64,000 nucleotides of DNA from Clostridia bacterium. Lineage in GTDB: Bacteria; Bacillota; Clostridia; Oscillospirales; CAG-272. Location: NCBI GenBank assembly GCA_017450945.1, contig JAFSSP010000007.1, positions 28,487-92,486 on the forward strand. Direction: 5' to 3'. The position numbers were made by a program, and so were the translations under genes. How positions within the stretch are numbered: position 1 is the stretch's first letter; every line of letters begins with the position of its first letter. The notes beneath the pieces are model-generated. The model did not search any database and had not been told where the DNA came from. It saw nothing but the letters and a program-made list of their open reading frames with translations. This document shows, in pieces, positions 1-64,000 of this stretch.

Positions 1-236
1 AGGGATACGATGATCCCGACACCGTTCTGACTGCCGCCGAAACCAGAACCTCGGCACCGCTTCGCATTCTGCGTGATCCGGAAGGCTACCACGCGTTGGG
101 ACACGCGTCGGTTTACCCTTGCGGCGAAGGCGCCGGATACGCGGGCGGCATCACCAGCGCCGCCGTGGACGGCCTTAGAGCCACGCTTGCTCTCATGAAA
201 AAATTTGCACCCTCGAAAGGAGACAAAATACCGTGA
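1..236 (+). CDS. FAD-dependent oxidoreductase (COG2509-like), C-terminal part; 5' end lies outside the window
   Basis: Frame 3 translates as ...AAETRTSAPLRILRD...VYPCGEGAGYAGGITSAAVDG..., with stop TGA at 234-236 overlapping the next GTG. Confidence 0.8.
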   Translation, partial: GYDDPDTVLTAAETRTSAPLRILRDPEGYHALGHASVYPCGEGAGYAGGITSAAVDGLRATLALMKKFAPSKGDKIP

Positions 237-685
237 AAACCAGAGCCAAAGTTCTCTCTGTCGAAGGATCGCTTGCAGAGGTGGAGGTCGTTCGGATGTC
301 GGCCTGCGAGGGCTGTCACAAATCCGAGGAGGGCTCCTGCTCGGTTTGCTCGCTCATGGGCAACAGCAAAAAAACGACTACCGTCAAGGCCGACAACCGT
401 CTCGGTGCTGCGGTTGGGGATATCGTCTTTGTAGAAAGCTCGTCCGGCCGGATGCTCCTTTATGCGGCCTGCCTGTTTTTGCTTCCGCTTATCCTCTTCG
501 CTCTTGGATTTTGGATTGCCTCACTTCTGACCGACGCGATCTGGGTCTACGTGGTTGCCGGGTTTGGCGGGGCGCTGCTGGCCTTTCTCGGCGTTGGAGT
601 CTATTCGAACGTGGTTGCATCCAAGCGGGTAGATGTTCAGATCACAGAGGTGATTTCTTCGGCAAGCCAGTCGGAGAAGGACTGA
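233..685 (+). CDS. RseC/MucC family membrane protein (SoxR-reducing system RseC-like)
   Basis: SACEGC...CSVC cysteine cluster, 'ADNRLGAAVGDIVFVE', two C-terminal hydrophobic helices. Confidence 0.75.
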   Translation: MKTRAKVLSVEGSLAEVEVVRMSACEGCHKSEEGSCSVCSLMGNSKKTTTVKADNRLGAAVGDIVFVESSSGRMLLYAACLFLLPLILFALGFWIASLLTDAIWVYVVAGFGGALLAFLGVGVYSNVVASKRVDVQITEVISSASQSEKD

Positions 686-764
686 TTTCGGTTATATTTA
701 TCAATCAATCGTCGTATGAATTGGACAAGGGAGTGCCGTAGGACCTCTTGCCCCGGAGGAACTC

Positions 765-2918
765 ATGCAGGAGATCAAAAGAGAAAAGATTTGGAAATTG
801 TGCGCACCCAAAGTCGAACAAGCCAATGAAAAGGCCGCGCTGCTCGCAAATAAAACCGGGCTCTCTCCGCTTCTGACAAAAACCCTGTTGTCACGCGGAT
901 ATGATACGCCCGAAAAAATCACCGCATATTTCGGCAGAGAGGACACTTCTTTGTATGATCCTTTTCTGCTTGCGGATATTGACAAAGCGGTCGACAGGAT
1001 CCTGTCTGCAATCGACAAAAAAGAAAAAATTGCCATTTTCGGAGATTATGATGTGGACGGCGTGACCTCGGTTACGCTCGTTTACGATTATCTCTCAAAA
1101 AAAGGCGCGTCGGTGTCCTATTACATTCCCAGCCGCTTTGGCGATGGATACGGGCTTTCCAAAAATGCGATCGAAGGGATCGCAAAAGACGGGGTGACTT
1201 TGATCATTACCGTGGACAACGGCATTTCCGCAAAAGAAGAAGTGGCCTTTGCCGCAAGTCTTGGCGTTGATACCGTCGTGACCGATCACCACGAATGCCC
1301 GAATGATTTGCCGGACGCTGTGGCGGTCGTCAATCCGCACCGCCCGGACGACGGATATCCTTTCAACGATCTTGCCGGCGTCGGTGTGATCTTCAAAGTG
1401 GTCACGGCCTGCGAACTGGAAGAGGCAAGACGGCGCGGGACAGAAGACGATGAAAGCGTCGTTCGCCGCATTTGCAAAGAGTATCTTGATCTTGTGGCAC
1501 TCGGCAGCGTGGCCGACTCGGTTCCGCTTACCGACGAGAACCGTTTGCTTGTTACTTACGGGCTTGAACGGCTCAAAAAGACGAACCGTATGGGCCTTGA
1601 TGCCTTGATCCGCGCCGCCATGTCGGATCGTCCCAAAAAGATCAATTCGGTATTTATCAACTATCAGCTTGCTCCCAGGATCAATGCGGCGGGAAGAATT
1701 GACAGCGCGGCACGCGCCGTGGAGCTTCTTCTCTCCAAAGATAAAGCCGAGGCCGAAAAAATCGCACAGGAACTTTGCGAATACAACCGTGAGCGGCACG
1801 CCGAAGAGAGTCGCACGGCCGAACAAGCTTTCCGTAAGATTGAGGAGCAGGCGCCAGAAGAGCGCAGGTTTGTAATCGTCGTCGATGACGACGGCTGGCA
1901 TCAGGGCGTCATCGGAATCGTCGCTTCCAGTGTGACCGAGCGCTACGGACTGCCTTCGATCCTCATTACTTTTGACGGCGCGAGCCGCGGATTTGCGGCG
2001 GGGGACGACCTTGGAAGAGGTTCCGGGCGCAGCGTTCGGGGAGTCAATCTTGCGCAGGCGTTGTTTGCCTGCAATGACCTTCTCTACAAAGGCGGCGGCC
2101 ATGAGATGGCGGCCGGTCTTACCATTCGCCGACGCGATATTCCGGCCTTCCGCAAGGCGATCAACGAGTATGCAAAAGAGGCGCTCGGCGGCATTTCCCC
2201 GGTGGGTTGCGTTCAGTACGACTGCAAGGCTTTGCCAAGCGACTTGACGCTCAAACTCGCCGAGGAAATTTCCGGTATGGAGCCTTTCGGGCAGGGAAAT
2301 CCCGAGCCGCTCTTTTTGCTCGAGGACGTCCGCCTCAAAGCGGTCATTCCCATTAGCGAAGGCAAGCATACGCGATTGATTCTGGAAAAAGACGGCGTGG
2401 AATGGACGGCAGTTAAATTCGGAACGCCGCCGTCAAAATTGCCGGTCGAGGAAGAGGATCTTTCGGATCTGTTGTTCCATCTTTCAATCAACGAGTTTCG
2501 TGGAAAATCCACGCTTCAATTGATCATTGAGGAGATCCGCCCGGCCGAAAGCCTTGTAAAAGAGCTGGAAAAGAAAGAAAAACGATATGCTGAGATCCTT
2601 GCGGGAGCCGCTTTTTCTGCGACCGAGGATATTTTTCCAGCCCGGGAAGATTTTGCACAGGTTTATAAAACCCTGCGTGCGGCAAGTCTGGACGGCAGTG
2701 GAATTTTTTCGATTTCAAAGATGCTTCGCCTCTTTGGCGCCGGCATCGGGTATATCAAACTGAAAATCATTTTATCGGTGCTCTCGGAGATGGGACTTTG
2801 CAAGATCGAAGAGCCTGTCAAAAACACCTATCTTGTGGAGCTTACCCCTTCGCCCGAAAAGACCGAGCTTTCCAAATCTGCCATTCTCCGCAGACTGGAA
2901 GGACAAATGAAAGACTAA
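765..2918 (+). CDS. recJ: single-stranded DNA-specific exonuclease RecJ
   Basis: GDYDVDG, TVDNG, TDHH, NAAGR and GGGHEMAAG motifs; GGAGG RBS. Confidence 0.97.
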   Translation: MQEIKREKIWKLCAPKVEQANEKAALLANKTGLSPLLTKTLLSRGYDTPEKITAYFGREDTSLYDPFLLADIDKAVDRILSAIDKKEKIAIFGDYDVDGVTSVTLVYDYLSKKGASVSYYIPSRFGDGYGLSKNAIEGIAKDGVTLIITVDNGISAKEEVAFAASLGVDTVVTDHHECPNDLPDAVAVVNPHRPDDGYPFNDLAGVGVIFKVVTACELEEARRRGTEDDESVVRRICKEYLDLVALGSVADSVPLTDENRLLVTYGLERLKKTNRMGLDALIRAAMSDRPKKINSVFINYQLAPRINAAGRIDSAARAVELLLSKDKAEAEKIAQELCEYNRERHAEESRTAEQAFRKIEEQAPEERRFVIVVDDDGWHQGVIGIVASSVTERYGLPSILITFDGASRGFAAGDDLGRGSGRSVRGVNLAQALFACNDLLYKGGGHEMAAGLTIRRRDIPAFRKAINEYAKEALGGISPVGCVQYDCKALPSDLTLKLAEEISGMEPFGQGNPEPLFLLEDVRLKAVIPISEGKHTRLILEKDGVEWTAVKFGTPPSKLPVEEEDLSDLLFHLSINEFRGKSTLQLIIEEIRPAESLVKELEKKEKRYAEILAGAAFSATEDIFPAREDFAQVYKTLRAASLDGSGIFSISKMLRLFGAGIGYIKLKIILSVLSEMGLCKIEEPVKNTYLVELTPSPEKTELSKSAILRRLEGQMKD

Positions 2919-2955
2919 CCCATCCCTTGCAAAGGAGAACCAGAGGAGACCTACC

Positions 2956-5169
2956 ATGAACCAAGAAGTTTCTGTCCATACCGACATTCAGCCCTTGACC
3001 GCGATGCTCAAGGCGACCAAAAAGAAATACAACCTTGCCAAAATCGACAAGGCTTTTGAGTTTGCCAGAAGCCGCCATGAAGGGCAGTTCCGGATGAGCG
3101 GAGAACCATACATTTCCCACCCAATCGCTGTAGCTGAGATTGTTGCGAGTCTGGAATTGGATACCGACTCGATCTGCGCGGCGCTTCTTCACGACACGGT
3201 TGAGGATTGTCAGGTCAGCGTGGAGGAGATTGAAAGGGAATTCGGTCCCGAGGTTGCTCTTCTTGTTGACGGACTGACCAAGATCGTTTCCATGCAGGTG
3301 GAGGACAAGGAAGAGGCGCACATCGAAAATCTGCGCAAAATGCTTCTTGCCATGTCCAAGGATATCCGCGTGATTTTCATCAAGCTCTGCGACCGGCTTC
3401 ATAACATGCGCACGCTCTCGGCAAAAGCTGACAACAAGCGCAGAATGACCGCGCTGGAGACCATGCAGGTCTATGCGCCGCTCGCACACCGCCTCGGTAT
3501 GCAAAAGATCAAGCAGGAGCTTGAAAACCTGAGCCTGCGCTTCCTTGACCCGATCGGATACTCGGAGATCCAGAATTACATTGACGAGAAATACGGTCAG
3601 AACGTAGACTTCATTGAGAGCGTCCGCAAGCAGGTCGAACAAAAGCTGAAAGAAAACAAGATTCATTTTTCGCTCGAAGGGCGCATCAAGTCGGTTTATT
3701 CAATCTACAAAAAGATGTACAACCAAAACAAGTCCTTCGATGAGATCTACGATTTTTACGCCCTGCGGATCATCGTGGACACCGAGCTGGAGTGCTATAC
3801 TTCGCTCGGCATCATCCACGAGATGTTCAATTCGATCCCCGGGCGCTTCAAGGACTATATCTCCACCCCGAAGCCAAACCTCTATCGCTCGCTCCACACC
3901 ACCGTCATCGGCCGCGACGGAATTCCGTTCGAGGTGCAGATCCGCACCTGGGAAATGCACCATGTCGCCGAATACGGCGTGGCGGCGCATTGGAAATACA
4001 AGTCTGGCGCATCCTCCAAGGAAGAACTTGACAAAAAGCTCGAGTGGATCGCCCGCCTCATTGAGACCGAGGACGAACAGCGCGACCCGGACGAATTCAT
4101 GAACGCCCTGAAGACCGATATCTTCCAGGACGAGGTCTTTGTCTTTACCCCGAAGGGCGACGTTTTTGCGCTTCCGAGTGGGTCGAACATCATCGACTTT
4201 GCCTACGCCGTTCACTCGGCTGTTGGCGACAAAATGGTGGGAGCAAAGGTCAACGGCATGATCGTGCCGATCGATCACACGCTCGTCAACGGCGAGATCG
4301 TGGAGGTCATGACCTCCTCGGCCTCCAAAGGCCCCAGCCGCGACTGGCTCAAGATCGTCAAGACAAGCTCGGCGCGCTCCAAGATCCGCGCCTGGTTCAA
4401 AAAAGAAAAGCGGCCCGAGAATATCGCGGTCGGCGAAGCGGCGATCGAGGCCGAGATTAAGCGGATCTGCCGGTCTTGTACCGAAGCCCAGAGGAATCAG
4501 ATCGCCGAAAGCCTTGCCAAGCGGGTCGGCTATAACGATACCGAGGACTTTTACAACGCCATCGGATATGGCGCTGTGTCGGTCGCAAAGCTGCAGCTCA
4601 GGCTCGAGGAGGAATGCCATAAGGTCGTTCGTCCCGAAGAGGTGGAGCAGACCGACGAGGAAAAGATCGCCGAGGCGGTCTCCAAGGCCACCGGCAAAAA
4701 GATCCGCTCCAACAGCGGCGTTGTGGTGGACGGAGAAGAGGGTTGCCTTGTCAAATTTGCAAAGTGCTGTAACCCTCTGCCGGGCGACGATATCATCGGC
4801 TTTGTGACGCGAGGCTTCGGGATCTCGATCCACAAGATGGATTGCCCCAACGTGATTCAGAACCTCAAAAACGGGGACGCCTCCGAGCGCTGGAAAGAGG
4901 CGCATTGGGAGAGCAATGCGACCAGCGGAAAGAGTCACGAAATGTACGAAGCGCTGCTTCAGATCCATGTCAGCGACCGTATCGGCATGCTTGCTGATAT
5001 CACCTCGGTTCTGGCCGATATGAAGGTCTCCATCCTTTACATCGGCATGGCCGAAAAGCTGGTCATCAATCTGAAGATCGGCTGTAGAAACGTCGAGCAC
5101 TATGATATGATCGTTGCAAGGCTTCGCAAACTTGACGGAGTTGATAACATTGTGAGAGGATTTGCCTGA
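2956..5169 (+). CDS. relA: bifunctional (p)ppGpp synthetase/hydrolase Rel
   Basis: [37 protein letters not shown] motifs; TGS and ACT domains. Confidence 0.97.
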
Positions 5170-5170
5170 T

Positions 5171-5635
5171 ATGAAAGCTGTGATCCAGAGGGTCCAATAT
5201 GCGTCGGTAGAAGTGGACGGGAAGGTGGTAGGCTCCTGCAAGGAGGGCTACCTTCTCCTTCTCGGCGTGGCCGAAGGGGATACGACCGTTGAGGCCGATC
5301 TCCTTGCAAGAAAGATCCTTGATTTGCGCATCTTCCAGGACGAGGCAGGGAAGATGAACCGCTCGATCAAGGATATTGCCGGGGAGGTCTTACTCATCTC
5401 ACAGTTTACGCTCCTTGCCGATTACAGAAGGGGCAACCGACCGGACTTTCTCGCCTCAGCCAAACCGGATGTGGCAAAACCGCTCTACGAGTATTTCGGC
5501 AAAAAGCTCGAAGAGGGCGTGGGCCACGTCGGCTACGGTATCTTTGGCGCCGATATGAAGGTGTCGCTTCTCAACGACGGCCCGGTCACCATTGTAATGG
5601 ACAGCGACGTACTCAAGCAGAAAAGGAGGTCATAA
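5171..5635 (+). CDS. dtd: D-aminoacyl-tRNA deacylase
   Basis: [19 protein letters not shown]; follows rel. Confidence 0.96.
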
Positions 5636-5641
5636 CGGTCT

Positions 5642-7135
5642 ATGAAGTTAACGATCGACGGAAAAATCAATCCTTACTACGTGCAGACCCTTTGCATGAT
5701 CTTCTTCCCGGGCGAAAAGTTCGGCGCGCAGGCAATGGAAGAGCCGGACTCGCCCGAGCTGACGCTGACTTTCAAAAAGAAAAAAGAAGGCGTGGAAGCC
5801 TTTGTGACGGTTGCATACGCCGGAAAAACGGCCGAGGCCGTGCGCTTTGCCGAGTACAATGCGACAAGGGATCCGGATAAGGCGGTCAAAATGGCCTCCG
5901 GCGCCGCGGTGATCGCGGCCTGTGGGGAACTGCTTGGCTATCGTCCCTCCTGGGGCATGCTGACCGGCGTTCGTCCCTCCAAGGTGGCAACCGAGCTCCT
6001 TCAAAGCGGACTCGGCAAAACGAAGACCAAAAAGGCGCTCAGCGCCGATTATCTGGTTATCCCGAAGAAGGCGGCACTCGCCACCGATGTGGCACTGAAT
6101 GAGCAAAAAATCATCGGTCAGGTGGATCCGCGGGACTGCAGTGTGTATATCTCGATCCCGTTTTGCCCGACTCGCTGTGCCTATTGCTCTTTTGTTTCCT
6201 ACACCTCTTCCAAGCTCTTGTCGCTCATCCCGGAGTATCTGACGCATCTTCTTTTGGATCTTCAAAAGACCTTTGCAACCATCAAGCGGCTTGGCTTAAA
6301 GGTCAAAACGGTTTACATCGGCGGCGGCACACCGACCATCCTGACGGCGGAACAGCTTCGGCTTTTGCTCTCGGAGATCTCACGACAGATCGACGTGAGC
6401 GCACTGGAGGAATTCACGCTTGAATCGGGACGGCCGGATACCATTACGGCCGAAAAGTTTGCCGTTGCAAAAGAATACGGAGTGACGCGCGTTTGCGTCA
6501 ATCCGCAGTCGCTCTGCGAAGAGGTTTTGTCGCGCATCGGCAGATGCCACTCGGTGGAGGAGTTCTTCCGCGCCTTTGAAGTGGCAAGAGAGTCCGGCAT
6601 TCCAAATATCAACACCGACCTGATCGTCGGACTTCCCGGCGATACTTTCAAGACCTTTTCCGCGACCTTTGACAAAATTTTAAGCCTCTCTCCCGAGAAT
6701 ATTACGGTGCATACCTTCTGCATCAAAAAAGCGGCCGAGATCGTCAAAACAGGGAACAGCATCTATTCTTTCCGCGGAGGCGACGCCGGAAAATGTGTCG
6801 ATTATTCTCAACTCAAAGCTCAGCAGGAGGGATATCTTCCTTACTATATGTACCGCCAGAAGAACACCGTCGGAAATCTGGAGAACGTCGGGTTTGCAAA
6901 AGAGGGAACCGAGGGGCGATACAACGTTTATATGATGGAAGAAGTCCATTCCATTTTTGCCTGTGGGGCAGGTGCTGTCGCAAAACTTGTGGACTACAAT
7001 CCGCTTATCGGCGGCAAACCGATCATCGAGCGCCTGTTTTATCCCAAATACCCCTATGAGTATCTGAAGGACGACAGCACCGATGAAAAGAATGCGGCCA
7101 TCGAGCGCTTCTACACCGAACATGGATTGATTTGA
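5642..7135 (+). CDS. hemZ: HemZ, coproporphyrinogen III oxidase-like radical SAM protein
   Basis: WGMLTGVRPSK, CPTRCAYC, YIGGGTPT, PYYMYRQK; rel-dtd-hemZ order. Confidence 0.9.
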   Translation: MKLTIDGKINPYYVQTLCMIFFPGEKFGAQAMEEPDSPELTLTFKKKKEGVEAFVTVAYAGKTAEAVRFAEYNATRDPDKAVKMASGAAVIAACGELLGYRPSWGMLTGVRPSKVATELLQSGLGKTKTKKALSADYLVIPKKAALATDVALNEQKIIGQVDPRDCSVYISIPFCPTRCAYCSFVSYTSSKLLSLIPEYLTHLLLDLQKTFATIKRLGLKVKTVYIGGGTPTILTAEQLRLLLSEISRQIDVSALEEFTLESGRPDTITAEKFAVAKEYGVTRVCVNPQSLCEEVLSRIGRCHSVEEFFRAFEVARESGIPNINTDLIVGLPGDTFKTFSATFDKILSLSPENITVHTFCIKKAAEIVKTGNSIYSFRGGDAGKCVDYSQLKAQQEGYLPYYMYRQKNTVGNLENVGFAKEGTEGRYNVYMMEEVHSIFACGAGAVAKLVDYNPLIGGKPIIERLFYPKYPYEYLKDDSTDEKNAAIERFYTEHGLI

Positions 7136-7154
7136 TTTTCAAGCAAGGAGTTTT

Positions 7155-8066
7155 ATGGAATACTGCGTTTCTTCCGATTTGACGCCGGCCGAGCAAAAAA
7201 AGCTGGTTTTGGAATCGGACAAAGCCTTTGAATCTGAGGCTTCGAGGAAGGTTTCGGCTCTTTCCGACATTCCGGATCTGAAGATCATCGGACTGACCGG
7301 GCCGAGCTGTTCGGGCAAGACGACAGCGGCAAACAAGCTCATCGAGCATCTCCAAAAAAGCGGCAGACAGGTCGTGGTCGTATCCCTTGACAATTTTTTC
7401 AAAGACGTGGAAACCGTCCGGCGTCAAGGTGCGGCGGGACAGCTTGAAGAGCTCGATTTTGACTCCGAGGACGCGATGGATCTTGACCTGCTGGAATGCA
7501 CGGTGGAAAGCCTGCTTTTGTCGAGACCGACAGTTCTTCCGATCTTTGATTTCAAAACAGGGAAACTGAATCGAAACGGCAGTCTTTTGACTCCGACTGT
7601 CGAGGACGTATTCCTCTTTGAAGGGATCCAGGTACTTTATCCGGGCGTGGACAAAATTCTCTCAAGGGTCGCTTATAAGAGCATTTATATTTCCCCCGAG
7701 TCGCCGATTGTCACCGGCGGGGAGCACTTTGATCCAAATGAGATTCGACTCATGCGCAGAATTGTCCGCGACTATCGCCATCGGGATTCCAGCGCGGAAT
7801 TCACCCTCTTTCTCTGGAAGGGCGTACGTGAAAACGAAGAACGCGCCATTTTCCCGTTCCGGGACCGTTGCTCGGAAGCGATTGATTCTACGCTTGCTTA
7901 CGAGGTCGGGATGTTAAAGCCCTATCTTCTTCCGCTGTTAGAAAATTACAATCCGGACGCGCTGTTTTTCAAAGAGGCAAAGGCACTTTTGCAAAAGCTA
8001 AAGAACGTCCAGCCCATTCCCGCCGATTATCTGACCCAGAATTCACTCTATAAGGAATTTATTTGA
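7155..8066 (+). CDS. uridine kinase / PRK family nucleoside kinase
   Basis: P-loop GPSCSGKTT, SLDNFF, FEGI, RLMRRIVRDYRHR. Confidence 0.8.
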   Translation: MEYCVSSDLTPAEQKKLVLESDKAFESEASRKVSALSDIPDLKIIGLTGPSCSGKTTAANKLIEHLQKSGRQVVVVSLDNFFKDVETVRRQGAAGQLEELDFDSEDAMDLDLLECTVESLLLSRPTVLPIFDFKTGKLNRNGSLLTPTVEDVFLFEGIQVLYPGVDKILSRVAYKSIYISPESPIVTGGEHFDPNEIRLMRRIVRDYRHRDSSAEFTLFLWKGVRENEERAIFPFRDRCSEAIDSTLAYEVGMLKPYLLPLLENYNPDALFFKEAKALLQKLKNVQPIPADYLTQNSLYKEFI

Positions 8067-9361
8067 TGAAGACACTATTCAAAAACGCCCGGCTGTTGCC
8101 CGAGTACGGATATGCGGACAAACCGGTTTTTATAGCCGTCAACGGAAGCTATATTGCAAAGATTTCGGATGAGGCGCTCGGTGAATGCGAATACGATACC
8201 ATCGTCGATTGTCGGGGCAATCTTTTGATCCCCGCCTTCTATAATGCGCACTGCCATGTGGCAATGACGCTTTTTCGCGGATTTGGCGAGGATCTGCCGC
8301 TTGCCGACTGGCTCGAAAAGAAGATCTTTCCGGCAGAGGATCGCCTTACCTACGAGCGCGTTTTTCTCGGATCCAAGCTCGGGATTGCCGAAATGATCCG
8401 CGCCGGGATCGTTTCTTTTACCGATATGTATATGTTTGAAGACGCGGTGGCAGACGCCGTGCTTGAGACCGGGATCAAAGCCAATCTTTCGCGCTCGATC
8501 GCATCCTTTGACGAGTCGATCGGCCCGGAGAACGATTACAGACTCAAAGAGTCGATCAAGCTCTACGATACCTATCACGGCGCCGGAGAGGGCAGAGTTT
8601 TAGTGGATTTTGCCCTGCACGCCGAATATACCAATCATGCCCGCGCTTGCAGATATGTGGCCGAGGAGGCAAAAAAACGGGATTTGCGGATGCAGGTGCA
8701 TCTTTCCGAGACCAAAAAGGAGCACGAGGAGTGCAAAGCGCGCCGCGGCGGCAAGACCCCAGCCGAGTTTTTCCTTGACTGCGGCGTGTTTGACCTTCCC
8801 ACCACCGCTGCGCACTGCGTTTGGGTTGAGGACTCGGATCTTGATATCTTCCTTGATAAAAAGGTGTTTGTCGCGCACAATCCGGTCAGCAACTTAAAAC
8901 TCGGCAGCGGCGTGATGCCGCTTGCAAAATTCCTTCGTCGGGGTGTGTCCGTCGCGCTTGGAACCGACGGAGCCGCGTCCAACAACCGCTTGGATCTGCT
9001 CCGGGAATTGCAGATCGCCGCGCTTCTCGACAAGGGCACGACCGGCAATCCGGCAGGGCATACGGCAAAAGAACTTTTCCCGCTTGCCACCGAGAACGGC
9101 GCGCTCTCGCAAGGGCGAACCGACTGCGGACGTATAGAAGAAGGGAAGCGTGCCGATCTTGTGCTTCTGAATCTGAACAGTCTGCACAATCAACCTGTTT
9201 ACGATCCGTATGCCACGCTGACCTACAGTATGGGCCGCGAGGATGTGCTCTTGACCATGGCTGACGGGCGCATACTTTATCAAAACGGCGAATATACCTC
9301 TATTGATGAGGAACGCCTGAAATACGAGTTTCAAAAGACGGTCGCTCATTACTTTGATTGA
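8066..9361 (+). CDS. mtaD: 5'-methylthioadenosine/S-adenosylhomocysteine deaminase (amidohydrolase)
   Basis: NAHCH, HLSET, AHCV, HNPVSNLKLGSG, GTDGAASNN. Confidence 0.85.
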   Translation: MKTLFKNARLLPEYGYADKPVFIAVNGSYIAKISDEALGECEYDTIVDCRGNLLIPAFYNAHCHVAMTLFRGFGEDLPLADWLEKKIFPAEDRLTYERVFLGSKLGIAEMIRAGIVSFTDMYMFEDAVADAVLETGIKANLSRSIASFDESIGPENDYRLKESIKLYDTYHGAGEGRVLVDFALHAEYTNHARACRYVAEEAKKRDLRMQVHLSETKKEHEECKARRGGKTPAEFFLDCGVFDLPTTAAHCVWVEDSDLDIFLDKKVFVAHNPVSNLKLGSGVMPLAKFLRRGVSVALGTDGAASNNRLDLLRELQIAALLDKGTTGNPAGHTAKELFPLATENGALSQGRTDCGRIEEGKRADLVLLNLNSLHNQPVYDPYATLTYSMGREDVLLTMADGRILYQNGEYTSIDEERLKYEFQKTVAHYFD

Positions 9362-9367
9362 GCGGCG

Positions 9368-10987
9368 GTGATTGTTTTGGAAAGAAGCAATTTCGGAATT
9401 GCAAAGAACAAACTGGTTTCGGGTGCGCTTCTTTTGACGCTTTCCACGATCCTGTTAAAAATCACAGGACTCATCTACAAGATTCCCATGCTTTCGATCC
9501 TTGGGGCCGAAGGCATGGGATACTTCAATTCCGCCTACGAACTCTACACGCTCATCGTCAGTGCCGCAACAGCGGGACTGCCGGTTTCTCTTTCGGTCCT
9601 GCTTTCGGACGCACTTGCAAAGGGAGATGCCGAAAGAGCGCGTAAGATCGATCGCACGGCGCTTTTTTTATGCTTTTTTGCGGGGACGATCGGCAGTCTT
9701 TTACTTGCCTTTTTTGCAAAAACGTTTGCCCGGATGATCGGAAGCCCCGGCGCACTGTATTCGATTTTGTCGATTTGCCCGACGCTATTTTTCAGTTGCA
9801 TCTCGGCGGCCTATCGGGGATCCTTCCAGGGACGTTCCAAAATGGCTCCTACGGCGCTCTCTCAGCTTGCCGAAGCACTGCTCAAGCTCTTCTTCGGTCT
9901 TCTGTTTGCGTCTCTTTTTCAAAAGAACGGAATGTCGGTGGAAAAGTGCGCCGCCGGAGCCGGCTTCGGTCTCTCGCTCGGAAGCGCATTGACCTGTTTC
10001 GGCCTGGCTCTGGCAAAAAAGCGGACGTCTTTCATCAAAGGAAGACCGCTGGCAAAACGAAGCGGCGAAACCTCGCAGATCCTTCGTGATCTTGCACGCA
10101 TTTCTTTACCGATCACGCTCGGGGTAACCCTGACCGGCGCGACGAGAATTTTGGATATGGCCATGATATTGCGCCGCCTGCAAAGCATCGGAATGGACGC
10201 GTCTGCCGCAAACCGGGTGTACGGCGGTTATACGACGCTGGCGCTCTCGGTTTTCGGGCTGTTGCCGTCGCTGGTCAATTCGATCAGTCTGCCGCTTGTC
10301 CCGCTTCTCAGTGCGGCCGCGGCGACAGGCGACAGGGAACGGGAGGAAGAGCTGGTGCACGAAGGCTTTCGCCTCATCGCCTTGTTCGCAATTCCGGGCG
10401 CTATCGGAATCACGGCCTTTTCGGAAGAGATCCTTTCGTTTTTGTTTTCCGGGCAGACGGAAGCCGTATCCCTTGCGGCACCGCTCCTTTCCTGCCTCGG
10501 GATTTCTTCCTTTCTTTCCTGCATGATCGGCGGGATCCAGTCGATCCTGCATGCAAGGAAGATTGTGATCCGTCCGCTTCTCATCATGCTGTTTGGCGCG
10601 CTGGTAAAGAGCGTCAGCGCTTATGTTCTCATCGGCAATCCAAACATCGCCATTCTCGGAGCGCCGGCAAGCACCTTCCTTTGCAATCTGTTTGTGACCA
10701 TCCTTGGCTTGTCGCTCGTTCTCAAGAATGGTTACAGGGAACCCCGCGCGCGCGTTTTCTTTTTGCCGCTCCTTTCCTCCGCCGGATCGATCGCTCTTGT
10801 ATGCTTACTTTTTCAGCCGATTTTGCGTTCCGTTCTTTCACAAAAACTTCTGTTTGTATGTGAGCTGTTTCTCTTTGCCATTCTTTATTTCGGACTCTCT
10901 TTTTTGAGCGGATCGCTCAAAAAGACGGATTTTTTGCCGGGAGGTCTGCTTCACCTTCAAAAAAGCGCAAAAAATGCCGCAAAATAA
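9368..10987 (+). CDS. MOP-superfamily polysaccharide/lipid II flippase (YabM/SpoVB-like)
   Basis: Many TM segments, 'YKIPML.ILGAEGMG', 'GLPV'; lies upstream of hup-yabOPQ. Confidence 0.8.
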   Translation: MIVLERSNFGIAKNKLVSGALLLTLSTILLKITGLIYKIPMLSILGAEGMGYFNSAYELYTLIVSAATAGLPVSLSVLLSDALAKGDAERARKIDRTALFLCFFAGTIGSLLLAFFAKTFARMIGSPGALYSILSICPTLFFSCISAAYRGSFQGRSKMAPTALSQLAEALLKLFFGLLFASLFQKNGMSVEKCAAGAGFGLSLGSALTCFGLALAKKRTSFIKGRPLAKRSGETSQILRDLARISLPITLGVTLTGATRILDMAMILRRLQSIGMDASAANRVYGGYTTLALSVFGLLPSLVNSISLPLVPLLSAAAATGDREREEELVHEGFRLIALFAIPGAIGITAFSEEILSFLFSGQTEAVSLAAPLLSCLGISSFLSCMIGGIQSILHARKIVIRPLLIMLFGALVKSVSAYVLIGNPNIAILGAPASTFLCNLFVTILGLSLVLKNGYREPRARVFFLPLLSSAGSIALVCLLFQPILRSVLSQKLLFVCELFLFAILYFGLSFLSGSLKKTDFLPGGLLHLQKSAKNAAK

Positions 10988-11086
10988 ACAATTTTTTCAA
11001 AAATAATGTGAAAAAACTATTGCATATTCAAAAAAGGTATGATAAAATATGATTGATCCCAAAAAAATAAATTGGAGGACAAAAAA

Positions 11087-11359
11087 ATGACCAAGACCCA
11101 ATTGATCGAGAAGATCGCAAAAGAGAACGAGCTGACCAAAAAGAACGTGGCTACCGTGATCGACGCCGCTATCGCCGCTATCGGTGATTCGCTTGTCAAA
11201 GGCGAAGACGTCCAGATCGCCGGCTTCGGCTCCTTCAAGGTAAAGAAAATCGCTGCTCGTACCGGCAGAAACCCCAGAACCAACGCTCCTGTGAAGATCG
11301 CCGCTTGCAAGCGCCCCGCTTTCGCTCCCAGCAAGACCCTGAAAGACAAACTGAACTAA
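11087..11359 (+). CDS. hup: DNA-binding protein HU
   Basis: MTKTQLIEKIA, GFGSF, ARTGRNPRT; GGAGG RBS. Confidence 0.96.
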   Translation: MTKTQLIEKIAKENELTKKNVATVIDAAIAAIGDSLVKGEDVQIAGFGSFKVKKIAARTGRNPRTNAPVKIAACKRPAFAPSKTLKDKLN

Positions 11360-11363
11360 TTTT

Positions 11364-11606
11364 ATGAGGCTTGATAAGTTCCTGAAAGTATCAAGAATCA
11401 TCAAACGCCGTTCGGTCGCCAACGAGACCTGCGATGCAGAGCACGTGATGGTCAACGGCAGACCCGCCAAGGCTTCCTATGACGTCAAGGTGGGGGATGT
11501 TCTGGAAATTGCTTTTGGGCAACGCACCCTAAAGGTTCAGGTCCTCTCGGTCAAGGAGTTTACCTCCAAGGCGGAGGCTTCCGAGCTTTATAAGGTGATC
11601 GAATAA
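11364..11606 (+). CDS. yabO: S4-domain RNA-binding protein YabO/RqcP
   Basis: MRLDKFLKVSRIIKRR; synteny. Confidence 0.93.
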   Translation: MRLDKFLKVSRIIKRRSVANETCDAEHVMVNGRPAKASYDVKVGDVLEIAFGQRTLKVQVLSVKEFTSKAEASELYKVIE

Positions 11607-11612
11607 CCGGCC

Positions 11613-11641
11613 GAATAACTGTGCCGTCTCTTGCATAAATT
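11613..11641 (+). promoter_or_regulatory. putative sigma-E (mother-cell) promoter of yabPQ
   Basis: gaATA-N16-CATAaatT matches the sigma-E consensus ATa-N16-18-cATAcanT. Confidence 0.55.
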
Positions 11642-11671
11642 GTAGCACATTCCTGTTTTCGGAGGTCTACA

Positions 11672-11965
11672 ATGAGTGCAGAGACGGCAAATGACGCTTA
11701 TAAGGGCCATAGCCTTTCCCTAAATGAGCGAAAGACTTTGAAAATCACCGGCGTTACCGACGCCATCGGGTTTGACGAAGAAAGCGTAACGCTGGAAAGC
11801 ACTGCCGGCCGGATCGAGATCGGCGGCGAGGGCCTTCGCTTTGAAGTGCTGAATCTCAAAGACGGAATGGTGGAATTGACCGGACGGATCGATTCGATCC
11901 TCTATGCCGCAGAGCCGGCGCCCGAGAAAAACCGCAATGGCTTTTGGGCAAAGCTGTTCCGCTGA
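11672..11965 (+). CDS. yabP: sporulation protein YabP
   Basis: HSLSLNERKTLKITGV..FDEE, GRIDSILY, FWAKLFR. Confidence 0.88.
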   Translation: MSAETANDAYKGHSLSLNERKTLKITGVTDAIGFDEESVTLESTAGRIEIGGEGLRFEVLNLKDGMVELTGRIDSILYAAEPAPEKNRNGFWAKLFR

Positions 11966-11967
11966 AT

Positions 11968-12732
11968 ATGGCGATTTCCCAAACGGCCTTAGGGCTTCTT
12001 TATTTATACAGCGCGATTCTCGGCTTTTGCGCAGGTTTTTTCTATGATCTCTTTCGCGTAACAAGAATTTTCTTCGGCGCGCACTACAGCCGTTCTGCCG
12101 CCGAAAAGCTCCAAAAGATCCGCCTTCCGCTCCTGAAACCTTATCGAGAACGCGAAGAGAGCAGAGCCTTTGGAGTGGTTGTTTTTTTGCAGGACTTTTT
12201 CTTTTGCATCATCTGCGGGATTGCTCTTGCGATCCTGTTTTATGAATGCAACGACGGTGTGATCCGTCTGCCGGTAATTTTTGTTTTTGTTGCCGGATTT
12301 CTTTTTTACAGAGCTACGGTCTGTCGCCTGTTTATGGCCCTCTCCGAGTTTGCCGCTTTTCTTTTGGAGAGTGCGGCGCGCTATCTTTGGTACTTTCTTT
12401 CCTATCCCTTCCGTATGCTTGGAAAAGCGATTGGACGCGCGGGTAGGATTGTGATTTCGAACTTTCAATCCCGCGCTCGGGACTTGCTGAGAGCGAGGTT
12501 TTACAAACGGGAAAAATATCGATTGAATAACGGAATGGGGCTTTTCGGCGAGTCGCCCGCCCCTCTAAAAAAGGAACGAAGAAAAATCAATGGAATCCGA
12601 AAAAAAGAAACAATTCAGCCTTTCTCTTGCAATCCGGATCTTTCTTGCGGTTTTGGTGGTGCTGTCGGTAGGGATCTTCGCCACAAGCATCATGAAATAC
12701 AACCGGCAAAAAGAGGAGCGGGCAGAGCTTGA
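11968..12732 (+). CDS. yabQ: spore cortex biosynthesis protein YabQ-like
   Basis: GFFYDLFRVTR, QDFFF, NDGVIR; between yabP and divIC. The 3' end overlaps the next gene by 143 bp. Confidence 0.75.
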   Translation: MAISQTALGLLYLYSAILGFCAGFFYDLFRVTRIFFGAHYSRSAAEKLQKIRLPLLKPYREREESRAFGVVVFLQDFFFCIICGIALAILFYECNDGVIRLPVIFVFVAGFLFYRATVCRLFMALSEFAAFLLESAARYLWYFLSYPFRMLGKAIGRAGRIVISNFQSRARDLLRARFYKREKYRLNNGMGLFGESPAPLKKERRKINGIRKKETIQPFSCNPDLSCGFGGAVGRDLRHKHHEIQPAKRGAGRA

Positions 12733-13012
12733 AAAAAAGCTGGAACAGTATCAGGAATTGATGAGCGACCTAGAGCAAAAGGTCGGCTCGGCCGAAAAGT
12801 TAAAAGAAGTGCTCCTGGAATACAGAACCTACAAAAGCCTGAAGGAAACGATGGTTGAGGATTCGGTTGTCCGCGCATCCTGCGAGAGAATTCTTGAGAG
12901 GATTGACGAACTCTTGAAAGACCCCGAAACGAGGGATTATCTCATCGAGCTTGCGCGGGAGAACGGCCTTGCCTTCCCGGACGAGACCATTTACTATATT
13001 GATACCGATTGA
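12590..13012 (+). CDS. divIC: septum formation initiator DivIC/FtsB-like
   Basis: N-terminal TM, coiled coil, C-terminal YLIELARENGLAFPDETIY. Confidence 0.7.
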   Translation: MESEKKKQFSLSLAIRIFLAVLVVLSVGIFATSIMKYNRQKEERAELEKKLEQYQELMSDLEQKVGSAEKLKEVLLEYRTYKSLKETMVEDSVVRASCERILERIDELLKDPETRDYLIELARENGLAFPDETIYYIDTD

Positions 13013-13026
13013 TAAAGAGGATGTTT

Positions 13027-13497
13027 ATGGCAACGGAACAAGAAAAAAAGCTCATTGCGCAAAACAAAAAAGCCTTCCACGATTATTTTGTGGAAGAGCG
13101 ATATGAAGCCGGCATTGCGCTTTATGGGACCGAAGTCAAAAGCATCAGGCGCGGTGGTGTAAATCTCAAGGATTCTTACTGTTCTTTCCGTGAGGGGGAA
13201 CTGTTTGCGGTCGGCATGCACATCAGCCCGTTTGAAGAGGGAAACCGCTTCAATCAAGCGCCGCTTCGCGAAAAGAAACTACTCATGCATAAACGGGAAA
13301 TCTTAAAGCTTCAGGGATTGATCCAGCAGAAAGGGCTTACCCTTGTGCCGCTGTCTCTCTATTTTTCCGGCAGTCACGTCAAAGTGGAGCTGGGCTTATG
13401 CCGCGGAAAAAAGCTCTATGACAAACGGGAAAGTGACGCGAAACGTCAAGCGGATCGCGAAATGGAACGGCGCAAAAAGAACTCTTTTGACGATTAA
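13027..13497 (+). CDS. smpB: SsrA-binding protein SmpB
   Basis: IAQNKKAFHDY, EAGIALYGTEVKS, GKKLYDKRE. Confidence 0.97.
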   Translation: MATEQEKKLIAQNKKAFHDYFVEERYEAGIALYGTEVKSIRRGGVNLKDSYCSFREGELFAVGMHISPFEEGNRFNQAPLREKKLLMHKREILKLQGLIQQKGLTLVPLSLYFSGSHVKVELGLCRGKKLYDKRESDAKRQADREMERRKKNSFDD

Positions 13498-13530
13498 AAA
13501 CAGCGCCGATTTTTATCGGCGCTGTTTTTT
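13496..13530. terminator. bidirectional intrinsic terminator between smpB and acpP
   Basis: AAAAA-CAGCGCCGAT-TTTT-ATCGGCGCTG-TTTTTT. Confidence 0.85.
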
Positions 13531-13534
13531 GAGT

Positions 13535-13762
13535 TTATTTTTTGTGAGCCTCTAAGTAATCTGCAACATCCTGAACGGTTACAAATTTGTGGATATCGTC
13601 GTCTTCAATCTCAACACCGAACTTTTCTTCGCAGAGCATGATCATGTCGGCAAGTTCGATGGAGTTGACGCCAAGGTCGTTGATCAGATCGGACTCGGGC
13701 TTGATCTCATTGGGATCAAGCTGAAGCTCTTCCACCATCAAATTTTTCAAAGTTTCAAACAT
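13535..13762 (-). CDS. acpP: acyl carrier protein
   Basis: Small acidic protein, DLGVNSIEL..EEKFGVEI..TVQDVADY; GGAGG RBS favours the ATG at 13762. Confidence 0.85.
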   Translation of the reverse strand: MFETLKNLMVEELQLDPNEIKPESDLINDLGVNSIELADMIMLCEEKFGVEIEDDDIHKFVTVQDVADYLEAHKK

Positions 13763-13902
13763 TGGTATCATTCCTCCAAATGAAATGGATTCGGCAAATG
13801 CGCCATTACAAATTTATTATATCCCAGGCAGTGCGATTTGTCAAGGCTTTTTTCATTTCTTGCGGTATTTTCGACATTTTTTGAGAAGGGGGTAAGACGG
13901 GT

Positions 13903-15759
13903 ATGAGGATCCTTTGGCGGCGTCCTTTGTTTTGCTGTTGTATCCTGTCGGTTTTGCTTGTCATACTTGCCGGACAACTCTCCAAAGGAGAAAGAATTGC
14001 GCTCCTTTTGATCCCGCTGGTTGCAGCTTTTGTTTTGGCCGTTCTTCTCAAAAAACAGTTTCGAAAGGTTTTTCTTCCGTTTCTATGTTGCCTTCTTGCA
14101 AGCCTTTTGCTTTTGTCTTCGTCTCTTTACTTTGACGGCGTTTATCCATCCTATCAAAAACTCGTAGGCGAGGAATGCAAAATCTCCGGATATGTTGACG
14201 GCCGCCGGAACAGAACCGATTCCTTTTTGATCACCGTGACCGAGCTTAACGGAGAGACGGTCAACTTTCGCGCCGCACTGGATTGCGCTTTTGCTTCCGG
14301 CTTGCAGGTTGGTGATCACATTGAAACCTCTGTAATAGGAGAATCTTTTGAAGAGGACGGGCTTCTCGACGGCGCGCAAAGCCTCACTTCAGATGGTGTG
14401 AAGATCCTTTTTCGATGCGAGGATCTTGACGGCCTGCTTTCTTGGCGCGAGGAGGGCTTTCACCCGCTTTTGCTGTTTCGCAAGTGGAATCACATGCTTT
14501 CCATCCGTCTGCAAAACGCGATCGGCGGCGAGGAGGGAAGTCTTGCCACGGCTCTGCTACTGGGTAACAAGAGCGGTCTTTCGAGCGATACGACGCTCGC
14601 CTTCCGGAGAGCCGGCGTCTCTCATCTTCTTGCGTTGAGCGGATTACACATTTCCATTTTGATTGCGGCTCTGGAGTTTCTTTTGCGCCGGCTTATGATC
14701 GGTAGAAAGATTCGCATGATCTTTCTTTGCGGTGGGCTTTTGTTCTATCTTGCCCTGACCGGCTTTCAGATCTCCTGCATCCGGGCGTCTCTTATGGTCT
14801 TTGCTGTTTGCCTTGCAAAAATCCTTTGGGAGGATCCTGATCCTTTGACCTCGCTCGGCGTTGCGCTGTATCTGACGCTTTTATTCTGTCCTTATTTGAT
14901 CGGGGATATCGCGCTTTGGATGTCCTATCTTGCCGCTTTCGGCATCCTTGTCTTTTCTCCCGCGATCCGTCTGCTTCCGGAAGCACTTGCAAAGCGTCTT
15001 CCGCAAAAGCTTGCAAAGCTGATAGGCAGGATCCTTGGCGCGATCCTTGTCGGCTTTGCCGCAAACGCCGCGCTGTTGCTGTTTCTTTCTTTGACCTTTG
15101 GAGAAGCGTCGATCACGTCGATCCTGGCAACGGCGGTTTTGTCTCTTCCCATGTCGCTCACGCTCATTGCGTCGATCTTCACGCTATTCTTTCCGGCGCT
15201 TGGCTTTTTGCCGAAATTCTTTGCATCCTTTATGATTGGCTTTTCCAATCGGATTTCGGATTGGCCGGGCGTTTTGCCGTCTTTGAATGAACCGCTTCTC
15301 ATTGGGCTTTTGATCGCGCTGACGGTTCTGTTTCTGGCCTTTGCGATCTTAAAGATCAAAAACCCGTTGGTGTTTTTAACCATTCCGCTTGCCGTCATCC
15401 TGCTTTTCGGTATCGCCGTTTGGATTCAATCAGGGAAAAACGCTTTGCAGATTACCGATCAGGCCGAAGTAAAAATCGAGGACGGAACCGTTTACGTTTT
15501 CTGCAAAGAGTTTGAGAACGCGCAGGATGTGTGGGAGCTAAAAGAGAATCTGCGCGCCCTTGGGACTTCCGAAATTCATCACCTGACGGTCAAAGACCAT
15601 TCGTCGCTTCAGACGTATGATCTTGCCAGACTTTCTGCGTCTATCCGAGTATTTTGCCTGCACCTGCCGCAACCGAAAACAAAGGAAGAACTTGCTTTTT
15701 CAAAACGGCTTGAGCAAGAGGCATCTTTGCACCGGATCTATGTTGTGTATGACAATTGA
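13903..15759 (+). CDS. comEC: ComEC/Rec2 competence protein
   Basis: ALLLG, FRRAGVSHLLALSGLHI, SCIRASLM; OB-like N-terminal region. Confidence 0.85.
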   Translation: MRILWRRPLFCCCILSVLLVILAGQLSKGERIALLLIPLVAAFVLAVLLKKQFRKVFLPFLCCLLASLLLLSSSLYFDGVYPSYQKLVGEECKISGYVDGRRNRTDSFLITVTELNGETVNFRAALDCAFASGLQVGDHIETSVIGESFEEDGLLDGAQSLTSDGVKILFRCEDLDGLLSWREEGFHPLLLFRKWNHMLSIRLQNAIGGEEGSLATALLLGNKSGLSSDTTLAFRRAGVSHLLALSGLHISILIAALEFLLRRLMIGRKIRMIFLCGGLLFYLALTGFQISCIRASLMVFAVCLAKILWEDPDPLTSLGVALYLTLLFCPYLIGDIALWMSYLAAFGILVFSPAIRLLPEALAKRLPQKLAKLIGRILGAILVGFAANAALLLFLSLTFGEASITSILATAVLSLPMSLTLIASIFTLFFPALGFLPKFFASFMIGFSNRISDWPGVLPSLNEPLLIGLLIALTVLFLAFAILKIKNPLVFLTIPLAVILLFGIAVWIQSGKNALQITDQAEVKIEDGTVYVFCKEFENAQDVWELKENLRALGTSEIHHLTVKDHSSLQTYDLARLSASIRVFCLHLPQPKTKEELAFSKRLEQEASLHRIYVVYDN

Positions 15760-15875
15760 ACTTTACCGATGTGCAGCCGGATTTCTGTGTCGAAATTCGG
15801 CTGCTTTTCATATTCTGTTAACGTCATCCCGATTGCGGGACGACAAGAGACAACCGATTTTCAAGGGAGCTGTAT

Positions 15876-16754
15876 ATGGAAATATCCGCGCTGAGGTATG
15901 CTGTTTTCGGAGGGGATGCAAGGCAGAGCTTTCTTACCGAGATCTTGCGGCGAAAAGGTCTTACAGTCGATTCATTCGGCGTTCCGGATCAGCCCGATAC
16001 CGGATCCTGGAAGAAGATTTTAGAGAGGGCCGACTGCCTCTTCTTGCCGCTTCCAATCACGCGCGACGGCGTGAGATTGTTTTGCGAAGACAGGGAAGAC
16101 ATTGTTCCGGTTCGTCTGGATCGATTTTTTGATTGTGCGGGCAAGATCCTGTTTGCGGGAAGGATCCCGCCTTCCTTTCGCGCATCGGTCAGTGCAAGCG
16201 GAGGGAGAATTTACGATTATTTTGATTCGGAATCTTTGCAGATCCTCAACGCACTGCCAACCGCGGAGGGTGCGATCTTTACGGCAATGAAAGAGCTTCC
16301 GGTCACGCTTTGCGGCGCTTGCATTGCGGTGATCGGATACGGACGGATCGGGCGCCTGTTAACCGATCGTCTGGTCGCGCTCGGCTCGTCTGTGACCGTC
16401 TATGAAAGAAAAGAGGATCGGCATCCGTATATCCGGTTTTCAAAAGCGGCGGCAAGTCCATTCTTTGACGCCGGCGGGAAAAAACAGCTGTTATCGCTTC
16501 CAAGAGATTGCAGAGTCCTTTTCAACACCGTCCCGGAACCGATCTTTACGCGGGAAGTGCTGGAATTTTTCCCGAAGAATTGCCTGTTTGTCGATCTTGC
16601 TTCTCCGCCCGGCGGGCTGGATCCTGTGGCGGCGTCGGAGTTGAATATTAACAGGGTCTGGGCGACCGCACTACCCGGAAAATATGCTCCGGAGAGCGCG
16701 GCGTCGTATCTTGCGGAAGAAGCGCTTTCGATCATAGAAAAAGCGACTTTGTAG
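15876..16754 (+). CDS. dpaA: dipicolinate synthase subunit A
   Basis: GGDARQ, NALPTAEGAI, GYGRIG, DLASPPGG, LPGKYAP. Confidence 0.9.
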   Translation: MEISALRYAVFGGDARQSFLTEILRRKGLTVDSFGVPDQPDTGSWKKILERADCLFLPLPITRDGVRLFCEDREDIVPVRLDRFFDCAGKILFAGRIPPSFRASVSASGGRIYDYFDSESLQILNALPTAEGAIFTAMKELPVTLCGACIAVIGYGRIGRLLTDRLVALGSSVTVYERKEDRHPYIRFSKAAASPFFDAGGKKQLLSLPRDCRVLFNTVPEPIFTREVLEFFPKNCLFVDLASPPGGLDPVAASELNINRVWATALPGKYAPESAASYLAEEALSIIEKATL

Positions 16755-16789
16755 CGGTTGTCAAAAGTTTTAGGAAAGGATCACAGAAT

Positions 16790-17350
16790 ATGCTTGGCTT
16801 TGCATTCTGCGGATCATTTTGCACGCATCAAGCGGCGCTCTCCGAGATGAAGCGCCTGTTGGAAACAGGCTATGAGATCCAGCCGATCTTCAGTGAGGCT
16901 GTTTACACTACGGATACCCGCTTTGGAAAGGCGGAAGACTTTGTACGCGAGGTGGAAGACGCCTGTCGCCGAAAGGCCATCCACAGGATTGTGGATGCAG
17001 AGCCGTTAGGTCCGAAGAACCCTATGGAAGCACTGATCATTTGCCCTTGTACCGGAAACACCCTGGCAAAGCTGGCAAACGGTGTGACCGATACTCCGGT
17101 TTGTATGGCGGCAAAAGCACATCTTCGATGCGACCGACCGCTTGTGATCGCGCTTGCTTCCAACGATGCGCTCTCGGCAAATCTCAAAAACATTGCCACT
17201 CTGCTGCAGCGAAAGAATCTGTATTTCGTTCCCATGCGGCAGGATGACCCGATCGGAAAACCGCATTCACTCGTTGCAAAGTTTTCGCTTCTCGAACCTA
17301 CGCTTTCGGGTGCAATGGAAGGAAAGCAATTACGAAACCTTTTTTTGTGA
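16790..17350 (+). CDS. dpaB: dipicolinate synthase subunit B
   Basis: GSFCT, PCTGNTLAKLANG, QDDPIGKPHSLVA. Confidence 0.93.
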   Translation: MLGFAFCGSFCTHQAALSEMKRLLETGYEIQPIFSEAVYTTDTRFGKAEDFVREVEDACRRKAIHRIVDAEPLGPKNPMEALIICPCTGNTLAKLANGVTDTPVCMAAKAHLRCDRPLVIALASNDALSANLKNIATLLQRKNLYFVPMRQDDPIGKPHSLVAKFSLLEPTLSGAMEGKQLRNLFL

Positions 17351-18931
17351 AGATTTCGGCTCCGTAAAGCGGCAGATGGGCTTTGCGGGGCCTTTTTTCT
17401 CTTTTTTGAAGAGCGAAACAAGCCACGCTCGATCATCCCGGTTGAATCCGCCGAAAAAGCGCAACAGCAGAAGATAGAAGAAAGAGCAAAGGACAAGATG
17501 CAAAACGACCTTCCATGCGCTCCCTCCTTTTGGTAAAATCAAAAACAGAATGCGGGAGAGGCAGGTCGCGCCCAGAATGCAAAAGAGAGGCTTGTAGATC
17601 CAGTCGAACACCCGTACCTTGGCGCGACTGATCGAAAGGAGTCGCCAGAGGCTCATTGTGGTATTGAAAAGTTCCGAGATGTAGATAGTGACAAGGTAGC
17701 CGACAATTCCAAACCGAGGAATCAGGAGCTTTACGAGAAGAACCGAGAGGAGCGCGTCGGCAATATTGACGTTCATCGAATAAACCTGTTGTCCCAGCCC
17801 TTTGAGCATGGCGTCGGTCGAGGTGTCAAGGTACATGATCGGAATGAGCGGCGCAAGAAAACGGATGTAGCGCGCGGCTTCGGTCCCGGGATAGAGAAGC
17901 GCCCCAAGCTCTTCGGAACAGAAGAGTAAGATTCCGGAAACGCCAATAGCAAACGCGGCTGACAAAGAAAAAACGCGGCCGAACATATATTCAATGTGGC
18001 GTCTCTCGCCCTTGACCCGACTCTCGGAAAACTCCGGAATGAGAAGCCCCGCAAAGGAGGAGATGAGCGCGGCTGGATAGAGCGCAACAGGAAGCGCCAT
18101 ACTTTGGATCACCCCGTAGGAGGAGAGCGCCGCTGCGTGACTTGCGCCGCTCTGCCGGAGCCCTTCCGGAATGAGGATGTGTTCAATCGTCAGAAGACCG
18201 GATCGGATATAGGTGGAGAAGGCGACCGGCAGTGCAATGCCGAGCAGCTTTTTGCCTTCGCTGTCTGCGGGGTCTTTCTTTGAAAAATGCCGTTTGCGAT
18301 CGACAAGATAGAGGAGAAACTCCAAAAGAAAGGAGGATGCTTCTGCCAAAAGCCCGCCCAAGATGATCGAAAGCAGGGCGCTTTTTGCGTCTTTTGCAAA
18401 GAAAAAGGCCAAAAGAGAAGCGGTAAAACCGATCTTGAGCGTCTGCTCCGCAACCTGCACGAGCGCATTTTTGTAAACCCTGCGAACGGCCGAGAAGTAT
18501 CCCGAGAAGGCAGAGGAGAGCGAAATGAGCGGGAGCGTCAGTCCCATGAGACGAAGCGGTTCGAGCGTGCGCTCATCTTTCAACCAGTGCGCCGAGATCG
18601 TTGGAGCAAGCAGGATGAGAAGAAGCGCCGAAAGGATCCCGAAGCTGAGCGAATAGAACACGGCTTTTTCCATGACTCTGCGAACGCGCCCGGGCTCGTT
18701 TTTGCCGATCGCTTCCACCACAAGATGCGTCACGCCAAGATGCACGCCCGAGACTGCGAGCGTCAGTGCAAAGGAATAAACGCCGGAAATGAGAGAAAAA
18801 AGCCCCATGACCTCGGCGCCGGCACGGTTGGAAAGATAGACCTGAAAGCCGACTCCGACCGTCCGCATGAGCAGTGTGGATGCAGTCAGAAGCGCCGCAT
18901 TCCAGATGATTCGTTTTGCCTCTTTTCGCAT
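17330..18931 (-). CDS. spoVB: stage V sporulation protein B-like flippase
   Basis: YLSNRAGAEVMGL, many TMs, DAMLKGLGQQ; sigma-E-like promoter upstream. Confidence 0.75.
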   Translation of the reverse strand: MRKEAKRIIWNAALLTASTLLMRTVGVGFQVYLSNRAGAEVMGLFSLISGVYSFALTLAVSGVHLGVTHLVVEAIGKNEPGRVRRVMEKAVFYSLSFGILSALLLILLAPTISAHWLKDERTLEPLRLMGLTLPLISLSSAFSGYFSAVRRVYKNALVQVAEQTLKIGFTASLLAFFFAKDAKSALLSIILGGLLAEASSFLLEFLLYLVDRKRHFSKKDPADSEGKKLLGIALPVAFSTYIRSGLLTIEHILIPEGLRQSGASHAAALSSYGVIQSMALPVALYPAALISSFAGLLIPEFSESRVKGERRHIEYMFGRVFSLSAAFAIGVSGILLFCSEELGALLYPGTEAARYIRFLAPLIPIMYLDTSTDAMLKGLGQQVYSMNVNIADALLSVLLVKLLIPRFGIVGYLVTIYISELFNTTMSLWRLLSISRAKVRVFDWIYKPLFCILGATCLSRILFLILPKGGSAWKVVLHLVLCSFFYLLLLRFFGGFNRDDRAWLVSLFKKEKKGPAKPICRFTEPKSSQKKVS

Positions 18932-18957
18932 GACGCACCCCCGGATTCGAATACTCC

Positions 18958-18987
18958 ATTCTATGAAGGCGGCGATCAGAATATTTC
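18958..18987 (-). promoter_or_regulatory. putative sigma-E promoter of spoVB
   Basis: Minus strand gaaATA-N16-CATAgaaT. Confidence 0.55.
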
Positions 18988-19040
18988 AGAAAAAAACGGA
19001 CAGACTTTTTTGTAAGAGTTTTTGAAAGAGGGTGCATTTT

Positions 19041-19241
19041 ATGGCCGTTTTTGTTTGCCGCCTTTGCGGATACGAATATGACGAGGAGGACGGGGATCCG
19101 TCCGGCGGTATCTCACCCGGAACCGAATTCTACGATCTGCCGCGCTACTGGGTCTGCCCGAATTGTGGGGCCGACCGGGAGGATTTTGAAGAGCTTACTT
19201 CCGAAGAGAAAACCGAGGAAGCCGATCCAAGCCTATTTTGA
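19041..19241 (+). CDS. rubredoxin
   Basis: CRLCGYEYD...PGTEFYDLPRYWVCPNCG. Confidence 0.92.
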   Translation: MAVFVCRLCGYEYDEEDGDPSGGISPGTEFYDLPRYWVCPNCGADREDFEELTSEEKTEEADPSLF

Positions 19242-19317
19242 TCCGGAAGATTGACAAAACAGGCTCTTTCGTGGTAAAATACAGTCAGAAAAAATGACTG
19301 TGTGCGGAGGCGTCAGC

Positions 19318-21828
19318 ATGAAAACTTTACTTGCCATCGACGGAAACAGCATCCTGAACCGGGCCTTTTACGGCGTGCGCCCGCTGACGACAAAGGACGG
19401 CTTTCCAACCAACGCCCTCTACGGCATGGTGAACATCATTGAAAAGCAAAGAGAGGCACTCTCGCCCGATTTTTGCGCGGTTGCTTTCGATCTCAAAGCC
19501 CCGACCTTCCGGCACAAGCTCTTTGACGCTTACAAGGCCGGGAGAAAGCCGATGCCGGATGATCTGCGGCTCCAGTTTCCGGTTGCAAAAGAATTGCTCA
19601 CGGCACTTGGATATCATATTCTGGAACAGGAAGGCTATGAGGCCGACGACATTCTCGGCACGCTCGCAAAAGAGTGTGGCGACGGAAAGGTAAGGGCCTA
19701 TCTTCTGACCGGCGACCGCGACGCGCTCCAGCTCATTGACGCAAACACGCACGTTCTCCTTGCCACCAATACCGATACGATCGACATGGACGAGGAGAAG
19801 TTTTTTGACCGCTACGGCGTTCCGTCAAATCATTTTGTCGATGTCAAAGCCCTTATGGGAGACTCATCCGACAACATTCCCGGCGTTCCGGGTGTGGGCG
19901 AGAAGACCGCGCTCAGCCTGATTGCAAAATTTGGTACGCTTGACAGCGTTTACGAACACCTGACCGAGGCCGGGAGCACGCCGTCGCTTCTCAAAAAGCT
20001 GGAGGAGGGCAAAGAGAGCGCCTATCTCTCAAGGACGCTTGCTACCATCTGCAAAACCGTTCCGCTCCCGGAGGATCTATCTGATCTTGCCTATTTTGGA
20101 ATCGACCAAGCAAAGGCGAGAGAACTTTTCTTAAAACTTGAATTCTCCGGCTTTCTCAAACGCTTTTCGCTCGATCAAGCGGTCAAGGTCGAAATCGAGA
20201 TGCCCAAAGAGGTTTCCTGTGACAAAAAGGAACTTTCCACTCGACTTGCCGCTTGCAGTCTTCTTTCTCTTGACTGGCGTAAAAGCCCGGTAACGGTTTG
20301 TGACGGCAAAGAGCTGTTTTCGATTGATGTACCCCTTTCGGACTTGCTTCCGATCCTCAAAGAAAAAAAAGTCGTTCTTTACGATTGCAAGGGCTTTTTT
20401 GCAGTGACCGGGATCGAGTCAAAAGAATTTGATCTTTTCGATCTGCAACTTGCCGCCTATCTCGTCAATGCCTCAAAAGGCAATTACGCCTTTTCCACGC
20501 TGGTTTCCGATTATCTCGGAGAAGTGTACGACAGGGATGGAGAGAACGCATTTTACTCGATGCGACTCTACGAAAAGATCCTTGCAAAACTCGAGGAGAG
20601 CGGGCAGGCAAAGCTCCTTTGCGAGCTGGAGATCCCGCTTGCGCGCGTGCTCGCAAGCATGGAAAAGCGCGGCTTTTTCATCGACCGAAAGGGAATTGCC
20701 GCTTATGGAGAACAACTGGATTCGGTAGCCGAAAGCCTCAAACAACAGATCTATTTCCATGCCGGAAAAGAGTTTAATATCGGCTCGCCCAAACAGCTTG
20801 GCGACGTGCTGTTTGAAACACTCGGACTCCCGCACGGAAAAAAGAGCAAGACCGGGTATTCCACAAACGCGGAAATCCTTGAAAAGCTCCGTCCCTATCA
20901 CCCGATCGTCGAGGAAGTTCTTGATTACCGTCAGCTGACCAAACTGAAAAGCACCTACGTCGAGGGGCTTCTCAAGGTTGCCGACAGCGAGGGCAGAGTT
21001 CATTCCAACTTCAAGCAGACCGGTACGGCGACAGGCAGACTTTCGTCAAGCGATCCGAATCTGCAAAACATTCCGGTGCGCACCGAACTCGGCCGGGAAC
21101 TCAGACGCTATTTTTTGCCGCAGGACCCCAATTACGTTTTGATCGACGCCGATTACTCGCAGATCGAGCTTCGTCTGCTTGCGCATATTTCGGGCGATGA
21201 GAATATGATCGCGGCCTTCCAGAGCGGCGAGGATATCCACACGTCGACCGCCGCAACCGTCTTCGGTGTGCCGAAAGAGGCGGTGACGAGCGAAATGCGC
21301 AAACGTGCAAAGGCCGTGAATTTCGGCATCCTTTACGGTATCGGCGCCTTCTCGCTTTCGGACGATCTCCATGTTACCAGACAAAAGGCGCAGGAGTATA
21401 TCGACCAGTATCTTGCCTCCTATCCCGGCATCGATCTCTACCTCAAGGAGACGATCAAAAGCGCCTACGAGGTCGGCTTTGTGACCACCATGTTCGGACG
21501 CCGCAGATACATTCCCGAGCTTGCCGGAACCAATAAAGTTTTGCAAAAGTTCGGCGAGCGGGTCGCCATGAACAGCCCGATCCAGGGAAGCGCGGCAGAT
21601 CTCATCAAAATCGCTATGATCCGTGTCTACGAGCGCTTGCAAAAAAGCGGTCTTGACGCTCACCTGATTTTGCAGGTGCACGACGAACTCATCCTTGAAG
21701 CGCATAAAGACTGCGCAAACGAGGCCGCAAAGATCTTAAAAGAAGAAATGGAAGGCGCATATCCCGATTGCAAAGTGCCTCTGACCGTCGATCTCCATAT
21801 CGGAAAAACCTGGTTTGAGGCGAAATAA
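19318..21828 (+). CDS. polA: DNA polymerase I
   Basis: IDGNSILNRAFY, TGRLSSSDPNLQNIP, ADYSQIELR, LQVHDEL. Confidence 0.98.
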   Translation: MKTLLAIDGNSILNRAFYGVRPLTTKDGFPTNALYGMVNIIEKQREALSPDFCAVAFDLKAPTFRHKLFDAYKAGRKPMPDDLRLQFPVAKELLTALGYHILEQEGYEADDILGTLAKECGDGKVRAYLLTGDRDALQLIDANTHVLLATNTDTIDMDEEKFFDRYGVPSNHFVDVKALMGDSSDNIPGVPGVGEKTALSLIAKFGTLDSVYEHLTEAGSTPSLLKKLEEGKESAYLSRTLATICKTVPLPEDLSDLAYFGIDQAKARELFLKLEFSGFLKRFSLDQAVKVEIEMPKEVSCDKKELSTRLAACSLLSLDWRKSPVTVCDGKELFSIDVPLSDLLPILKEKKVVLYDCKGFFAVTGIESKEFDLFDLQLAAYLVNASKGNYAFSTLVSDYLGEVYDRDGENAFYSMRLYEKILAKLEESGQAKLLCELEIPLARVLASMEKRGFFIDRKGIAAYGEQLDSVAESLKQQIYFHAGKEFNIGSPKQLGDVLFETLGLPHGKKSKTGYSTNAEILEKLRPYHPIVEEVLDYRQLTKLKSTYVEGLLKVADSEGRVHSNFKQTGTATGRLSSSDPNLQNIPVRTELGRELRRYFLPQDPNYVLIDADYSQIELRLLAHISGDENMIAAFQSGEDIHTSTAATVFGVPKEAVTSEMRKRAKAVNFGILYGIGAFSLSDDLHVTRQKAQEYIDQYLASYPGIDLYLKETIKSAYEVGFVTTMFGRRRYIPELAGTNKVLQKFGERVAMNSPIQGSAADLIKIAMIRVYERLQKSGLDAHLILQVHDELILEAHKDCANEAAKILKEEMEGAYPDCKVPLTVDLHIGKTWFEAK

Positions 21829-21915
21829 TGGGAAAGAAAAAATGCGGGAAGACCTTTTTTTGCAAAAAAAGGTTTTCCCGCACCCTTTCTAAAAAACGAC
21901 AAAAGGGTATTATAA

Positions 21916-21950
21916 AGACCTCCGACAGCAGTTTGCCGGAGGTCGTTTTC
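21916..21950. terminator. terminator hairpin between convergent polA and radA
   Basis: GACCTCCG.CA...TG.CGGAGGTC followed by a T-run. Confidence 0.6.
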
Positions 21951-21951
21951 T

Positions 21952-23349
21952 TTATTCTTCCACTTTTGGTTGTGCTTTCAAGAGCGGCAAAATTTCAAAT
22001 ACGCTATGCACCGGAACAAGGGTGATCCCTTTGCAGGCAAACGGGTGCTTTTCAAGATTCTTTGCCGGGACGACGGCCTTTGTAAATCCAAGGCGAGCCG
22101 CTTCTTTGACTCTTTGCTCGAGGTTTGCCACCGATCTGCATTCCCCGGCAAGTCCAAGCTCGCCGACGGCAAACAGGTCGTCCGGAACGATGCGATCCGA
22201 AAGGGAAGAGATCATCGCCAGTGCAAGGGCCAGATCGGTTGCCGGTTCGTCGAGTCTCAGTCCCCCCACCACGTTGATATAGACGTCGTTTTGATAAAAT
22301 TTCAGTCCGAGCCGCTTTTCAAGAACGGCAAGGATCAGGCAGGTGCGGTTGTAGTCGGCGCCGTTGACGGTTCTTCTTGGCGCGGGGAAGGTGGTTGGCG
22401 TGACGAGTGCCTGAATCTCGGCCAGAATCGGTCTTGTCCCTTCGAGCGTGCAGACCGCGCAGTTGCCCGAAGTGTTCTTTGGACGTCCTGCAAGCAGAAG
22501 CTCAGAGGGGTTTTCGACCTCTGTGATCCCTTCGTCGCCCATCTCAAAAACGCCGATCTCATTGGTGGAACCGTAACGGTTCTTGATGGCGCGGATGATG
22601 CGGTAGGACTGCTGGCGTTCGCCCTCAAAGGAGAGCACGGCGTCCACCATGTGTTCAAGCACCTTGGGGCCTGCGATGCTACCTTCCTTGTTGACGTGTC
22701 CGACGAGAATGACCGAGGAGCCGTCGTTCTTTGCTTTATTGATGAAAGAGAGCGCACATTCCTTGACCTGCGTTACGCTTCCAGGTGCCGAGGCGACCGA
22801 CTGGGCATAGATGGTCTGGATCGAGTCAACAATGGTCACGTCGGGCTTTGCCTTTTCCATCTCCGAGAGGATGGTCTCCAGATTGGTTTCGGTCAGGATC
22901 AAGAGATTTTTGCCTTTTGTGCCGAGTCTTGACGCGCGCAGTTTAAGTTGTCCGCCCGATTCCTCGCCCGAGACGTAAAGCACGCGCTTGGTTTTTCCCA
23001 GCGTGTCGCTGACCTGCATGAGCAGAGTAGATTTGCCGATGCCGGGCTCTCCTGCAAGGAGTACGACAGAACCGGTCACCAGCCCCCCGCCGAGCACGCG
23101 GTCAAGTTCGGAAAGACCGGTTGTTTCGCGCATATACTGCGGAATTTCGAGTTCGGAGAAGGGGACGGCTTTGTGCGAACCGGATCCGACAAGACTTGTC
23201 CGTTTCGGTGTGGCGGCAGGAGCGGCAGGCGCTTCCTCCACGTCCTCAACAAAGGAGTTCCATGCGTCGCAGTTCGGACATTTGCCCATCCATTTGGAGG
23301 TTTTATATTGGCATTCTGAGCAAACATAGATGGTTTTAAGACCTTTCAT
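21952..23349 (-). CDS. radA: DNA repair protein RadA/Sms
   Basis: C4 zinc finger, GEPGIGKST, KNRYG, Lon-like C-terminus. Confidence 0.97.
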   Translation of the reverse strand: MKGLKTIYVCSECQYKTSKWMGKCPNCDAWNSFVEDVEEAPAAPAATPKRTSLVGSGSHKAVPFSELEIPQYMRETTGLSELDRVLGGGLVTGSVVLLAGEPGIGKSTLLMQVSDTLGKTKRVLYVSGEESGGQLKLRASRLGTKGKNLLILTETNLETILSEMEKAKPDVTIVDSIQTIYAQSVASAPGSVTQVKECALSFINKAKNDGSSVILVGHVNKEGSIAGPKVLEHMVDAVLSFEGERQQSYRIIRAIKNRYGSTNEIGVFEMGDEGITEVENPSELLLAGRPKNTSGNCAVCTLEGTRPILAEIQALVTPTTFPAPRRTVNGADYNRTCLILAVLEKRLGLKFYQNDVYINVVGGLRLDEPATDLALALAMISSLSDRIVPDDLFAVGELGLAGECRSVANLEQRVKEAARLGFTKAVVPAKNLEKHPFACKGITLVPVHSVFEILPLLKAQPKVEE

Positions 23350-23416
23350 GGGGACAAAATCCCTCCTCGATACTTGATAGGTTCATTATACAGGAAAAAG
23401 ACCAAAAAATCAAGGG

Positions 23417-24118
23417 TCATTCGAGGCTTTTGAGAATGCCGAGTGAAATTTCTTTTGCCAGCACCTTTTGATAGGCCGGATCCTGTAATTGTTCTGCTTC
23501 TTTTGGGTTTGAGAGAAATCCGCATTCAACAAGGACGGCCGGGCAATTGAGATGCTGCAGGACAAAAATAGCGTCGGTCGCTTTTTTGACCGCGCGTTCA
23601 TTTTCAGGCTGAAGCGTTTCTTTGACCTGATTTTGTATGGATTCTGCAAGGATTTTTGATTGTCCGTTATTTCCGGAGTACCAAACTTGCAGACCGTGAT
23701 ATTGGCTTTGTGGAAAGGAATTCATGTGGATACTGACAAAGATCGGGTTCTCGCAGGACTTGCAAATCTCTACGCGCCTTTCCAGATCCTGTCGCTTTTT
23801 GCTTCCGGCATAGTTTGATGTTTTATCGTAGAGCATGCTGTCGTCCGCCCGGGTCAAAATCACCGGAACGCCGTTTTCCTTGAGGTAATCGCGGATCAAA
23901 AAGACGATGGCAAGATTGAGATCCTTTTCGCATCTGCCGCGTGCGTCGGTGGCTCCGCCGTCTTCTCCTCCGTGGCCCGCGTCGAGAACGACGGTCGGGT
24001 AGAAGACGCCGACCGATCGCGTTTCTTGATTGCAACGGAACAGAATGCCGCATAAAAGCGTCATACAAAGCAGAAAAACCAAAAGGGCAGGCAGGCGAAG
24101 CCATTTTTCAACCTTCAT
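23417..24118 (-). CDS. cwlD: N-acetylmuramoyl-L-alanine amidase, CwlD-like
   Basis: LDAGHGGEDGG, EKDLNL, SIHMNSF, LVECGFLSN; sigma-E-like ATA-N16-GATAgacT at 24150-24176. Confidence 0.8.
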   Translation of the reverse strand: MKVEKWLRLPALLVFLLCMTLLCGILFRCNQETRSVGVFYPTVVLDAGHGGEDGGATDARGRCEKDLNLAIVFLIRDYLKENGVPVILTRADDSMLYDKTSNYAGSKKRQDLERRVEICKSCENPIFVSIHMNSFPQSQYHGLQVWYSGNNGQSKILAESIQNQVKETLQPENERAVKKATDAIFVLQHLNCPAVLVECGFLSNPKEAEQLQDPAYQKVLAKEISLGILKSLE

Positions 24119-24284
24119 GCGAGCTCTCCTTTGAAAAAACCATTGTTACAGTCTATCAAGCAAGCCCTGTAAATATGCAAAAAAACTTGCAAGAAAAAGT
24201 GAATAATATTCATTTTTTGCCTTGACTTTTCGGGAATATATTTGTATAATATATTTTAGCTATCTGTAAAAGAAAGGAAAAGCC

Positions 24285-24704
24285 ATGGCAAAACTGACAC
24301 GCAAAGAGGCAAGGGAAGAAGCCTTTCGTCTGCTGTTTGAAACCGAATTTCAAGAAGAGCCGGATCCTGTAGTGATCTATGGATTGGCTGTGAATACAAG
24401 AGAGTTTTCCGACGATGCCTATGTAAAAGACGTTTATTTTGGCGTACGCGAACACTTGGAAGAAATCGATGAGATCTTTTCCCGACACGCAAAGGGCTGG
24501 AAACCGAGCCGTATCTCTCCTGTCTCGCGCTCTGCGGTAAGGCTTTCGATCTATGAAATGCTTTACAGAGAGGATGTTCCGTCGGTTGTTTCGATCAACG
24601 AGGCCATCGAGCTTGTCAAAAAGTTTGACGATCCTTCGGCACGTGCATTTGTCAATGGGGTTCTCAACGGTGCAAAGGACGAGATCGCCGCAAAGAATTC
24701 ATGA
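24285..24704 (+). CDS. nusB: transcription antitermination factor NusB
   Basis: TRKEAREEAF, INEAIELVKKF, FVNGVL. Confidence 0.95.
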   Translation: MAKLTRKEAREEAFRLLFETEFQEEPDPVVIYGLAVNTREFSDDAYVKDVYFGVREHLEEIDEIFSRHAKGWKPSRISPVSRSAVRLSIYEMLYREDVPSVVSINEAIELVKKFDDPSARAFVNGVLNGAKDEIAAKNS

Positions 24705-25648
24705 AGAATTGCTATATCGGCTTTGATACCAGCAATTACACCACTTCGATTGCCGTCTGTGAAGACGACGGCAAGGTGATTGCCAATCTCAAAAGCCTTT
24801 TGCCGGTCGCGGACGGCGAGCGGGGGCTGAGACAGAGCGACGCGCTCTTTGCCCATGTGAAAAATCTGCCCGGAATGATCCGGGAATTGGAGCCGCTCTT
24901 CCAAAATTATCGAGTGGTCGGCGTCGGTTGCTCAACCCGCCCGAGAGACGCGGCCGACTCTTATATGCCTTGTTTTTTAGCCGGTAAAAATGCAGCCTAC
25001 GCTTTTGCCGCAGGTGCAGGCGTGCCGGTGAAAGAATTCTCCCACCAGTCGGGACACTTGATGGCGGCGCTGTACTCTTCCGGGCAATCCGAGCTTTTAT
25101 TCAAAGCGCCTTTTGCGGCCTTTCACGTCTCGGGAGGCACGACCGAAGTGCTTTATGTTGAGCCAAAAGAAGACGGCTTTACGGTCAAGATCGTCGGCGG
25201 GACTGCCGATCTCAACGCAGGGCAGGCGATCGACCGCGTGGGGGTACTTATGGGGTTCTCTTTTCCGGCAGGACGTCGGATGGAGGAGCTTTCCAAAACT
25301 GAAACAGATCCTTTGCCGCCGATCCGTGTGTCTGTCAAGGACGGCGTTTGCAATCTTTCGGGACTGGAAAACAAGGCGGCGGAGCTTTGGGAAAAAACCA
25401 AAGATCCGGCATATGTCAGCCGGTTTGTTTTTGCCTTTGTAGGAAAAACGCTTGCAAAGCTGACCGAATACGTCGATTCGCTCGATCCCGGCATCCCGAT
25501 CCTTTACGCAGGCGGCGTGATGAGCAATCAGTTTTTGCAAGAGACACTTGGCAAGCGAAAGAATACCTATTTTGCAACACCCGAGTTTTCCTCGGACAAC
25601 GCGGCGGGGATCGCGCTTTTGACCCGCAAGAGTTTATTGAACCGGTAA
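24701..25648 (+). CDS. Kae1/TsaD-like (peptidase M22 family) protein, clostridial paralog
   Basis: [41 protein letters not shown]. Confidence 0.8.
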
Positions 25649-25670
25649 AACCTGGAAGGGGGTATTTACA

Positions 25671-26861
25671 ATGGAACAGGCCGTTCTGTCGGTTTCTCAA
25701 CTCAACGAATACCTCCGGATGATGATGGATTCCGACCCGAGACTTTCCGGTCTGTTTCTCAGGGGGGAGATTTCCAACTACAAGCGATACGCCTCCGGGC
25801 ATGCCTATTTTACGCTCAAGGACGAGGAAGGACAGATCCGCGCGGTCATGTTCCAGTCCTACGCAAAAAAACTCTTATTTGTGCCTGCGGATGGTATGCG
25901 GGTGATCGCGCACGGTCGGGTCTCGGTCTATTCGCAGAGCGGGCAATACCAGCTTTACGTGGACGAGATGCAGCCGGACGGTGCGGGCGCGCTCGCTTTG
26001 CAATTTGAACAGCTCAAACGCAAGCTCGCCGCAGAAGGTCTGTTTGACGAATCCAGAAAAAAACCTCTGCCGCCTTTTCCCACCCGGATCGGCGTCATCA
26101 CGTCCCCCAGCGGGGCAGCGGTACACGATATCAAAAGGATCCTTTCGAGCAGATTCCCTTGTGCCGAGATGATCCTTTATCCCTCGCTCGTACAGGGCGC
26201 CGACGCGCCGGCGAGCCTTGCTTCGGGAATTGCTTTCTTTGAAGCGACGAATGCGGTCGATCTGATCATCATCGGTCGCGGAGGAGGCTCCATGGAAGAT
26301 CTTTGGGCATTCAACGACGAAACGCTCGCACGGACGATCGCCGCCTGTCACATTCCGGTGATTTCTGCAGTCGGACACGAAAGCGATTTTACCATTTGCG
26401 ATTTTGTTGCCGACCGGCGCGCCGCAACTCCCTCGAACGCGGCGGAGATCGCCGTACCCGATCAAAAAGAATTGATGAGAAGCCTTGCGGGAATCGAAGC
26501 GCATCTGTCGCTCTCTTTTTCACGACAGATCGAACAGAAGCGCTTTCTTTTGAATCAGCTTGTAAAAAGTCGCGCTTTCCGCTTGCCGGAGAGTCTGTTG
26601 GATCCCTATCGCCAAAGACTGGACGACGGATTGGAGGCGCTCTTGTCTGCGCTCAAGGAAACCGTGCTTGCAAAAAAGCGCGCCTTTGAGACAAGCTGTG
26701 CAAAGCTGGAGGCACTCAGCCCGCTCGGCATCCTCGCACGGGGATATGCCGTTCTGCAAAAAGACGGAAAAGCCGTCAAAAGCCGCGCCGACGTTGCAAA
26801 GGGCGACCGCCTGACCGTTCGGGTCAGCGATGGGAGCTTCCATGCAGACGTGGCCGAATAA
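25671..26861 (+). CDS. xseA: exodeoxyribonuclease VII large subunit
   Basis: [26 protein letters not shown]. Confidence 0.97.
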
Positions 26862-26873
26862 AGGAGAAAACAC

Positions 26874-27113
26874 ATGGAAAAGAAAACGCGCAGTTTTGAA
26901 TCCGATCTCGCTCGGTTGAACGAGATTGTGGAGGCTCTTGAAAACGGAGACTGCCCGCTCGATCAAGCGCTCAAACTTTATGAAGAGGGTGTAAGCCTTG
27001 TTCGCACTTGCTCCGAACGCCTGGAGAAGGCCGAACTCAGCGTCAAAAAACTCAAAGTCTCTCCAGACGGTGAGGCAGCCTTGGTTGACTTTTCCGAGGA
27101 GGAAAAAGAATGA
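26874..27113 (+). CDS. xseB: exodeoxyribonuclease VII small subunit
   Basis: SFE..LARLNEIV..LE.G..PL..ALKLYEEG. Confidence 0.95.
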   Translation: MEKKTRSFESDLARLNEIVEALENGDCPLDQALKLYEEGVSLVRTCSERLEKAELSVKKLKVSPDGEAALVDFSEEEKE

Positions 27114-28000
27114 CGAAAGAATCTCTCGAACTGCTCATGCATCGGGATGCGACTCTGACCGAAGCGCGCTTGAAAGAATACTACGAGGAAGACGAAGATA
27201 TCAAGGTCTTACTCGATGCCGAGCGTTATAGCCTATTCGCAGGAGGGAAGCGCGTTCGTCCTGTCCTCGTCATCGAGTTTTGTAAGCTTTTTGGCGGCAG
27301 GGAAGAAGCGGCGTTACCCTTTGCCTGTGGGCTTGAAATGCTCCATACGGCGTCGCTGATCCACGACGATCTGCCTTGCATGGACAACGACGACCTGCGC
27401 CGCGGAAAACCGACCAACCATAAAGTGTTCGGTGAAACGATGGCGCTTCTTGCCGGCGACTCGCTCCTCATCGGCGCTTTTGAAGCAGTTGCATCGAACA
27501 GAGCAGTCACGCCCGAAATTGCGGCTAACGCGACTGCCTATCTCGCTTCTTGTGCGGGCAGATACGGAATGGTCGGCGGACAGGTCATGGATCTGGAGGG
27601 TGAGCACAAAAAGCTCACGCTGGACCAGCTTCTGAAGCTTCATTCAATGAAGACCGGCGCGCTCATCAATTCGGCCTGCGTTCTCGGCGCGCTTGCGGCG
27701 GGAATTTCTCCAGACTCGAACGCGATGCGTGACGTAGTGACCTATGCCGAAAAGATCGGGCTTGCGTTTCAGATTCTGGACGACCTGCTTGACAAGATCG
27801 GCAATGCGGAAGAACTCGGCAAAAACGTCGGTATGGACGAAGAGCGCGAAAAGAATACCTTTTTGAGCTTCTTTTCTCAAGAAGAAGCGGCTGAATACGC
27901 GAAGCGCCTGACCAAGGAGGCAACAGAGGCGATCGGACGATATCCCGGCTCCGAGACGCTCTGCGACCTTGCTTTGTGGCTCAGCAAACGCACCAAATGA
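27110..28000 (+). CDS. ispA: geranyltranstransferase / farnesyl diphosphate synthase
   Basis: GGKRVRP, HDDLPCMDNDDLRRG, FQILDDLLD. Confidence 0.95.
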   Translation: MTKESLELLMHRDATLTEARLKEYYEEDEDIKVLLDAERYSLFAGGKRVRPVLVIEFCKLFGGREEAALPFACGLEMLHTASLIHDDLPCMDNDDLRRGKPTNHKVFGETMALLAGDSLLIGAFEAVASNRAVTPEIAANATAYLASCAGRYGMVGGQVMDLEGEHKKLTLDQLLKLHSMKTGALINSACVLGALAAGISPDSNAMRDVVTYAEKIGLAFQILDDLLDKIGNAEELGKNVGMDEEREKNTFLSFFSQEEAAEYAKRLTKEATEAIGRYPGSETLCDLALWLSKRTK

Positions 28001-28018
28001 ATGATTGAGGGAAACTCT

Positions 28019-28498
28019 ATGGGACAATTTTTTGTCAGACTTTTTTCAAACTATTGCCTGGTATCTGCCATTTTCGGCTGGATCATCGCGCAGATCATCA
28101 AGGTCTTCACCGGAGTCTTCAAACTGCAGACCTTTTCGATCAAGACGCTCTTGTTCGGAACCGGTGGAATGCCGAGCTCTCACACAGCCTCCGTTACCGC
28201 GCTTTGCACGGCGGTTGCCATTCAAGAGGGGGTAGGCTCTGCCGCTTTTGCCATTTCGGCAATTTTTACCATCATTGTGATGATCGACGCCACGGGTGTT
28301 CGCAGAGAAGCGGGAAAACAGGCCAAAGCGCTCAATCTCATCTTTTCCGAGTGGGCGCTTGACAACGAGCCGGAGAACTTTGACAGACATTTCAAGGAGC
28401 TTATCGGTCACACCCCCCTGCAGGTCTTTTTCGGAGCACTTGTCGGAATCGGAGCCGCGCTCTTGCTTCTCCTTTTTCCGGTCTTCCGTCCGATATGA
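28019..28498 (+). CDS. divergent PAP2 family protein (DUF212)
   Basis: GGMPSSH, DATGVRREAG, GHTP.QV. Confidence 0.9.
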   Translation: MGQFFVRLFSNYCLVSAIFGWIIAQIIKVFTGVFKLQTFSIKTLLFGTGGMPSSHTASVTALCTAVAIQEGVGSAAFAISAIFTIIVMIDATGVRREAGKQAKALNLIFSEWALDNEPENFDRHFKELIGHTPLQVFFGALVGIGAALLLLLFPVFRPI

Positions 28499-29307
28499 TC
28501 CGACTGGACGTTTATCTTGCGCAAACCGGGCTTGCCGGAAGCCGCGAGCAGGCAAAGGCTATGATTCTACAAGGCCTTGTCCATGTGAACGGCAAAATCG
28601 TCGAAAAGCCATCCTTTTTGATTGACGAAACACAGACGCCGCTCATCAAGGCGGAGAAGGCGATCCCTTACGTCGGGCGCGGCGGCCTCAAACTCGAAGG
28701 CGCGCTCAAAGCGTTTGATGTTGATCCTGCAGGCTTTACCGCACTTGACGTCGGCGCTTCGACCGGCGGGTTTACCGATTGCCTGTTGCAAAGAGGTGCA
28801 AAACGGATTTTTGCGCTGGATGCAGGGCACGATCAGCTCGACAAAACGCTGAAAAAGGATCCGCGCGTCGTCTCTATGGAAGGGCAGAACGCGCGAGAGA
28901 TGACTCCTGCGCTGTTCGGCGGCGTCAAGATGGATCTTATTGTCATGGACGTTTCCTTTATTTCGGCCACCTATCTGCTCCCGCTTTTCCACTCGCTGTT
29001 GGGGGAGGACGGGATCGCGCTGGTTCTTGTCAAACCTCAGTTTGAGGTTGGCAAAGCCATGATCGGCAAAAAGGGAATCGTCAAGGATCCGGCGGCGCAT
29101 TTTTCAGCCCTTAAAAAAGTCGTAGACAGCGGACTTTTATCCGGCCTTTCTGTTTGCGGCGCATGCGTCTCCCCGATTTTCGGCGGCGACGGAAACAAAG
29201 AATTTTTTGCATATTTCAAAAAAGAAAAAGCGCCTTGCAGTCATATTACAGACGCAGAGCTTCACAAATTGGTTTTTGAGAAAGAAAGGAGGGATCTGTC
29301 ATGTTGA
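28495..29307 (+). CDS. tlyA: TlyA family rRNA methyltransferase
   Basis: S4 domain, YVGRGGLKL, DVGASTGGFTD, DVSFIS, KPQFE. Confidence 0.95.
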   Translation: MIRLDVYLAQTGLAGSREQAKAMILQGLVHVNGKIVEKPSFLIDETQTPLIKAEKAIPYVGRGGLKLEGALKAFDVDPAGFTALDVGASTGGFTDCLLQRGAKRIFALDAGHDQLDKTLKKDPRVVSMEGQNAREMTPALFGGVKMDLIVMDVSFISATYLLPLFHSLLGEDGIALVLVKPQFEVGKAMIGKKGIVKDPAAHFSALKKVVDSGLLSGLSVCGACVSPIFGGDGNKEFFAYFKKEKAPCSHITDAELHKLVFEKERRDLSC

Positions 29308-30179
29308 AGATCGCCTTGCTGACCAATTTTAATATTCACGAGAAAGCAAACGCGGCCCTTGCGGTTGCGGATAAGCTCGCAAAAGAAGATTGCGAGATCC
29401 TTGTTGCGGCCTTTCACAAAGAAAAACTGCAAAGCACGGGACGCAGTCGAGATGATTTCCACTATCTTCCGCTGGAGAGCATTTACACCGAGGCCGATAT
29501 TCTCATTGTGCTTGGAGGCGACGGAACCATTTTAGACGTTGCCAGAAGAGCCGCGCATAAGGGAACTCCGGTTCTCGGGATCAATCTCGGCAGACTCGGT
29601 TTTATGGCTGAGCTGGAGCTTTCCGAACTCGATGAGCTTCACAGGCTTTTTACCGGCGAGTACGAGCTGGAATACCGCTCGATGCTTCGGGTAGAGCTTC
29701 TGAACGCCGCGGGTGAGATGAAATCCTTTTGCTATGCGCTCAACGACGCGGTGATCTCAAACGGATCGGTCTCGCGCATCGTCGATCTCGAGCTTTTGGA
29801 GGGCGAGGAACTCGTCACAACCTACCGTGCGGACGGTTTGATCATCGCCACCCCGACAGGCTCTACTGCTTACTCGATGTCGGCGGGCGGATCTTTGGTC
29901 GATCCGCGAGTCCCCTGCATTTGCGTGACGCCGATCTGTCCGCATTCTTTCATCGCGCGACCGCTGATTTTCCCGGACGGCTCCAGGTTAAAAATCAAAA
30001 ACGTGTGCGCAAGGGAAAAGAATCTTTATCTCACGGTCGACGGACGTATGAACTTTGAACTTTATCGCAACCAGTCGGTGCTGGTTTCCAAATCCACGCT
30101 GAAAACCGTTTTGGTACGTTTCAAACAATCCGGATTCTACCAAAAGCTTCGTCAAAAAATGAACGATTCAGAGTCGTAA
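29301..30179 (+). CDS. nadK: NAD kinase
   Basis: GGDGT, GINLGRLGF, TPTGSTAYSMSAGG. Confidence 0.96.
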   Translation: MLKIALLTNFNIHEKANAALAVADKLAKEDCEILVAAFHKEKLQSTGRSRDDFHYLPLESIYTEADILIVLGGDGTILDVARRAAHKGTPVLGINLGRLGFMAELELSELDELHRLFTGEYELEYRSMLRVELLNAAGEMKSFCYALNDAVISNGSVSRIVDLELLEGEELVTTYRADGLIIATPTGSTAYSMSAGGSLVDPRVPCICVTPICPHSFIARPLIFPDGSRLKIKNVCAREKNLYLTVDGRMNFELYRNQSVLVSKSTLKTVLVRFKQSGFYQKLRQKMNDSES

Positions 30180-30192
30180 GAAAGGATATTAC

Positions 30193-30648
30193 ATGAAAAA
30201 GAACAGACAGGAAAAATTACTGGAGATCATCTCGCGTTACGACGTGGATACCCAGGACGAACTGATCGAGCGCCTTCGCGACTGCGGTTTTGAAACCACG
30301 CAGGCAACCATTTCCAGAGATATTCGGGAATTGAAAATTGCAAAAATGACCAACGGCAAGGGATCCTACCGTTATGTGCTTCCCAAGCAGGCGGCAACGC
30401 GGGGAGATTTCAAATTCAACACGGCGCTCATCGATTCGATCGTTCATGTCGATCAGGCCGCAAACATGATCGTGCTCAAAACCTATCCGGGATTGGCACA
30501 GGCAGTCGCCGTCGGAATTGACGGAATGCATGAGCCCTTGATTCTCGGTTGTGTGGCAGGGGACGACACCATTCTGGTTGTCCTGCGGGACGAGGAGGGC
30601 GCAAAGCTCATCGCATCCCGGATCCAGGACCTTCTCAAAGCAGTATAA
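30193..30648 (+). CDS. argR: arginine repressor
   Basis: TQDEL, TQATISRDIREL, GCVAGDDT. Confidence 0.95.
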   Translation: MKKNRQEKLLEIISRYDVDTQDELIERLRDCGFETTQATISRDIRELKIAKMTNGKGSYRYVLPKQAATRGDFKFNTALIDSIVHVDQAANMIVLKTYPGLAQAVAVGIDGMHEPLILGCVAGDDTILVVLRDEEGAKLIASRIQDLLKAV

Positions 30649-30662
30649 AAAAGAGGACTTTT

Positions 30663-32396
30663 ATGCAACAGATCAAACAAACAATTGCCGCATCGATTGT
30701 GGATGCGGTTCAAAAAATCAATTCCGAGGCGTCTCTTTCGGCCGATGAGGTCAAAAGCCTTCTGGAATATCCGCCCGACCCGAACATGGGCGACCTCGCC
30801 TTTCCGTGCTTTCGCTTGAGTAAGATCCTGCGCCGTTCGCCGGTGCAGATTGCCGAAGCTCTTGCGGGACAGCTCTCTGGAGGCCCCATTGGCTCGGTGG
30901 AAGCTGTCAACGGATATCTGAACATCAAGCTTTCGGACGACTATCTGACCGATACCGTTTTGCCTGAGATCCTCGCAAAAAAGGAAACTTACGGTTCCCA
31001 GACCTTTGGCAAGGGAAAAAAGGTCGTACTCGACTATTCTTCGCCCAACGTGGCAAAGCCTTTTCACATCGGGCATCTTGGCACCACGGTAATCGGGCAT
31101 TCGCTGCGCAAACTCCACGAATTTGCCGGCTATGATTGCTTTGGTATCAACTACCTCGGCGACTGGGGAACGCAGTTCGGCAAGCTCATCGTGGCCTACC
31201 GTCTCTGGGGCAAAAAGGAAGAGGTCGAAAAAACCGGTGTGGACGCGCTCGTCGCACTCTACGTGAAGATCAACAATGAGATCAAGGGAGACCCCGAAAA
31301 GGGAATCCCTGAAAACAAAGAGCTTGCCGACGCGGCAAGAGCCGAGTTCCACAAGCTCGAGACCGGCGACGAGGAGAATCTCGCCCTTTGGAAATGGTTC
31401 GTCTCGATCAGCCTTGCCGAGTATGAGAAGACCTACAAACAGCTTGGCATTACCTTTGACTCCTACCTCGGCGAGAGCTTTTATACCGACAAAATGCCGG
31501 CGCAGGTGCAAAAGCTCAGAGATATGGGACTGCTGAAAATCGACGACGGTGCTTCTATCGTGGATCTTTCCGAGTACAATATGCCGCCCTGCCTGATCCT
31601 CAAGCGCGACGGCTCGACGCTTTATCCAACACGGGATATTGCGGCGGCGGTCTACCGTAAGGAAAATTATCACTTCGATAAAGCCATCTACGTGACCAGC
31701 GCTCAGCAGTGCCTCCACTTTGCCCAATGGTTCAAGGTGGTCGAGCTCATGGGCTATCCCTGGTACAACGAACTCGTCCACGTGCCTTACGGAACGGTTT
31801 CGCTCAACGGCGAAAAGCTGGCGACGAGAACCGGCAACGTGGTGCTTCTCAAAGACCTTTTCGCGCTCGCCGTCGAAAAGGTCAAAGGTGTGGTTGCAGA
31901 GAAAAATCCGAACCTCGAAAACAAAGACGAGATTGCCGAAAAGGTCGGCGTCGGAGCCGTGGTGTTCTACTACCTTTCCAACAACCGCATGAAGGATATT
32001 AACTTTGTGCTCGACGAAGCGCTCAACTTTGACGGAAACACCGGGCCTTACGTGCAGTACACCTACGCGCGCACCTGCTCGGTTCTCGGCAAAGCGGGGA
32101 AGGTTCCCGATGCTGCCGGCAAGATCACGACCGAAGAGGAAGCAATGCTACTGAAAACGCTCTGCCGCTTCGGCGAAAAAGTGGTCGCCGCCATCGAGGA
32201 TTACGAACCGAGCGTCGTCACGCGATTCATCCTCGACGTGGCTTCGGCCTTCAACCGCTTTTATCACAACTGCCCGATCCTCTCTGCTGAGGATGAAGGC
32301 ACACGCGCTTTGCGTCTGAAACTGACCGAGGCGACAAAGATCGTACTTGGCAATGCATTTGATCTCATCTGCCTTGCCAAAACCGAAAAAGTCTGA
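30663..32396 (+). CDS. argS: arginine--tRNA ligase
   Basis: DYSSPNVAKPFHIGH, GDWGTQFG, GPYVQYTYAR; GAGG RBS before the ATG at 30663. Confidence 0.97.
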   Translation: MQQIKQTIAASIVDAVQKINSEASLSADEVKSLLEYPPDPNMGDLAFPCFRLSKILRRSPVQIAEALAGQLSGGPIGSVEAVNGYLNIKLSDDYLTDTVLPEILAKKETYGSQTFGKGKKVVLDYSSPNVAKPFHIGHLGTTVIGHSLRKLHEFAGYDCFGINYLGDWGTQFGKLIVAYRLWGKKEEVEKTGVDALVALYVKINNEIKGDPEKGIPENKELADAARAEFHKLETGDEENLALWKWFVSISLAEYEKTYKQLGITFDSYLGESFYTDKMPAQVQKLRDMGLLKIDDGASIVDLSEYNMPPCLILKRDGSTLYPTRDIAAAVYRKENYHFDKAIYVTSAQQCLHFAQWFKVVELMGYPWYNELVHVPYGTVSLNGEKLATRTGNVVLLKDLFALAVEKVKGVVAEKNPNLENKDEIAEKVGVGAVVFYYLSNNRMKDINFVLDEALNFDGNTGPYVQYTYARTCSVLGKAGKVPDAAGKITTEEEAMLLKTLCRFGEKVVAAIEDYEPSVVTRFILDVASAFNRFYHNCPILSAEDEGTRALRLKLTEATKIVLGNAFDLICLAKTEKV

Positions 32397-32443
32397 TCTT
32401 TCGTTACAGAATTACATATACTTTTGAAAGGATACCGAAAACT

Positions 32444-33178
32444 ATGTCTGGACACAGCAAATGGGCGAACATCAAACACAAAAAAGAAAAGACCGATGCC
32501 GCACGCGGTAAAATTTTTACCAAGATCGGCAAAGAGATCACAGTCGCCGTCAAAGAGGGTGGCGGAGATCCCGTCTCCAACTCCAAACTCCGTGACCTTA
32601 TTCAAAAGGCCAAGGCCAACAATGTGCCGAACGACAACATCGAGCGCTGCATCAAAAAGGCCATGGGCTCCTCCGGTGAGACCTACGAAGAGGTTTCCTA
32701 CGAAGGCTACGGCCCCAACGGCATTGCCGTCATCGTCAATGCAACGACCGATAACCGCAACCGCACGGCAGGCAACGTGCGCGCCTACTTCTCCAAATAT
32801 CACGGCAACATGGGACAGACCGGTTGCGTGAGCTATCTCTTTACCGACGTCGGTGAGATCGTCATCAACAACGAGGATGGCGATATTGACGAAGATAAAC
32901 TCATGGAAAAGGCGCTGGAAGCAGGCGCTACCGATTTCAAATCGGACGGCGAAGTTTTCATCGTCACCACCGAGCCGGACGACGTTTACGCCATTCAGGA
33001 AGACCTTGCGAACGCAGGGTATGAAATTCTCTCGGCCGAGAAGACCAAGACGGCTTCCACATCTGTTACGCTTGACAATGAGGACGACATCAAGTTCATG
33101 GGACTGCTTCTCGACAAGCTCGAAGAGGACGACGACGTGATGGACGTCTTCCACAACTGGGAAAACTGTGACCGCTAA
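32444..33178 (+). CDS. yebC: YebC/PmpR family protein
   Basis: MSGHSKWANIKHKK, YEGYGPNG, TDNRNRT. Confidence 0.95.
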   Translation: MSGHSKWANIKHKKEKTDAARGKIFTKIGKEITVAVKEGGGDPVSNSKLRDLIQKAKANNVPNDNIERCIKKAMGSSGETYEEVSYEGYGPNGIAVIVNATTDNRNRTAGNVRAYFSKYHGNMGQTGCVSYLFTDVGEIVINNEDGDIDEDKLMEKALEAGATDFKSDGEVFIVTTEPDDVYAIQEDLANAGYEILSAEKTKTASTSVTLDNEDDIKFMGLLLDKLEEDDDVMDVFHNWENCDR

Positions 33179-33587
33179 ACCGCATCGCGAGGTCGTGGCG
33201 GGGCTCTTCCTTCGCAAAAGCGAAGGTGAACCCGAGTTCTTTATCTGCAGACGACCTCCCTACAAGTCGAATCCGCTTCTGTGGGAGTTTGTAGGCGGCA
33301 AGGTCGAAGCCGGGGAGACTCCGCAAGAGGCGCTTGTACGCGAATGCAAAGAAGAGATGGACGCAAACATTGCGGTCGGCGAGATTTATACCGAGGTCGA
33401 TCACGAGTATGAGGATATTTTCATTCATCTGACGCTCTACTTTGCAGAGCTTTTGGAAGAGCCGAAGCTCCTCGAACACGTCGCGTTTGCATGGATCAAG
33501 CCCTCGCAGATCAAAAATTACGCGTTTTGCCCCGCGGACAAACAGATTTTAGCCAAGATTCTTTGCGACTTTGGAACAGTCCGGTGA
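33168..33587 (+). CDS. NUDIX hydrolase (MutT/NudG-like)
   Basis: Nudix box GGKVEAGETPQEALVRECKEEM; GTG start. Confidence 0.88.
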   Translation: MTAKPHREVVAGLFLRKSEGEPEFFICRRPPYKSNPLLWEFVGGKVEAGETPQEALVRECKEEMDANIAVGEIYTEVDHEYEDIFIHLTLYFAELLEEPKLLEHVAFAWIKPSQIKNYAFCPADKQILAKILCDFGTVR

Positions 33588-33628
33588 CATACCGGACTGT
33601 TTTGCCCATTCTTTGAAAGGAGAATACC

Positions 33629-34246
33629 ATGAAGGTTTTACTAATCAACGGCAGTCCCCATAAATCCGGTGCCGTCTATACCGCACTCCACGAGATGGAG
33701 AAAGTTTTTGCAAAAGAGGGAATCGAGACCGAGATGATCCAGGTCGGGCATCTTTCTGTGCGGAGCTGCGTCGCCTGCAAAAGCTGTTATGCGACAGGAA
33801 AATGTGCCATTGACGACATCGTCAACGAGGTCACAAAAAAGCTCGAGGAAGCCGACGGCATGGTCGTGGGCAGTCCGGTCTATTTTGCCGCGGCGAACCC
33901 GGCGCTCTCGGCCTTTTTGACCCGCCTGTTTTACAGCTCGCACGCCGACAAGCGCATGAAGGTCGGCGCCGCCATCGTTTGCGCCCGCAGAGGAGGCACG
34001 ACCGCCGCCTTTGACGAGCTCAACAAGTTCTTTACCATCTCTGGCATGCCGGTGGCCTCCGGGCAGTACTGGAACGGCATTCACGGCAACAACGCCGAGG
34101 AAGCCGCACAGGATGGGGAAGGCCTGCAAATGATGCGCACGCTTGCTTCCAATATGGTCTTTCTCATGAAGAGCATCGCACTCGGAAAAGAGAAGTATGG
34201 GCTTCCCGAGACCGAGCCTCGCGTGCGCACCAATTTCATCCGATAA
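33629..34246 (+). CDS. flavodoxin-fold iron-sulfur flavoprotein (FMN reductase family)
   Basis: NGSPH, CVACKSC..TGKC, GSPVY, ARRGG. Confidence 0.88.
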   Translation: MKVLLINGSPHKSGAVYTALHEMEKVFAKEGIETEMIQVGHLSVRSCVACKSCYATGKCAIDDIVNEVTKKLEEADGMVVGSPVYFAAANPALSAFLTRLFYSSHADKRMKVGAAIVCARRGGTTAAFDELNKFFTISGMPVASGQYWNGIHGNNAEEAAQDGEGLQMMRTLASNMVFLMKSIALGKEKYGLPETEPRVRTNFIR

Positions 34247-34247
34247 G

Positions 34248-35504
34248 ATGGATCGCCTGATCTTTCACATAGACGTCAACAGCGCTTTTCTCTCTTGGGA
34301 ATCGGCGCGAAGAGTCAAAAAGGGCGAGAGCGATCTGCGGCTTGTGCCGTCGGCAGTCGGTGGCGACAGAGATCGGCGTACCGGTGTGATTTTGGCCAAA
34401 TCGATCCCTGCAAAAAAGTACGGCGTTTCAACCGGAGAGCCGGTTTCCATGGCGCTTCGCAAATGCCCAGAGCTGGTGATCGTGAAGCCGGATTTTCGTC
34501 TCTACGCGCAATGCTCCAAAAAATTCCTTGCAATTTGCCGCAAATATGCGCCGGTGGTCGAGCAGTTTTCGATTGACGAGTGCTTTCTCGACATGAGCGG
34601 AACCTCGCGCATCTATCCCGATCCGGTTGCAATCGCGCACACGATCAAGGATGAGATTCGCGACAGGCTCGGCTTTACCGTCAACGTCGGGATCGGCCCC
34701 AATAAGCTCCTTGCCAAAATGGCGAGCGATTTTGAAAAGCCCGACAAGGTGCATACGCTCTTTTTTGACGAGCTGGAGGAAAAGTTTTATCCGCTTCCGG
34801 TGCGCGATCTCTTTACGGTCGGAAGATCCACCGCAAAACTGCTCGACCGCATCAACGTGCACACCATCGGCGAACTTGCATCGCTCGATCAAAAGGCGCT
34901 TGACATCATTGTAGGCGGCAAGTTTGCAAAGCATTTGTATCTGGTTTCGCACGGTTTGGACGATTCTCCGGTTCTTGCCGAGCGCCCCGAGGCCAAAGGA
35001 TACAGCAACTCGATCACGCTCGAGGAGGACGTTACAACGGCCGAGGAGGCAGAACAGGTGTTACTTCTGCTCTCGGACAGCGTGGCAACAAGACTGCGCG
35101 CCGACAGTGTGCGAGCCTGGTGCGTCTCGGTCGTTCTGCGCTCGACCGACTTTACCGACCGGTCAAAACAAATGCGTCTGGATACACCGACCGACAATAC
35201 CGACGAGGTGTTCGACAAGGTCAAAAAGCTTTTTTTGGAGCTTTGGGATGGGGAAGACCCAATCCGCCTTTTCGGGGTTGCCGCTTTCGACGTGACGAAA
35301 GAGGAAGGCCAGCTCTCCTTTTTTGACGATCCCAAAAAAGAAAAAAGCCGCGACGTTGACGAAGTCGTCGATTCGATCCGCGAACGTTTCGGCATGGATA
35401 CCATTATCCGCGGGAGCATCTGCAAATCGCCCGTCGTCCCCGGCGGAAGACATCTGCGCCACTCCACCAAAGCGGATGGGGAAGAGAAAAACAAAAAGCA
35501 GTGA
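34248..35504 (+). CDS. dinB: DNA polymerase IV (Y family)
   Basis: HIDVNSAF, SIDECFLD, NKLLAKMASDFEKP. Confidence 0.92.
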   Translation: MDRLIFHIDVNSAFLSWESARRVKKGESDLRLVPSAVGGDRDRRTGVILAKSIPAKKYGVSTGEPVSMALRKCPELVIVKPDFRLYAQCSKKFLAICRKYAPVVEQFSIDECFLDMSGTSRIYPDPVAIAHTIKDEIRDRLGFTVNVGIGPNKLLAKMASDFEKPDKVHTLFFDELEEKFYPLPVRDLFTVGRSTAKLLDRINVHTIGELASLDQKALDIIVGGKFAKHLYLVSHGLDDSPVLAERPEAKGYSNSITLEEDVTTAEEAEQVLLLLSDSVATRLRADSVRAWCVSVVLRSTDFTDRSKQMRLDTPTDNTDEVFDKVKKLFLELWDGEDPIRLFGVAAFDVTKEEGQLSFFDDPKKEKSRDVDEVVDSIRERFGMDTIIRGSICKSPVVPGGRHLRHSTKADGEEKNKKQ

Positions 35505-35545
35505 TGGTTTTCAATCACTGCTTTTTATTATCGTAGTTTTTTTGA

Positions 35546-35707
35546 TTATTTGCGTTTGATGTCTCTGACCTGGTAGTCGGGGTATTTTGCCATAAATCTT
35601 GCCAAAGCGATGGATTCGGTTGTGGCAAAAACGTGCGTTGTACCGTGGTTGTGATAGACAACCCACATCACTGCATTCGCTTCATGAGAAGTAAATCCGT
35701 CCGGCAT
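35546..35707 (-). CDS. small hypothetical protein (53 aa)
   Basis: GGAGG RBS 8 nt before the ATG at 35707; MPDGFTSHEANAVMWVVYHNHG...; no family recognised. Confidence 0.55.
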   Translation of the reverse strand: MPDGFTSHEANAVMWVVYHNHGTTHVFATTESIALARFMAKYPDYQVRDIKRK

Positions 35708-35759
35708 GGTATGCACCTCCTGTTGTTGATCGTGATAGGACTCGAACAGGTTGAAAAAC

Positions 35760-36212
35760 TCAATCAAAGAGTCCTGTCGTATCGTTCAATAACAGACGAA
35801 CGCCTTTCAGCTTGTAAGATGGCTTTACAGCGTCATCGGAATTGTTATACGCGGTCATAGCGAGTTGCTCGGTTTTGAAATAGTAAATATGAACGCCGTC
35901 GCCGTCGTTGTTATATGCGTACAGGTATGCCTTTACCGAGCCGCTTTCCACTTTTAATGCAGCGTCGTAACCTTCCAAATACGATGTGTATTTATAAACG
36001 ATATATCCTTTTCCTTCCAGCATGGCTTTGTCGGCTTCGGCAAGATCGGCAGCCGATTGGGCGGTGCTTGTTTTTCCGCTGTTGCCGGAATTGGTTTTGC
36101 CTGCATCATTTGAGCCAATCAACTCGGTTGCATTTTTGCTTCCGCAAGCGCACAGGCCAAACAAAAGCAGAGCGGCAAGAAGAACGGTCAGAATTCTCAT
36201 CGTGGTTTTCAT
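35760..36212 (-). CDS. hypothetical lipoprotein
   Basis: Signal peptide with lipobox LCAC-G; AGGAG RBS; sigma-A promoter TTGACA-17-TATCAT at 36253-36281. Confidence 0.8.
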   Translation of the reverse strand: MKTTMRILTVLLAALLLFGLCACGSKNATELIGSNDAGKTNSGNSGKTSTAQSAADLAEADKAMLEGKGYIVYKYTSYLEGYDAALKVESGSVKAYLYAYNNDGDGVHIYYFKTEQLAMTAYNNSDDAVKPSYKLKGVRLLLNDTTGLFD

Positions 36213-36290
36213 TTTGATTTCTCCTTAATTTATTTGATTTGGTGCTAACAATATGATAGCAGGATTTTTGGGATTTGTCAACCGTGATGC

Positions 36291-36799
36291 TTAAAAAATG
36301 ACAGGATTTGAACTCTGCAATTTTCCTGCGGCGGTGCCGTTTTTTCGACGGCTGGACGCCGTCGTTTTGCAAGTAAAAACCAAAAACGGCGTCGCATTTC
36401 GGCATGGCCTATCGGTCCAAGCAAAAAGGCAAGAGCCCATAAAGAGCTCTTGCCTTTTTGGTCGGAATGACAGGATTTGAACTCTGCGAATCCACCTGCG
36501 GTGGGAGCCGTTTTTTCGACGGCTGGACGCCGTCGCTTTCACTTCGTGAAAGACCAAAAACGCCGTCGCATCTTCGCGTGTCTGTCCTTCGGGCAACAAA
36601 AGAGCTATCGGATAAACCGACAGCTCTTTCGTTGGTCGGAATGACAGGATTTGAACTCTGCGGATCGCCTGCGGCGGTGCCGTTTTTTCGACGGCTGAAC
36701 GCCGTCGCTTTGCAAGCAAAGACAAAAACGGCTTCGCATTTTCGCGTGTCTGTCGTTCCAATCAAAAAGGCAAGAGCCCATAAAGGGCTCTTGCCTGTT
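36291..36799 (-). repeat. three tandem ~170-bp structured units downstream of tRNA-Pro, each ending in a copy of the tRNA 3' end
   Basis: + strand TGGTCGGAATGACAGGATTTGAAC at 36800 (tRNA), 36633 and 36459, truncated near 36297; period 167-174 bp. Confidence 0.92.
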
Positions 36800-36875
36800 T
36801 GGTCGGAATGACAGGATTTGAACCTGCGACATCCTGGTCCCAAACCAGGCGCGCTACCAACTGCGCTACATCCCG
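36800..36875 (-). tRNA. tRNA-Pro (TGG)
   Basis: CGGGATGTAGCGCAGTTGGTAGCGCGCCTGGTTTGGGACCAGG...GGTTCAAATCCTGTCATTCCGACCA, 76 nt. Confidence 0.97.
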
Positions 36876-36890
36876 AATTTCCACGCTCCC

Positions 36891-37007
36891 ATTATAGCAG
36901 GCAAAGAAGCAAAAGTCAACAATCAAAAAGCAGTTTTTGAAAAAAGTATTTTTCCTCGAAAGTTTTTTGAAAAAAGCTCTTGACTTTTTTCTAAAATCAT
37001 GTATAAT
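36891..37007. promoter_or_regulatory. divergent sigma-A promoters for tRNA-Pro (-) and tRNA-Leu (+)
   Basis: Minus strand TTGACT-17-TATAAT (36919-36891); plus strand TTGACT-16-TATAAT (36980-37007); A/T tracts between them. Confidence 0.8.
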
Positions 37008-37045
37008 AAACCTGTTGCGCGATGATCGCGCACAAAACCATATAC

Positions 37046-37130
37046 GCGGGAGTGGCGGAACTGGCAGACGCGCACGTTTGAGGGGCGTGTGGTTCACACC
37101 GTACGAGTTCAAGTCTCGTCTCCCGCACCA
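37046..37130 (+). tRNA. tRNA-Leu (GAG)
   Basis: GCGGGAGTGGCGGAACTGGCAGACGCGCACGTTTGAGGGGCGTG..., long variable arm, ends CCA, 85 nt. Confidence 0.97.
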
Positions 37131-37470
37131 CAAAGAGGTGAATGGACAAAAGTCCATTCACCTCTTTGTATTGCATGATAATCGAACGCGAACTCGCTCC
37201 TTTTTTGCAAGGCAAAAAAGGAACAAGTGCGGCAAGATGAAGGTATGGATTTATGCTTGATTGGCGCCGCACGCTTGAGTTACAAGTCTCGTCTCCCGCA
37301 CCACAAATAGGTGGATGGGTTTTCTCATCCGCCTATTTGTTATGTGGAACGATCCTGCTTGAACTCGCTCCTTTATGCAATGCAAAAAGGAACGCGTGCG
37401 GAAAAGATATAAGTATAGACTCTTGCATGACTTTCGCCGCACGTTTGAGTTAAAAGTCTTGTCTTTCGTT
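37131..37470 (+). repeat. two ~170-bp structured units downstream of tRNA-Leu(GAG), each ending in a copy of the tRNA 3' end
   Basis: GAGTT(A)CAAGTCTCGTCTCCCGCACCA at 37277-37303; decayed copy at about 37447-37468; each unit starts with a terminator hairpin. Confidence 0.9.
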
Positions 37471-37547
37471 TTAGAAAAAACTTCACTCTTGCTTTTCGAT
37501 TCTTTTCGTGCTATAATAAGGCAGACCGATCGAAAGGGGGTGCTTTC

Positions 37548-38375
37548 ATGCGAGAAAAGGGGAATTCGGCAGAACTGCGCGATGTTAGGCTCTTTTTGTT
37601 TGACCTTGACGGCACACTGTATCTCGGCGAGCAGTTATATCCCTACACAAAGGCATTGCTTGAAGAGATCAAGCGCCAGGGAAAGCACTACCTGTTTATG
37701 ACCAACAATTCCTCGCGCGGGGTGGACGCCTACGTCGAAAAGATGAAGCGGCTCGGTATCAAAGCAACCGCCGACGATTTTATCACCAGCGTGATGGCGA
37801 CCTCGGCCTATATTTTGAAAACCTACCCGGAAAAGCTTTTTTACGTTGCCGGGACCGAGTCTTTCAAGCAAGAGCTTCGCGCGTCCGGCGTTCGTGTGAC
37901 CGACCTTTATTCGGGCGACGTTGAGGGTGTGATTCAAGGCTTTGACACCGAACTGACTTTCCAGAAACTCGACGACGTTTCCAAACTGCTGACGCTCAAG
38001 GAGATCCCGTTCATAGCCGCCAACCCGGACTTTGTTTGCCCGACCGAATACGGTTTTGTTCCGGATTGCGGCTCGATCTGCGGAATGCTGGAGAAGGCGA
38101 CCGGAAAGAAGCCCTACTACATTGGCAAGCCGCGCCCCGAGATGGTCTATTTTGCTGTGGAGCGCATTCGGGCAAAAGACTCCAAGGTCTCTCTCCAAAA
38201 CACGCTGGTTGTGGGTGATCGGATGTACACCGACATTGCCTGCGGGATCAGCGCTGGGGCAAAAACCTGCCTTGTCCTCTCGGGTGAGACGACCGAGGAG
38301 CAAGCGTATGCGTCGGACTACAAAATTGACTATATTCTAAAGGATTGCGAGCGGATCCTTGAGGCGATCCGGTAA
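37548..38375 (+). CDS. HAD-IIA family hydrolase (NagD-like)
   Basis: FDLDGTLY, TNNSS, GKP, VGDRMYTDI. Confidence 0.92.
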   Translation: MREKGNSAELRDVRLFLFDLDGTLYLGEQLYPYTKALLEEIKRQGKHYLFMTNNSSRGVDAYVEKMKRLGIKATADDFITSVMATSAYILKTYPEKLFYVAGTESFKQELRASGVRVTDLYSGDVEGVIQGFDTELTFQKLDDVSKLLTLKEIPFIAANPDFVCPTEYGFVPDCGSICGMLEKATGKKPYYIGKPRPEMVYFAVERIRAKDSKVSLQNTLVVGDRMYTDIACGISAGAKTCLVLSGETTEEQAYASDYKIDYILKDCERILEAIR

Positions 38376-38384
38376 GGTGAAAAG

Positions 38385-38747
38385 ATGAAAGAAAAATTCA
38401 AAAACGCTTTCAAAAAAGCCATACAGTTTCTCTTGAATCCGCGTTTGCTCCTTTGCTGTGGAATCGCGTGGTTCATTACAAACGGCTGGTCGTACGTGAT
38501 GTTCGGAATCGGGACTTACTTTCAGATCGGTTGGATGATCGCAGTCGGCGGGGCATACCTGACTTTCCTTTGGTTGCCGATCTCACCCGAAAAGATTGTG
38601 ACCGTGGCGATCGCCATCGGGCTTTTGAAACTGTTGTTTCCCAAGGATGAGAAAACGCTTGCCGTTCTGAAGGAAATGTCACAAAAGGTAAAGAACACGG
38701 TCAAACGGAAGAAGAAGCAAAAGGGAAGAGGGCAGGTTGCAGAGTGA
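38385..38747 (+). CDS. hypothetical membrane protein
   Basis: ORF with hydrophobic segments (AWFITNGWSY, LWLPISPEK) and a basic tail. Confidence 0.75.
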   Translation: MKEKFKNAFKKAIQFLLNPRLLLCCGIAWFITNGWSYVMFGIGTYFQIGWMIAVGGAYLTFLWLPISPEKIVTVAIAIGLLKLLFPKDEKTLAVLKEMSQKVKNTVKRKKKQKGRGQVAE

Positions 38748-38748
38748 G

Positions 38749-38970
38749 ACGGTAGCCGGATTCGTGAGCGGAGTTTGCGGCTTTATTTCAAAGTGTTCCG
38801 GATACTCGCCTTCGGCGAGAGTGTTTCATAGATTGGGGTGGCCGGATTCGTGACCGGATTTTGCTCCGCAAGCGAAGCAAAGTGACGTTTTTTGCAAGAC
38901 AAAAAACGTCGGTCGATCCTCACCTGACCACCAAGCAAAACAGGCGACTCCCGGTGGGAGTCGCCTGTTT
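38749..38970 (-). repeat. two structured units downstream of tRNA-Gln with copies of the tRNA 3' end
   Basis: + strand TGGGGTGGCCGGATTCG at 38975 (tRNA) and 38834; decayed GGTAGCCGGATTCG at 38751; terminator at 38937-38971. Confidence 0.82.
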
Positions 38971-39045
38971 TGGCTGGGGTGGCCGGATTCGGACCGACGA
39001 ATGCCAGAGTCAAAGTCTGGTGCCTTACCGCTTGGCTACACCCCA
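38971..39045 (-). tRNA. tRNA-Gln (TTG)
   Basis: TGGGGTGTAGCCAAGCGGTAAGGCACCAGACTTTGACTCTGG...CACCCCAGCCA, 75 nt. Confidence 0.96.
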
Positions 39046-39104
39046 ATATTCACAAACAACAGTATTATAGCACAAAGCAAAATGACTGTCAATAGATTTT
39101 TGAT

Positions 39105-39137
39105 AGAAAAAGGCGTCGCCCGGCGACGCCTTTTTCT
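39105..39137 (-). terminator. intrinsic terminator of the der-obgE-rluA-DUF3810 cluster
   Basis: Palindrome AGAAAAAGGCGTCGCC-C-GGCGACGCCTTTTTCT. Confidence 0.8.
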
Positions 39138-39141
39138 GCTA

Positions 39142-40251
39142 TTATTTTGCAACGATATTTTCCGCTTTGAAGTAGGCTACCGCCAGATCCACCACAAGAT
39201 TATAACTGCGGGTTCCGGCTTTTGCGCCTTGAGATTTGAGATAGGTGTCATTGACAAAATCGTTGACGGTTGCCAAATTGCTGTTTTGGTATGGCTTGAA
39301 GAATTCCGCATAGGCAGCTTCCTCTTTTTGAACCGTTTCGGGAAGGATTCTCAAAAGCATGGAATAATACTCGGGATTGGTTTCATACATGGCGTTCATC
39401 ATATATTCCCAAAGGCTCAGCGCAGCACTATAGCGAATATAGGTGTCCTCGCTGTTCATGCATACCAGGTAGGCGACAAAATTTGCCTCGTCCTCTCTTG
39501 CGATTCCTCTTTGATGCGCCAGTTCATGGGCCATGGTAAATGGAAGCGTATAGTCGGGGAAATCGGTATTTACATTTGCTTCTCCTGTGGGAAAAGAGTA
39601 AATCCCGGTGATGTGGGAATAGGAAAGCAATTTGCTTGCAAACACAGGCTTGACTCTGGAATAATAAGTGCTTAAAAAATCATGATCCTTTGCAAAATCC
39701 TCGTATGCGGTAAGGAGCTTTTCGTTGAGTTCGTCAAAGGAATAGGGCATGATCGTGGCCCCGCTCTGTCCGGAAACCAGATCATATGAAAGATCCTTTA
39801 GTTCATCGGTCAAATACAGCGTTGAACGAAGCAGATCCACTTCTAAGACCGGTTCGCGATCCAGCTCCAGCTTTTTTTCGATCCCGCTTCCGCGGTATCC
39901 GGGCGCAAAGGTCCAGACAAAGAGGCAAAAGATGACGCAAACTCCGGAAAACAGCCGCAAAAGATAGGAGCTGAGGCGCCGGGAGCTTTTGACATAGCGG
40001 ATCGCTCCGAATACCAGAGCCGCAAACGCGACCGGAAGTGAGAGCACAAGCCATTCTCCGATCGAGAAGGGAAGAATCGAAGAGATTTTTGCCAGAACAT
40101 GACGCAAAAACTGCGCAATGCTTTGATTGAAGGCATCGGAAAACTCCGGAAAAAAGCAGAACACCAGGTACAGACCGAGTGAAAAAGCAGTTACAGCCCA
40201 GAGGATACTGCCCAAAACGAGAAAGACGGTATTTCGTTTGACTTTATTCAT
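39142..40251 (-). CDS. DUF3810 family membrane-anchored putative zinc metalloprotease
   Basis: PFSIGE, GIYSFPTGEANVN, AHELAHQRG..REDEANF. Confidence 0.88.
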   Translation of the reverse strand: MNKVKRNTVFLVLGSILWAVTAFSLGLYLVFCFFPEFSDAFNQSIAQFLRHVLAKISSILPFSIGEWLVLSLPVAFAALVFGAIRYVKSSRRLSSYLLRLFSGVCVIFCLFVWTFAPGYRGSGIEKKLELDREPVLEVDLLRSTLYLTDELKDLSYDLVSGQSGATIMPYSFDELNEKLLTAYEDFAKDHDFLSTYYSRVKPVFASKLLSYSHITGIYSFPTGEANVNTDFPDYTLPFTMAHELAHQRGIAREDEANFVAYLVCMNSEDTYIRYSAALSLWEYMMNAMYETNPEYYSMLLRILPETVQKEEAAYAEFFKPYQNSNLATVNDFVNDTYLKSQGAKAGTRSYNLVVDLAVAYFKAENIVAK

Positions 40252-41188
40252 GAAAAGTCTCCTTATAGCATGGTTCGAGTTCAAAATCATTTCCAAAACA
40301 CTTTTTTGCAAAGTTGGAAAAATCGGCAGGCGGCGGTGCCAAAACAGTCAGGCGTTCCTTGGTCGTCGGATGCGGAAAAGAAATGCGCAGAGCGTGCAGG
40401 GCATGCCGTAAAATACTTTCGCTTGGAGTTCCGTAAAGATCGTCTCCGGAAATCGGAAAGCCGTGGTGTGCAAACTGAACTCTCAGTTGATGCGTTCTGC
40501 CCGTGATCGGTCGCGCAAGGACTAAGGTGTGTCTCTCGCCCCGAAAAAGCACCCAAAACTCGGTTTTTGCAAACTCGGCGCCGGGAGCATCTTTTTCGCA
40601 GACCTCGCGCAAAATGATGCTTTTTTCGGTTCTGTGAAGATAGTCGCAAAGCGTTCCGGCATCCTCGCTCAGAACGCCGTCCAGAATGGCCAAGTATTCT
40701 TTGGAGAACTCGCCTTTTTGCAGGGATTTTGCCATTCTTCCGGCAGAGAGCCGATTCTTTGCCACCACCAAAAGACCGCTGGTATTGCGGTCGAGGCGGT
40801 TTACCGGGCGAAAGACGTAAGGAGTCCCGCATTCCCGGTAGCGGTAGGCAAGCGCGTTTGCAACCGTATCAAAATGGTGATCGCAGGAAGGGTGCGTCGG
40901 CATGTTTGCTGGCTTTGACGGCACGACGAGATCTTCGTCCTCGTATAGGATTGTAAGCGGAAGATCGACAGGGTCGATCCTCTCCTCGGCCTCTGCGTCG
41001 TCAAGCGCGATCGAGAGCCTGTCGCCCTCCTGCAGAATGGCACGGACGGTTACATGGGAGCCGTTGAGCAAAATCCCATCCTCGCGGAATTTGACCGAGC
41101 GCAAGAGCTTTTTTGACGGATGCAATTGTTCTATGAGAAAACTCTTGAGAACTTTTCCGTCGTCTTCTTTTGCAATGAGAAACTCCAT
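40244..41188 (-). CDS. RluA family pseudouridine synthase
   Basis: NRLDRNTSG, TGRTHQLRV, GDDLYG, ALHA. Confidence 0.93.
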   Translation of the reverse strand: MEFLIAKEDDGKVLKSFLIEQLHPSKKLLRSVKFREDGILLNGSHVTVRAILQEGDRLSIALDDAEAEERIDPVDLPLTILYEDEDLVVPSKPANMPTHPSCDHHFDTVANALAYRYRECGTPYVFRPVNRLDRNTSGLLVVAKNRLSAGRMAKSLQKGEFSKEYLAILDGVLSEDAGTLCDYLHRTEKSIILREVCEKDAPGAEFAKTEFWVLFRGERHTLVLARPITGRTHQLRVQFAHHGFPISGDDLYGTPSESILRHALHALRISFPHPTTKERLTVLAPPPADFSNFAKKCFGNDFELEPCYKETFHE

Positions 41189-42468
41189 TATTTGATATAA
41201 TCAAATTCAAAACCGTAGACAGAGACGGTGTCTCCGTCCTGGCAACCCTTGGATTCCAGCAGTTCAAATACGCCGCTGCGCTGCAGAACCTTTTGAAAAT
41301 AGTTGAGCGACTCGTAGTCGGTAAAATTGATCTGTCCCATGAGATTCTTGAGCCATTCGCCTTCGAGATAGAAGGTGTTGTTCTCTCGGCGTACCGTCGT
41401 TTCCTTCCCGCCGCCAACGTAGGCGTCCTCGGGATCGTATTCGCGTTCGTAAATCCTCATGGGGGGAAGATCCAAAAGGCGTTTTGCGGTGTGATCCACC
41501 AGTTCGTCAAGCCCTTCGCCGGTGATTGCAGAAACGTAGAACAGCTCCCAGCCGTTTTCTTTTACGAAGGTTTCAAAGGCAGAAAGATCGGTGTTTTCGC
41601 GATCGAGAGAGTCCACTTTATTTGCCACGATGATCTGCGGTCTTGTTGCAAGCTCGGGGCTGTAGCGTTCCAGCTCGGTGTTGATGATCTTGATATCTTC
41701 CACAGGATCTCTGCCTTCGATCGAGGCGATATCCACAATATGGAGTAGCAGACGGCAGCGGTCGACATGACGTAAGAATGCGTGACCGAGCCCCGCGCCT
41801 TCGGAGGCTCCTTCGATGAGCCCGGGAATATCCGCGGCAACAAATCCTGTCTCACCCTTGGTGCGTACCACACCGAGGTTGGGAGAAAGGGTAGTAAAGT
41901 GATAGTCCGCAATTTTCGGCTTTGCGGCACTGATGCGGGAAAGGATCGAGGATTTTCCGACGCTCGGGTAACCGATGAGTCCTACGTCGGCAAGCATTTT
42001 GAGTTCGAGAGTCAGTTCTCTCGATTCTCCCTCGGTGCCGTTCTTTGCAAAAAGCGGAACCTGGCGCGTCGGCGTTGCAAAATGCTTATTTCCAAAGCCG
42101 CCTCTGCCGCCTTTGCAACAGAGATAGTCTGCTCCGTCGTCCTCCGACATATCGTGCAGGACTTTGCCGCTCTCAGCATCTTTGATCAGGGTTCCTGGCG
42201 GGACCAAGATCACAAGATCCTCGGCGGTAGCACCATGAAACTTGGAGCCTTTGCCGTCACCGCCGCGCGCGGCGATAAACTTGTGTTTGTAGCGGAAGGC
42301 AAGCAGGGTATTGCAACCGGGATCAACTCGGAAGACAATGTTACCGCCATGCCCTCCGTCGCCGCCGTCCGGGCCGCCAGCCGCAACGTATTTTTCACGC
42401 CGAAAAGAGACGGCACCATTGCCGCCGTCCCCGGCTTTGACAAAAATTTTGACCTGATCGACAAACAT
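41188..42468 (-). CDS. obgE: GTPase ObgE/CgtA
   Basis: MFVDQVKI, Gly-rich Obg fold, GYPSVGKS, DIPGLIEGA, NKVD. Confidence 0.98.
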   Translation of the reverse strand: MFVDQVKIFVKAGDGGNGAVSFRREKYVAAGGPDGGDGGHGGNIVFRVDPGCNTLLAFRYKHKFIAARGGDGKGSKFHGATAEDLVILVPPGTLIKDAESGKVLHDMSEDDGADYLCCKGGRGGFGNKHFATPTRQVPLFAKNGTEGESRELTLELKMLADVGLIGYPSVGKSSILSRISAAKPKIADYHFTTLSPNLGVVRTKGETGFVAADIPGLIEGASEGAGLGHAFLRHVDRCRLLLHIVDIASIEGRDPVEDIKIINTELERYSPELATRPQIIVANKVDSLDRENTDLSAFETFVKENGWELFYVSAITGEGLDELVDHTAKRLLDLPPMRIYEREYDPEDAYVGGGKETTVRRENNTFYLEGEWLKNLMGQINFTDYESLNYFQKVLQRSGVFELLESKGCQDGDTVSVYGFEFDYIK

Positions 42469-42492
42469 AAAAAGTTCCTTCCAAAAGAAGAA

Positions 42493-43827
42493 TTAGTCTG
42501 CGTCATCGCCCTTCATACGGATGATGAGTTTGATCGGCGTTCCCGAGAACCCGAAGGTCTCGCGCAGGCAGTTTTCGATATAGCGTTGATAGGAGAAGTG
42601 GAACAGTTCCACATTGTTGCAAAAGATCACAAAGGTCGGAGGTGCGACGCCGATCTGCGTCATATAATAGATTTTCAGCCTGCGGCCTTTGTCTGTGGGC
42701 GGCTGTACCCTTATCATCGCGTCGCCCAGCACGTCGTTGAGCATTCCGGTTGTCACGCGCATGACCGACTGACCGTAGACATAAAGGATTCTCTCATACA
42801 GCGTTTCTACCCTCTGACCGGTCTTTGCCGAGACGTACAGGATCGGCGCATAGGTCATATAGGCAAGCTCTGTGCGGATCTTGTTGTTGAACTCGTTAAC
42901 CGTGGAATTGTCCTTTTCGATCCGATCCCATTTGTTGACGACGATGATGGTTGCTTTGCCTGCTTCGTGCGCAATCCCGGCAATTTTGGTATCCTGGTCG
43001 GTGATGCCGGTCGTCGCGTCGATCATAAGCAGGCAGACGTTGGCGCGCTCGACCGCCATGTGCGCTCGAAGCACGCTGAAGTGTTCGATCTTATCTTCGA
43101 TCTTGGACTGGCGGCGAATCCCCGCCGTGTCGATAAAGGTGAATTTTCCATACGCATTTTCGACCTGGGTATCCACCGCGTCGCGGGTGGTCCCGGCGAT
43201 CTCGGATACGATGAGACGGTTTTCACAGAGCAGGCGATTGATGATCGAGGATTTTCCGGCATTCGGTTTTCCGATGACGGCGATTTTAATGCTGTCATCC
43301 TCTTCCTCTTCACCCACTTCTTGCTCGTTGAGCGCTTCCACACAGGCGTCGAGCAGATCACCGGTCCCGTTGCCGTGCGAGCTTGAGATGCTGATCGGAT
43401 CTTCGCGGAACCCGAGCTCGTAAAACTCGTAGAACGCCATGGGAGGATCGCCTACGTTATCGCACTTGTTGACGCAAAGAATGACCGGTTTCCCGCTTTT
43501 CTTCAGCGTTGTGGCGATTTCACGGTCGTCGGCGGTCAAGCCTGCGCGCACGTCGCAGAGAAAGACGATCACGTTTGCGCTCTCGATGGCAAGTTCGGCT
43601 TGCGCACGCATCTGAGAGAGGATGATATCGTTTGTTTTCGGTTCAATACCGCCGGTATCGACCAGGATCATTTTGCGACCGCGCCATTCGCATTCGCCGT
43701 AGATCCTGTCGCGCGTCACGCCGGGCGTATCCTCAACGATCGAGCGCCGCTCGCCGATGAGCTTATTGAAGAGGGTGCTTTTTCCCACGTTGGGGCGCCC
43801 TACAATGGCAATGATTGGTTTTGACAT
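42493..43827 (-). CDS. der: ribosome biogenesis GTPase Der
   Basis: Two GTPase domains (GRPNVGKS, GKPNAGKS) and a KH-like tail. Confidence 0.98.
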   Translation of the reverse strand: MSKPIIAIVGRPNVGKSTLFNKLIGERRSIVEDTPGVTRDRIYGECEWRGRKMILVDTGGIEPKTNDIILSQMRAQAELAIESANVIVFLCDVRAGLTADDREIATTLKKSGKPVILCVNKCDNVGDPPMAFYEFYELGFREDPISISSSHGNGTGDLLDACVEALNEQEVGEEEEDDSIKIAVIGKPNAGKSSIINRLLCENRLIVSEIAGTTRDAVDTQVENAYGKFTFIDTAGIRRQSKIEDKIEHFSVLRAHMAVERANVCLLMIDATTGITDQDTKIAGIAHEAGKATIIVVNKWDRIEKDNSTVNEFNNKIRTELAYMTYAPILYVSAKTGQRVETLYERILYVYGQSVMRVTTGMLNDVLGDAMIRVQPPTDKGRRLKIYYMTQIGVAPPTFVIFCNNVELFHFSYQRYIENCLRETFGFSGTPIKLIIRMKGDDAD

Positions 43828-43841
43828 GGCAAATCCTTTCG

Positions 43842-45161
43842 TTATTCGTTGATTCCGAGTACCGTTCGCACAAATCCGTCGCCCGTGCAGGGGCAGGTGC
43901 GCAAATGTACTCCAAGCGCCGCTTCGAGGTCGGCGGGAGTCTTGTCATCAAGAAAGATCTCTTCGTCGGCTTTGAGCATCACAGCGGGGTAGAGGAGTTC
44001 TTCTCCGAGATCTTTTCCTTTGAGCTGCTCGATCACGTCCTGCCCGGTGATCAGCCCCGCTACCGTGACGTTCTCTCCAAAGAAGTTGTTTTTGATCTCA
44101 TAGACTGCTACTTTCAAGAGCGGGAACGCATCGGTCAATTCTTTTGCCGCTTTGCGGATCGTTCCCGCGGCGGCGACTCCCGTGATCACGGAGACTGAGC
44201 GAGGCTTTTTCAGGGCAAATCCTTCCTCTTGCAGAGCTTCTGTTTCAAATGCAAAATCGGTTTCAAAAGAGGTGATCATGCCAACGCCGTTTTCAATCTG
44301 TGAATAGTCCTCGTAGAACTCGTCATTCGGAAGCGGCACGCCGGCTTTGAGATAAAACTCGTCCGAACAATAAAACAGTCGCGTGCCGTATTGTTTCCTG
44401 CAATAGTTGCCGAAGGCGTTGACCTCGTCTAACACCGCTTTGCAGTCCTCTTTGGTAAAGGGCTCCAGCGGGTAGAGGCTGTCGCGAAATTTGGTTAGCC
44501 CCACCGGGACGACCGAGCAGGATTTGAGCGCAGGATAAAGCGAGAGAAGGTCGTGCATGGTGCGGTCGAGCTCGTTTCCATCATTGATCCCTTTGCAAAG
44601 CACGATCTGGGTGCAGAGCGAGATCCCGGCGTCGGCAAGACGACGGAGATAGGAAAGCACCTCGCCCGCGCGCTTGTTTTTCATCATTTGCACGCGAAGC
44701 TCGGGATTGGTCGTGTGAACCGAAATATTGACCGGCGAGAGGTGCATCTCGATGATGCGGTCGATGTCCTCGTCATGAAGGTTGGTCAGCGTGACGTAGT
44801 TGCCATGCAAAAAGGACAGGCGATCGTCGTCATCCTTAAAGTACAGGCTTTTGCGCAGTCCTTTTGGAAGCTGGTCAATGAAGCAGAAGACGCATTTGTT
44901 GGCGCAGGAATGCTTTTTGTCCATGAGCGCGCTGGAAAACTCAAGACCGATGTCAAAGAGGTTTTCCTGCTTGGAGAAACGGATGGTATGCTCGATCCCA
45001 TCCCTGCACACGACAAGCTCAATGTTTCGGTCGGTCATGTAAAACCGGTAGTCGAGAACGTCTCTTATCGGGTGACCGTTGATGGAAAGGAGGCGATCGT
45101 CAGCTTTGAGTCCCACGGCTTCCGCAAGCGTTTTGGGACAAACTTTTTGAATGATGACCAT
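43842..45161 (-). CDS. DUF512 family radical SAM protein with N-terminal PDZ-like domain
   Basis: CANKCVFCFIDQLP, KDDDDRLSFL.GNY, QIENGVG; AAGGAGG RBS. Confidence 0.9.
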   Translation of the reverse strand: MVIIQKVCPKTLAEAVGLKADDRLLSINGHPIRDVLDYRFYMTDRNIELVVCRDGIEHTIRFSKQENLFDIGLEFSSALMDKKHSCANKCVFCFIDQLPKGLRKSLYFKDDDDRLSFLHGNYVTLTNLHDEDIDRIIEMHLSPVNISVHTTNPELRVQMMKNKRAGEVLSYLRRLADAGISLCTQIVLCKGINDGNELDRTMHDLLSLYPALKSCSVVPVGLTKFRDSLYPLEPFTKEDCKAVLDEVNAFGNYCRKQYGTRLFYCSDEFYLKAGVPLPNDEFYEDYSQIENGVGMITSFETDFAFETEALQEEGFALKKPRSVSVITGVAAAGTIRKAAKELTDAFPLLKVAVYEIKNNFFGENVTVAGLITGQDVIEQLKGKDLGEELLYPAVMLKADEEIFLDDKTPADLEAALGVHLRTCPCTGDGFVRTVLGINE

Positions 45162-45278
45162 AAGCGCATCCTCCTTCCAATCTTTATAACATATTATTTT
45201 ACCATGTAAAGCGTAAAAAGTCAATGGAAATCAAGAAAAAGGGAAGTCCTACTTGTAAAAAAGGACTTCCCGTATCTA

Positions 45279-46157
45279 TTATTTTGTCGTTTTTGCAAGG
45301 ATTTTCTCCAGTTCGCTTGTAAGAGAAACAAACAAGGAAATATCCAATTCCTCGCCGCGCACGGTCGGTGACAACCCCATCGAGGACAGGCAGGCCGTAA
45401 TCTCCGCTTTGTCAAGTTCTGGAAAGCCCGCCGAAAGGGCATTTGCAAGAATTTTTCTGCGTTCGCCGAACGCGGCCTTGATCGTGCGGAAGAGCAGATC
45501 GGCGTTTGTATCCCGATAGGGGGATTCCCGAAAGAGTTTGATCCGCACCACCGCCGAATCGACCTTTGGTGGCGGCAGAAATTTTCCGGCAGGGACCAAA
45601 AAGAGACGTTCGGCAACTCCGTAATAGGCAAGTGCGACCGTGATCGCGCCGTAGTCCTTGCTTTTTGCCTTGGCAGAGAGGCGGTCGGCCACCTCTTTTT
45701 GCACCATGACGGTGATTGAATCAAAGGGAAGTCCGCTCTCAAGCAGCTTCATAAGGATCGGCGTTGTGATATAGTAGGGAAGATTGGCGCAAACCGAAAC
45801 CGGGCCTCGCTCGAAATCCGCTTTGAGAAGCGTGGGAAGGTCGGCTTTCATCACGTCTTCGTTGATCACTTGGACGTTTGAACAGTCGGCAAGCGTCTCT
45901 GAAAGGATCGGAATGAGTCCGCGGTCAATTTCCAGGGCGACGACCTTTTCATAGCGATATGCCAGCTCGCGCGTCAGCGTCCCGACGCCGGGGCCGATCT
46001 CAAGAATTGTGCGCTCGTGCGTCTCTCCCGCGGCGTCGGCAATGTCTTCAACGACTGTGGAATCCATCAAAAAGTTCTGCCCGAACTCTTTGCGAAAAGT
46101 TACGCCATAGGCGCTCATGAGGTCGCGCACCTGCTTTGGATTGTAAAGATTGATCAT
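45279..46157 (-). CDS. rsmA: 16S rRNA dimethyladenosine transferase
   Basis: GQNFL, EIGPG, ANLPYYITTP, PPPKVDSAVV. Confidence 0.97.
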   Translation of the reverse strand: MINLYNPKQVRDLMSAYGVTFRKEFGQNFLMDSTVVEDIADAAGETHERTILEIGPGVGTLTRELAYRYEKVVALEIDRGLIPILSETLADCSNVQVINEDVMKADLPTLLKADFERGPVSVCANLPYYITTPILMKLLESGLPFDSITVMVQKEVADRLSAKAKSKDYGAITVALAYYGVAERLFLVPAGKFLPPPKVDSAVVRIKLFRESPYRDTNADLLFRTIKAAFGERRKILANALSAGFPELDKAEITACLSSMGLSPTVRGEELDISLFVSLTSELEKILAKTTK

Positions 46158-46223
46158 CTGTTTTTCCTCGTCTTGGAGATACTGAAAAAATCATACCATA
46201 AAAAGGCCGATCTGTCAAGAACG

Positions 46224-46292
46224 ACCACTTATGCCCGAAAATCTACCACTTGGGCAAAATCTATTTACAAATCCGGCGTTCGGGATTATAAT
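46224..46292 (+). promoter_or_regulatory. LytTR operator direct repeat plus sigma-A promoter
   Basis: ACCACTTAT-N12-ACCACTTGG (46224-46253), then TTTACA-17-TATAAT (46264-46292). Confidence 0.75.
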
Positions 46293-46318
46293 GAAATCAT
46301 CAAAAGGGAGGTGATTCT

Positions 46319-46774
46319 GTGAAGCTTCGGATCGAGATCGACCCGGACGGACCGGAAGAAGTTGTCATCAAGGCAAAAGCAATCACAGAGAGCCTGCAAA
46401 ACCTGCAAACCAAGCTGGAGCGCACGCTGAACGCCTCTGGAGAGATCGCCTTAAAGAAAGGCAACGAAGAGTTTTATCTGCCTTACCGCGAGATCCTCTA
46501 TTTTGAGACCGAAGGGAAGTCGGTAACGGCTTACACCAAGGACGAGGCCTTTCAAACCGCTCTGCATCTGAACGAGCTTTCCTTGCTTTTGCCAAAATCC
46601 TTTACGCGGGCTTCCAAGAGCTGTATTGTCAACACGGCAAAAATCTGCTCGATTGTGCGCAGCCCGACCGGGGTCAGCGTCGCCCGCTTTTCGGGAAGCG
46701 ACAGCATCCTCTATATTTCCAGAAAGTATTATCACGTCGTGCGTGAGATCATTGAAGAAACGAGGTTAAACTAA
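46319..46774 (+). CDS. stand-alone LytTR family transcriptional regulator
   Basis: MKLRIEID..EEVVI, ILYFET, FTRASKSCIVN, ISRKYY. Confidence 0.9.
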   Translation: MKLRIEIDPDGPEEVVIKAKAITESLQNLQTKLERTLNASGEIALKKGNEEFYLPYREILYFETEGKSVTAYTKDEAFQTALHLNELSLLLPKSFTRASKSCIVNTAKICSIVRSPTGVSVARFSGSDSILYISRKYYHVVREIIEETRLN

Positions 46775-46775
46775 C

Positions 46776-47495
46776 ATGGCAAACTGCAAAAACAAATCCT
46801 GCGATAAAAAACGCTATCAAGCGATCTTTTGGGGCCTTGTCCTCATCCTTGCCGCCGCGGTCCTCATTCTGGACGGCGTTGGCGTAGCCCTTGCTCCCGG
46901 CTTTACCCCATGGAGAATCATCGGCAGAGTATTGCTCCTTGCCTGGGTGGTCTACGAGATCGTTCGTCTGAAATTTGCCGATATCTTTTTCCCACTTGCT
47001 CTCTTGTTCTTACTTTTCAAAGATCCGCTTGCCGATCTTCTTAGCTGGAACAAAGAGAAGATTCCGAAAGCATGGATCATCCTGCTTGCGGCGATCCTCA
47101 TCAGCATCGGTCTTCACATCATTTTTGACCGCAAGAAAACCGTTTATGTCAACGGCGTAAAGGTGGAAAACGAAAAAATCGGCGTTGGAAAGATGGGGAA
47201 AGAGACCTTTTATGCCGACGCGGCCGATCTCTCCGGATACACCATCAAGGATCATCTCGGCGCGGTGGAGCTGTTTGTCACCAACAAAGAATCCTATGTG
47301 GGAAGCGGCGTTATCACGATTTGCGATAATCTTGGTCTTGTGACCCTGCATTTGCCGGGAGATTGGAACGTCTTGACCCAGTGCAGAGACAACCTCGGTA
47401 CCATCTCGGTTCCCGAACATGAAGCGACGGGCGAGAAGAGCATTACCCTTGACGTTTACGATAATCTTGGGAAGGTTGAAGTGAAGTTTGAGTAA
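46776..47495 (+). CDS. LiaF-like membrane protein, probable inhibitor partner of the LytTR regulator
   Basis: IFWGLVLIL, about 4 TMs, C-terminal beta-repeat domain; begins 1 nt after the LytTR stop. Confidence 0.72.
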   Translation: MANCKNKSCDKKRYQAIFWGLVLILAAAVLILDGVGVALAPGFTPWRIIGRVLLLAWVVYEIVRLKFADIFFPLALLFLLFKDPLADLLSWNKEKIPKAWIILLAAILISIGLHIIFDRKKTVYVNGVKVENEKIGVGKMGKETFYADAADLSGYTIKDHLGAVELFVTNKESYVGSGVITICDNLGLVTLHLPGDWNVLTQCRDNLGTISVPEHEATGEKSITLDVYDNLGKVEVKFE

Positions 47496-47496
47496 A

Positions 47497-47697
47497 AGTT
47501 AGATAGGACTTGAACTCTGCACAAGTGCGCTTTTCAATCTGCAAAAACTTTATAGCTATTTAGCGCACGAGACGTTTTTCTCGACGGCTGAACACCGTCG
47601 TTTTGCAAGCAAAAACGAAAAACGTCGGTGCGATTCTGCGTATCCATCAGAAGACTCAGAAAAAGTCGGGAGCCCCCAAGGGACTCCCGACTTTTTC
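47497..47697 (-). repeat. single ~200-bp structured unit downstream of tRNA-Leu(TAG)
   Basis: Terminator at 47658-47698; module 47571-47626 nearly identical to the tRNA-Pro units; partial tRNA 3' copy GATAGGACTTGAAC(T)CTGCACA at 47502-47523. Confidence 0.85.
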
Positions 47698-47782
47698 TGG
47701 TGCTCCTGACAGGACTTGAACCTGCACACCTTGCGGTATTGGATCCTAAATCCAACGTGTCTGCCAATTCCACCACAGGAGC
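47698..47782 (-). tRNA. tRNA-Leu (TAG)
   Basis: GCTCCTGTGGTGGAATTGGCAGACACGTTGGATTTAGGATCCAA...CAGGAGCACCA, 85 nt. Confidence 0.97.
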
Positions 47783-47910
47783 GTATTTCTTTTGCCATTA
47801 TAGCGATTTTTTCCACATCTGTCAAGAGCGAATTTTTTGTCAATCTATTTACAAATGCGGAAAATAATGTTATAATATCAAAAAGTGTACTTTTTGAAAG
47901 GACGGACGAC

Positions 47911-49680
47911 ATGAAAAAGAACCTCAAAACGCTGGTGGAACGTACAAACGCGGAACGCCCGCAGTGCCTTGTGGACATGAACGAGATCGATCTCATCGAA
48001 GCGTCCGGCATGGTTGCAGACCTGCGCCATAAAAAGAGCGCGCATCTGGCCGCACTCTGGAAGCTCGATCAGAGAGAGACGGTCCTTATCCCAATGGGCG
48101 GTTCCGACCTCGAAGGCTTTTCACAGCTGACTTTCTGGATCTTTTGCGAAAGAGCAGTCGGCTCTGTGATCCGCATGCTGTTTGACACCACACCCGAGGG
48201 CAAAGGCGAGGCCGGATATGTTGCCGACATCCCGCTGACCAAAAAAGGATGGAACCACGTCTCTCTTGCCATGCTACAACTGCCGTCCACAGGAGACGCC
48301 AGAAGCTGGAACTATGTTTCCAACATTCGCCTGACGCGCGTCAAAGGTAGAAAACTCGAGGGAGCCGCACTCTATCTCGACAGTTTCTTCCTTTGGGAAA
48401 ACACCTCTCCTGCGGCCTATGAACTGATTCCGGATTTGCACCGCGCCATCGTTTTCTCGGAGCGCGGAGCCTTCTCGCTCGTTCGCGGAAAAAGGATTCC
48501 CAATGCGCCTTTCGGTGGCGATCACTCGCCCGAAATCAATCCAAAAACCGGGGAATACTGGGTGCCGCTCTCTCCGATCGTGGCAGGATTTGTCCGCACG
48601 TCCGAGGCGGATTCCAAGCGGAAATCGCTTGCCTTTACCTATCGCAATCACTCCTACGTTTTCCTTGCCGGGACTCCGGCAGCCCGCGTGGACGGCGCGG
48701 TGAAACCGCTGAAATTTGCGCCTGCAGAGCAGGGCGGGGGACTATATGTTCCGATCTCCTTTGCGGCAGAATTTTTCGGCAGGAAATTCATCCTCGAAGA
48801 GGGCGGGCTCCTGGTACTTTCCAACCGCAAAACCTGGTTCTTAAAATCGGGGGAAGCCCTTCGCAGAGAGATCCTGGCGGCAACAACCTTCCCGAGCGTC
48901 AACTGCGAGGAGATCATCGAACAGCTTCGCACCAAGTTCTTCTCTCCCGGAAAAACGAGACTCCTGTTCTCCAAGGAAGAGGTTGGACGCCTGCGCAAAT
49001 CGCTCAAAGCAGATGAAAAACTGCGCGAGGCTGTCTCTGCTTTGGAGCTCGATGCGGCCAACACAAAAGAGATTCCTTCCAACCGCCTGCTTGCGCTCTC
49101 GCTCTCCTATCTTGCCACCGGCAAAAAGAAGCTGCCCGAAGCCATCAAGGTGCAGTTTGGAAACGTCTCGCTCAATATTGACAATGATCTTGCAAAATTC
49201 GGGCATTCTTCCTACGCGATTGCCATGGCCTATGATGCCTCCAAGGGTGTGCTGACCGAGGCCGAAAAAGCGGTCATGGAGCGCAAGCTCATTCGTTCCT
49301 GCCTGCGTCCCGGGCTTTCCTACTTTAACGGAAAACGTGCGACCGCGTCGCTCGACAGCCTTGGTGCTGCGGCATTGGCCTGTGGTATGACGGCTTGTGC
49401 GCTGGTCATGGCGGATACCTATCCCGAGACCGCGAAAAAGCTCTTGGAAAAGAGCCTGGAGCATCTCAAAGCCTGCTTCCTTGCTTCCAAGCCGGACAAA
49501 GAGGGAAGACTCGACCTTCTTCTCGGAACGCGTGCGCTTGACGTTGCACTGGAGACCACCTACGGTTGCGCGGCGCTTCCCGGCGTCAAGGAAGATTATG
49601 CGGCACTCTTCAAAGATGCAAGCGAGAATCCCGCAGAATCTTTTGTAAAGCTTTGCGCCCGTCTTTTCCCAAGCGAATAA
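47911..49680 (+). CDS. hypothetical multidomain protein (CBM-like, amine-oxidase stalk-like and helical lyase-like domains)
   Basis: DLEGFSQLTFWI...KGWNHVSL...LYLDSF; ARVDG...APAEQGGGLYVPISFAAEFFG; AIAMAYD...LTEAEK. Confidence 0.6.
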   Translation: MKKNLKTLVERTNAERPQCLVDMNEIDLIEASGMVADLRHKKSAHLAALWKLDQRETVLIPMGGSDLEGFSQLTFWIFCERAVGSVIRMLFDTTPEGKGEAGYVADIPLTKKGWNHVSLAMLQLPSTGDARSWNYVSNIRLTRVKGRKLEGAALYLDSFFLWENTSPAAYELIPDLHRAIVFSERGAFSLVRGKRIPNAPFGGDHSPEINPKTGEYWVPLSPIVAGFVRTSEADSKRKSLAFTYRNHSYVFLAGTPAARVDGAVKPLKFAPAEQGGGLYVPISFAAEFFGRKFILEEGGLLVLSNRKTWFLKSGEALRREILAATTFPSVNCEEIIEQLRTKFFSPGKTRLLFSKEEVGRLRKSLKADEKLREAVSALELDAANTKEIPSNRLLALSLSYLATGKKKLPEAIKVQFGNVSLNIDNDLAKFGHSSYAIAMAYDASKGVLTEAEKAVMERKLIRSCLRPGLSYFNGKRATASLDSLGAAALACGMTACALVMADTYPETAKKLLEKSLEHLKACFLASKPDKEGRLDLLLGTRALDVALETTYGCAALPGVKEDYAALFKDASENPAESFVKLCARLFPSE

Positions 49681-49684
49681 AAGC

Positions 49685-49714
49685 AAAAGCGGAGGAATTT
49701 TCCTCCGCTTTTTT
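49685..49714. terminator. bidirectional intrinsic terminator
   Basis: AAAAGCGGAGGA-ATTT-TCCTCCGCTTTT. Confidence 0.82.
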
Positions 49715-50717
49715 AATCTTTTCGTTTGGTTTCGGCCAATGGATTTTGCTCCATGGCGCGCTCCATGGCCTGGTTGCTGACGTGGGTATAAATTTGCGTG
49801 GTGTTGAGCTGTTCATGACCGAGGATCTCTTTGAGCACGCGCACGTCAACATGACCCGATTGATACATGAGTGTTGCGGCCGTGTGCCGGAGCTTGTGAA
49901 CCGAATAGTGTTTGGATTCAAGCCCTGCAAGCTTCAAATACTTATAGACCATCGCCTGGATCGTTTTGACGCTCATGCGCTGGTCAAGACGGCTGAGAAA
50001 GAGCGCGCGATCCTTGACGTTTGCGTATTTGGGGCCTTTGCGCTCGACAAGATAATCCGAGAGCGCAGTTCTGCAAGCATCGTTGAGATAGATGATGCGT
50101 TCCTTGTTGCCTTTACCGACCACACGCATCGAGAGCAGATTGGAATCAAGATCGTTGAGGCTTAGTCCTGCAAGCTCCGAGACACGCATGCCGCAGTTGA
50201 GAAACAAGGTTAAAATGGCGTAGTCGCGCAGACGATAAGGGGAGTCTTTATCCTCTTCGACAGCACGGAGAAGGGCAAGAGACTCTTCCAGTGTCAGCAC
50301 CTTCGGCAAGCTCTTTTTCGGCTTTGGGGCATCAATATCGGCCGTTGGATTGTCCTCAAGATAATGCTTTTTGTTGACGAGATATTTGTAAAAGGATTTG
50401 AGTGCCGAGAGCTTTCTTGCGCGAGCAGACCAGGCGTTTGCACGCTCGCGGTTGGCGTAGTAGAGGAATTCGTAAATATCGTCGGCCGTGATTTTTTTGA
50501 TCTCCTCGAGATCCACGCCGCGAACGTCGATATTTTCAAACTCTTCCGAGTTGTAGTCGATCCCTTTTTTGCTTGCCAGAATAAAGCGAAAGAAGGTGCG
50601 CAGATCAAACTGGTATTCCTGCACGGTCTTTGGGGAACAGCCCTGGATGGAGGATTTGTAGGAAATGTATTCCTGAATGAGCGGCGAGAACTCCGCCGGT
50701 GAAATCATGTTTGACAT
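49713..50717 (-). CDS. xerC: tyrosine recombinase, XerC-like
   Basis: RDYAIL, GMRVSEL, GKGNKER, HKLRHT, LGHEQLNTTQIYTH; AAGGAGG RBS. Confidence 0.85.
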   Translation of the reverse strand: MSNMISPAEFSPLIQEYISYKSSIQGCSPKTVQEYQFDLRTFFRFILASKKGIDYNSEEFENIDVRGVDLEEIKKITADDIYEFLYYANRERANAWSARARKLSALKSFYKYLVNKKHYLEDNPTADIDAPKPKKSLPKVLTLEESLALLRAVEEDKDSPYRLRDYAILTLFLNCGMRVSELAGLSLNDLDSNLLSMRVVGKGNKERIIYLNDACRTALSDYLVERKGPKYANVKDRALFLSRLDQRMSVKTIQAMVYKYLKLAGLESKHYSVHKLRHTAATLMYQSGHVDVRVLKEILGHEQLNTTQIYTHVSNQAMERAMEQNPLAETKRKD

Positions 50718-50841
50718 TCGATCCCTCCTTCCTTGCAATCATTATACACCAAGTCTTACGTTTTGGGAAGATTTTTTTGAAAAAATCCTTGCAAAAGACA
50801 GCGTGATTCGCTATAATAAAGAGCGAAAGGAGCGTGATGAA

Positions 50842-51432
50842 ATGAAAGCCGGGCAGTTTTTCAAAGAGCATTCCTACGACATGGTCAAAATGTTCCTCAA
50901 TCAGTTTGCCACGGGCCTTTTCGGCTTTGTGTTGACGCTGACTTTTACCAAGATCGGAAACTCTCTTTTGCGCACGCTTTGTTCGGTGTTTGCGGTTTTG
51001 TTCTATCTTTTCCTTTTATACTACATGACCTGGGAGATCGGCTATCGCGACAGAGGTCGTGTTCATTCTGGAGAAAAGCCTGAAAACCTGTTTCGCGGGA
51101 CGCTCATTTCGCTTTGTGCCAATCTCATCAACTTTGTCATTGCGATCATCATTTGCATCGGCAATTTTGCAACCATTCCGACTTTGGCTTCCATTGCCGT
51201 GCAGGGGAGTTTTTGGCTGGAAGGAATGTTCTCCGGGATCTTGACCAACCAAATCTTCGGCTCGCCGATGAACTCCTACTGGCTGACTTATTTTATTCTC
51301 CCGCTTCCTGCTATTGCAACCTGCACCGTGGCGTATATTCTCGGCTACAAGGATAAAAAATTTACGCCGCTGTTCAATCCGATGATCCCGAAATCCGACC
51401 GCGACGAAAAGAAAAAATATTGGAAAAAATAA
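50842..51432 (+). CDS. hypothetical membrane protein
   Basis: AAGGAG RBS; 4-5 hydrophobic helices; upstream TTGCAA-17-TATAAT. Confidence 0.75.
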   Translation: MKAGQFFKEHSYDMVKMFLNQFATGLFGFVLTLTFTKIGNSLLRTLCSVFAVLFYLFLLYYMTWEIGYRDRGRVHSGEKPENLFRGTLISLCANLINFVIAIIICIGNFATIPTLASIAVQGSFWLEGMFSGILTNQIFGSPMNSYWLTYFILPLPAIATCTVAYILGYKDKKFTPLFNPMIPKSDRDEKKKYWKK

Positions 51433-51512
51433 GCGAAAAATCCCTTGCTTTTTTGCAAGAATCAAGGTATAATGAATTTGTAAATCAAATGATTTTCTAA
51501 GGAGGCATTTTT

Positions 51513-52376
51513 ATGTTAGTTTCGGCAAAAGAGATGTTGACCAAAGCAAAAGAGGGCAAATACGCCGTCGGTCAGTTCAACATCAACAATCTGGAGTGGA
51601 CCAAAGCCATTCTGCTCACCGCAGAGGAGCAAAAATCTCCCGTCATTCTCGGCGTTTCCGAGGGCGCGGGCAAATATATGTGCGGATTTAAAACCGTTGC
51701 CGACATGGTCAAGGCCATGATCGAAGAATTGAAGATCACCGTTCCGGTGGCTCTGCATCTCGACCACGGCACTTACGAAGGCTGCTACAAGTGCATCAAA
51801 GCAGGTTTTTCTTCCATCATGTTCGACGGTTCGCATTATCCGATCGAAGAGAACGTAGAAAAAACCAAGGAACTCGTTCACGTTGCAAACGCGCTCGGCC
51901 TTTCTCTGGAGGCTGAGGTCGGCGCCATCGGCGGCGAAGAGGACGGTGTTGTCGGTATGGGCGAGTGCGCCGATCCCGATGAGTGCAAGCAGATTGCTGA
52001 CCTCGGCGTGACCATGCTGGCCGCCGGCATTGGCAACATCCACGGCAAATATCCCGCCAACTGGCCAGGCCTTTCCTTTGATACGCTTGCCGCGATCTCC
52101 GAGAAGGTCGGTTCCATGCCGCTTGTTTTGCATGGCGGTACGGGCATTCCTGCCGATATGATCAAAAAAGCCATCTCGCTCGGCGTTTCCAAAATCAACG
52201 TCAACACCGAGTGCCAGCTTGCGTTTGCCGCCGCTACGAGAACCTACATCGAAGAGGGCAAGGATCTTGTCGGCAAGGGCTTTGACCCGAGAAAAGTCTT
52301 GGCTCCCGGCGTGGAAGCCATCAAGGCTACCGTAAAAGAAAAGATGGAGCTCTTCGGCTCGGTCGGAAAAGCGTAA
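51513..52376 (+). CDS. fba: class II fructose-1,6-bisphosphate aldolase
   Basis: HLDHG, MFDGSH, GNIHG, VLHGGTG, KINVNT. Confidence 0.97.
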   Translation: MLVSAKEMLTKAKEGKYAVGQFNINNLEWTKAILLTAEEQKSPVILGVSEGAGKYMCGFKTVADMVKAMIEELKITVPVALHLDHGTYEGCYKCIKAGFSSIMFDGSHYPIEENVEKTKELVHVANALGLSLEAEVGAIGGEEDGVVGMGECADPDECKQIADLGVTMLAAGIGNIHGKYPANWPGLSFDTLAAISEKVGSMPLVLHGGTGIPADMIKKAISLGVSKINVNTECQLAFAAATRTYIEEGKDLVGKGFDPRKVLAPGVEAIKATVKEKMELFGSVGKA

Positions 52377-52392
52377 TCAATCAAAAAAGATC

Positions 52393-52430
52393 GCTCCGCA
52401 AAACCGTTTGGTTTTGCGGAGCTTTTTGTT
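52393..52430. terminator. intrinsic terminator between fba and addA
   Basis: GCTCCGCAAAACC-GTTT-GGTTTTGCGGAGC-TTTTT. Confidence 0.85.
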
Positions 52431-55400
52431 TATTTGAGTTCTTCCACGGAAAACTCGATCGTCTCGCCGAGCGGCAAAGAATAGAGGCAGATCGATGCCG
52501 GTGCCTTGCCGAAAATCTGTTCCATAGCTTCGGCGTAAGTCTTTAACTGACTACCGTGAGAAGCCAGCATGCGGGCCCGGAAATCTGCAAAAGATTCACC
52601 GTTTTCCACGCGGTCGGTCTTATAGTCGACCAGAGTTTTTCCGTTTTCTTCTTCCAGGATCAAATCGATCGATCCTTGAACAAAGATCTTTTCTTCTCCG
52701 AGCGCTTCTTTGAGGACGGGATCCTCGGTCAGTTCTTTCATTGGGATCATGCGGGCAAATTGCTGTTCGCGCCGAATGCCTTTTGCCGATAGAATCCTTG
52801 CAAAAAGGCCACTTTTTAAGAACTTTTGCAAAGAATCAAGGCGAAGAAGTGCCGCGCTCTCGGCCTGCATAAATCCCTCGTTGACCAGCCGATTGATCTC
52901 GCTTTCAAGATCGTTCGTCGCCAGCGCCGCAAAATTGCAGAATTCCAGGAAGGCATGCATCGCACTGCCGATATCTGTCGCGTCCGGCTTGTTTAGTTCG
53001 GCAAGATAACCGGAGAAGGAAGTTGCCGAGTGCAAGAGATCGAATCTTGTTTCCAGTGCGGCTTTTTCATCCTCGCCGAGGATTCGATCAAAGAGATCCG
53101 GCGCAATTTTGGAGGCCGCCACCTTGGAGGGGAGCCGCTGAAGAATCGCTCTTTCGTTCACAAACGTCTTTTCTTCTGCAAGAATTTTCGCATAGCGACT
53201 TTCGACAGGCAGTGCTTTTGGAGCAGTGGCGGAAGGCTCGTCGGCTTCTTCTTGCGGATTTTCAAAGGTTGAAACATATTCTCCCGCCTCGTATATCTTT
53301 CGATTCCACGGCTTTCCTTCTTCCTCTGTCAGGAATGCGAAAATCCAGACCATTGGGGAGGCTGCGGCAAGAATCTCGTGCCGGTCGGCTTCTGCCAGGG
53401 CTTTGGCCTGTGACAGAAAGGTTTGGCGCTTCGTATTTCCCGGGATTGTGCCGGTGAGATAGAGCCGTTCCTTGGCGCGCGTCATGGCGACGTAAAGCAG
53501 GCGGATTTGTTCTTCGCGTACCCCTTCTTTCAAAAAGAGCTTGACCACTTCATAATCGGTGGTCGATCGGGAAAGAAGCGTCGCGTCGTCGTAAAGCGTT
53601 GAACCAAAACCGATCTGCTTGGAGAGCAGAATCGAAGAATCGAATCCCTTGTAGGAAAACGTATTTGCTAAGGTTGCAACAAAAACCACCTTGTACTGCT
53701 CGCCTTTGGATTTGTGAATGGTGAGAATCTGAACCGCGTCCTCTTCGGACAAAAAGAGGTTCTTTGGCAGTTCGCCATCCCTGCAGAAGTTCTGAAAATA
53801 GTTCAAAAATTCGTACAATCCGGTATAGCCGGACGCACTGTACTTTCTTGCCTGATCGTAAAGGTAGACCGGAATATCCGAACCGGACAGGGCTTCCAGC
53901 GGCTCGGTCTCATAGAGCTTTTGCAAAAACTTGTCGACGGGAAGCGTTTCTGCGAGCTGTCTTTGTTCCTCCAAAAAGGCCAGCGTTGCGGAAATTTTCT
54001 TTGAGAGTTCGTCTTCCTCTTGATAGAGATTCAAAGCGTCAAACAAAGAATGCGCCTCTTTGTCGCTTGCATTGCGGATCGAAAGGATTTCTTCCAGAGT
54101 AAAGTTCCCAATTGGGGAAAGCAAAAACTCGTTCAGAGGAATATCTTTGTGCGGATTGTCGATCACAAAAAGCAGGTTCAAGAGATCAATCAGTTCGGTC
54201 GGGATCTCGGATTCTCCGTTCCCTTGAACGTTGACATGGATCTTGCGCGCTCGCAAAGCCTTTGCAAAGGGAAGAGCCTGATCGTTATTTCGAACCAGAA
54301 TCACAATATCCTTTGCAGGGATCCTCTCTTCGTCCATCAGCCTTTTGATCTCGTCTGCAACGAATGACACTTCATCGGGTTCTTCCTTATCGGGATTTGT
54401 TTCAAACAGACGAACGATGACCGGTTCCGGATGCTCATTGACAGGCTCTTTTCCAAATACGAGATCGTCTTCTTTGCGATAGTTCATCTCAACGGAAGCT
54501 CTGGAGAAGAGCGGCGCGCAGACCTGGTTTACCGTTTTGATGATCGTCCGGTCGCAACGGAAATTTTCAGCCATAAAAACCGAAGAACCGGTCGCATCGC
54601 TTGACGATGGATCCGAATAGAGCGGCATGTTGCGCCGATATTCCGCAAAGACCTCGGGTTCGCCGCCGCGGAAAGCGTAAATGCTTTGCTTGATATCGCC
54701 GACAAGAAATCGTTTTCCTTTGCCGATCGCGGCAAAAATTTCGTCCTGCAAGCGGTTGACGTCCTGATACTCGTCGACATAAACCTCGCGATAGCGTTCG
54801 GAGAGTTCTTTTGCAAGAGCCGTAGGAGTCCCATCGGTTCCAATCAAAAGGCTGTGCGCAAAATGAGCGATATCGTCAAAGGTAAAGCTACCGCGCGCCT
54901 TTTTCTCTTCCATAAACCGGCGATTGTATTCCAAAAGGCAGGTATAGAGCGTTCGCGCAAGCTTTTCGCTTTTTTCCATCTCTTGTTGAATATCAACCTG
55001 GAAAGAAGAATACAGCGTTCTAAGATATCCGATTCCGGCTTTGAATAGATTCCGGTACTCTTGAAACGCGAGCGCGGCGTCGCTCTTCTGGTGCCCTTTG
55101 ATCGTAGGGAACCTTTCGGACATATCACGCAGAAAGAGCGCCACTTTGGTTTCCTCGTACCCGCGCTCCAACGCCGCTTTGACGTACTGGCAGAATTCGA
55201 CATCTTTCAGTGCAAAAACTTTGTATGGTTCCTCGTCGCTCTCTGCGATGGACTCGGCGTGCTGACTCAAAATGCAAAAGAAGCGATCGAAACGCTCTTT
55301 GGTATATTGCTTGAGCGCTTTGCCGGCAAGTGTGGAAAAATAGGGAAGTGCTTTTTCCTTTTCCAGACGATCGGCACTGTGCTTCAAAAATTCGATGCCT

Positions 55401-56005
55401 TCCGGGAAATGACGAAATTTCTTCTCCAGATAAAAAAGCGTTTGACGAAGCTCGAGCTCGTGCTTTGCGTTGAGAAGATGATCCATCGAGCTTGCAAATT
55501 CGTTTTTTGCAAGCGCTTGGAAAAACTCTTTTTTCGCTTTTTTGTCAACGCCGTAAAGGTCTTCGAGCGTCTCCTTCATGATGCGCTCGGCCGTCTCCTC
55601 TAATTCCTCCTCGTCCATGACAATGCGAAAGCCTCTCGGAATTCCGAGAAGATCAAAATGGTCGCGAACGAGCTTTTGCAAGAAGGCGTCAATGGTGGAG
55701 ATCTGCGCGCCCCCGAGCAAAAGAAGCTCTTTTGAAAGGCGGGAATCTCCGGGATTTTTTGCAAGAGCCTTGTTGAGCGCATCCGAAATGCGTCTTTTGA
55801 GTTCGGCCGTTGCGTTGCGGGTAAATGTCACCACAAGCAGTTCGGAAAGCGATATCGGATCATTTTGATCGGTCAGGCGCAGGATGATGCGCTCGATCAA
55901 AACGTGCGTTTTGCCGGATCCAGCCGAAGCCGAGACCAAAAGATCGCGGCCGTAGAGCGTTTCGGCAACCTGTTGAGAAGGAGTCGGTTTGTTTTCTGAA
56001 TTCAT
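52430..56005 (-). CDS. addA: helicase-nuclease AddAB subunit AddA
   Basis: ASAGSGKT, VDEYQD, VGDIKQSIYAFR, LLYVAMTRA, GSIDL..VDYKTD. Confidence 0.93.
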   Translation of the reverse strand: MNSENKPTPSQQVAETLYGRDLLVSASAGSGKTHVLIERIILRLTDQNDPISLSELLVVTFTRNATAELKRRISDALNKALAKNPGDSRLSKELLLLGGAQISTIDAFLQKLVRDHFDLLGIPRGFRIVMDEEELEETAERIMKETLEDLYGVDKKAKKEFFQALAKNEFASSMDHLLNAKHELELRQTLFYLEKKFRHFPEGIEFLKHSADRLEKEKALPYFSTLAGKALKQYTKERFDRFFCILSQHAESIAESDEEPYKVFALKDVEFCQYVKAALERGYEETKVALFLRDMSERFPTIKGHQKSDAALAFQEYRNLFKAGIGYLRTLYSSFQVDIQQEMEKSEKLARTLYTCLLEYNRRFMEEKKARGSFTFDDIAHFAHSLLIGTDGTPTALAKELSERYREVYVDEYQDVNRLQDEIFAAIGKGKRFLVGDIKQSIYAFRGGEPEVFAEYRRNMPLYSDPSSSDATGSSVFMAENFRCDRTIIKTVNQVCAPLFSRASVEMNYRKEDDLVFGKEPVNEHPEPVIVRLFETNPDKEEPDEVSFVADEIKRLMDEERIPAKDIVILVRNNDQALPFAKALRARKIHVNVQGNGESEIPTELIDLLNLLFVIDNPHKDIPLNEFLLSPIGNFTLEEILSIRNASDKEAHSLFDALNLYQEEDELSKKISATLAFLEEQRQLAETLPVDKFLQKLYETEPLEALSGSDIPVYLYDQARKYSASGYTGLYEFLNYFQNFCRDGELPKNLFLSEEDAVQILTIHKSKGEQYKVVFVATLANTFSYKGFDSSILLSKQIGFGSTLYDDATLLSRSTTDYEVVKLFLKEGVREEQIRLLYVAMTRAKERLYLTGTIPGNTKRQTFLSQAKALAEADRHEILAAASPMVWIFAFLTEEEGKPWNRKIYEAGEYVSTFENPQEEADEPSATAPKALPVESRYAKILAEEKTFVNERAILQRLPSKVAASKIAPDLFDRILGEDEKAALETRFDLLHSATSFSGYLAELNKPDATDIGSAMHAFLEFCNFAALATNDLESEINRLVNEGFMQAESAALLRLDSLQKFLKSGLFARILSAKGIRREQQFARMIPMKELTEDPVLKEALGEEKIFVQGSIDLILEEENGKTLVDYKTDRVENGESFADFRARMLASHGSQLKTYAEAMEQIFGKAPASICLYSLPLGETIEFSVEELK

Positions 56006-56019
56006 TTTGTTCTCCTTTC

Positions 56020-58989
56020 TCAATACTTTTTTGGATGCATTGCCACGTCGCAGGAATATTTGGCTGAGCAAAGTGCGCAGGAGGTATTGGAAGGCCGTTT
56101 TTCGGCATTTCCGGAAAGGATCTCAAGCGCACATTGCTTGACGGCTTCCTTCAGATCGTCTTGATAATGCTGAATGTCTTCCGGCGTACAGACTTTTTTG
56201 GGATCGCTCTCGAAAACCGAAAACTGACTGCGGCCAACTGAAAGTGCTCCGTCCTTTTCCTCCGGCCAAAGATACATACCCCCCGCTCCAATGGTATCGG
56301 GGTACTTTTCAGAGACGGCCATCAGGTAGAAGACCAGTTGAATCTCTTTCCCGGTCGGAATATCGGCCGGAACAAAGGCATGACTGCTGGATTTGTAATC
56401 CACGACACGCAAGTAGACTTTTCCATCCCGATCTAGGCGATCGACCCGGTCGATCTTGCCGTTGACGATCGCATTCCTTTGGTCGTCAATGGGAAAACTG
56501 TAATTTTCCCATTCTTCAAATGCGATCGGTCGAAACCCGCTGTCTCTCAGCTCTTTGAGAATACCGTCATTGTCGTACAGCATTCTTTTTGCAATTTTTG
56601 AAAGGCGGAAGAACTGGTGCAAGAGTTGTGCGTCCACCTCTTCCATCGGGCGACCGCAAAGGCTGTTGATGTAATTCTCAACGATCTCTCTCAATGCATT
56701 CTCGTCCTGTTTTTTGGAAGACAAAAAGCTTTCAAAGATGCTGTGAAAAAAGTTTCCGCTTTCGGACGCGCCCTGCAGGGAATCCTTTTCTTCCCGCAGT
56801 TTCAGCGTTTCGGACAAATGATAGGAATAGGGGCAATCGACGTATTTTTCCATGGCGGAAGGCGACAGAGAAAATGTTTTCTGATTTTGATCAGCCGGCG
56901 GCAGGAAGAAAGAATTCTGCCGCGTGTCCGTAAAATATCCCGAAAGTGGTTTTAAGCAATTCTTATCAAAGGCTTCCTGGTTGAGTTTCAAAAGCGAACA
57001 CACGCGCAGATAAGCGATGGAAGGCTCGTTTTTTCCTGTTGTATCGAGCGCTTTCGGATAGGAGAGGATCACCGCGTCGGTCGGCTTTGTAACGGCACGG
57101 TAAACGTAAAACAGCTCTTCGGATTGCTTGATGTCCGCTCTGGAGCGGAAATGCAAATCAAAATCGCAAAGCTTTTCCTTGTCCTCTTCGCTGAGAATTC
57201 CACCTTCTGCAATATCGCCCGGGAATTCTCCCTCGCAAAGGCCGAGAAGAATGGTTGCGCGCACATTTTCAAGGCGGAGCATGGAGGCTGATCCGAGTGT
57301 GACGCAATCGTTTGACAGCGGAACTGCTCCGAGGTCTGCCGTGGAAAAGAGCAGGGAAACAACCGCCAAAAACTCCTCCGGGGAAATTTCTTCTTCTCCG
57401 AGTACCGATTTTGCTTTTCCCAAAAGCTCGGTCAAAAAACCGAACAGGCGCACGCTCTCGTTTGCCTCTCGGATCGAGGCGCGTTCCAGTTCTTCTTTGG
57501 AGCGATTCTCCAGCGTTTTGGGCAAATCAATTCTCAACAGATAGGAATAGAGCGCCTCGCAGTACTCTGAAAAAGTTTTGCAGGTGCCAAAAGCGGCCGC
57601 AAGCTCTTGCAGGGGCAAAATGAGCGCCTCTTTGACGCGGTTTGCGCTCTCAAGGATCTCTTTGCCGCGTGCATTTGGCTTTCGCAAGATCAGGCCGTCC
57701 GGGTTCATGCTCCAGGTTTTCTCTATGTAACCTTTTCCGGTGATGTGCCAGGTTTCCACATATTCTTCAAACAAGGAGGCATCGTGGAAGGAAATGCCGG
57801 AAAGCCCGGTTTTGAGGATGGAAAAAACGTCGGTCGTACGATAGCCGTACAGAACCGATTGCAGGGCAGAGAGGATCAGACGCGCCAGCGGCTTTTGCGA
57901 AAAGTTGTTGCGCTCGGAGAGAAAATAGGGAATTTTATGCCGCTCCAGGGCGGCATCCAGCCAGCCGCGATAGGTCTCGGGATCGCGCACGATCACGGCG
58001 ATCTCGTCAAAGCGGATCCCCTTGTGCGAAAGATCGAGGATGTTAATTGCCGCCGCTTCGCACTCTTCAAAAACGGTCGCAGAAGTGACTGCACGCACAT
58101 GCGTGGCGTTGCCGCTATAAGGCTGTGCGCCAAACTTCCAAAGGTTCTTTTCCAGATAGGAAAGATCGCTTCCGTCCTCCAAATGGTCAAGACAGGTCAC
58201 ATCCCAGGGCATATCGGCCTCGTCCGCCAGCTTTTTGAGCGACTTTCCGGTTTCCGAAACGCTCTTGAAGTGCGGAAGAGAAGAGGGAAGCGCGTCGGTG
58301 CAAAGCGCGATCGTCAGGTCTTTTGATTGCTTGATCAGCTCTTTTAACACCAGATTTTCGTCCCAGGTAAAGCTGGTAAAAGAATCCACATAGATATGCG
58401 TGCCCGAAAAAACAATATTCTCGGACAGTTTTTTGGAAAGACGGATCAGGCGTTCATCCGGGATGTTTTCGCCGAAGATCGCTTTCATCCGTTCGGAATA
58501 CATGGAAGAAACGAGGGCGAGATCCGAGAGCTTTTTTTGAAGATTCGGGTCTTCCGGAATTCCTTCTGCAACAGATTGGAGCTGTTCCGGGCGAATGCCG
58601 TTGGCACGAAGATCCTCCACTGCTCTTTGCATGAGATTTACGACCGATTCTTCAGTCGCATTTTTACGACCGTACCGGGAAAGGATCGGAGAGAGCGAGC
58701 GCAAAGCGCTCCACATTACCAGCGTCCGCACGCCTCGGTCGGCGTCAAGAAATTGCAAACCGCCGAAGCGCTTGAAGAGTTTTTCGGAAAGGCCTGTAAA
58801 GCTGAGAATTTCCAAATACAGCCCCGCGTTGGAAGGGAGTTTTGACGGAAGGGTCATTTCACTGGTGTAGACCTGTTGTTCCGGCACAAGAAGAAGGCAG
58901 GGAGTCCCCGCCTCGATATCCTTTCGGATCAAATCGGTAAGTCGCGCGGTTTTTCCGGATCCCGACGGCCCGCAAATCAAGTGTAGCAT
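56020..58989 (-). CDS. addB: helicase-nuclease AddAB subunit AddB
   Basis: GPSGSGKT, LLVPEQ, GKIDRVD..RVVDYKS; Fe-S cysteines (DCPY...CALC...C). Confidence 0.9.
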   Translation of the reverse strand: MLHLICGPSGSGKTARLTDLIRKDIEAGTPCLLLVPEQQVYTSEMTLPSKLPSNAGLYLEILSFTGLSEKLFKRFGGLQFLDADRGVRTLVMWSALRSLSPILSRYGRKNATEESVVNLMQRAVEDLRANGIRPEQLQSVAEGIPEDPNLQKKLSDLALVSSMYSERMKAIFGENIPDERLIRLSKKLSENIVFSGTHIYVDSFTSFTWDENLVLKELIKQSKDLTIALCTDALPSSLPHFKSVSETGKSLKKLADEADMPWDVTCLDHLEDGSDLSYLEKNLWKFGAQPYSGNATHVRAVTSATVFEECEAAAINILDLSHKGIRFDEIAVIVRDPETYRGWLDAALERHKIPYFLSERNNFSQKPLARLILSALQSVLYGYRTTDVFSILKTGLSGISFHDASLFEEYVETWHITGKGYIEKTWSMNPDGLILRKPNARGKEILESANRVKEALILPLQELAAAFGTCKTFSEYCEALYSYLLRIDLPKTLENRSKEELERASIREANESVRLFGFLTELLGKAKSVLGEEEISPEEFLAVVSLLFSTADLGAVPLSNDCVTLGSASMLRLENVRATILLGLCEGEFPGDIAEGGILSEEDKEKLCDFDLHFRSRADIKQSEELFYVYRAVTKPTDAVILSYPKALDTTGKNEPSIAYLRVCSLLKLNQEAFDKNCLKPLSGYFTDTRQNSFFLPPADQNQKTFSLSPSAMEKYVDCPYSYHLSETLKLREEKDSLQGASESGNFFHSIFESFLSSKKQDENALREIVENYINSLCGRPMEEVDAQLLHQFFRLSKIAKRMLYDNDGILKELRDSGFRPIAFEEWENYSFPIDDQRNAIVNGKIDRVDRLDRDGKVYLRVVDYKSSSHAFVPADIPTGKEIQLVFYLMAVSEKYPDTIGAGGMYLWPEEKDGALSVGRSQFSVFESDPKKVCTPEDIQHYQDDLKEAVKQCALEILSGNAEKRPSNTSCALCSAKYSCDVAMHPKKY

Positions 58990-58990
58990 C

Positions 58991-59818
58991 TTATTCCTTT
59001 TCTCCTTTCTCGCTCTCAAACAAAAGCAAATTTCTGCGGATGGTATTTCGCCCGCGCCAGGAGAAGGCGCGCTCCGAAAAAGCGTCCTCGTCCAACTCGT
59101 CCAAAACTTTTGTGGTAAGTCTTGATATTGTCGATTCTTCAAAATAAGGGATCGGCGTAAAAATGCTTCCCGAGGCAATCGCCCGCTTCGTGTGTGGACA
59201 AACCTCTTGACAAATATCGCACCCCCAGGCCGAGCCATACTGAAGAATGATCTTTTGTTCCGCTTCGGTCAATTCGCCCTTCTTTTGCGTCAGGGCAGAA
59301 AGGCAGGTGCCGATTTTTTCTGCGGGACAGGCTTTGATACAAGCGCCGCAGTTCTCGCAGTCTAAAACATCCTGTGTTTTGCAAGGAAGTATTGCGCTTG
59401 TGACAACCTCCCCCAAAAAGATATAAGAAGAATATTTTCTTGTAATGAGCAGATGGTTTTTGCCGATGATACCGAGCCCGGCCTTTGCGGCGGCTTCCAC
59501 TTCGGCAATCGGCGAGTGATCGGCAAACCCGGTAAATCGGTGCTGTGGAAAGGCTTTACTGAGCGCCGGTAAAAGCTCGTTGAAGAGTTCTTTGAAAAAG
59601 CCGTGATAGTCCCTTGAGACCGCATAGGCAGATATGTTTCTTTTCGGATCGTTGCAAGCGGCCGTGTAATAGGGGATAGCGATCAGGATCGCGGTACCGT
59701 CGGTGATGCCGGCGCGTTCCAGAAGGTACGGCCGCTCGATCCGGCAATCAGAGAGCAGAATGGGCGCGAAACAATCGATCCCGCGCTGAGAAAAAAAGTT
59801 TTTCAAAAAAGTCAGCAC
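58991..59818 (-). CDS. queG: epoxyqueuosine reductase QueG-like 4Fe-4S protein
   Basis: ISAYA..RDYH, AGLGIIGKN, CENCGACIKACP, GCDICQEVCP. Confidence 0.75.
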   Translation of the reverse strand: MLTFLKNFFSQRGIDCFAPILLSDCRIERPYLLERAGITDGTAILIAIPYYTAACNDPKRNISAYAVSRDYHGFFKELFNELLPALSKAFPQHRFTGFADHSPIAEVEAAAKAGLGIIGKNHLLITRKYSSYIFLGEVVTSAILPCKTQDVLDCENCGACIKACPAEKIGTCLSALTQKKGELTEAEQKIILQYGSAWGCDICQEVCPHTKRAIASGSIFTPIPYFEESTISRLTTKVLDELDEDAFSERAFSWRGRNTIRRNLLLFESEKGEKE

Positions 59819-60040
59819 CTCTTGTCCTCGACCTCCTTTTATGGTATACTGAATTCGGGAAAAGTCTTCCTTTTTCGTCTGCTTTGATTATAGCAAAAAT
59901 CAAGTAAAAAAACAAGGACAAAAACAATCTTCAACTATTTTTTCTCGCATCTTCATCAATTCTTCACATTCGGCGTCTATCCTAAAGACGTCAAAAGAAA
60001 AAAGCCGCCAACGGCGGAACTTTATGAGGAGGAATCTACC

Positions 60041-61504
60041 ATGTTTGATGAGGAATCTTTGGAAAACAAGCAGAACGAAGAACCTGTTGCAGAACCGGAG
60101 CAAGTGAAAGCCGAGGCCGTAGCAGAAGAACCTTCTGCAAACGAAATCGAAGAACCGGTTGATATGCCAAAAGAGACACCGGACGAGGTTTTTGAGGAAC
60201 CGGTCAAATCCACCCAAATTCCGGAGGATCCGATCATTCAGACCGTCTCTCCGGAGCCGGCAGGCAATCTCGGATATGAATATGTGTTTTCAAACGGAAA
60301 CACGCCGCAAGTCGAAAAAAAGCCTGCAAAAAAGCGTCATCTCGGACTTCTGATCACCGGCATTTGCCTTGCAGTCGTCTTTTCGATCGCTTTGACCTTT
60401 GCTCTTGGAGCAATTGGATATCAATTTTATCAAATCATTGATTATAACAAATCAGAAACGCTTCCCGGCGGAAACAATCAGAATACGGCGGTTCTGCCGA
60501 ACGCCAACGTCGTTCTTGAAAAAGTAGAACGAACCGGAAGCGAATACGGCTCCGCGGGTGAAGAAGTTTTTTCCGAATCTCAGGTCGTCCGTATGATTCA
60601 TGACGCCGTTGTAGTGATTAATGCGAGCGTGCAAAGCTATGACTTTTTCGGAAGACCCACCGAGGCGCTTTCCTCCGGAAGCGGTGTGATCATTTCTGCA
60701 GACGGATATGTCCTGACCTGCAATCACGTGGTGGACGGCGCATCTTCGGTGACCGTCAAACTCAATGACGGCAAAGAATACAGTGCTATTCTGGTCGGAG
60801 CCGACGCAACAAGCGACCTTGCCGTTTTGAAAATCGACGCAACCGACTTGACCTATGTCAAGCAGGGATGCAGTGCCGACCTGGTACTCGGCGAGCATAT
60901 CATTGCAATCGGAAACGCGCTTGGAACGCTTGGCGGAACGGTTACAAGCGGAATCATCAGCGCGACCGAGCGGAACATCCCCATGGAAGATGGAACCGTA
61001 ATGACCCTAATTCAGACCGACGCGGCGATCAACTCGGGCAATTCGGGCGGCGGACTTTTCAATCTGCGCGGAGAGCTCATTGGAATCGTCAACGCAAAAT
61101 ACGCATCCAGCGGCATTGAAGGACTTGCGTTTGCCATCCCGGTTGACTCGGCCTTCGTCGTCGAACAGGACCTCATTCAATACGGATATGTACGCGGCGT
61201 GATCGACGACGGTCTTACGACGGTTGACGTGACCGAATCCATGCTTTCTTCCTATCGTTACCGTTACGGCATCACAAAAGCAGGGCTTTATGTGGTGGAA
61301 TCGAAATATGCGACCGATCTGCAGAATAAGGATCGCATCGTTTCGATCAACGGAAAAGCCGTAAACACCACCGATGAATGGAACAGTTACCTGAAAGAAA
61401 ACTGCAAGGTCGGCGACACGATCAGCATTCTTTACGAACACAACGGAAAAGAATACACCACGCATTTGACGCTTCGCGAGTACGTTCCGTCCACTCTGCG
61501 ATAA
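60041..61504 (+). CDS. htrA: HtrA/DegP family serine protease with PDZ domain
   Basis: Acidic N-terminus, TM, GSGVII, TCNHVV, DLAVLK, AINSGNSGG. Confidence 0.92.
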   Translation: MFDEESLENKQNEEPVAEPEQVKAEAVAEEPSANEIEEPVDMPKETPDEVFEEPVKSTQIPEDPIIQTVSPEPAGNLGYEYVFSNGNTPQVEKKPAKKRHLGLLITGICLAVVFSIALTFALGAIGYQFYQIIDYNKSETLPGGNNQNTAVLPNANVVLEKVERTGSEYGSAGEEVFSESQVVRMIHDAVVVINASVQSYDFFGRPTEALSSGSGVIISADGYVLTCNHVVDGASSVTVKLNDGKEYSAILVGADATSDLAVLKIDATDLTYVKQGCSADLVLGEHIIAIGNALGTLGGTVTSGIISATERNIPMEDGTVMTLIQTDAAINSGNSGGGLFNLRGELIGIVNAKYASSGIEGLAFAIPVDSAFVVEQDLIQYGYVRGVIDDGLTTVDVTESMLSSYRYRYGITKAGLYVVESKYATDLQNKDRIVSINGKAVNTTDEWNSYLKENCKVGDTISILYEHNGKEYTTHLTLREYVPSTLR

Positions 61505-61535
61505 AACAATTTTTTCAAAAATAAGGAGAGAAGCC

Positions 61536-62228
61536 ATGTATCACATCTTAGTGGTTGACGACGAGATCCGCATTCGCTCCATCATCAAAAAATACGCCGA
61601 ATTCGAGGGGCATGAGGTGACCGAGGCGGGAGACGGCATGGAAGCTGTTTTGCTTTGCCGAAAGAACCGGTATGATATCATCATTATGGATATTATGATG
61701 CCCGAGCTCGACGGCTTTTCTGCCTGCCGGGAGATCCGTAAAATTTCGGATACGCCGATCATCATGCTCTCGGCACGCGGCGAGGAATATGACCGCATCA
61801 ACGGCTTTGAGGTCGGTGTGGACGACTATGTGACAAAACCATTCTCTCCGAAAGAGCTCATGCTCCGCATTGACGCCATTCTCAAGCGCACGGCAGCAAG
61901 AGGCGGAGCGGCAAAAAAGGCGCAAAACGAGGTCGTGGAGCTGGAAGGCGGGGCGCTAACCGCCGACCTGACCGCCAGAACCGTTACCATCGACGGAGAG
62001 AGAATTGAGCTCTCCCCGAAAGAATATGACCTGTTCTTCTATCTTTTGACCAACCGGAATATTGCGCTCTCGCGCGAGAAACTCCTCAGCGAGGTCTGGG
62101 GATACGATTTTTACGGAGATGCAAGAACGCTGGATACGCATATCAAACTGCTCCGCAAAAGCCTCGGCAGATTTGCCGATTACATTGTAACCATCCGCGG
62201 CGTCGGTTACCGCTTTGATCTGAAATGA
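61536..62228 (+). CDS. OmpR family response regulator
   Basis: VVDDE, DIMMP, KPFSP, winged helix TIRGVGYRF. Confidence 0.95.
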   Translation: MYHILVVDDEIRIRSIIKKYAEFEGHEVTEAGDGMEAVLLCRKNRYDIIIMDIMMPELDGFSACREIRKISDTPIIMLSARGEEYDRINGFEVGVDDYVTKPFSPKELMLRIDAILKRTAARGGAAKKAQNEVVELEGGALTADLTARTVTIDGERIELSPKEYDLFFYLLTNRNIALSREKLLSEVWGYDFYGDARTLDTHIKLLRKSLGRFADYIVTIRGVGYRFDLK

Positions 62229-63724
62229 AAAAGAACAAAGAAAAAACGCCGCGCAAGGGCATCAGCATCGGTTGGAAACTCATTTTGTACTTTTTCGGCT
62301 TTACAGCCGTTGCCGTGCTGGTTACCTGGATCTTTCAGGTGATCCTGCTCAACACCTTTTTTGAGAGTAGCAAACGGCGCGAACTGCTTTCCGCCACAAA
62401 AGAGCTGGCCGAAACCATCTCATCCGAAACGCTTTCCGAGAGAGCGCGTATGCTTTCTCAAAAGGGCGACATGAGCATTCTCATCTATCAAATTGACGAC
62501 GATGGCAGCACGGAAGTGGTCAATGCCGGTGGGATCGGAAGAGAAGGATTCTTGACGCTCTCACAGGCGCAGATTCAGGATTACCGTTCAAAAGCAAGCA
62601 AAAACGGCGGATCCTACGTTTGGGAAAGCGAACGAAGCGACACCGACCCATTTGAGAGTGCAGCCATTGAAGAAGGCGCAGGCGGTCGTAAGCGCGAAAA
62701 CCGTCAGCTTCAATGCGTGACCAACCTGGTGGATGAGAACGGAAACTCTTATCTCCTCTATATTTCAACCGGACTGCTCCCGCTGAGCGCCACGGTCAGC
62801 ACGCTGAAAACCCAGTTCTTCTGGATTGGCGGGATTCTCCTCTTTTGTTCGCTGATCACGGTTATCTTCCTTTACCGAAGAATCTCCAAGCCTCTCATCC
62901 GCATGAACGACTCGGCAAAAGAACTTGCAAAAGGGAACTACAACGTGGATTTTTCAGGCGATGGCTATCGGGAAACGCGCGAGCTTGGCGACACGCTCAA
63001 CTATGCGGCACACGAGCTATCCAAGTCGGATCAATTGCAAAAGGAACTGCTTGCAAACATCTCGCACGATCTGCGCACGCCGCTGACCATGATTCGCGGC
63101 TATGGCGAAGTCATGCGCGACCTGCCCGGTGAGAACACGCCGGAAAACATGCAGGTCATCATTGACGAAACGACCAGACTTTCGGATCTTGTCAACGATC
63201 TGTTGGATCTCTCCAAACTGCAATCCGGAGTTCTTGCGCCGAATATGCAGACCTTTGATCTCTCCGAGCTTCTGACCTCGGTGCTTGCCCGTTACGAAAC
63301 GCTGACAGGACACATGGGGTACAAGATCCTGCTCGACCATACCGAAAGCGCGCTCATCAGTGCCGATGCCGGCATGATCCAGCAGGTGCTCTACAACCTC
63401 ATCAACAACGCGATCAACTATACCGGCGAGGATCAGACCGTCAGAGTTTCCTTGCAAAACGAAGGAAAAACCGTCCGTGTGTCGGTCACAGATACCGGCG
63501 TCGGGATCCCGAAAGAAGAGATCGAGAACATCTGGAACCGTTATTACAAGATTGACAAAGTGCATAAGCGCGCGGCCGTTGGAACAGGGCTTGGCCTTTC
63601 GATCGTCAAAAACGTTCTTGATCTGCACCATGCCGCCTACGGCGTCAACAGCACGCCCGGAAAAGGCTCAACCTTCTGGTTTGAACTGCCGGTCGAAAAC
63701 AGAGAGGAAACTAAGGCAGAATGA
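62225..63724 (+). CDS. HAMP-domain sensor histidine kinase
   Basis: Two TMs, SHDLRTPL, NLINNAINY, DTGVGI, GTGLGL. Confidence 0.95.
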   Translation: MKKNKEKTPRKGISIGWKLILYFFGFTAVAVLVTWIFQVILLNTFFESSKRRELLSATKELAETISSETLSERARMLSQKGDMSILIYQIDDDGSTEVVNAGGIGREGFLTLSQAQIQDYRSKASKNGGSYVWESERSDTDPFESAAIEEGAGGRKRENRQLQCVTNLVDENGNSYLLYISTGLLPLSATVSTLKTQFFWIGGILLFCSLITVIFLYRRISKPLIRMNDSAKELAKGNYNVDFSGDGYRETRELGDTLNYAAHELSKSDQLQKELLANISHDLRTPLTMIRGYGEVMRDLPGENTPENMQVIIDETTRLSDLVNDLLDLSKLQSGVLAPNMQTFDLSELLTSVLARYETLTGHMGYKILLDHTESALISADAGMIQQVLYNLINNAINYTGEDQTVRVSLQNEGKTVRVSVTDTGVGIPKEEIENIWNRYYKIDKVHKRAAVGTGLGLSIVKNVLDLHHAAYGVNSTPGKGSTFWFELPVENREETKAE

Positions 63725-64000
63725 CTGTGACTTCATCGGAATTCCTGTTTACAAAACTTCGCTGTCCGGTTTGCGGGCAAGCGATGGACAAAAAAGAGGC
63801 CTCGGCGATCTGCCGGGGTCTCTCGGCGCATTGTTTTGACTTTGCCAAAAGCGGATATCTGAACCTGACTGCCGGGCACGGCGGCATGGGCGACCTTAAG
63901 GACGCGACCGATGCACGCCACAGATTTCTATCAAAAGGCTATTATTCGATACTTTCTGATCGGATCGTGGAGCTTTTGTCCGAAGCCGAGCCCTCGTCCA
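63721..64000 (+). CDS. rlmA: 23S rRNA m1G methyltransferase RlmA-like, N-terminal part (runs off the window)
   Basis: ATG at 63721 gives LRCPVCG...C....HCFDFAKSGYLNL...GD...ARHRFLSKGYY; not in the ORF track. Confidence 0.8.
   Translation, partial: MTVTSSEFLFTKLRCPVCGQAMDKKEASAICRGLSAHCFDFAKSGYLNLTAGHGGMGDLKDATDARHRFLSKGYYSILSDRIVELLSEAEPSS

Follow-up and report, generated by a model that had tools for sequence, protein, structure and literature searches.

Repeated folded units behind the tRNA genes of a clostridial genome and their possible integration at tRNA 3′ ends

Units behind the four tRNA genes

The window analysed here, a stretch of 64,000 nucleotides from the draft genome of a gut Clostridia bacterium (contig JAFSSP010000007.1), contains exactly four tRNA genes according to ARAGORN, namely Pro(tgg), Leu(gag), Gln(ttg) and Leu(tag). 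Units of one type lie behind all four, at the positions originally given for them from the sequence: non-coding repeats of about 170 bases (range 141–203 nt) in which the tRNA's own 3′ end is repeated around a conserved folded core. The orientation of the units always follows that of the tRNA.

The longest series belongs to tRNAPro(tgg) (36800..36875, minus strand; 71 bits with the Rfam tRNA model), which anchors an array of three units. Tandem Repeats Finder describes it as 3.1 copies with a period of 174 between positions 36297 and 36829, and the 3′ end of the tRNA recurs as exact 24-nt copies 143 and 317 nt downstream. Unit 1 (36633..36799, minus strand) comprises a terminator, an imperfect inverted copy, a three-way junction (36663–36741) and a direct copy identical to the tRNA 3′ end at 24/24 positions. 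Unit 2 (36459..36632, minus strand) has a terminator that differs from that of unit 1, a three-way junction (36490–36573) and again a 24/24 direct copy, while the remainder of these two units is identical at 117/150 positions. In unit 3 (36285..36458, minus strand), the three-way junction (36320–36399) is accompanied by a direct copy truncated after ...CCTGTCAT.

The tRNALeu(gag) gene (37046..37130, plus strand) anchors two units whose direct repeats are spaced by 169–173 nt. The first (37131..37303, plus strand) consists of a terminator, a T-run/A-run hairpin with a TTGCAA apex, a second hairpin and a direct copy with two mismatches and a 1-nt insertion in the T-loop; in the second (37304..37475, plus strand) the direct copy is decayed, and outside it the two units are identical at 107/149 positions. 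Behind tRNAGln(ttg) (38971..39045, minus strand) lies a 141-nt unit (38830..38970, minus strand) made of a terminator, a gapped inverted copy, a simple T-run/A-run hairpin and an exact 17-nt direct copy. It is followed by a short second unit (38745..38829, minus strand), which is only an 86-nt partial unit and fits the layout as loosely as had been stated. Finally, tRNALeu(tag) (47698..47782, minus strand) is followed by a single unit (47495..47697, minus strand) with a terminator, a three-way junction (47555–47635; 75.6 bits with the covariance model made here) and the decayed direct copy GCAGAGTTCAAGTCCTATC.

In every array of the window, the most decayed direct copy is the most distal one, in line with the original prediction. 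The claim of locus-specific arms around shared inner modules also stands, in the form of a family with shared structured cores: the three-way junction is common to the three Pro units and the Leu(tag) unit, and the Leu(gag) and Gln units have only the T-run/A-run hairpin with its TTGCAA apex in common. The hairpin part and the core diverge at unequal rates within the same array (45/60 versus 130/137 identities).

The genome is metagenome-assembled and consists of 31 contigs, with several repeat copies located at contig ends, which could raise the suspicion of an assembly artefact. That explanation is next to impossible: separate public contigs span every Pro unit, junctions included, with 0–1 differences (the best of these may come from the source sample), and the same layout occurs in many separately assembled genomes.

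Folding of the units and the comparison with RtT repeats

The core is a three-way junction of about 80 nt in which 96.7% of the cells are paired. The covariance model that was built, as the original prediction had called for, reveals strong covariation, with compensatory changes at 18 of the 20 core pairs and observed values reached by none of 500 shuffles; these changes were counted on a model-fitted alignment, which leans towards structure. Wobbles favour the tRNA-sense strand (32 G·T pairs versus 9 A·C mismatches). When whole units are folded, the closing stem is formed by the inverted and direct copies (z = −3.4 to −3.7 in three of the four units). A search of Rfam, proposed as a possible refutation, matched no family to the core or the units.

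After each CCA stands a terminator-like hairpin, 16 terminator-like sites being found against 4.7 expected, and no promoter-like site was detected inside the units. The inverted copy is the weakest part of the reported architecture. Within the window it is marginal when alignments are compared with shuffles (p = 0.035 for Pro, 0.14 for Leu(tag), 0.42 for Leu(gag) and 0.97 for Gln without gaps), while elsewhere in the genome it can be perfect, as in the 20-nt inverted copy at the Trp locus and the 33-bp perfect palindrome arm at the Arg(ccg) locus. The inverted copy also spans the CCA and the trailer, which makes it a DNA palindrome and not a mimic of the acceptor stem. Six of the ten longest palindromes of the genome overlap a tRNA 3′ end, some of them (Val-cac, Pro-cgg) with no core behind.

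The closest known counterpart in layout is the RtT repeat of the E. coli tyrT and tyrV genes (RF00391). There too, tandem units of about 178 nt lie behind a tRNA, each ends with the 3′ part of the tRNA from the T-loop (AATCC...CCA), and an inverted partial copy pairs with the direct copy in a closing helix around a branched interior. Like RtT, the units studied here end in a direct repeat of the tRNA's 3′ part, which forms a helix with the inverted copy. The tandem repeats of E. coli tyrT had originally been cited as a precedent for the direct repeat alone; the direct repeat is indeed shared, but the restriction is too narrow, since the Rfam structure of RtT is closed by an inverted:direct helix of the 3′ part of tRNATyr, and the architecture therefore has a named analogue. 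On score, membership of the RtT RNA family fails: RF00391, with a gathering threshold of 45 bits, gives no match at E ≤ 1 in positions 35000–49000 of the window, and none at E ≤ 0.1 at ten further loci with units, whereas the E. coli positive control gives four matches of 133–137 bits. RtT differs further in having no sequence or model similarity to these units, in serving one tRNA species instead of a dozen or more, and in lacking a terminator between the tRNA and the units. The inverted copy can here be perfect over 20 nt including the CCA, unlike in RtT, and the core is also a dispersed repeat, which that of RtT is not.

This likeness brings in a rather unlikely but serious rival explanation, according to which the units are RtT-like structured RNAs, transcribed with or after the tRNA, acting at the RNA level and spread mainly by duplication. 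They would be cut out through their tRNA-like 3′ end, the inverted and direct copies would form the closing helix, and their roles might lie in tRNA processing, as decoys or in the stress response. The layout, with its copy starting in the T-loop and a curated RtT structure closed in the same manner, is consistent with this proposal, as are the fold of whole units, the covariation with its strand-biased wobbles, the perfectly kept internal direct copies, the intact terminator in every unit and the constant orientation. It is opposed by the strong terminator that separates the tRNA from each unit with no promoter-like site inside, by the palindromic extent of the inverted copy and by the failure of the units on the RtT covariance model.

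Distribution, dispersed copies and empty sites

Units at other tRNAs and in related genomes were expected and were found. In the genome studied, they occur at about 15 of 37 tRNAs. Of 78 genomes of the genus, 35 contain the core, compared with 2 of 150 sampled elsewhere in the order, and copy number varies among the genomes of the genus. Presence in only 35 of the 78, at variable copy number, speaks against a function at the RNA level. The duplicated tRNA stretch begins in the anticodon loop at the Met locus and in the T-loop at all others. At seven tRNAs (Arg-acg, Arg-ccg, Ser-cga, Gln-ctg, Ser-gga-like, Trp and Ala) the copy carries the pseudo-T-loop GGTTC-A-GAATCC, and this common 1-nt insertion speaks for a single origin of that right end. 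The make-up of the units is variable: the Ser(gct) unit has a type-C frame without the junction, and the core is optional inside larger repeats. In a cargo version, a segment of about 880 nt with 32–36% GC and an ORF of 167 amino acids lies between tRNAGln(ctg) and the direct copy, which sits behind the pseudo-T-loop. At one locus, the core is plainly inserted into the T-arm of a second tRNAVal copy.

The core is also found in dispersed repeats of about 180–200 nt away from tRNAs, a further point against an RNA-level role. The boundaries of these forms are sharp. Five aligned copies in one genome (G041), with pairwise identities of 81–98% (four of them mostly 92–97%) and unrelated flanks, show asymmetric ends with no terminal inverted repeat, target-site duplication or duplicated flank, which sets them apart from MITEs. 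In a second genome (G022), at least 14 copies are 85–92% identical to a reference copy. Judged by these identities, the copies would represent recent spread of the core in genomes other than the source, and they are counted in favour of a mobile nature.

Orthologous sites without units were sought, as the original prediction had advised, and were found in two filled/empty pairs. In the first, one genome (G074) has tRNAPro, a 168-nt unit and then the terminator and flank that directly adjoin tRNAPro in the other (G019); the second pair is G015 versus G001. The direct copy is absent at five of the seven tRNAPro loci first examined in relatives. These pairs show that a unit consists of about 168 nt of foreign DNA which related species lack at the corresponding position. 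As in an integrated element, a duplicated tRNA segment, from the T-loop to the CCA, bounds the insertion. The unit brings its own terminator, so that the tRNA stays intact, and the former tRNA 3′ end is displaced downstream behind a crippled T-loop. The existence of unoccupied sites again speaks against an RNA-level explanation.

The mode of array growth may differ from what had been foreseen. Repeated, polarised insertion at the tRNA-proximal end had been proposed, and the distal copies are indeed the most decayed, but the Pro units are 79–83% alike within the genome versus 66–74% to the Pro units of three other species, and unit 1 is closest to unit 3. Being mutually closest, they point to local amplification or conversion and not to serial import; integron-like polarised growth is not supported by these identities.

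Possible routes of integration

It is well established that tRNA genes are classic landing sites for mobile DNA, among it tyrosine-integrase islands with their att repeats, tandem islands and cis-mobilisable elements (CIME). As in these systems, a direct repeat of the tRNA 3′ segment that starts in the T-loop or anticodon loop bounds foreign DNA, the incoming DNA restores the tRNA, and arrays form at one tRNA. The units differ in being non-coding and only about 170 nt long, in containing no integrase, the only such gene in the genome being Xer-like, and in having an inverted copy and a covarying junction, both of which ordinary islands lack.

An explanation with no dedicated mobility takes the direct copies as what remains of larger islands that decayed after integration, the inverted copies as terminator palindromes extended by template switching, and the cores as REP-like repeats that invaded safe intergenic spots. 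Ordinary islands do use the same tRNA sites in the genus, one of 6.3 kb with an integrase using the same 24-nt repeat from T-loop to CCA, and the palindromes found without a core, the optional core, the junction-less Ser(gct) unit and the unequal divergence of hairpin and core would all suit it. We nevertheless consider it unlikely in view of the consistent unit length (141–203 nt), the same pseudo-T-loop insertion at seven different tRNAs, and the clean 168-nt insertion that carries no leftover island sequence. The units resemble REP/BIME and MITE-like or palindrome-associated repeats in being short, folded, multi-copy, intergenic and located beside terminators, with a mosaic modular make-up and dispersed forms that are sharp-edged without terminal inverted repeats or target-site duplications; tRNA-linked units carry arms copied from the adjoining tRNA, and REPs do not.

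The best explanation, advanced tentatively at somewhat below even chances, is that the units belong to a genus-specific family of short DNA cassettes, non-coding, non-autonomous and extensively folded, that were integrated at the T-loop/3′ end of tRNA genes and moved by an enzyme acting in trans. Besides the filled/empty pairs and the dispersed copies, it draws on the start of the duplication, which the 6.3-kb island shares, on the cargo version, the common right end, the patchy multi-copy distribution, the conserved fold and the core inserted at tRNAVal. Joining would be carried out by a site-specific recombinase, most likely a tyrosine integrase, acting on the near-universal T-loop sequence, after which arrays would grow mostly through local amplification between the 20–24-nt copies. 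The core, folding on the tRNA-sense strand, may be the part recognised by the mobilising machinery or in a function at the RNA level, and in sister species it would also have multiplied into scattered MITE-like repeats.

Several observations sit uneasily with such cassettes. A recombinase model explains neither the inverted copy nor how a single core can occur with arms matching a dozen or more tRNAs, the perfect internal direct copies (24/24) could equally mean selection at the RNA level, the Pro units are closest to each other, and the cognate enzyme was not found. A search for a co-occurring integrase or HUH gene had been suggested; the genome, 84% complete so that absence is not proven, yielded a single PF00589 match, the Xer-like gene, and no reverse transcriptase or Y1 HUH transposase. 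Five other high-copy genomes contained no Y1, IS110 or reverse transcriptase genes. With Y1 transposases in none of the six genomes searched (the control search matched 6 of 14 reference genomes) and no RAYT transposase found, the units lack the enzyme expected of REP/RAYT or IS200/IS605-derived repeats. Phage and viral collections yielded no carrier of the units.

Integration through single-stranded hairpins is known from integron attC cassettes and from CTX phage. The likeness lies in conserved structure with non-conserved sequence, in strand-specific folding and in imperfect long palindromes that alternate with cassette content. The IntI of an integron cassette array was not found: against a cut-off of 265 for the integron-integrase model, the sole tyrosine recombinase of the genome reaches 94.7 bits. 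Unlike integrons, the units have no attI or Pc and show no support for proximal growth, and the T-loop GTTCRAA does not fit the integron core GTTRRRY. By analogy with these systems, the units might be the integrated form of single-stranded DNA circles of about 170 nt folded into a dumbbell, a distinctly unlikely proposal. The copy of the tRNA 3′ end would pair with the inverted copy, the terminator hairpin capping one end and the three-way junction the other; the stem would mimic the T-loop/acceptor segment of a tRNA gene in its double-stranded form, and a recombinase, either of the host or acting in trans, would swap it with the gene, as for CTX phage and attC. If true, this would be a structure-guided system targeting many different tRNAs; it would explain the inverted copy, the conservation of structure and not sequence, and the wobble bias of one strand, and would hint at how the RtT repeats of E. 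coli arose.

We know of hardly any description of the smallest elements that land at tRNA genes. The units bring together an abundant structured element, strongly covarying and so far without annotation, and a clear mark of insertion for which there is no known enzyme. They also connect the enterobacterial RtT repeats with the folded repeats dispersed in gut Clostridia, both of which have long lacked an explanation. Whether mobile or acting as RNA, they could be annotated with the present covariance model in rumen and gut genomes, whose assemblies they interrupt at tRNA loci. If the units move, a recombinase that reads the universal T-loop would be implied; if they act as RNA, they would constitute a new family of multi-copy RNAs associated with the 3′ ends of tRNAs.

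Units behind the tRNA genes

Each of the four tRNA genes in the window is followed by units of the kind described in the original prediction, and these extend far beyond the window. Read in the sense of the tRNA, a terminator-like hairpin abuts the CCA end and is followed by an inverted copy of the tRNA 3′ end, whose degree of decay varies among units, then by a folded core and a direct copy running from the T-loop to CCA. The tRNA-Pro(tgg) array (36297-36829) comprises 3.1 copies with a 174-nt period according to Tandem Repeats Finder (TRF), and the tRNA 3′ end recurs exactly, over 24 nt, at distances of 143 and 317 nt downstream. tRNA-Leu(gag) is followed by two units spaced 169-173 nt apart; tRNA-Gln(ttg) has one good and one short unit, and tRNA-Leu(tag) a single unit. 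An assembly artefact is not indicated, as every Pro unit, junctions included, is spanned by contigs from public runs with zero or one differences, although the run with the best coverage may itself come from the source sample. Among contigs of four DNA runs, one low-depth contig, from another study, connects 37205 directly with 37383 and so retains a single Leu-gag unit; this is a hint only, since at the similarity setting used such joins often stem from other organisms.

In the source genome (1.47 Mb, 31 contigs, 84% complete), 37 tRNAs were scored for inverted and direct copies against shuffled controls, and copies were found beyond the tRNAs of the window, as anticipated. A strong inverted copy lies just past the terminator at seven of them (Tyr, His, Ser-gct, Val-cac, Arg-ccg, Gly-ccc and Trp), and a strong direct copy occurs at 11, two of which are merely neighbouring tRNAs. 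Perfect inverted copies reach 20 nt at Trp and form a 33-bp perfect palindrome arm at Arg-ccg; six of the 10 longest palindromes genome-wide overlap a tRNA 3′ end. At tRNA-Met, the duplication begins in the anticodon loop, not in the T-loop. The possibility that the inverted copy derives from the 5′ half of the same tRNA was rejected, because the copy is an exact complement at positions where the tRNA has wobbles or mismatches and also includes TGG and the trailer.

The folded core and its distribution

Eleven cores from six tRNAs and three genomes align as a three-way junction, with an outer T-run/A-run stem, a hairpin with a GCTTGC apex and a hairpin with a GTYCAG loop. The covariance model built from this alignment detects 14 core copies in the source genome: eight behind six tRNAs (at 56-84 nt for first units, and at 227 and 401 nt for Pro units 2 and 3), one in the tRNA-Gln(ctg) array, and five without an adjacent called tRNA, several of these at contig ends. 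Across 45 distinct matches, 96.7% of cells are paired and both sides change in 18 of the 20 pairs, in an alignment that was fitted to the model and is hence tilted towards the structure; compensatory changes are already evident in the MAFFT alignment. The observed values are matched by none of 500 shuffles, and pairing in slid controls is 42-61%. G.T wobbles outnumber A.C mismatches (32 versus 9), and the folding strand is therefore the tRNA-sense strand, be it as RNA or single-stranded DNA. In the predicted fold of the whole unit, the inverted and direct copies form the closing stem. Other core types also occur, a second type being common to His and Gly-ccc and a third found at Ser-gct, while Leu-gag and Gln have a simple hairpin only. 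On contig C1 of the source genome (25814-25970), two bare three-way junctions stand in tandem with an 80-nt period, devoid of tRNA-derived arms or a nearby tRNA.

The architecture had not been recognised as that of a named family, but its layout recalls the RtT repeats (RF00391) of E. coli. The tyrT/tyrV locus contains four RtT units by Rfam, each ending in the last 19 nt of tRNA-Tyr, beginning in the T-loop. The closing helix of the Rfam consensus (GgGaaGGAU with AUCCuuCcC) consists of inverted and direct copies of the tRNA 3′ part, so that the layout of the units has a named analogue. The present units nevertheless fall outside the RtT family: they fail its model, a terminator stands between tRNA and unit, many tRNA species carry them and the core is also a dispersed repeat. 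As expected, the unit loci match no Rfam family, permissive thresholds yielding tRNAs, sub-threshold microRNA-like hairpin matches and nothing else, and a search of literature listings found no account of such units. For the tyrT-rttR region, one preprint describes coverage raised under stress and no evidence of circles (10.1101/2024.07.17.603846).

Occurrence in relatives is borne out by the covariance-model search, the core being present in 35 of the 78 genomes of the genus (12 of the 24 high-quality ones) and in 2 of the 150 genomes sampled elsewhere in the order. By title, the core-bearing records are rumen and gut Clostridia assemblies. A called tRNA lies no more than 1.5 kb away at 15 of the 30 best core-match loci, and a further four have a tRNA 3′ end cut at a contig edge. 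In other genomes, the junction is also found in dispersed elements remote from tRNAs. Genome G041 contains five elements of about 200 nt (pairwise identity 81-98%, four of them mostly 92-97%) with unrelated flanks and asymmetric ends, and their five-copy alignment has neither terminal inverted repeats (TIR) nor a target-site duplication (TSD). In genome G022, at least 14 copies of a junction element of about 180 nt are 85-92% identical to the reference copy L177; no tRNA is found within 500 nt of any of these 14.

Scanning of genome contigs with an 18-base pattern returned chiefly chance matches in unrelated phyla; of five Clostridia-like records tested with the model, three are true (L070, L090 and L115). 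The metagenome scan returned 15 stretches, three of them genuine by covariance model. Viral contigs gave no match with a scan pattern that recovers 15 of the 181 loci analysed, and the sole match in a phage collection was tRNA-Pro itself. A second abundant palindrome family, GGGG(A/G)..AAAACTTTTTGCAAAAAGTTTT..CCCC (source-genome contigs C23, C6 and C18; loci L163-L167), adjoins terminators and dispersed repeats and shares a TTGCAA centre with the unit hairpins.

Filled and empty sites and the growth of arrays

Comparison of orthologous tRNA sites provides the empty sites that the original prediction called for. In G074, a unit of 168 nt, closed by the direct copy, separates tRNA-Pro from a terminator and flank that in G019 stand immediately behind tRNA-Pro. 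A second filled/empty pair is formed by G015 and G001, with the old terminator partly lost. At filled sites, the new terminator of the unit abuts the tRNA and the old one remains behind the distal copy. The inserted DNA is unlike the empty site, and is thus foreign and not a local duplication. No direct copy was present at five of the seven tRNA-Pro loci first examined in relatives.

In the case of tRNA-Gln(ctg) of the source genome, the direct copy lies about 880 nt downstream, and a low-GC segment of about 880 nt (32-36% GC; contig C21, L144 354-857, + strand) stands in the place of the unit. It contains an ORF of 167 aa, whose only match is weak and transglutaminase-like (E=0.005, below cut-off), and ends in a unit hairpin and the pseudo-T-loop. 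This altered T-loop, GGTTC-A-GAATCC, has one extra A relative to the tRNA and recurs at seven different tRNAs, for which independent local events are hard to invoke. In one gut assembly, the 5′ two-thirds of a second tRNA-Val-like sequence passes straight into a core, which looks like plain insertion into the T-arm. tRNA-Leu(gag) of G041 bears an ordinary 6.3-kb integrase island with the same T-loop-to-CCA repeat and without folded modules.

A large serine recombinase gene (544-aa open frame) lies right behind tRNA-Ser(gga) on source-genome contig C26 (29264-31000); contig C9 ends in a core with Ser-gga-like arms, which is possibly the opposite side of this insertion. In G023 (contig C5, L021), a 2727-bp segmental duplication (3157-3495 and 5884-6222) includes a whole Arg-acg unit and flank together with two paralogous genes, one of them DUF6273; no recombinase is present inside it. 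In L007 (G011), a degenerate second tRNA-Pro, its anticodon region replaced by other sequence, lies about 100 nt upstream of tRNA-Pro(tgg). In L003 and L004, a module like the tRNA-Met unit of the source genome is found upstream of tRNA-Pro(tgg) and ends in a small hairpin of T-loop-like sequence (CAAATCC..GGATTTG).

The three Pro units of the source genome are 79-83% alike mutually but share only 66-74% with the lone Pro unit in each of G074, G067 and G023, unit 1 being closest to unit 3. This suggests local growth or homogenisation of arrays, which speaks against the proposed polarised growth by repeated tRNA-proximal insertion. The internal Pro direct copies are identical to the tRNA (24/24), whereas the rest of units 1 and 2 agree at 117 of 150 positions; the copies are thus maintained by selection or conversion. 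Between units of the G023 Arg-ccg array, the terminator and inverted-copy part is identical at 45 of 60 positions and the rest at 130 of 137; the two parts differ in their history. In L015 (G023), the loops of the two Arg-ccg terminator hairpins are complementary (ACAC versus GTGT) and the stems differ by compensatory changes, a pattern resembling inversion of the hairpin top. The CRISPR-like reading was dismissed, the 'spacers' being conserved modules.

Candidate enzymes and interpretation

The sole tyrosine recombinase detected in the source draft genome is a Xer-like gene at 49713-50738 (- strand) of the window, about 2 kb upstream of tRNA-Leu(tag), which scores 234.8 bits with the XerC model, below the equivalog cut-off. 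Two large serine recombinases are encoded elsewhere; reverse transcriptase and Y1 HUH transposase were not found in this 84% complete draft. Tyrosine recombinases are also present in five further genomes of the genus, selected for their high number of cores, and no Y1, IS110 or reverse-transcriptase gene was found in these drafts. The loops GCTTGC and GTTCAG might conceivably reflect IS91/rolling-circle nick sites; in the Y2 (IS91) transposase search, the search's own control matched nowhere. The units resemble integrase att scars, integron attC sites, CTX-type hairpin integration and REP-like repeats in some features and differ from each of them in others.

The best-supported reading, put forward tentatively, is that the units are non-autonomous cassettes integrated at the T-loop/3′ end of tRNAs by a trans-acting enzyme and then amplified locally. 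An RtT-like RNA function is rated less likely, as is a passive history of scars and repeat invasion. What the inverted copy is for, why the pseudo-T-loops share a 1-nt insertion and how a single core comes by arms for many different tRNAs are left unexplained. Integration of such cassettes and an RtT-like RNA function are compatible and not mutually exclusive.

Follow-up and report, generated by a model that had tools for sequence, protein, structure and literature searches.

The closest described counterpart of the repeat modules considered here is RtT/rttR, a 178-bp repeat of the Escherichia coli tyrT-tyrV operon (RF00391), and the likeness extends to several features: units are arrayed in tandem after a tRNA gene and close with an exact duplicate of that tRNA's 3' end, CCA included (19 nt in K-12, where the locus has four), the duplicate is preceded at a distance of a few bases by a short GC hairpin, and the break falls in the T-loop. 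The E. coli unit also holds the 5' half of the T-arm some 77 nt away, as if a hairpin-rich insert had split the T-loop. In sequence and structure, however, the modules gave no match to the Rfam covariance model of RtT, and the two differ further in that the E. coli repeats have no additional base with continued identity beyond it and occupy one locus, whereas a genome of 1.47 Mb has the modules at 13 or more tRNAs. A second precedent is provided by the displaced tRNA fragments (att sites) of integrase-borne islands and by the accretion of CIMEs, as there too direct repeats bound inserts, sometimes with cargo, and arrays grow beside a tRNA; unlike island att sites, the modules have no integrase in their units, a block interrupted by one extra nucleotide, and a junction ruled by a hairpin. 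With REP/BIME/REPIN sequences and their RAYT, and with the PATEs derived from IS200/IS605, the modules have in common short GC-rich intergenic hairpins with compensatory change, but those elements carry no copy of the end of a neighbouring gene, and the modules are accompanied by no Y1/RAYT gene in their own genome and show no association with one across the genus. In the titles and abstracts of the literature, we found no description of a one-base insertion in a copied tRNA T-arm.

The modules were encountered in a 64,000-nt stretch of a contig from a gut Clostridia bacterium (hereafter the window), in which four tRNA genes are followed by copies of their own 3' ends:

36800..36875, minus strand: tRNA-Pro(TGG), parent of three downstream units (ARAGORN; Rfam tRNA, 71 bits)
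36633..36657, minus strand: Pro copy 1, a 24-nt block equal to tRNA positions 53-76 (36633-36656), with extra base 36657
36459..36483, minus strand: Pro copy 2, the identical 24-nt block, with extra base 36483
36297..36314, minus strand: Pro copy 3, the outermost, a 17-nt block truncated inside the acceptor strand, with extra base 36314
36332..36750, minus strand: conserved two-hairpin core of the Pro unit, in three copies (36675-36750, 36504-36581 and 36332-36407; nhmmer E 1e-19 to 1e-22; coordinates converted from contig C29)
37046..37130, plus strand: tRNA-Leu(GAG) (ARAGORN, Rfam)
37227..37303, plus strand: right end of Leu-GAG unit 1
37227-37233 paired with 37266-37272, plus strand: hairpin H of Leu-GAG unit 1
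10 nt up to and including the extra A at 37282, plus strand: linker of Leu-GAG unit 1
37283-37303, plus strand: tRNA-identical block of Leu-GAG unit 1, 21 nt
37440..37470, plus strand: Leu-GAG unit 2, a decayed copy, with extra A 37452
38971..39045, minus strand: tRNA-Gln(TTG) (ARAGORN, Rfam)
38834..38851, minus strand: Gln copy 1, an exact 17-nt block with extra base 38851, 9 nt downstream of a hairpin
38748..38765, minus strand: Gln copy 2, decayed, with extra base 38765
47698..47782, minus strand: tRNA-Leu(TAG) (ARAGORN, Rfam)
47502..47644, minus strand: the single Leu-TAG unit
47569-47644, minus strand: core of the Leu-TAG unit, homologous to the Pro cores (nhmmer)
47525-47568, minus strand: hairpin H of the Leu-TAG unit
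9 nt ending in the extra base 47516, minus strand: linker of the Leu-TAG unit
47502-47515, minus strand: block of the Leu-TAG unit, truncated, 14 nt with one mismatch

Direct reading of the sequence bore out the extra base everywhere the original prediction had placed it: at 36657, 36483 and 36314 behind tRNA-Pro, at 47516 behind tRNA-Leu(TAG), at 37282 and, in the decayed copy, 37452 behind tRNA-Leu(GAG), and at 38851 and, again in a decayed copy, 38765 behind tRNA-Gln. All eight are A in the sense of the tRNA, read as T on the plus strand for the minus-strand tRNAs. Identity to the parent tRNA continues beyond the extra base for 5, 6 and 4 nt in the three Pro copies, 5 nt at Leu-GAG, 5 nt at Gln-TTG and 7 nt at Leu-TAG, exactly the 4-7 nt that had been claimed for the intact copies. 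As the eight copies are tandem units at four tRNAs, they amount to four independent cases rather than eight events. Four DNA sequencing runs yielded contigs too fragmented over the arrays to reveal their structure, with a single noteworthy joint, in one run at a low depth of 2.8, in which one 177-bp Leu-GAG unit is skipped.

Across the whole genome, 13 tRNA loci have 3'-end copies in the same sense, and eight of these share an extra A followed by 4-8 further matching bases, the loci beyond the window being Arg-ACG, Gln-CTG, Ser-CGA and Arg-CCG. At the other five (Met-CAT, Leu-CAA, Trp, Ser-GGA and the decayed Arg-CCT) the same-sense copies lack the additional nucleotide. The genome-wide alignment of copies to parents that had been proposed as a check thus gave a divided answer, and the assertion that every duplicated tRNA 3' end carries the extra A held for the window (8 of 8 copies) but not for the genome. 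Within the genus, matches to GGTTCAGAATCC numbered 130, in 49 of 78 genomes, and often stood in tandem with a period of 150-200 bp; the reversed control gave none. Two of the eight window copies are decayed and only 4-8 bases match past the insertion, which is what might be said for chance decay, or for a misalignment where homology runs out, a reading that we credit with practically no probability. It is refuted by the reversed control, with 0 in 78 genomes against 130 matches, by the continued identity, and by the retention of the extra A at Leu-GAG and Pro in another species (G023), and the layout itself repeats at eight tRNAs of the genome. By inference, the chance of an A followed by at least four matching bases is ~0.001 per junction, so that chance is negligible; the extra A is real and a feature of the junction, not of decay, and its recurrence at many tRNAs and in many species of the genus upholds the claim that it is non-random.

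That the base should always be A, as had also been claimed, was not sustained. Patterns with other inserted bases gave 55 matches for T, 29 for C and 28 for G in the genus, with 7 for the reversed controls, and the hairpin-TTTG context found with A was present in all 22 fetched matches with T, in 3 of 7 with C and in 0 of 4 with G. At Arg-ACG, the copy has A in this genome (G000) and T in the orthologue of the sister species G023. Since T stands in the same context, sister-species orthologues included, the feature is better described as one additional nucleotide, mostly A: its presence is conserved, and its identity only biased (A > T > C).

What does appear to fix the junction is a hairpin. 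Read in tRNA sense, a unit runs from a terminator through an inverted copy of the tRNA 3' end (variably decayed), one or more REP-like hairpins and a GC-rich hairpin H to an 8-nt linker, a block that repeats the tRNA exactly from the junction as far as CCA, and the next terminator; the linker itself is composed of a T, about 6 nt matching the tRNA just 5' of the junction, and the one extra nucleotide. Of 73 unique copies, 52 have a hairpin of 6 bp or longer whose end lies 7-10 nt ahead of the junction (8 nt in 36), and in a wider set the spacing was seen in 77 of 94, most of the distance data coming from one class that was fetched by the +1 pattern itself, with cross-class support from about five classes. 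Constant spacing within that main class may reflect common descent. The same spacing is nevertheless common to junctions at different places in the T-arm, at 52/53 (Leu-TAG, and L007 and L012 in relatives), 55/56 (Leu-GAG, Gln-TTG) and 56/57, and thus the extra base appears to be set by distance from hairpin H, about 8 nt downstream of it, and not by position in the tRNA. Miniature elements derived from IS200/IS605 have their end at a set spacing from a subterminal hairpin, 10 nt in the case of the right end of IS608. The hairpin stems vary in sequence yet stay paired; mismatches in hairpin H comprise 25 G·T versus 12 A·C, an excess too weak to separate function as a single strand from function as a duplex.

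The relation of the extra base to these helices bears on the likeness to integron attC sites drawn by the original prediction, such sites being defined by structure and having unpaired bases. The base would then serve as a spacer or extrahelical nucleotide where a single strand folds into a recombination site of the attC or CTX-type Xer kind, to be used by the resident Xer-like recombinase. The extra A of the Pro and Leu class does form a one-base bulge in an otherwise intact T-stem, and the only tyrosine recombinase of the genome (its one PF00589 match, window 49713-50738) lies 2 kb from tRNA-Leu(TAG). In the commonest class (56/57), however, the base falls outside the hairpin, in a linker or loop position, and the recombinase scored far under the cut-offs of the integron-integrase models (94.7 bits against 265, 63.8 bits against 435), its best matches being XerC and XerD. 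With no integron integrase, no cassettes or cassette-like gene array, and an extra base mostly outside any helix, we regard a site of this kind as very improbable, and an attC-like extrahelical base gained no support.

Other candidate enzymes were sought in the genome, which is 84% complete, with profiles PF00589, PF01797, PF00078, PF07282 and PF01385, and no Y1 transposase, reverse transcriptase or TnpB was found; the single PF07282 match, at 20.6 bits, fell under the cut-off. Among the 78 genomes of the genus, Y1 transposase occurs in 18 and the +A pattern in 11 of those, compared with 49 of 78 overall, and there is no association of the two. Several further ideas were set aside. Avoidance of a restriction site (TTCGAA) is inconsistent with Pro, Leu and Gln-TTG; reverse-transcription stops at modified bases are at odds with the three different positions and with the lack of a reverse transcriptase. 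Scars of the P-nucleotide or target-duplication type would call for a base templated by the adjoining sequence, which this one is not, and a TnpB-style guide RNA would have no effector and would make a self-target of the intact tRNA.

The resemblance to RtT raises the question of whether the units encode, or belong to, a functional tRNA-linked RNA in which T-arm mimic, acceptor strand and CCA would make the 3' end resemble that of a tRNA, to the benefit of processing or stability, and in which the additional nucleotide would be selected so that the mimic escapes the handling given to a real T-loop. The layout of tyrT/rttR matches, with tandem units, a last 19 nt bearing CCA and a GC hairpin upstream; every complete copy is followed by a terminator; and the hairpins stay paired as their sequences change. 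Hardly any copy, direct or inverted, has an unaltered T-loop (the inverted 3'-end copies having other changes there), while the T-stem strands are often retained, and most departures of the inverted Arg-ACG copy from a perfect complement are of the kind that leaves a G·U pair (among 16 positions, 4 G·U, 11 Watson-Crick and no A·C). Units are also ~80% identical between species, compared with 68% in DNA for a neighbouring protein gene, which could mean selection for function. Against such an RNA, a search of window positions 35500-48500 with Rfam at E up to 1 returned only the four tRNAs and sub-threshold microRNA noise, with no RtT or other family. Of the T-stem, no more than 3 bp remain in the commonest class and nothing in a further class found in relatives, and therefore the T-arm hairpin is not the conserved element; moreover, many loci have decayed inverted copies, the extra base drifts among A, T and C, and strong terminators separate the tRNA from each unit. 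On balance we find a functional RNA doubtful, if well worth keeping in mind.

Comparisons between species and loci informed the history of the modules. The block matches the tRNA variant of each species, as in Ala-GGC with CGTACG, CCTACG and CCTATG, and so tracks the resident tRNA. Perfect copies are proximal to the gene and decayed or truncated ones distal, and the counterpart of Pro copy 3 in G023 is truncated at the identical point. The Ser-CGA and Arg-CCG modules are homologous, at about 75% by eye, and in this comparison no recent copying between loci was visible, nor could the ends of the element be read from it. Synteny with G023, the closest species, is broken at Leu-TAG and Gln-TTG, and for that reason a comparison of empty sites there gave nothing; as no pair of filled and empty sites was seen, the boundaries of insertion are inferred.

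Direct repeats of the 3' part of the tRNA do bound inserted DNA at module loci, as would be expected if the copies were attR/attL leftovers of tRNA-integrating elements, i.e., decayed islands or CIME-like accretions, with the extra base derived from attP or a locking mutation. The inserts include a 7-kb defence island between two Met modules (contig C2), 2.7 kb between two Arg-ACG copies in G023, and small genes or an IS3 transposase between copies at five loci in relatives; their contents are defence genes, IS3 transposase, proteins of the 23S-rRNA-IVS family, DUF6273 and unknowns. An N-terminal integrase remnant adjoins tRNA-Met on contig C5, and the 17-24-nt blocks, from T-arm to CCA, resemble the T-loop-class att cores reportedly described by Williams (2002). 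No recombinase, however, was present in any cargo segment examined, and one integrase family could not serve at least eight different tRNAs. The genus also contains genuine integrase-borne att copies, those of tRNA-Pro(GGG) in two species being 46-47 nt long, beginning in the anticodon loop and free of indels (2 of 2); the T-arm is intact in such copies, and they have arm-type repeats and not the layout of a hairpin plus 8 nt. The intact T-arm bears on the suggestion in the original prediction that the extra base may stop a copy from being re-used as an att site. That they are uninterrupted indicates that the additional nucleotide belongs to the modules and not to tRNA fragments generally. Tyrosine recombinases would be unable to exchange strands across a crossover region that contains an extra base. 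An origin as att leftovers is accordingly improbable.

Our preferred reading, to which we give somewhat less than an even chance, is that the extra base is the seam at which a hairpin-ruled, enzyme-orphan and protein-less repeat module, trailing tRNA genes, is joined to a tRNA-identical block. The junctions would have been made by structure-guided joining, which could be a nick or ligation, or else a switch of template gauged from the hairpin much as the ends of single-strand transposons are gauged, and the joining process would target the T-arm and restore the tRNA with the copied 3' end. The broken T-loop is a consequence of the additional nucleotide, which may persist because it is harmless while also breaking contiguous homology with the live gene. 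With the enzyme absent or unrecognised in the genome itself, present-day copies are probably inherited relics and tandem duplicates. A more specific proposal, possible but rather unlikely, is that the units are a hairpin-guided, gene-less insertion module of an undescribed kind, which would target the T-arm, restore the gene by the copied 3' end, and mark its own junction with a one-nucleotide offset, measured from a terminal hairpin, that would prevent the junction from being taken for a fresh target. Its mobilisation in trans would be due to an unrecognised enzyme or to the replication and repair of the host.

Mobile DNA classically lands in tRNA genes, yet the biology of integrases does not account for the modules: gene-less themselves, they follow one in three tRNAs in a genome of 1.5 Mb and border defence islands as well as cargo of other kinds. 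Their junction rule—hairpin, 8-nt linker, one additional nucleotide, tRNA-identical block—is a searchable signature, useful for a census of the modules, for following their gain and loss in strain-resolved data, and for finding the process or enzyme responsible. As the layout is shared, the signature may also help to explain the RtT repeats of E. coli, a puzzle of 45 years' standing.

Four tRNA genes were called by ARAGORN in the window (Pro-TGG, Leu-GAG, Gln-TTG and Leu-TAG), and direct reading of the sequence placed one to three partial copies of its own 3' end downstream of each. The original prediction, that these copies carry a single extra base in the T-arm (tRNA sense), was borne out at all eight coordinates (36657, 36483, 36314, 47516, 37282, 37452, 38851 and 38765), as was its assertion that identity continues past the insertion: the match to the parent tRNA resumes for 4–7 nt, the value for Leu-TAG being taken from direct sequence reading. 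An extra base is indeed present in each of the eight copies, but these are tandem units at four loci and so amount to only four independent cases.

The source genome of the window, G000, is represented by a 1.47-Mb assembly of 31 contigs (84% complete) with 38 ARAGORN tRNA calls, among them a 91-nt “tRNA-Leu(GAG)” at contig C25:67092-67182 that has neither CCA nor T-loop consensus and was probably called in error. The 3'-terminal 40 nt of each tRNA were compared with the assembly by BLAST and the matches inspected, and an extra A followed by continued identity was found at four more loci, Arg-ACG, Gln-CTG, Ser-CGA and Arg-CCG, with TTCGAAT becoming TTC-A-GAAT in all four. This genome-wide alignment thus extended the same extra A to four further tRNAs, for 8 of the 13 loci with same-sense 3'-end copies, but it did not uphold a rule for every duplicated 3' end, as copies at the other five loci lack the insertion.

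Same-sense tRNA 3'-end copies in G000 without the extra base
Met-CAT: two same-sense copies, a 6-nt sequence in place of the T-loop, no extra base
Leu-CAA and Trp: same-sense copies, indel-free, no extra base
Ser-GGA: same-sense copies, upstream identity absent or loop replaced, no extra base
Arg-CCT: same-sense copy, decayed, no extra base

In the tRNA-Trp gene as called (C31:21804-21879), the T-stem (GTGGG/CCTTC) contains one T·T mismatch and one G·T pair. An uninterrupted copy of the T-arm is present 170 nt downstream, and the gene's current 3' half may have been swapped in.

Among 78 genomes of the genus, a sample biased by the search pattern and with one genome per species, the 12-mer GGTTCAGAATCC had 130 matches in 49 genomes, often in tandem at a spacing of 150–200 bp, and its reversed control had none. 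Of 30 fetched loci, 27 had the context of the module, the hairpin-rich repeat that trails the tRNA gene, and three resembled chance matches in coding sequence; chance as the origin of the extra base itself is improbable to the point of being negligible. When the A was replaced by C, G or T, the genus yielded 55 +T, 29 +C and 28 +G matches (7 in the reversed controls), and at 16 fetched loci module context accompanied 22/22 of the +T, 3/7 of the +C and 0/4 of the +G matches. The orthologous Arg-ACG copy has T in the closest species, G023, versus A in G000, and the extra A is kept in the Leu-GAG and Pro copies of G023. The 12-mers with A or T had 57 matches in 41 of 200 further genomes of the order, where the control had 7, so this variant is concentrated in the genus. 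In the relatives the 3' block of the copies follows each species' own tRNA variant, Leu and Pro copies have the extra A (CA in one case) between positions 52 and 53, and another class of copies has a different T-loop rearrangement lacking the insertion.

That the extra base is the scar of a classical att site has to be weighed against the integrative elements of the genus. Those bearing integrases adjoin tRNA-Pro(GGG), Met, Cys and Ser-GCT, and the two distal att copies found at Pro(GGG) are uninterrupted stretches of 46–47 nt that begin in the anticodon loop. The sole tyrosine recombinase in the G000 assembly (window 49713-50738, minus strand; 341 aa, PF00589) is encoded 2 kb from tRNA-Leu(TAG); its best matches are XerC/XerD models, below their cut-offs, and by sequence it is classed as Xer-like. 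A 129-aa open frame at C5:41271-41444, 340 bp after tRNA-Met(CAT), has only an integrase N-terminal SAM-like domain and is probably what is left of an integrative element that has decayed. In the 84% of the G000 genome assembled, searches for Y1 transposase, reverse transcriptase and TnpB found none of them, and the Y1 transposases of 18 of the 78 genus genomes had no association with the 12-mer pattern. Copies do flank cargo: outside the window, two roughly 300-bp tRNA-Met modules enclose a 7-kb defence island (C2:68-7470) encoding a RiboL-PSP HEPN protein, GmrSD, a Schlafen-like helicase and a split HipA with an HTH protein (HipBA), relatives have small genes or an IS3 transposase between tRNA and copy, and G023 has a 2.7-kb insert between two Arg-ACG copies. 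No recombinase was found in any of this examined cargo. A classical att scar is an unlikely origin, and an attC-like site a still more doubtful one. In two relatives (locus L055 in G052 and L058 in G061) tRNA-Trp is separated from its +A copy by small genes for proteins of the 23S-rRNA-intervening-sequence family (PF05635).

Inverted 3'-end copies were also found by inspection of G000, right behind the terminator at Val-CAC, Ser-GCT, Ser-CGA, Arg-CCG and Trp, with the T-stem and acceptor strands kept and the T-loop deleted or replaced. A scored table read for 36 tRNA calls placed such a copy 31–46 nt past the CCA in at least 11. The Val and Trp copies end precisely at position 57 of the tRNA. 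A longer palindrome encloses the terminator at 11 or more tRNA genes (on C3, C6, C7, C8, C14, C16, C17, C23, C29 and C31); right behind the terminator stands an inverted copy of the last 11–20 nt of the tRNA, with its CCA, that resembles a primer-binding site.

The main rival explanation, possible although rather unlikely, is that the units produce a functional RtT-like RNA whose T-loop has been deliberately disabled. Units are about 80% conserved between species, compared with 68% identity in the DNA of a neighbouring protein-coding gene, and one inverted copy has changes that preserve G·U, but conservation of the T-arm hairpin does not extend across classes. An Rfam search gave no matching family for the modules, whose hairpins are REP-like. 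The E. coli tyrT/rttR repeats have a layout in common with the G000 modules, but neither a sequence match nor the extra base. In E. coli K-12 (NC_000913 1286709-1287328) each 178-bp rttR unit resembles a partial tRNA-Tyr copy, from variable arm to CCA, with a hairpin-rich insert of about 77 nt interrupting the T-loop after GGTTCGA. Literature listings and abstracts gave no description of the one-base rule.

Each unit starts with a terminator and an inverted 3'-end copy that is preserved to a varying degree. One or several REP-like hairpins and then the GC-rich hairpin H follow, and a short linker leads from H to the block identical to the tRNA as far as CCA. A two-hairpin core is common to the Pro, Leu-TAG, Arg-ACG, Ser-CGA, Trp and Arg-CCG units and is found away from tRNAs too. 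Copies of it apart from any tRNA 3'-end copy occur at C1:25816-25964, at C21:10994-11069 and in the first 150 nt of C19 and C20, some in tandem and some at contig ends, so that assemblies seem to break on them. Contigs available from public data are fragmented. H ends 7–10 nt upstream of the junction in 52 of 73 unique copies (8 nt in 36 of them), and within this distance in 77 of 94 copies of a wider set. Most of the copies measured were fetched by the extra-base pattern itself, the informative part being the agreement across about five classes. The distance is kept whether the tRNA is interrupted at 52/53, 55/56 or 56/57, so it is the module, and not the tRNA, that sets the place of the extra base. 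The linker consists of a T, about 6 nt that match the tRNA immediately 5' of the junction, and the extra base. Neither an enzyme nor an empty site was seen for a joining of module and tRNA block, which might proceed by structure-guided nicking and ligation or by a template switch. With somewhat less than even confidence, we favor the extra base being the seam nucleotide at which a hairpin-ruled module was joined to a tRNA-identical block.
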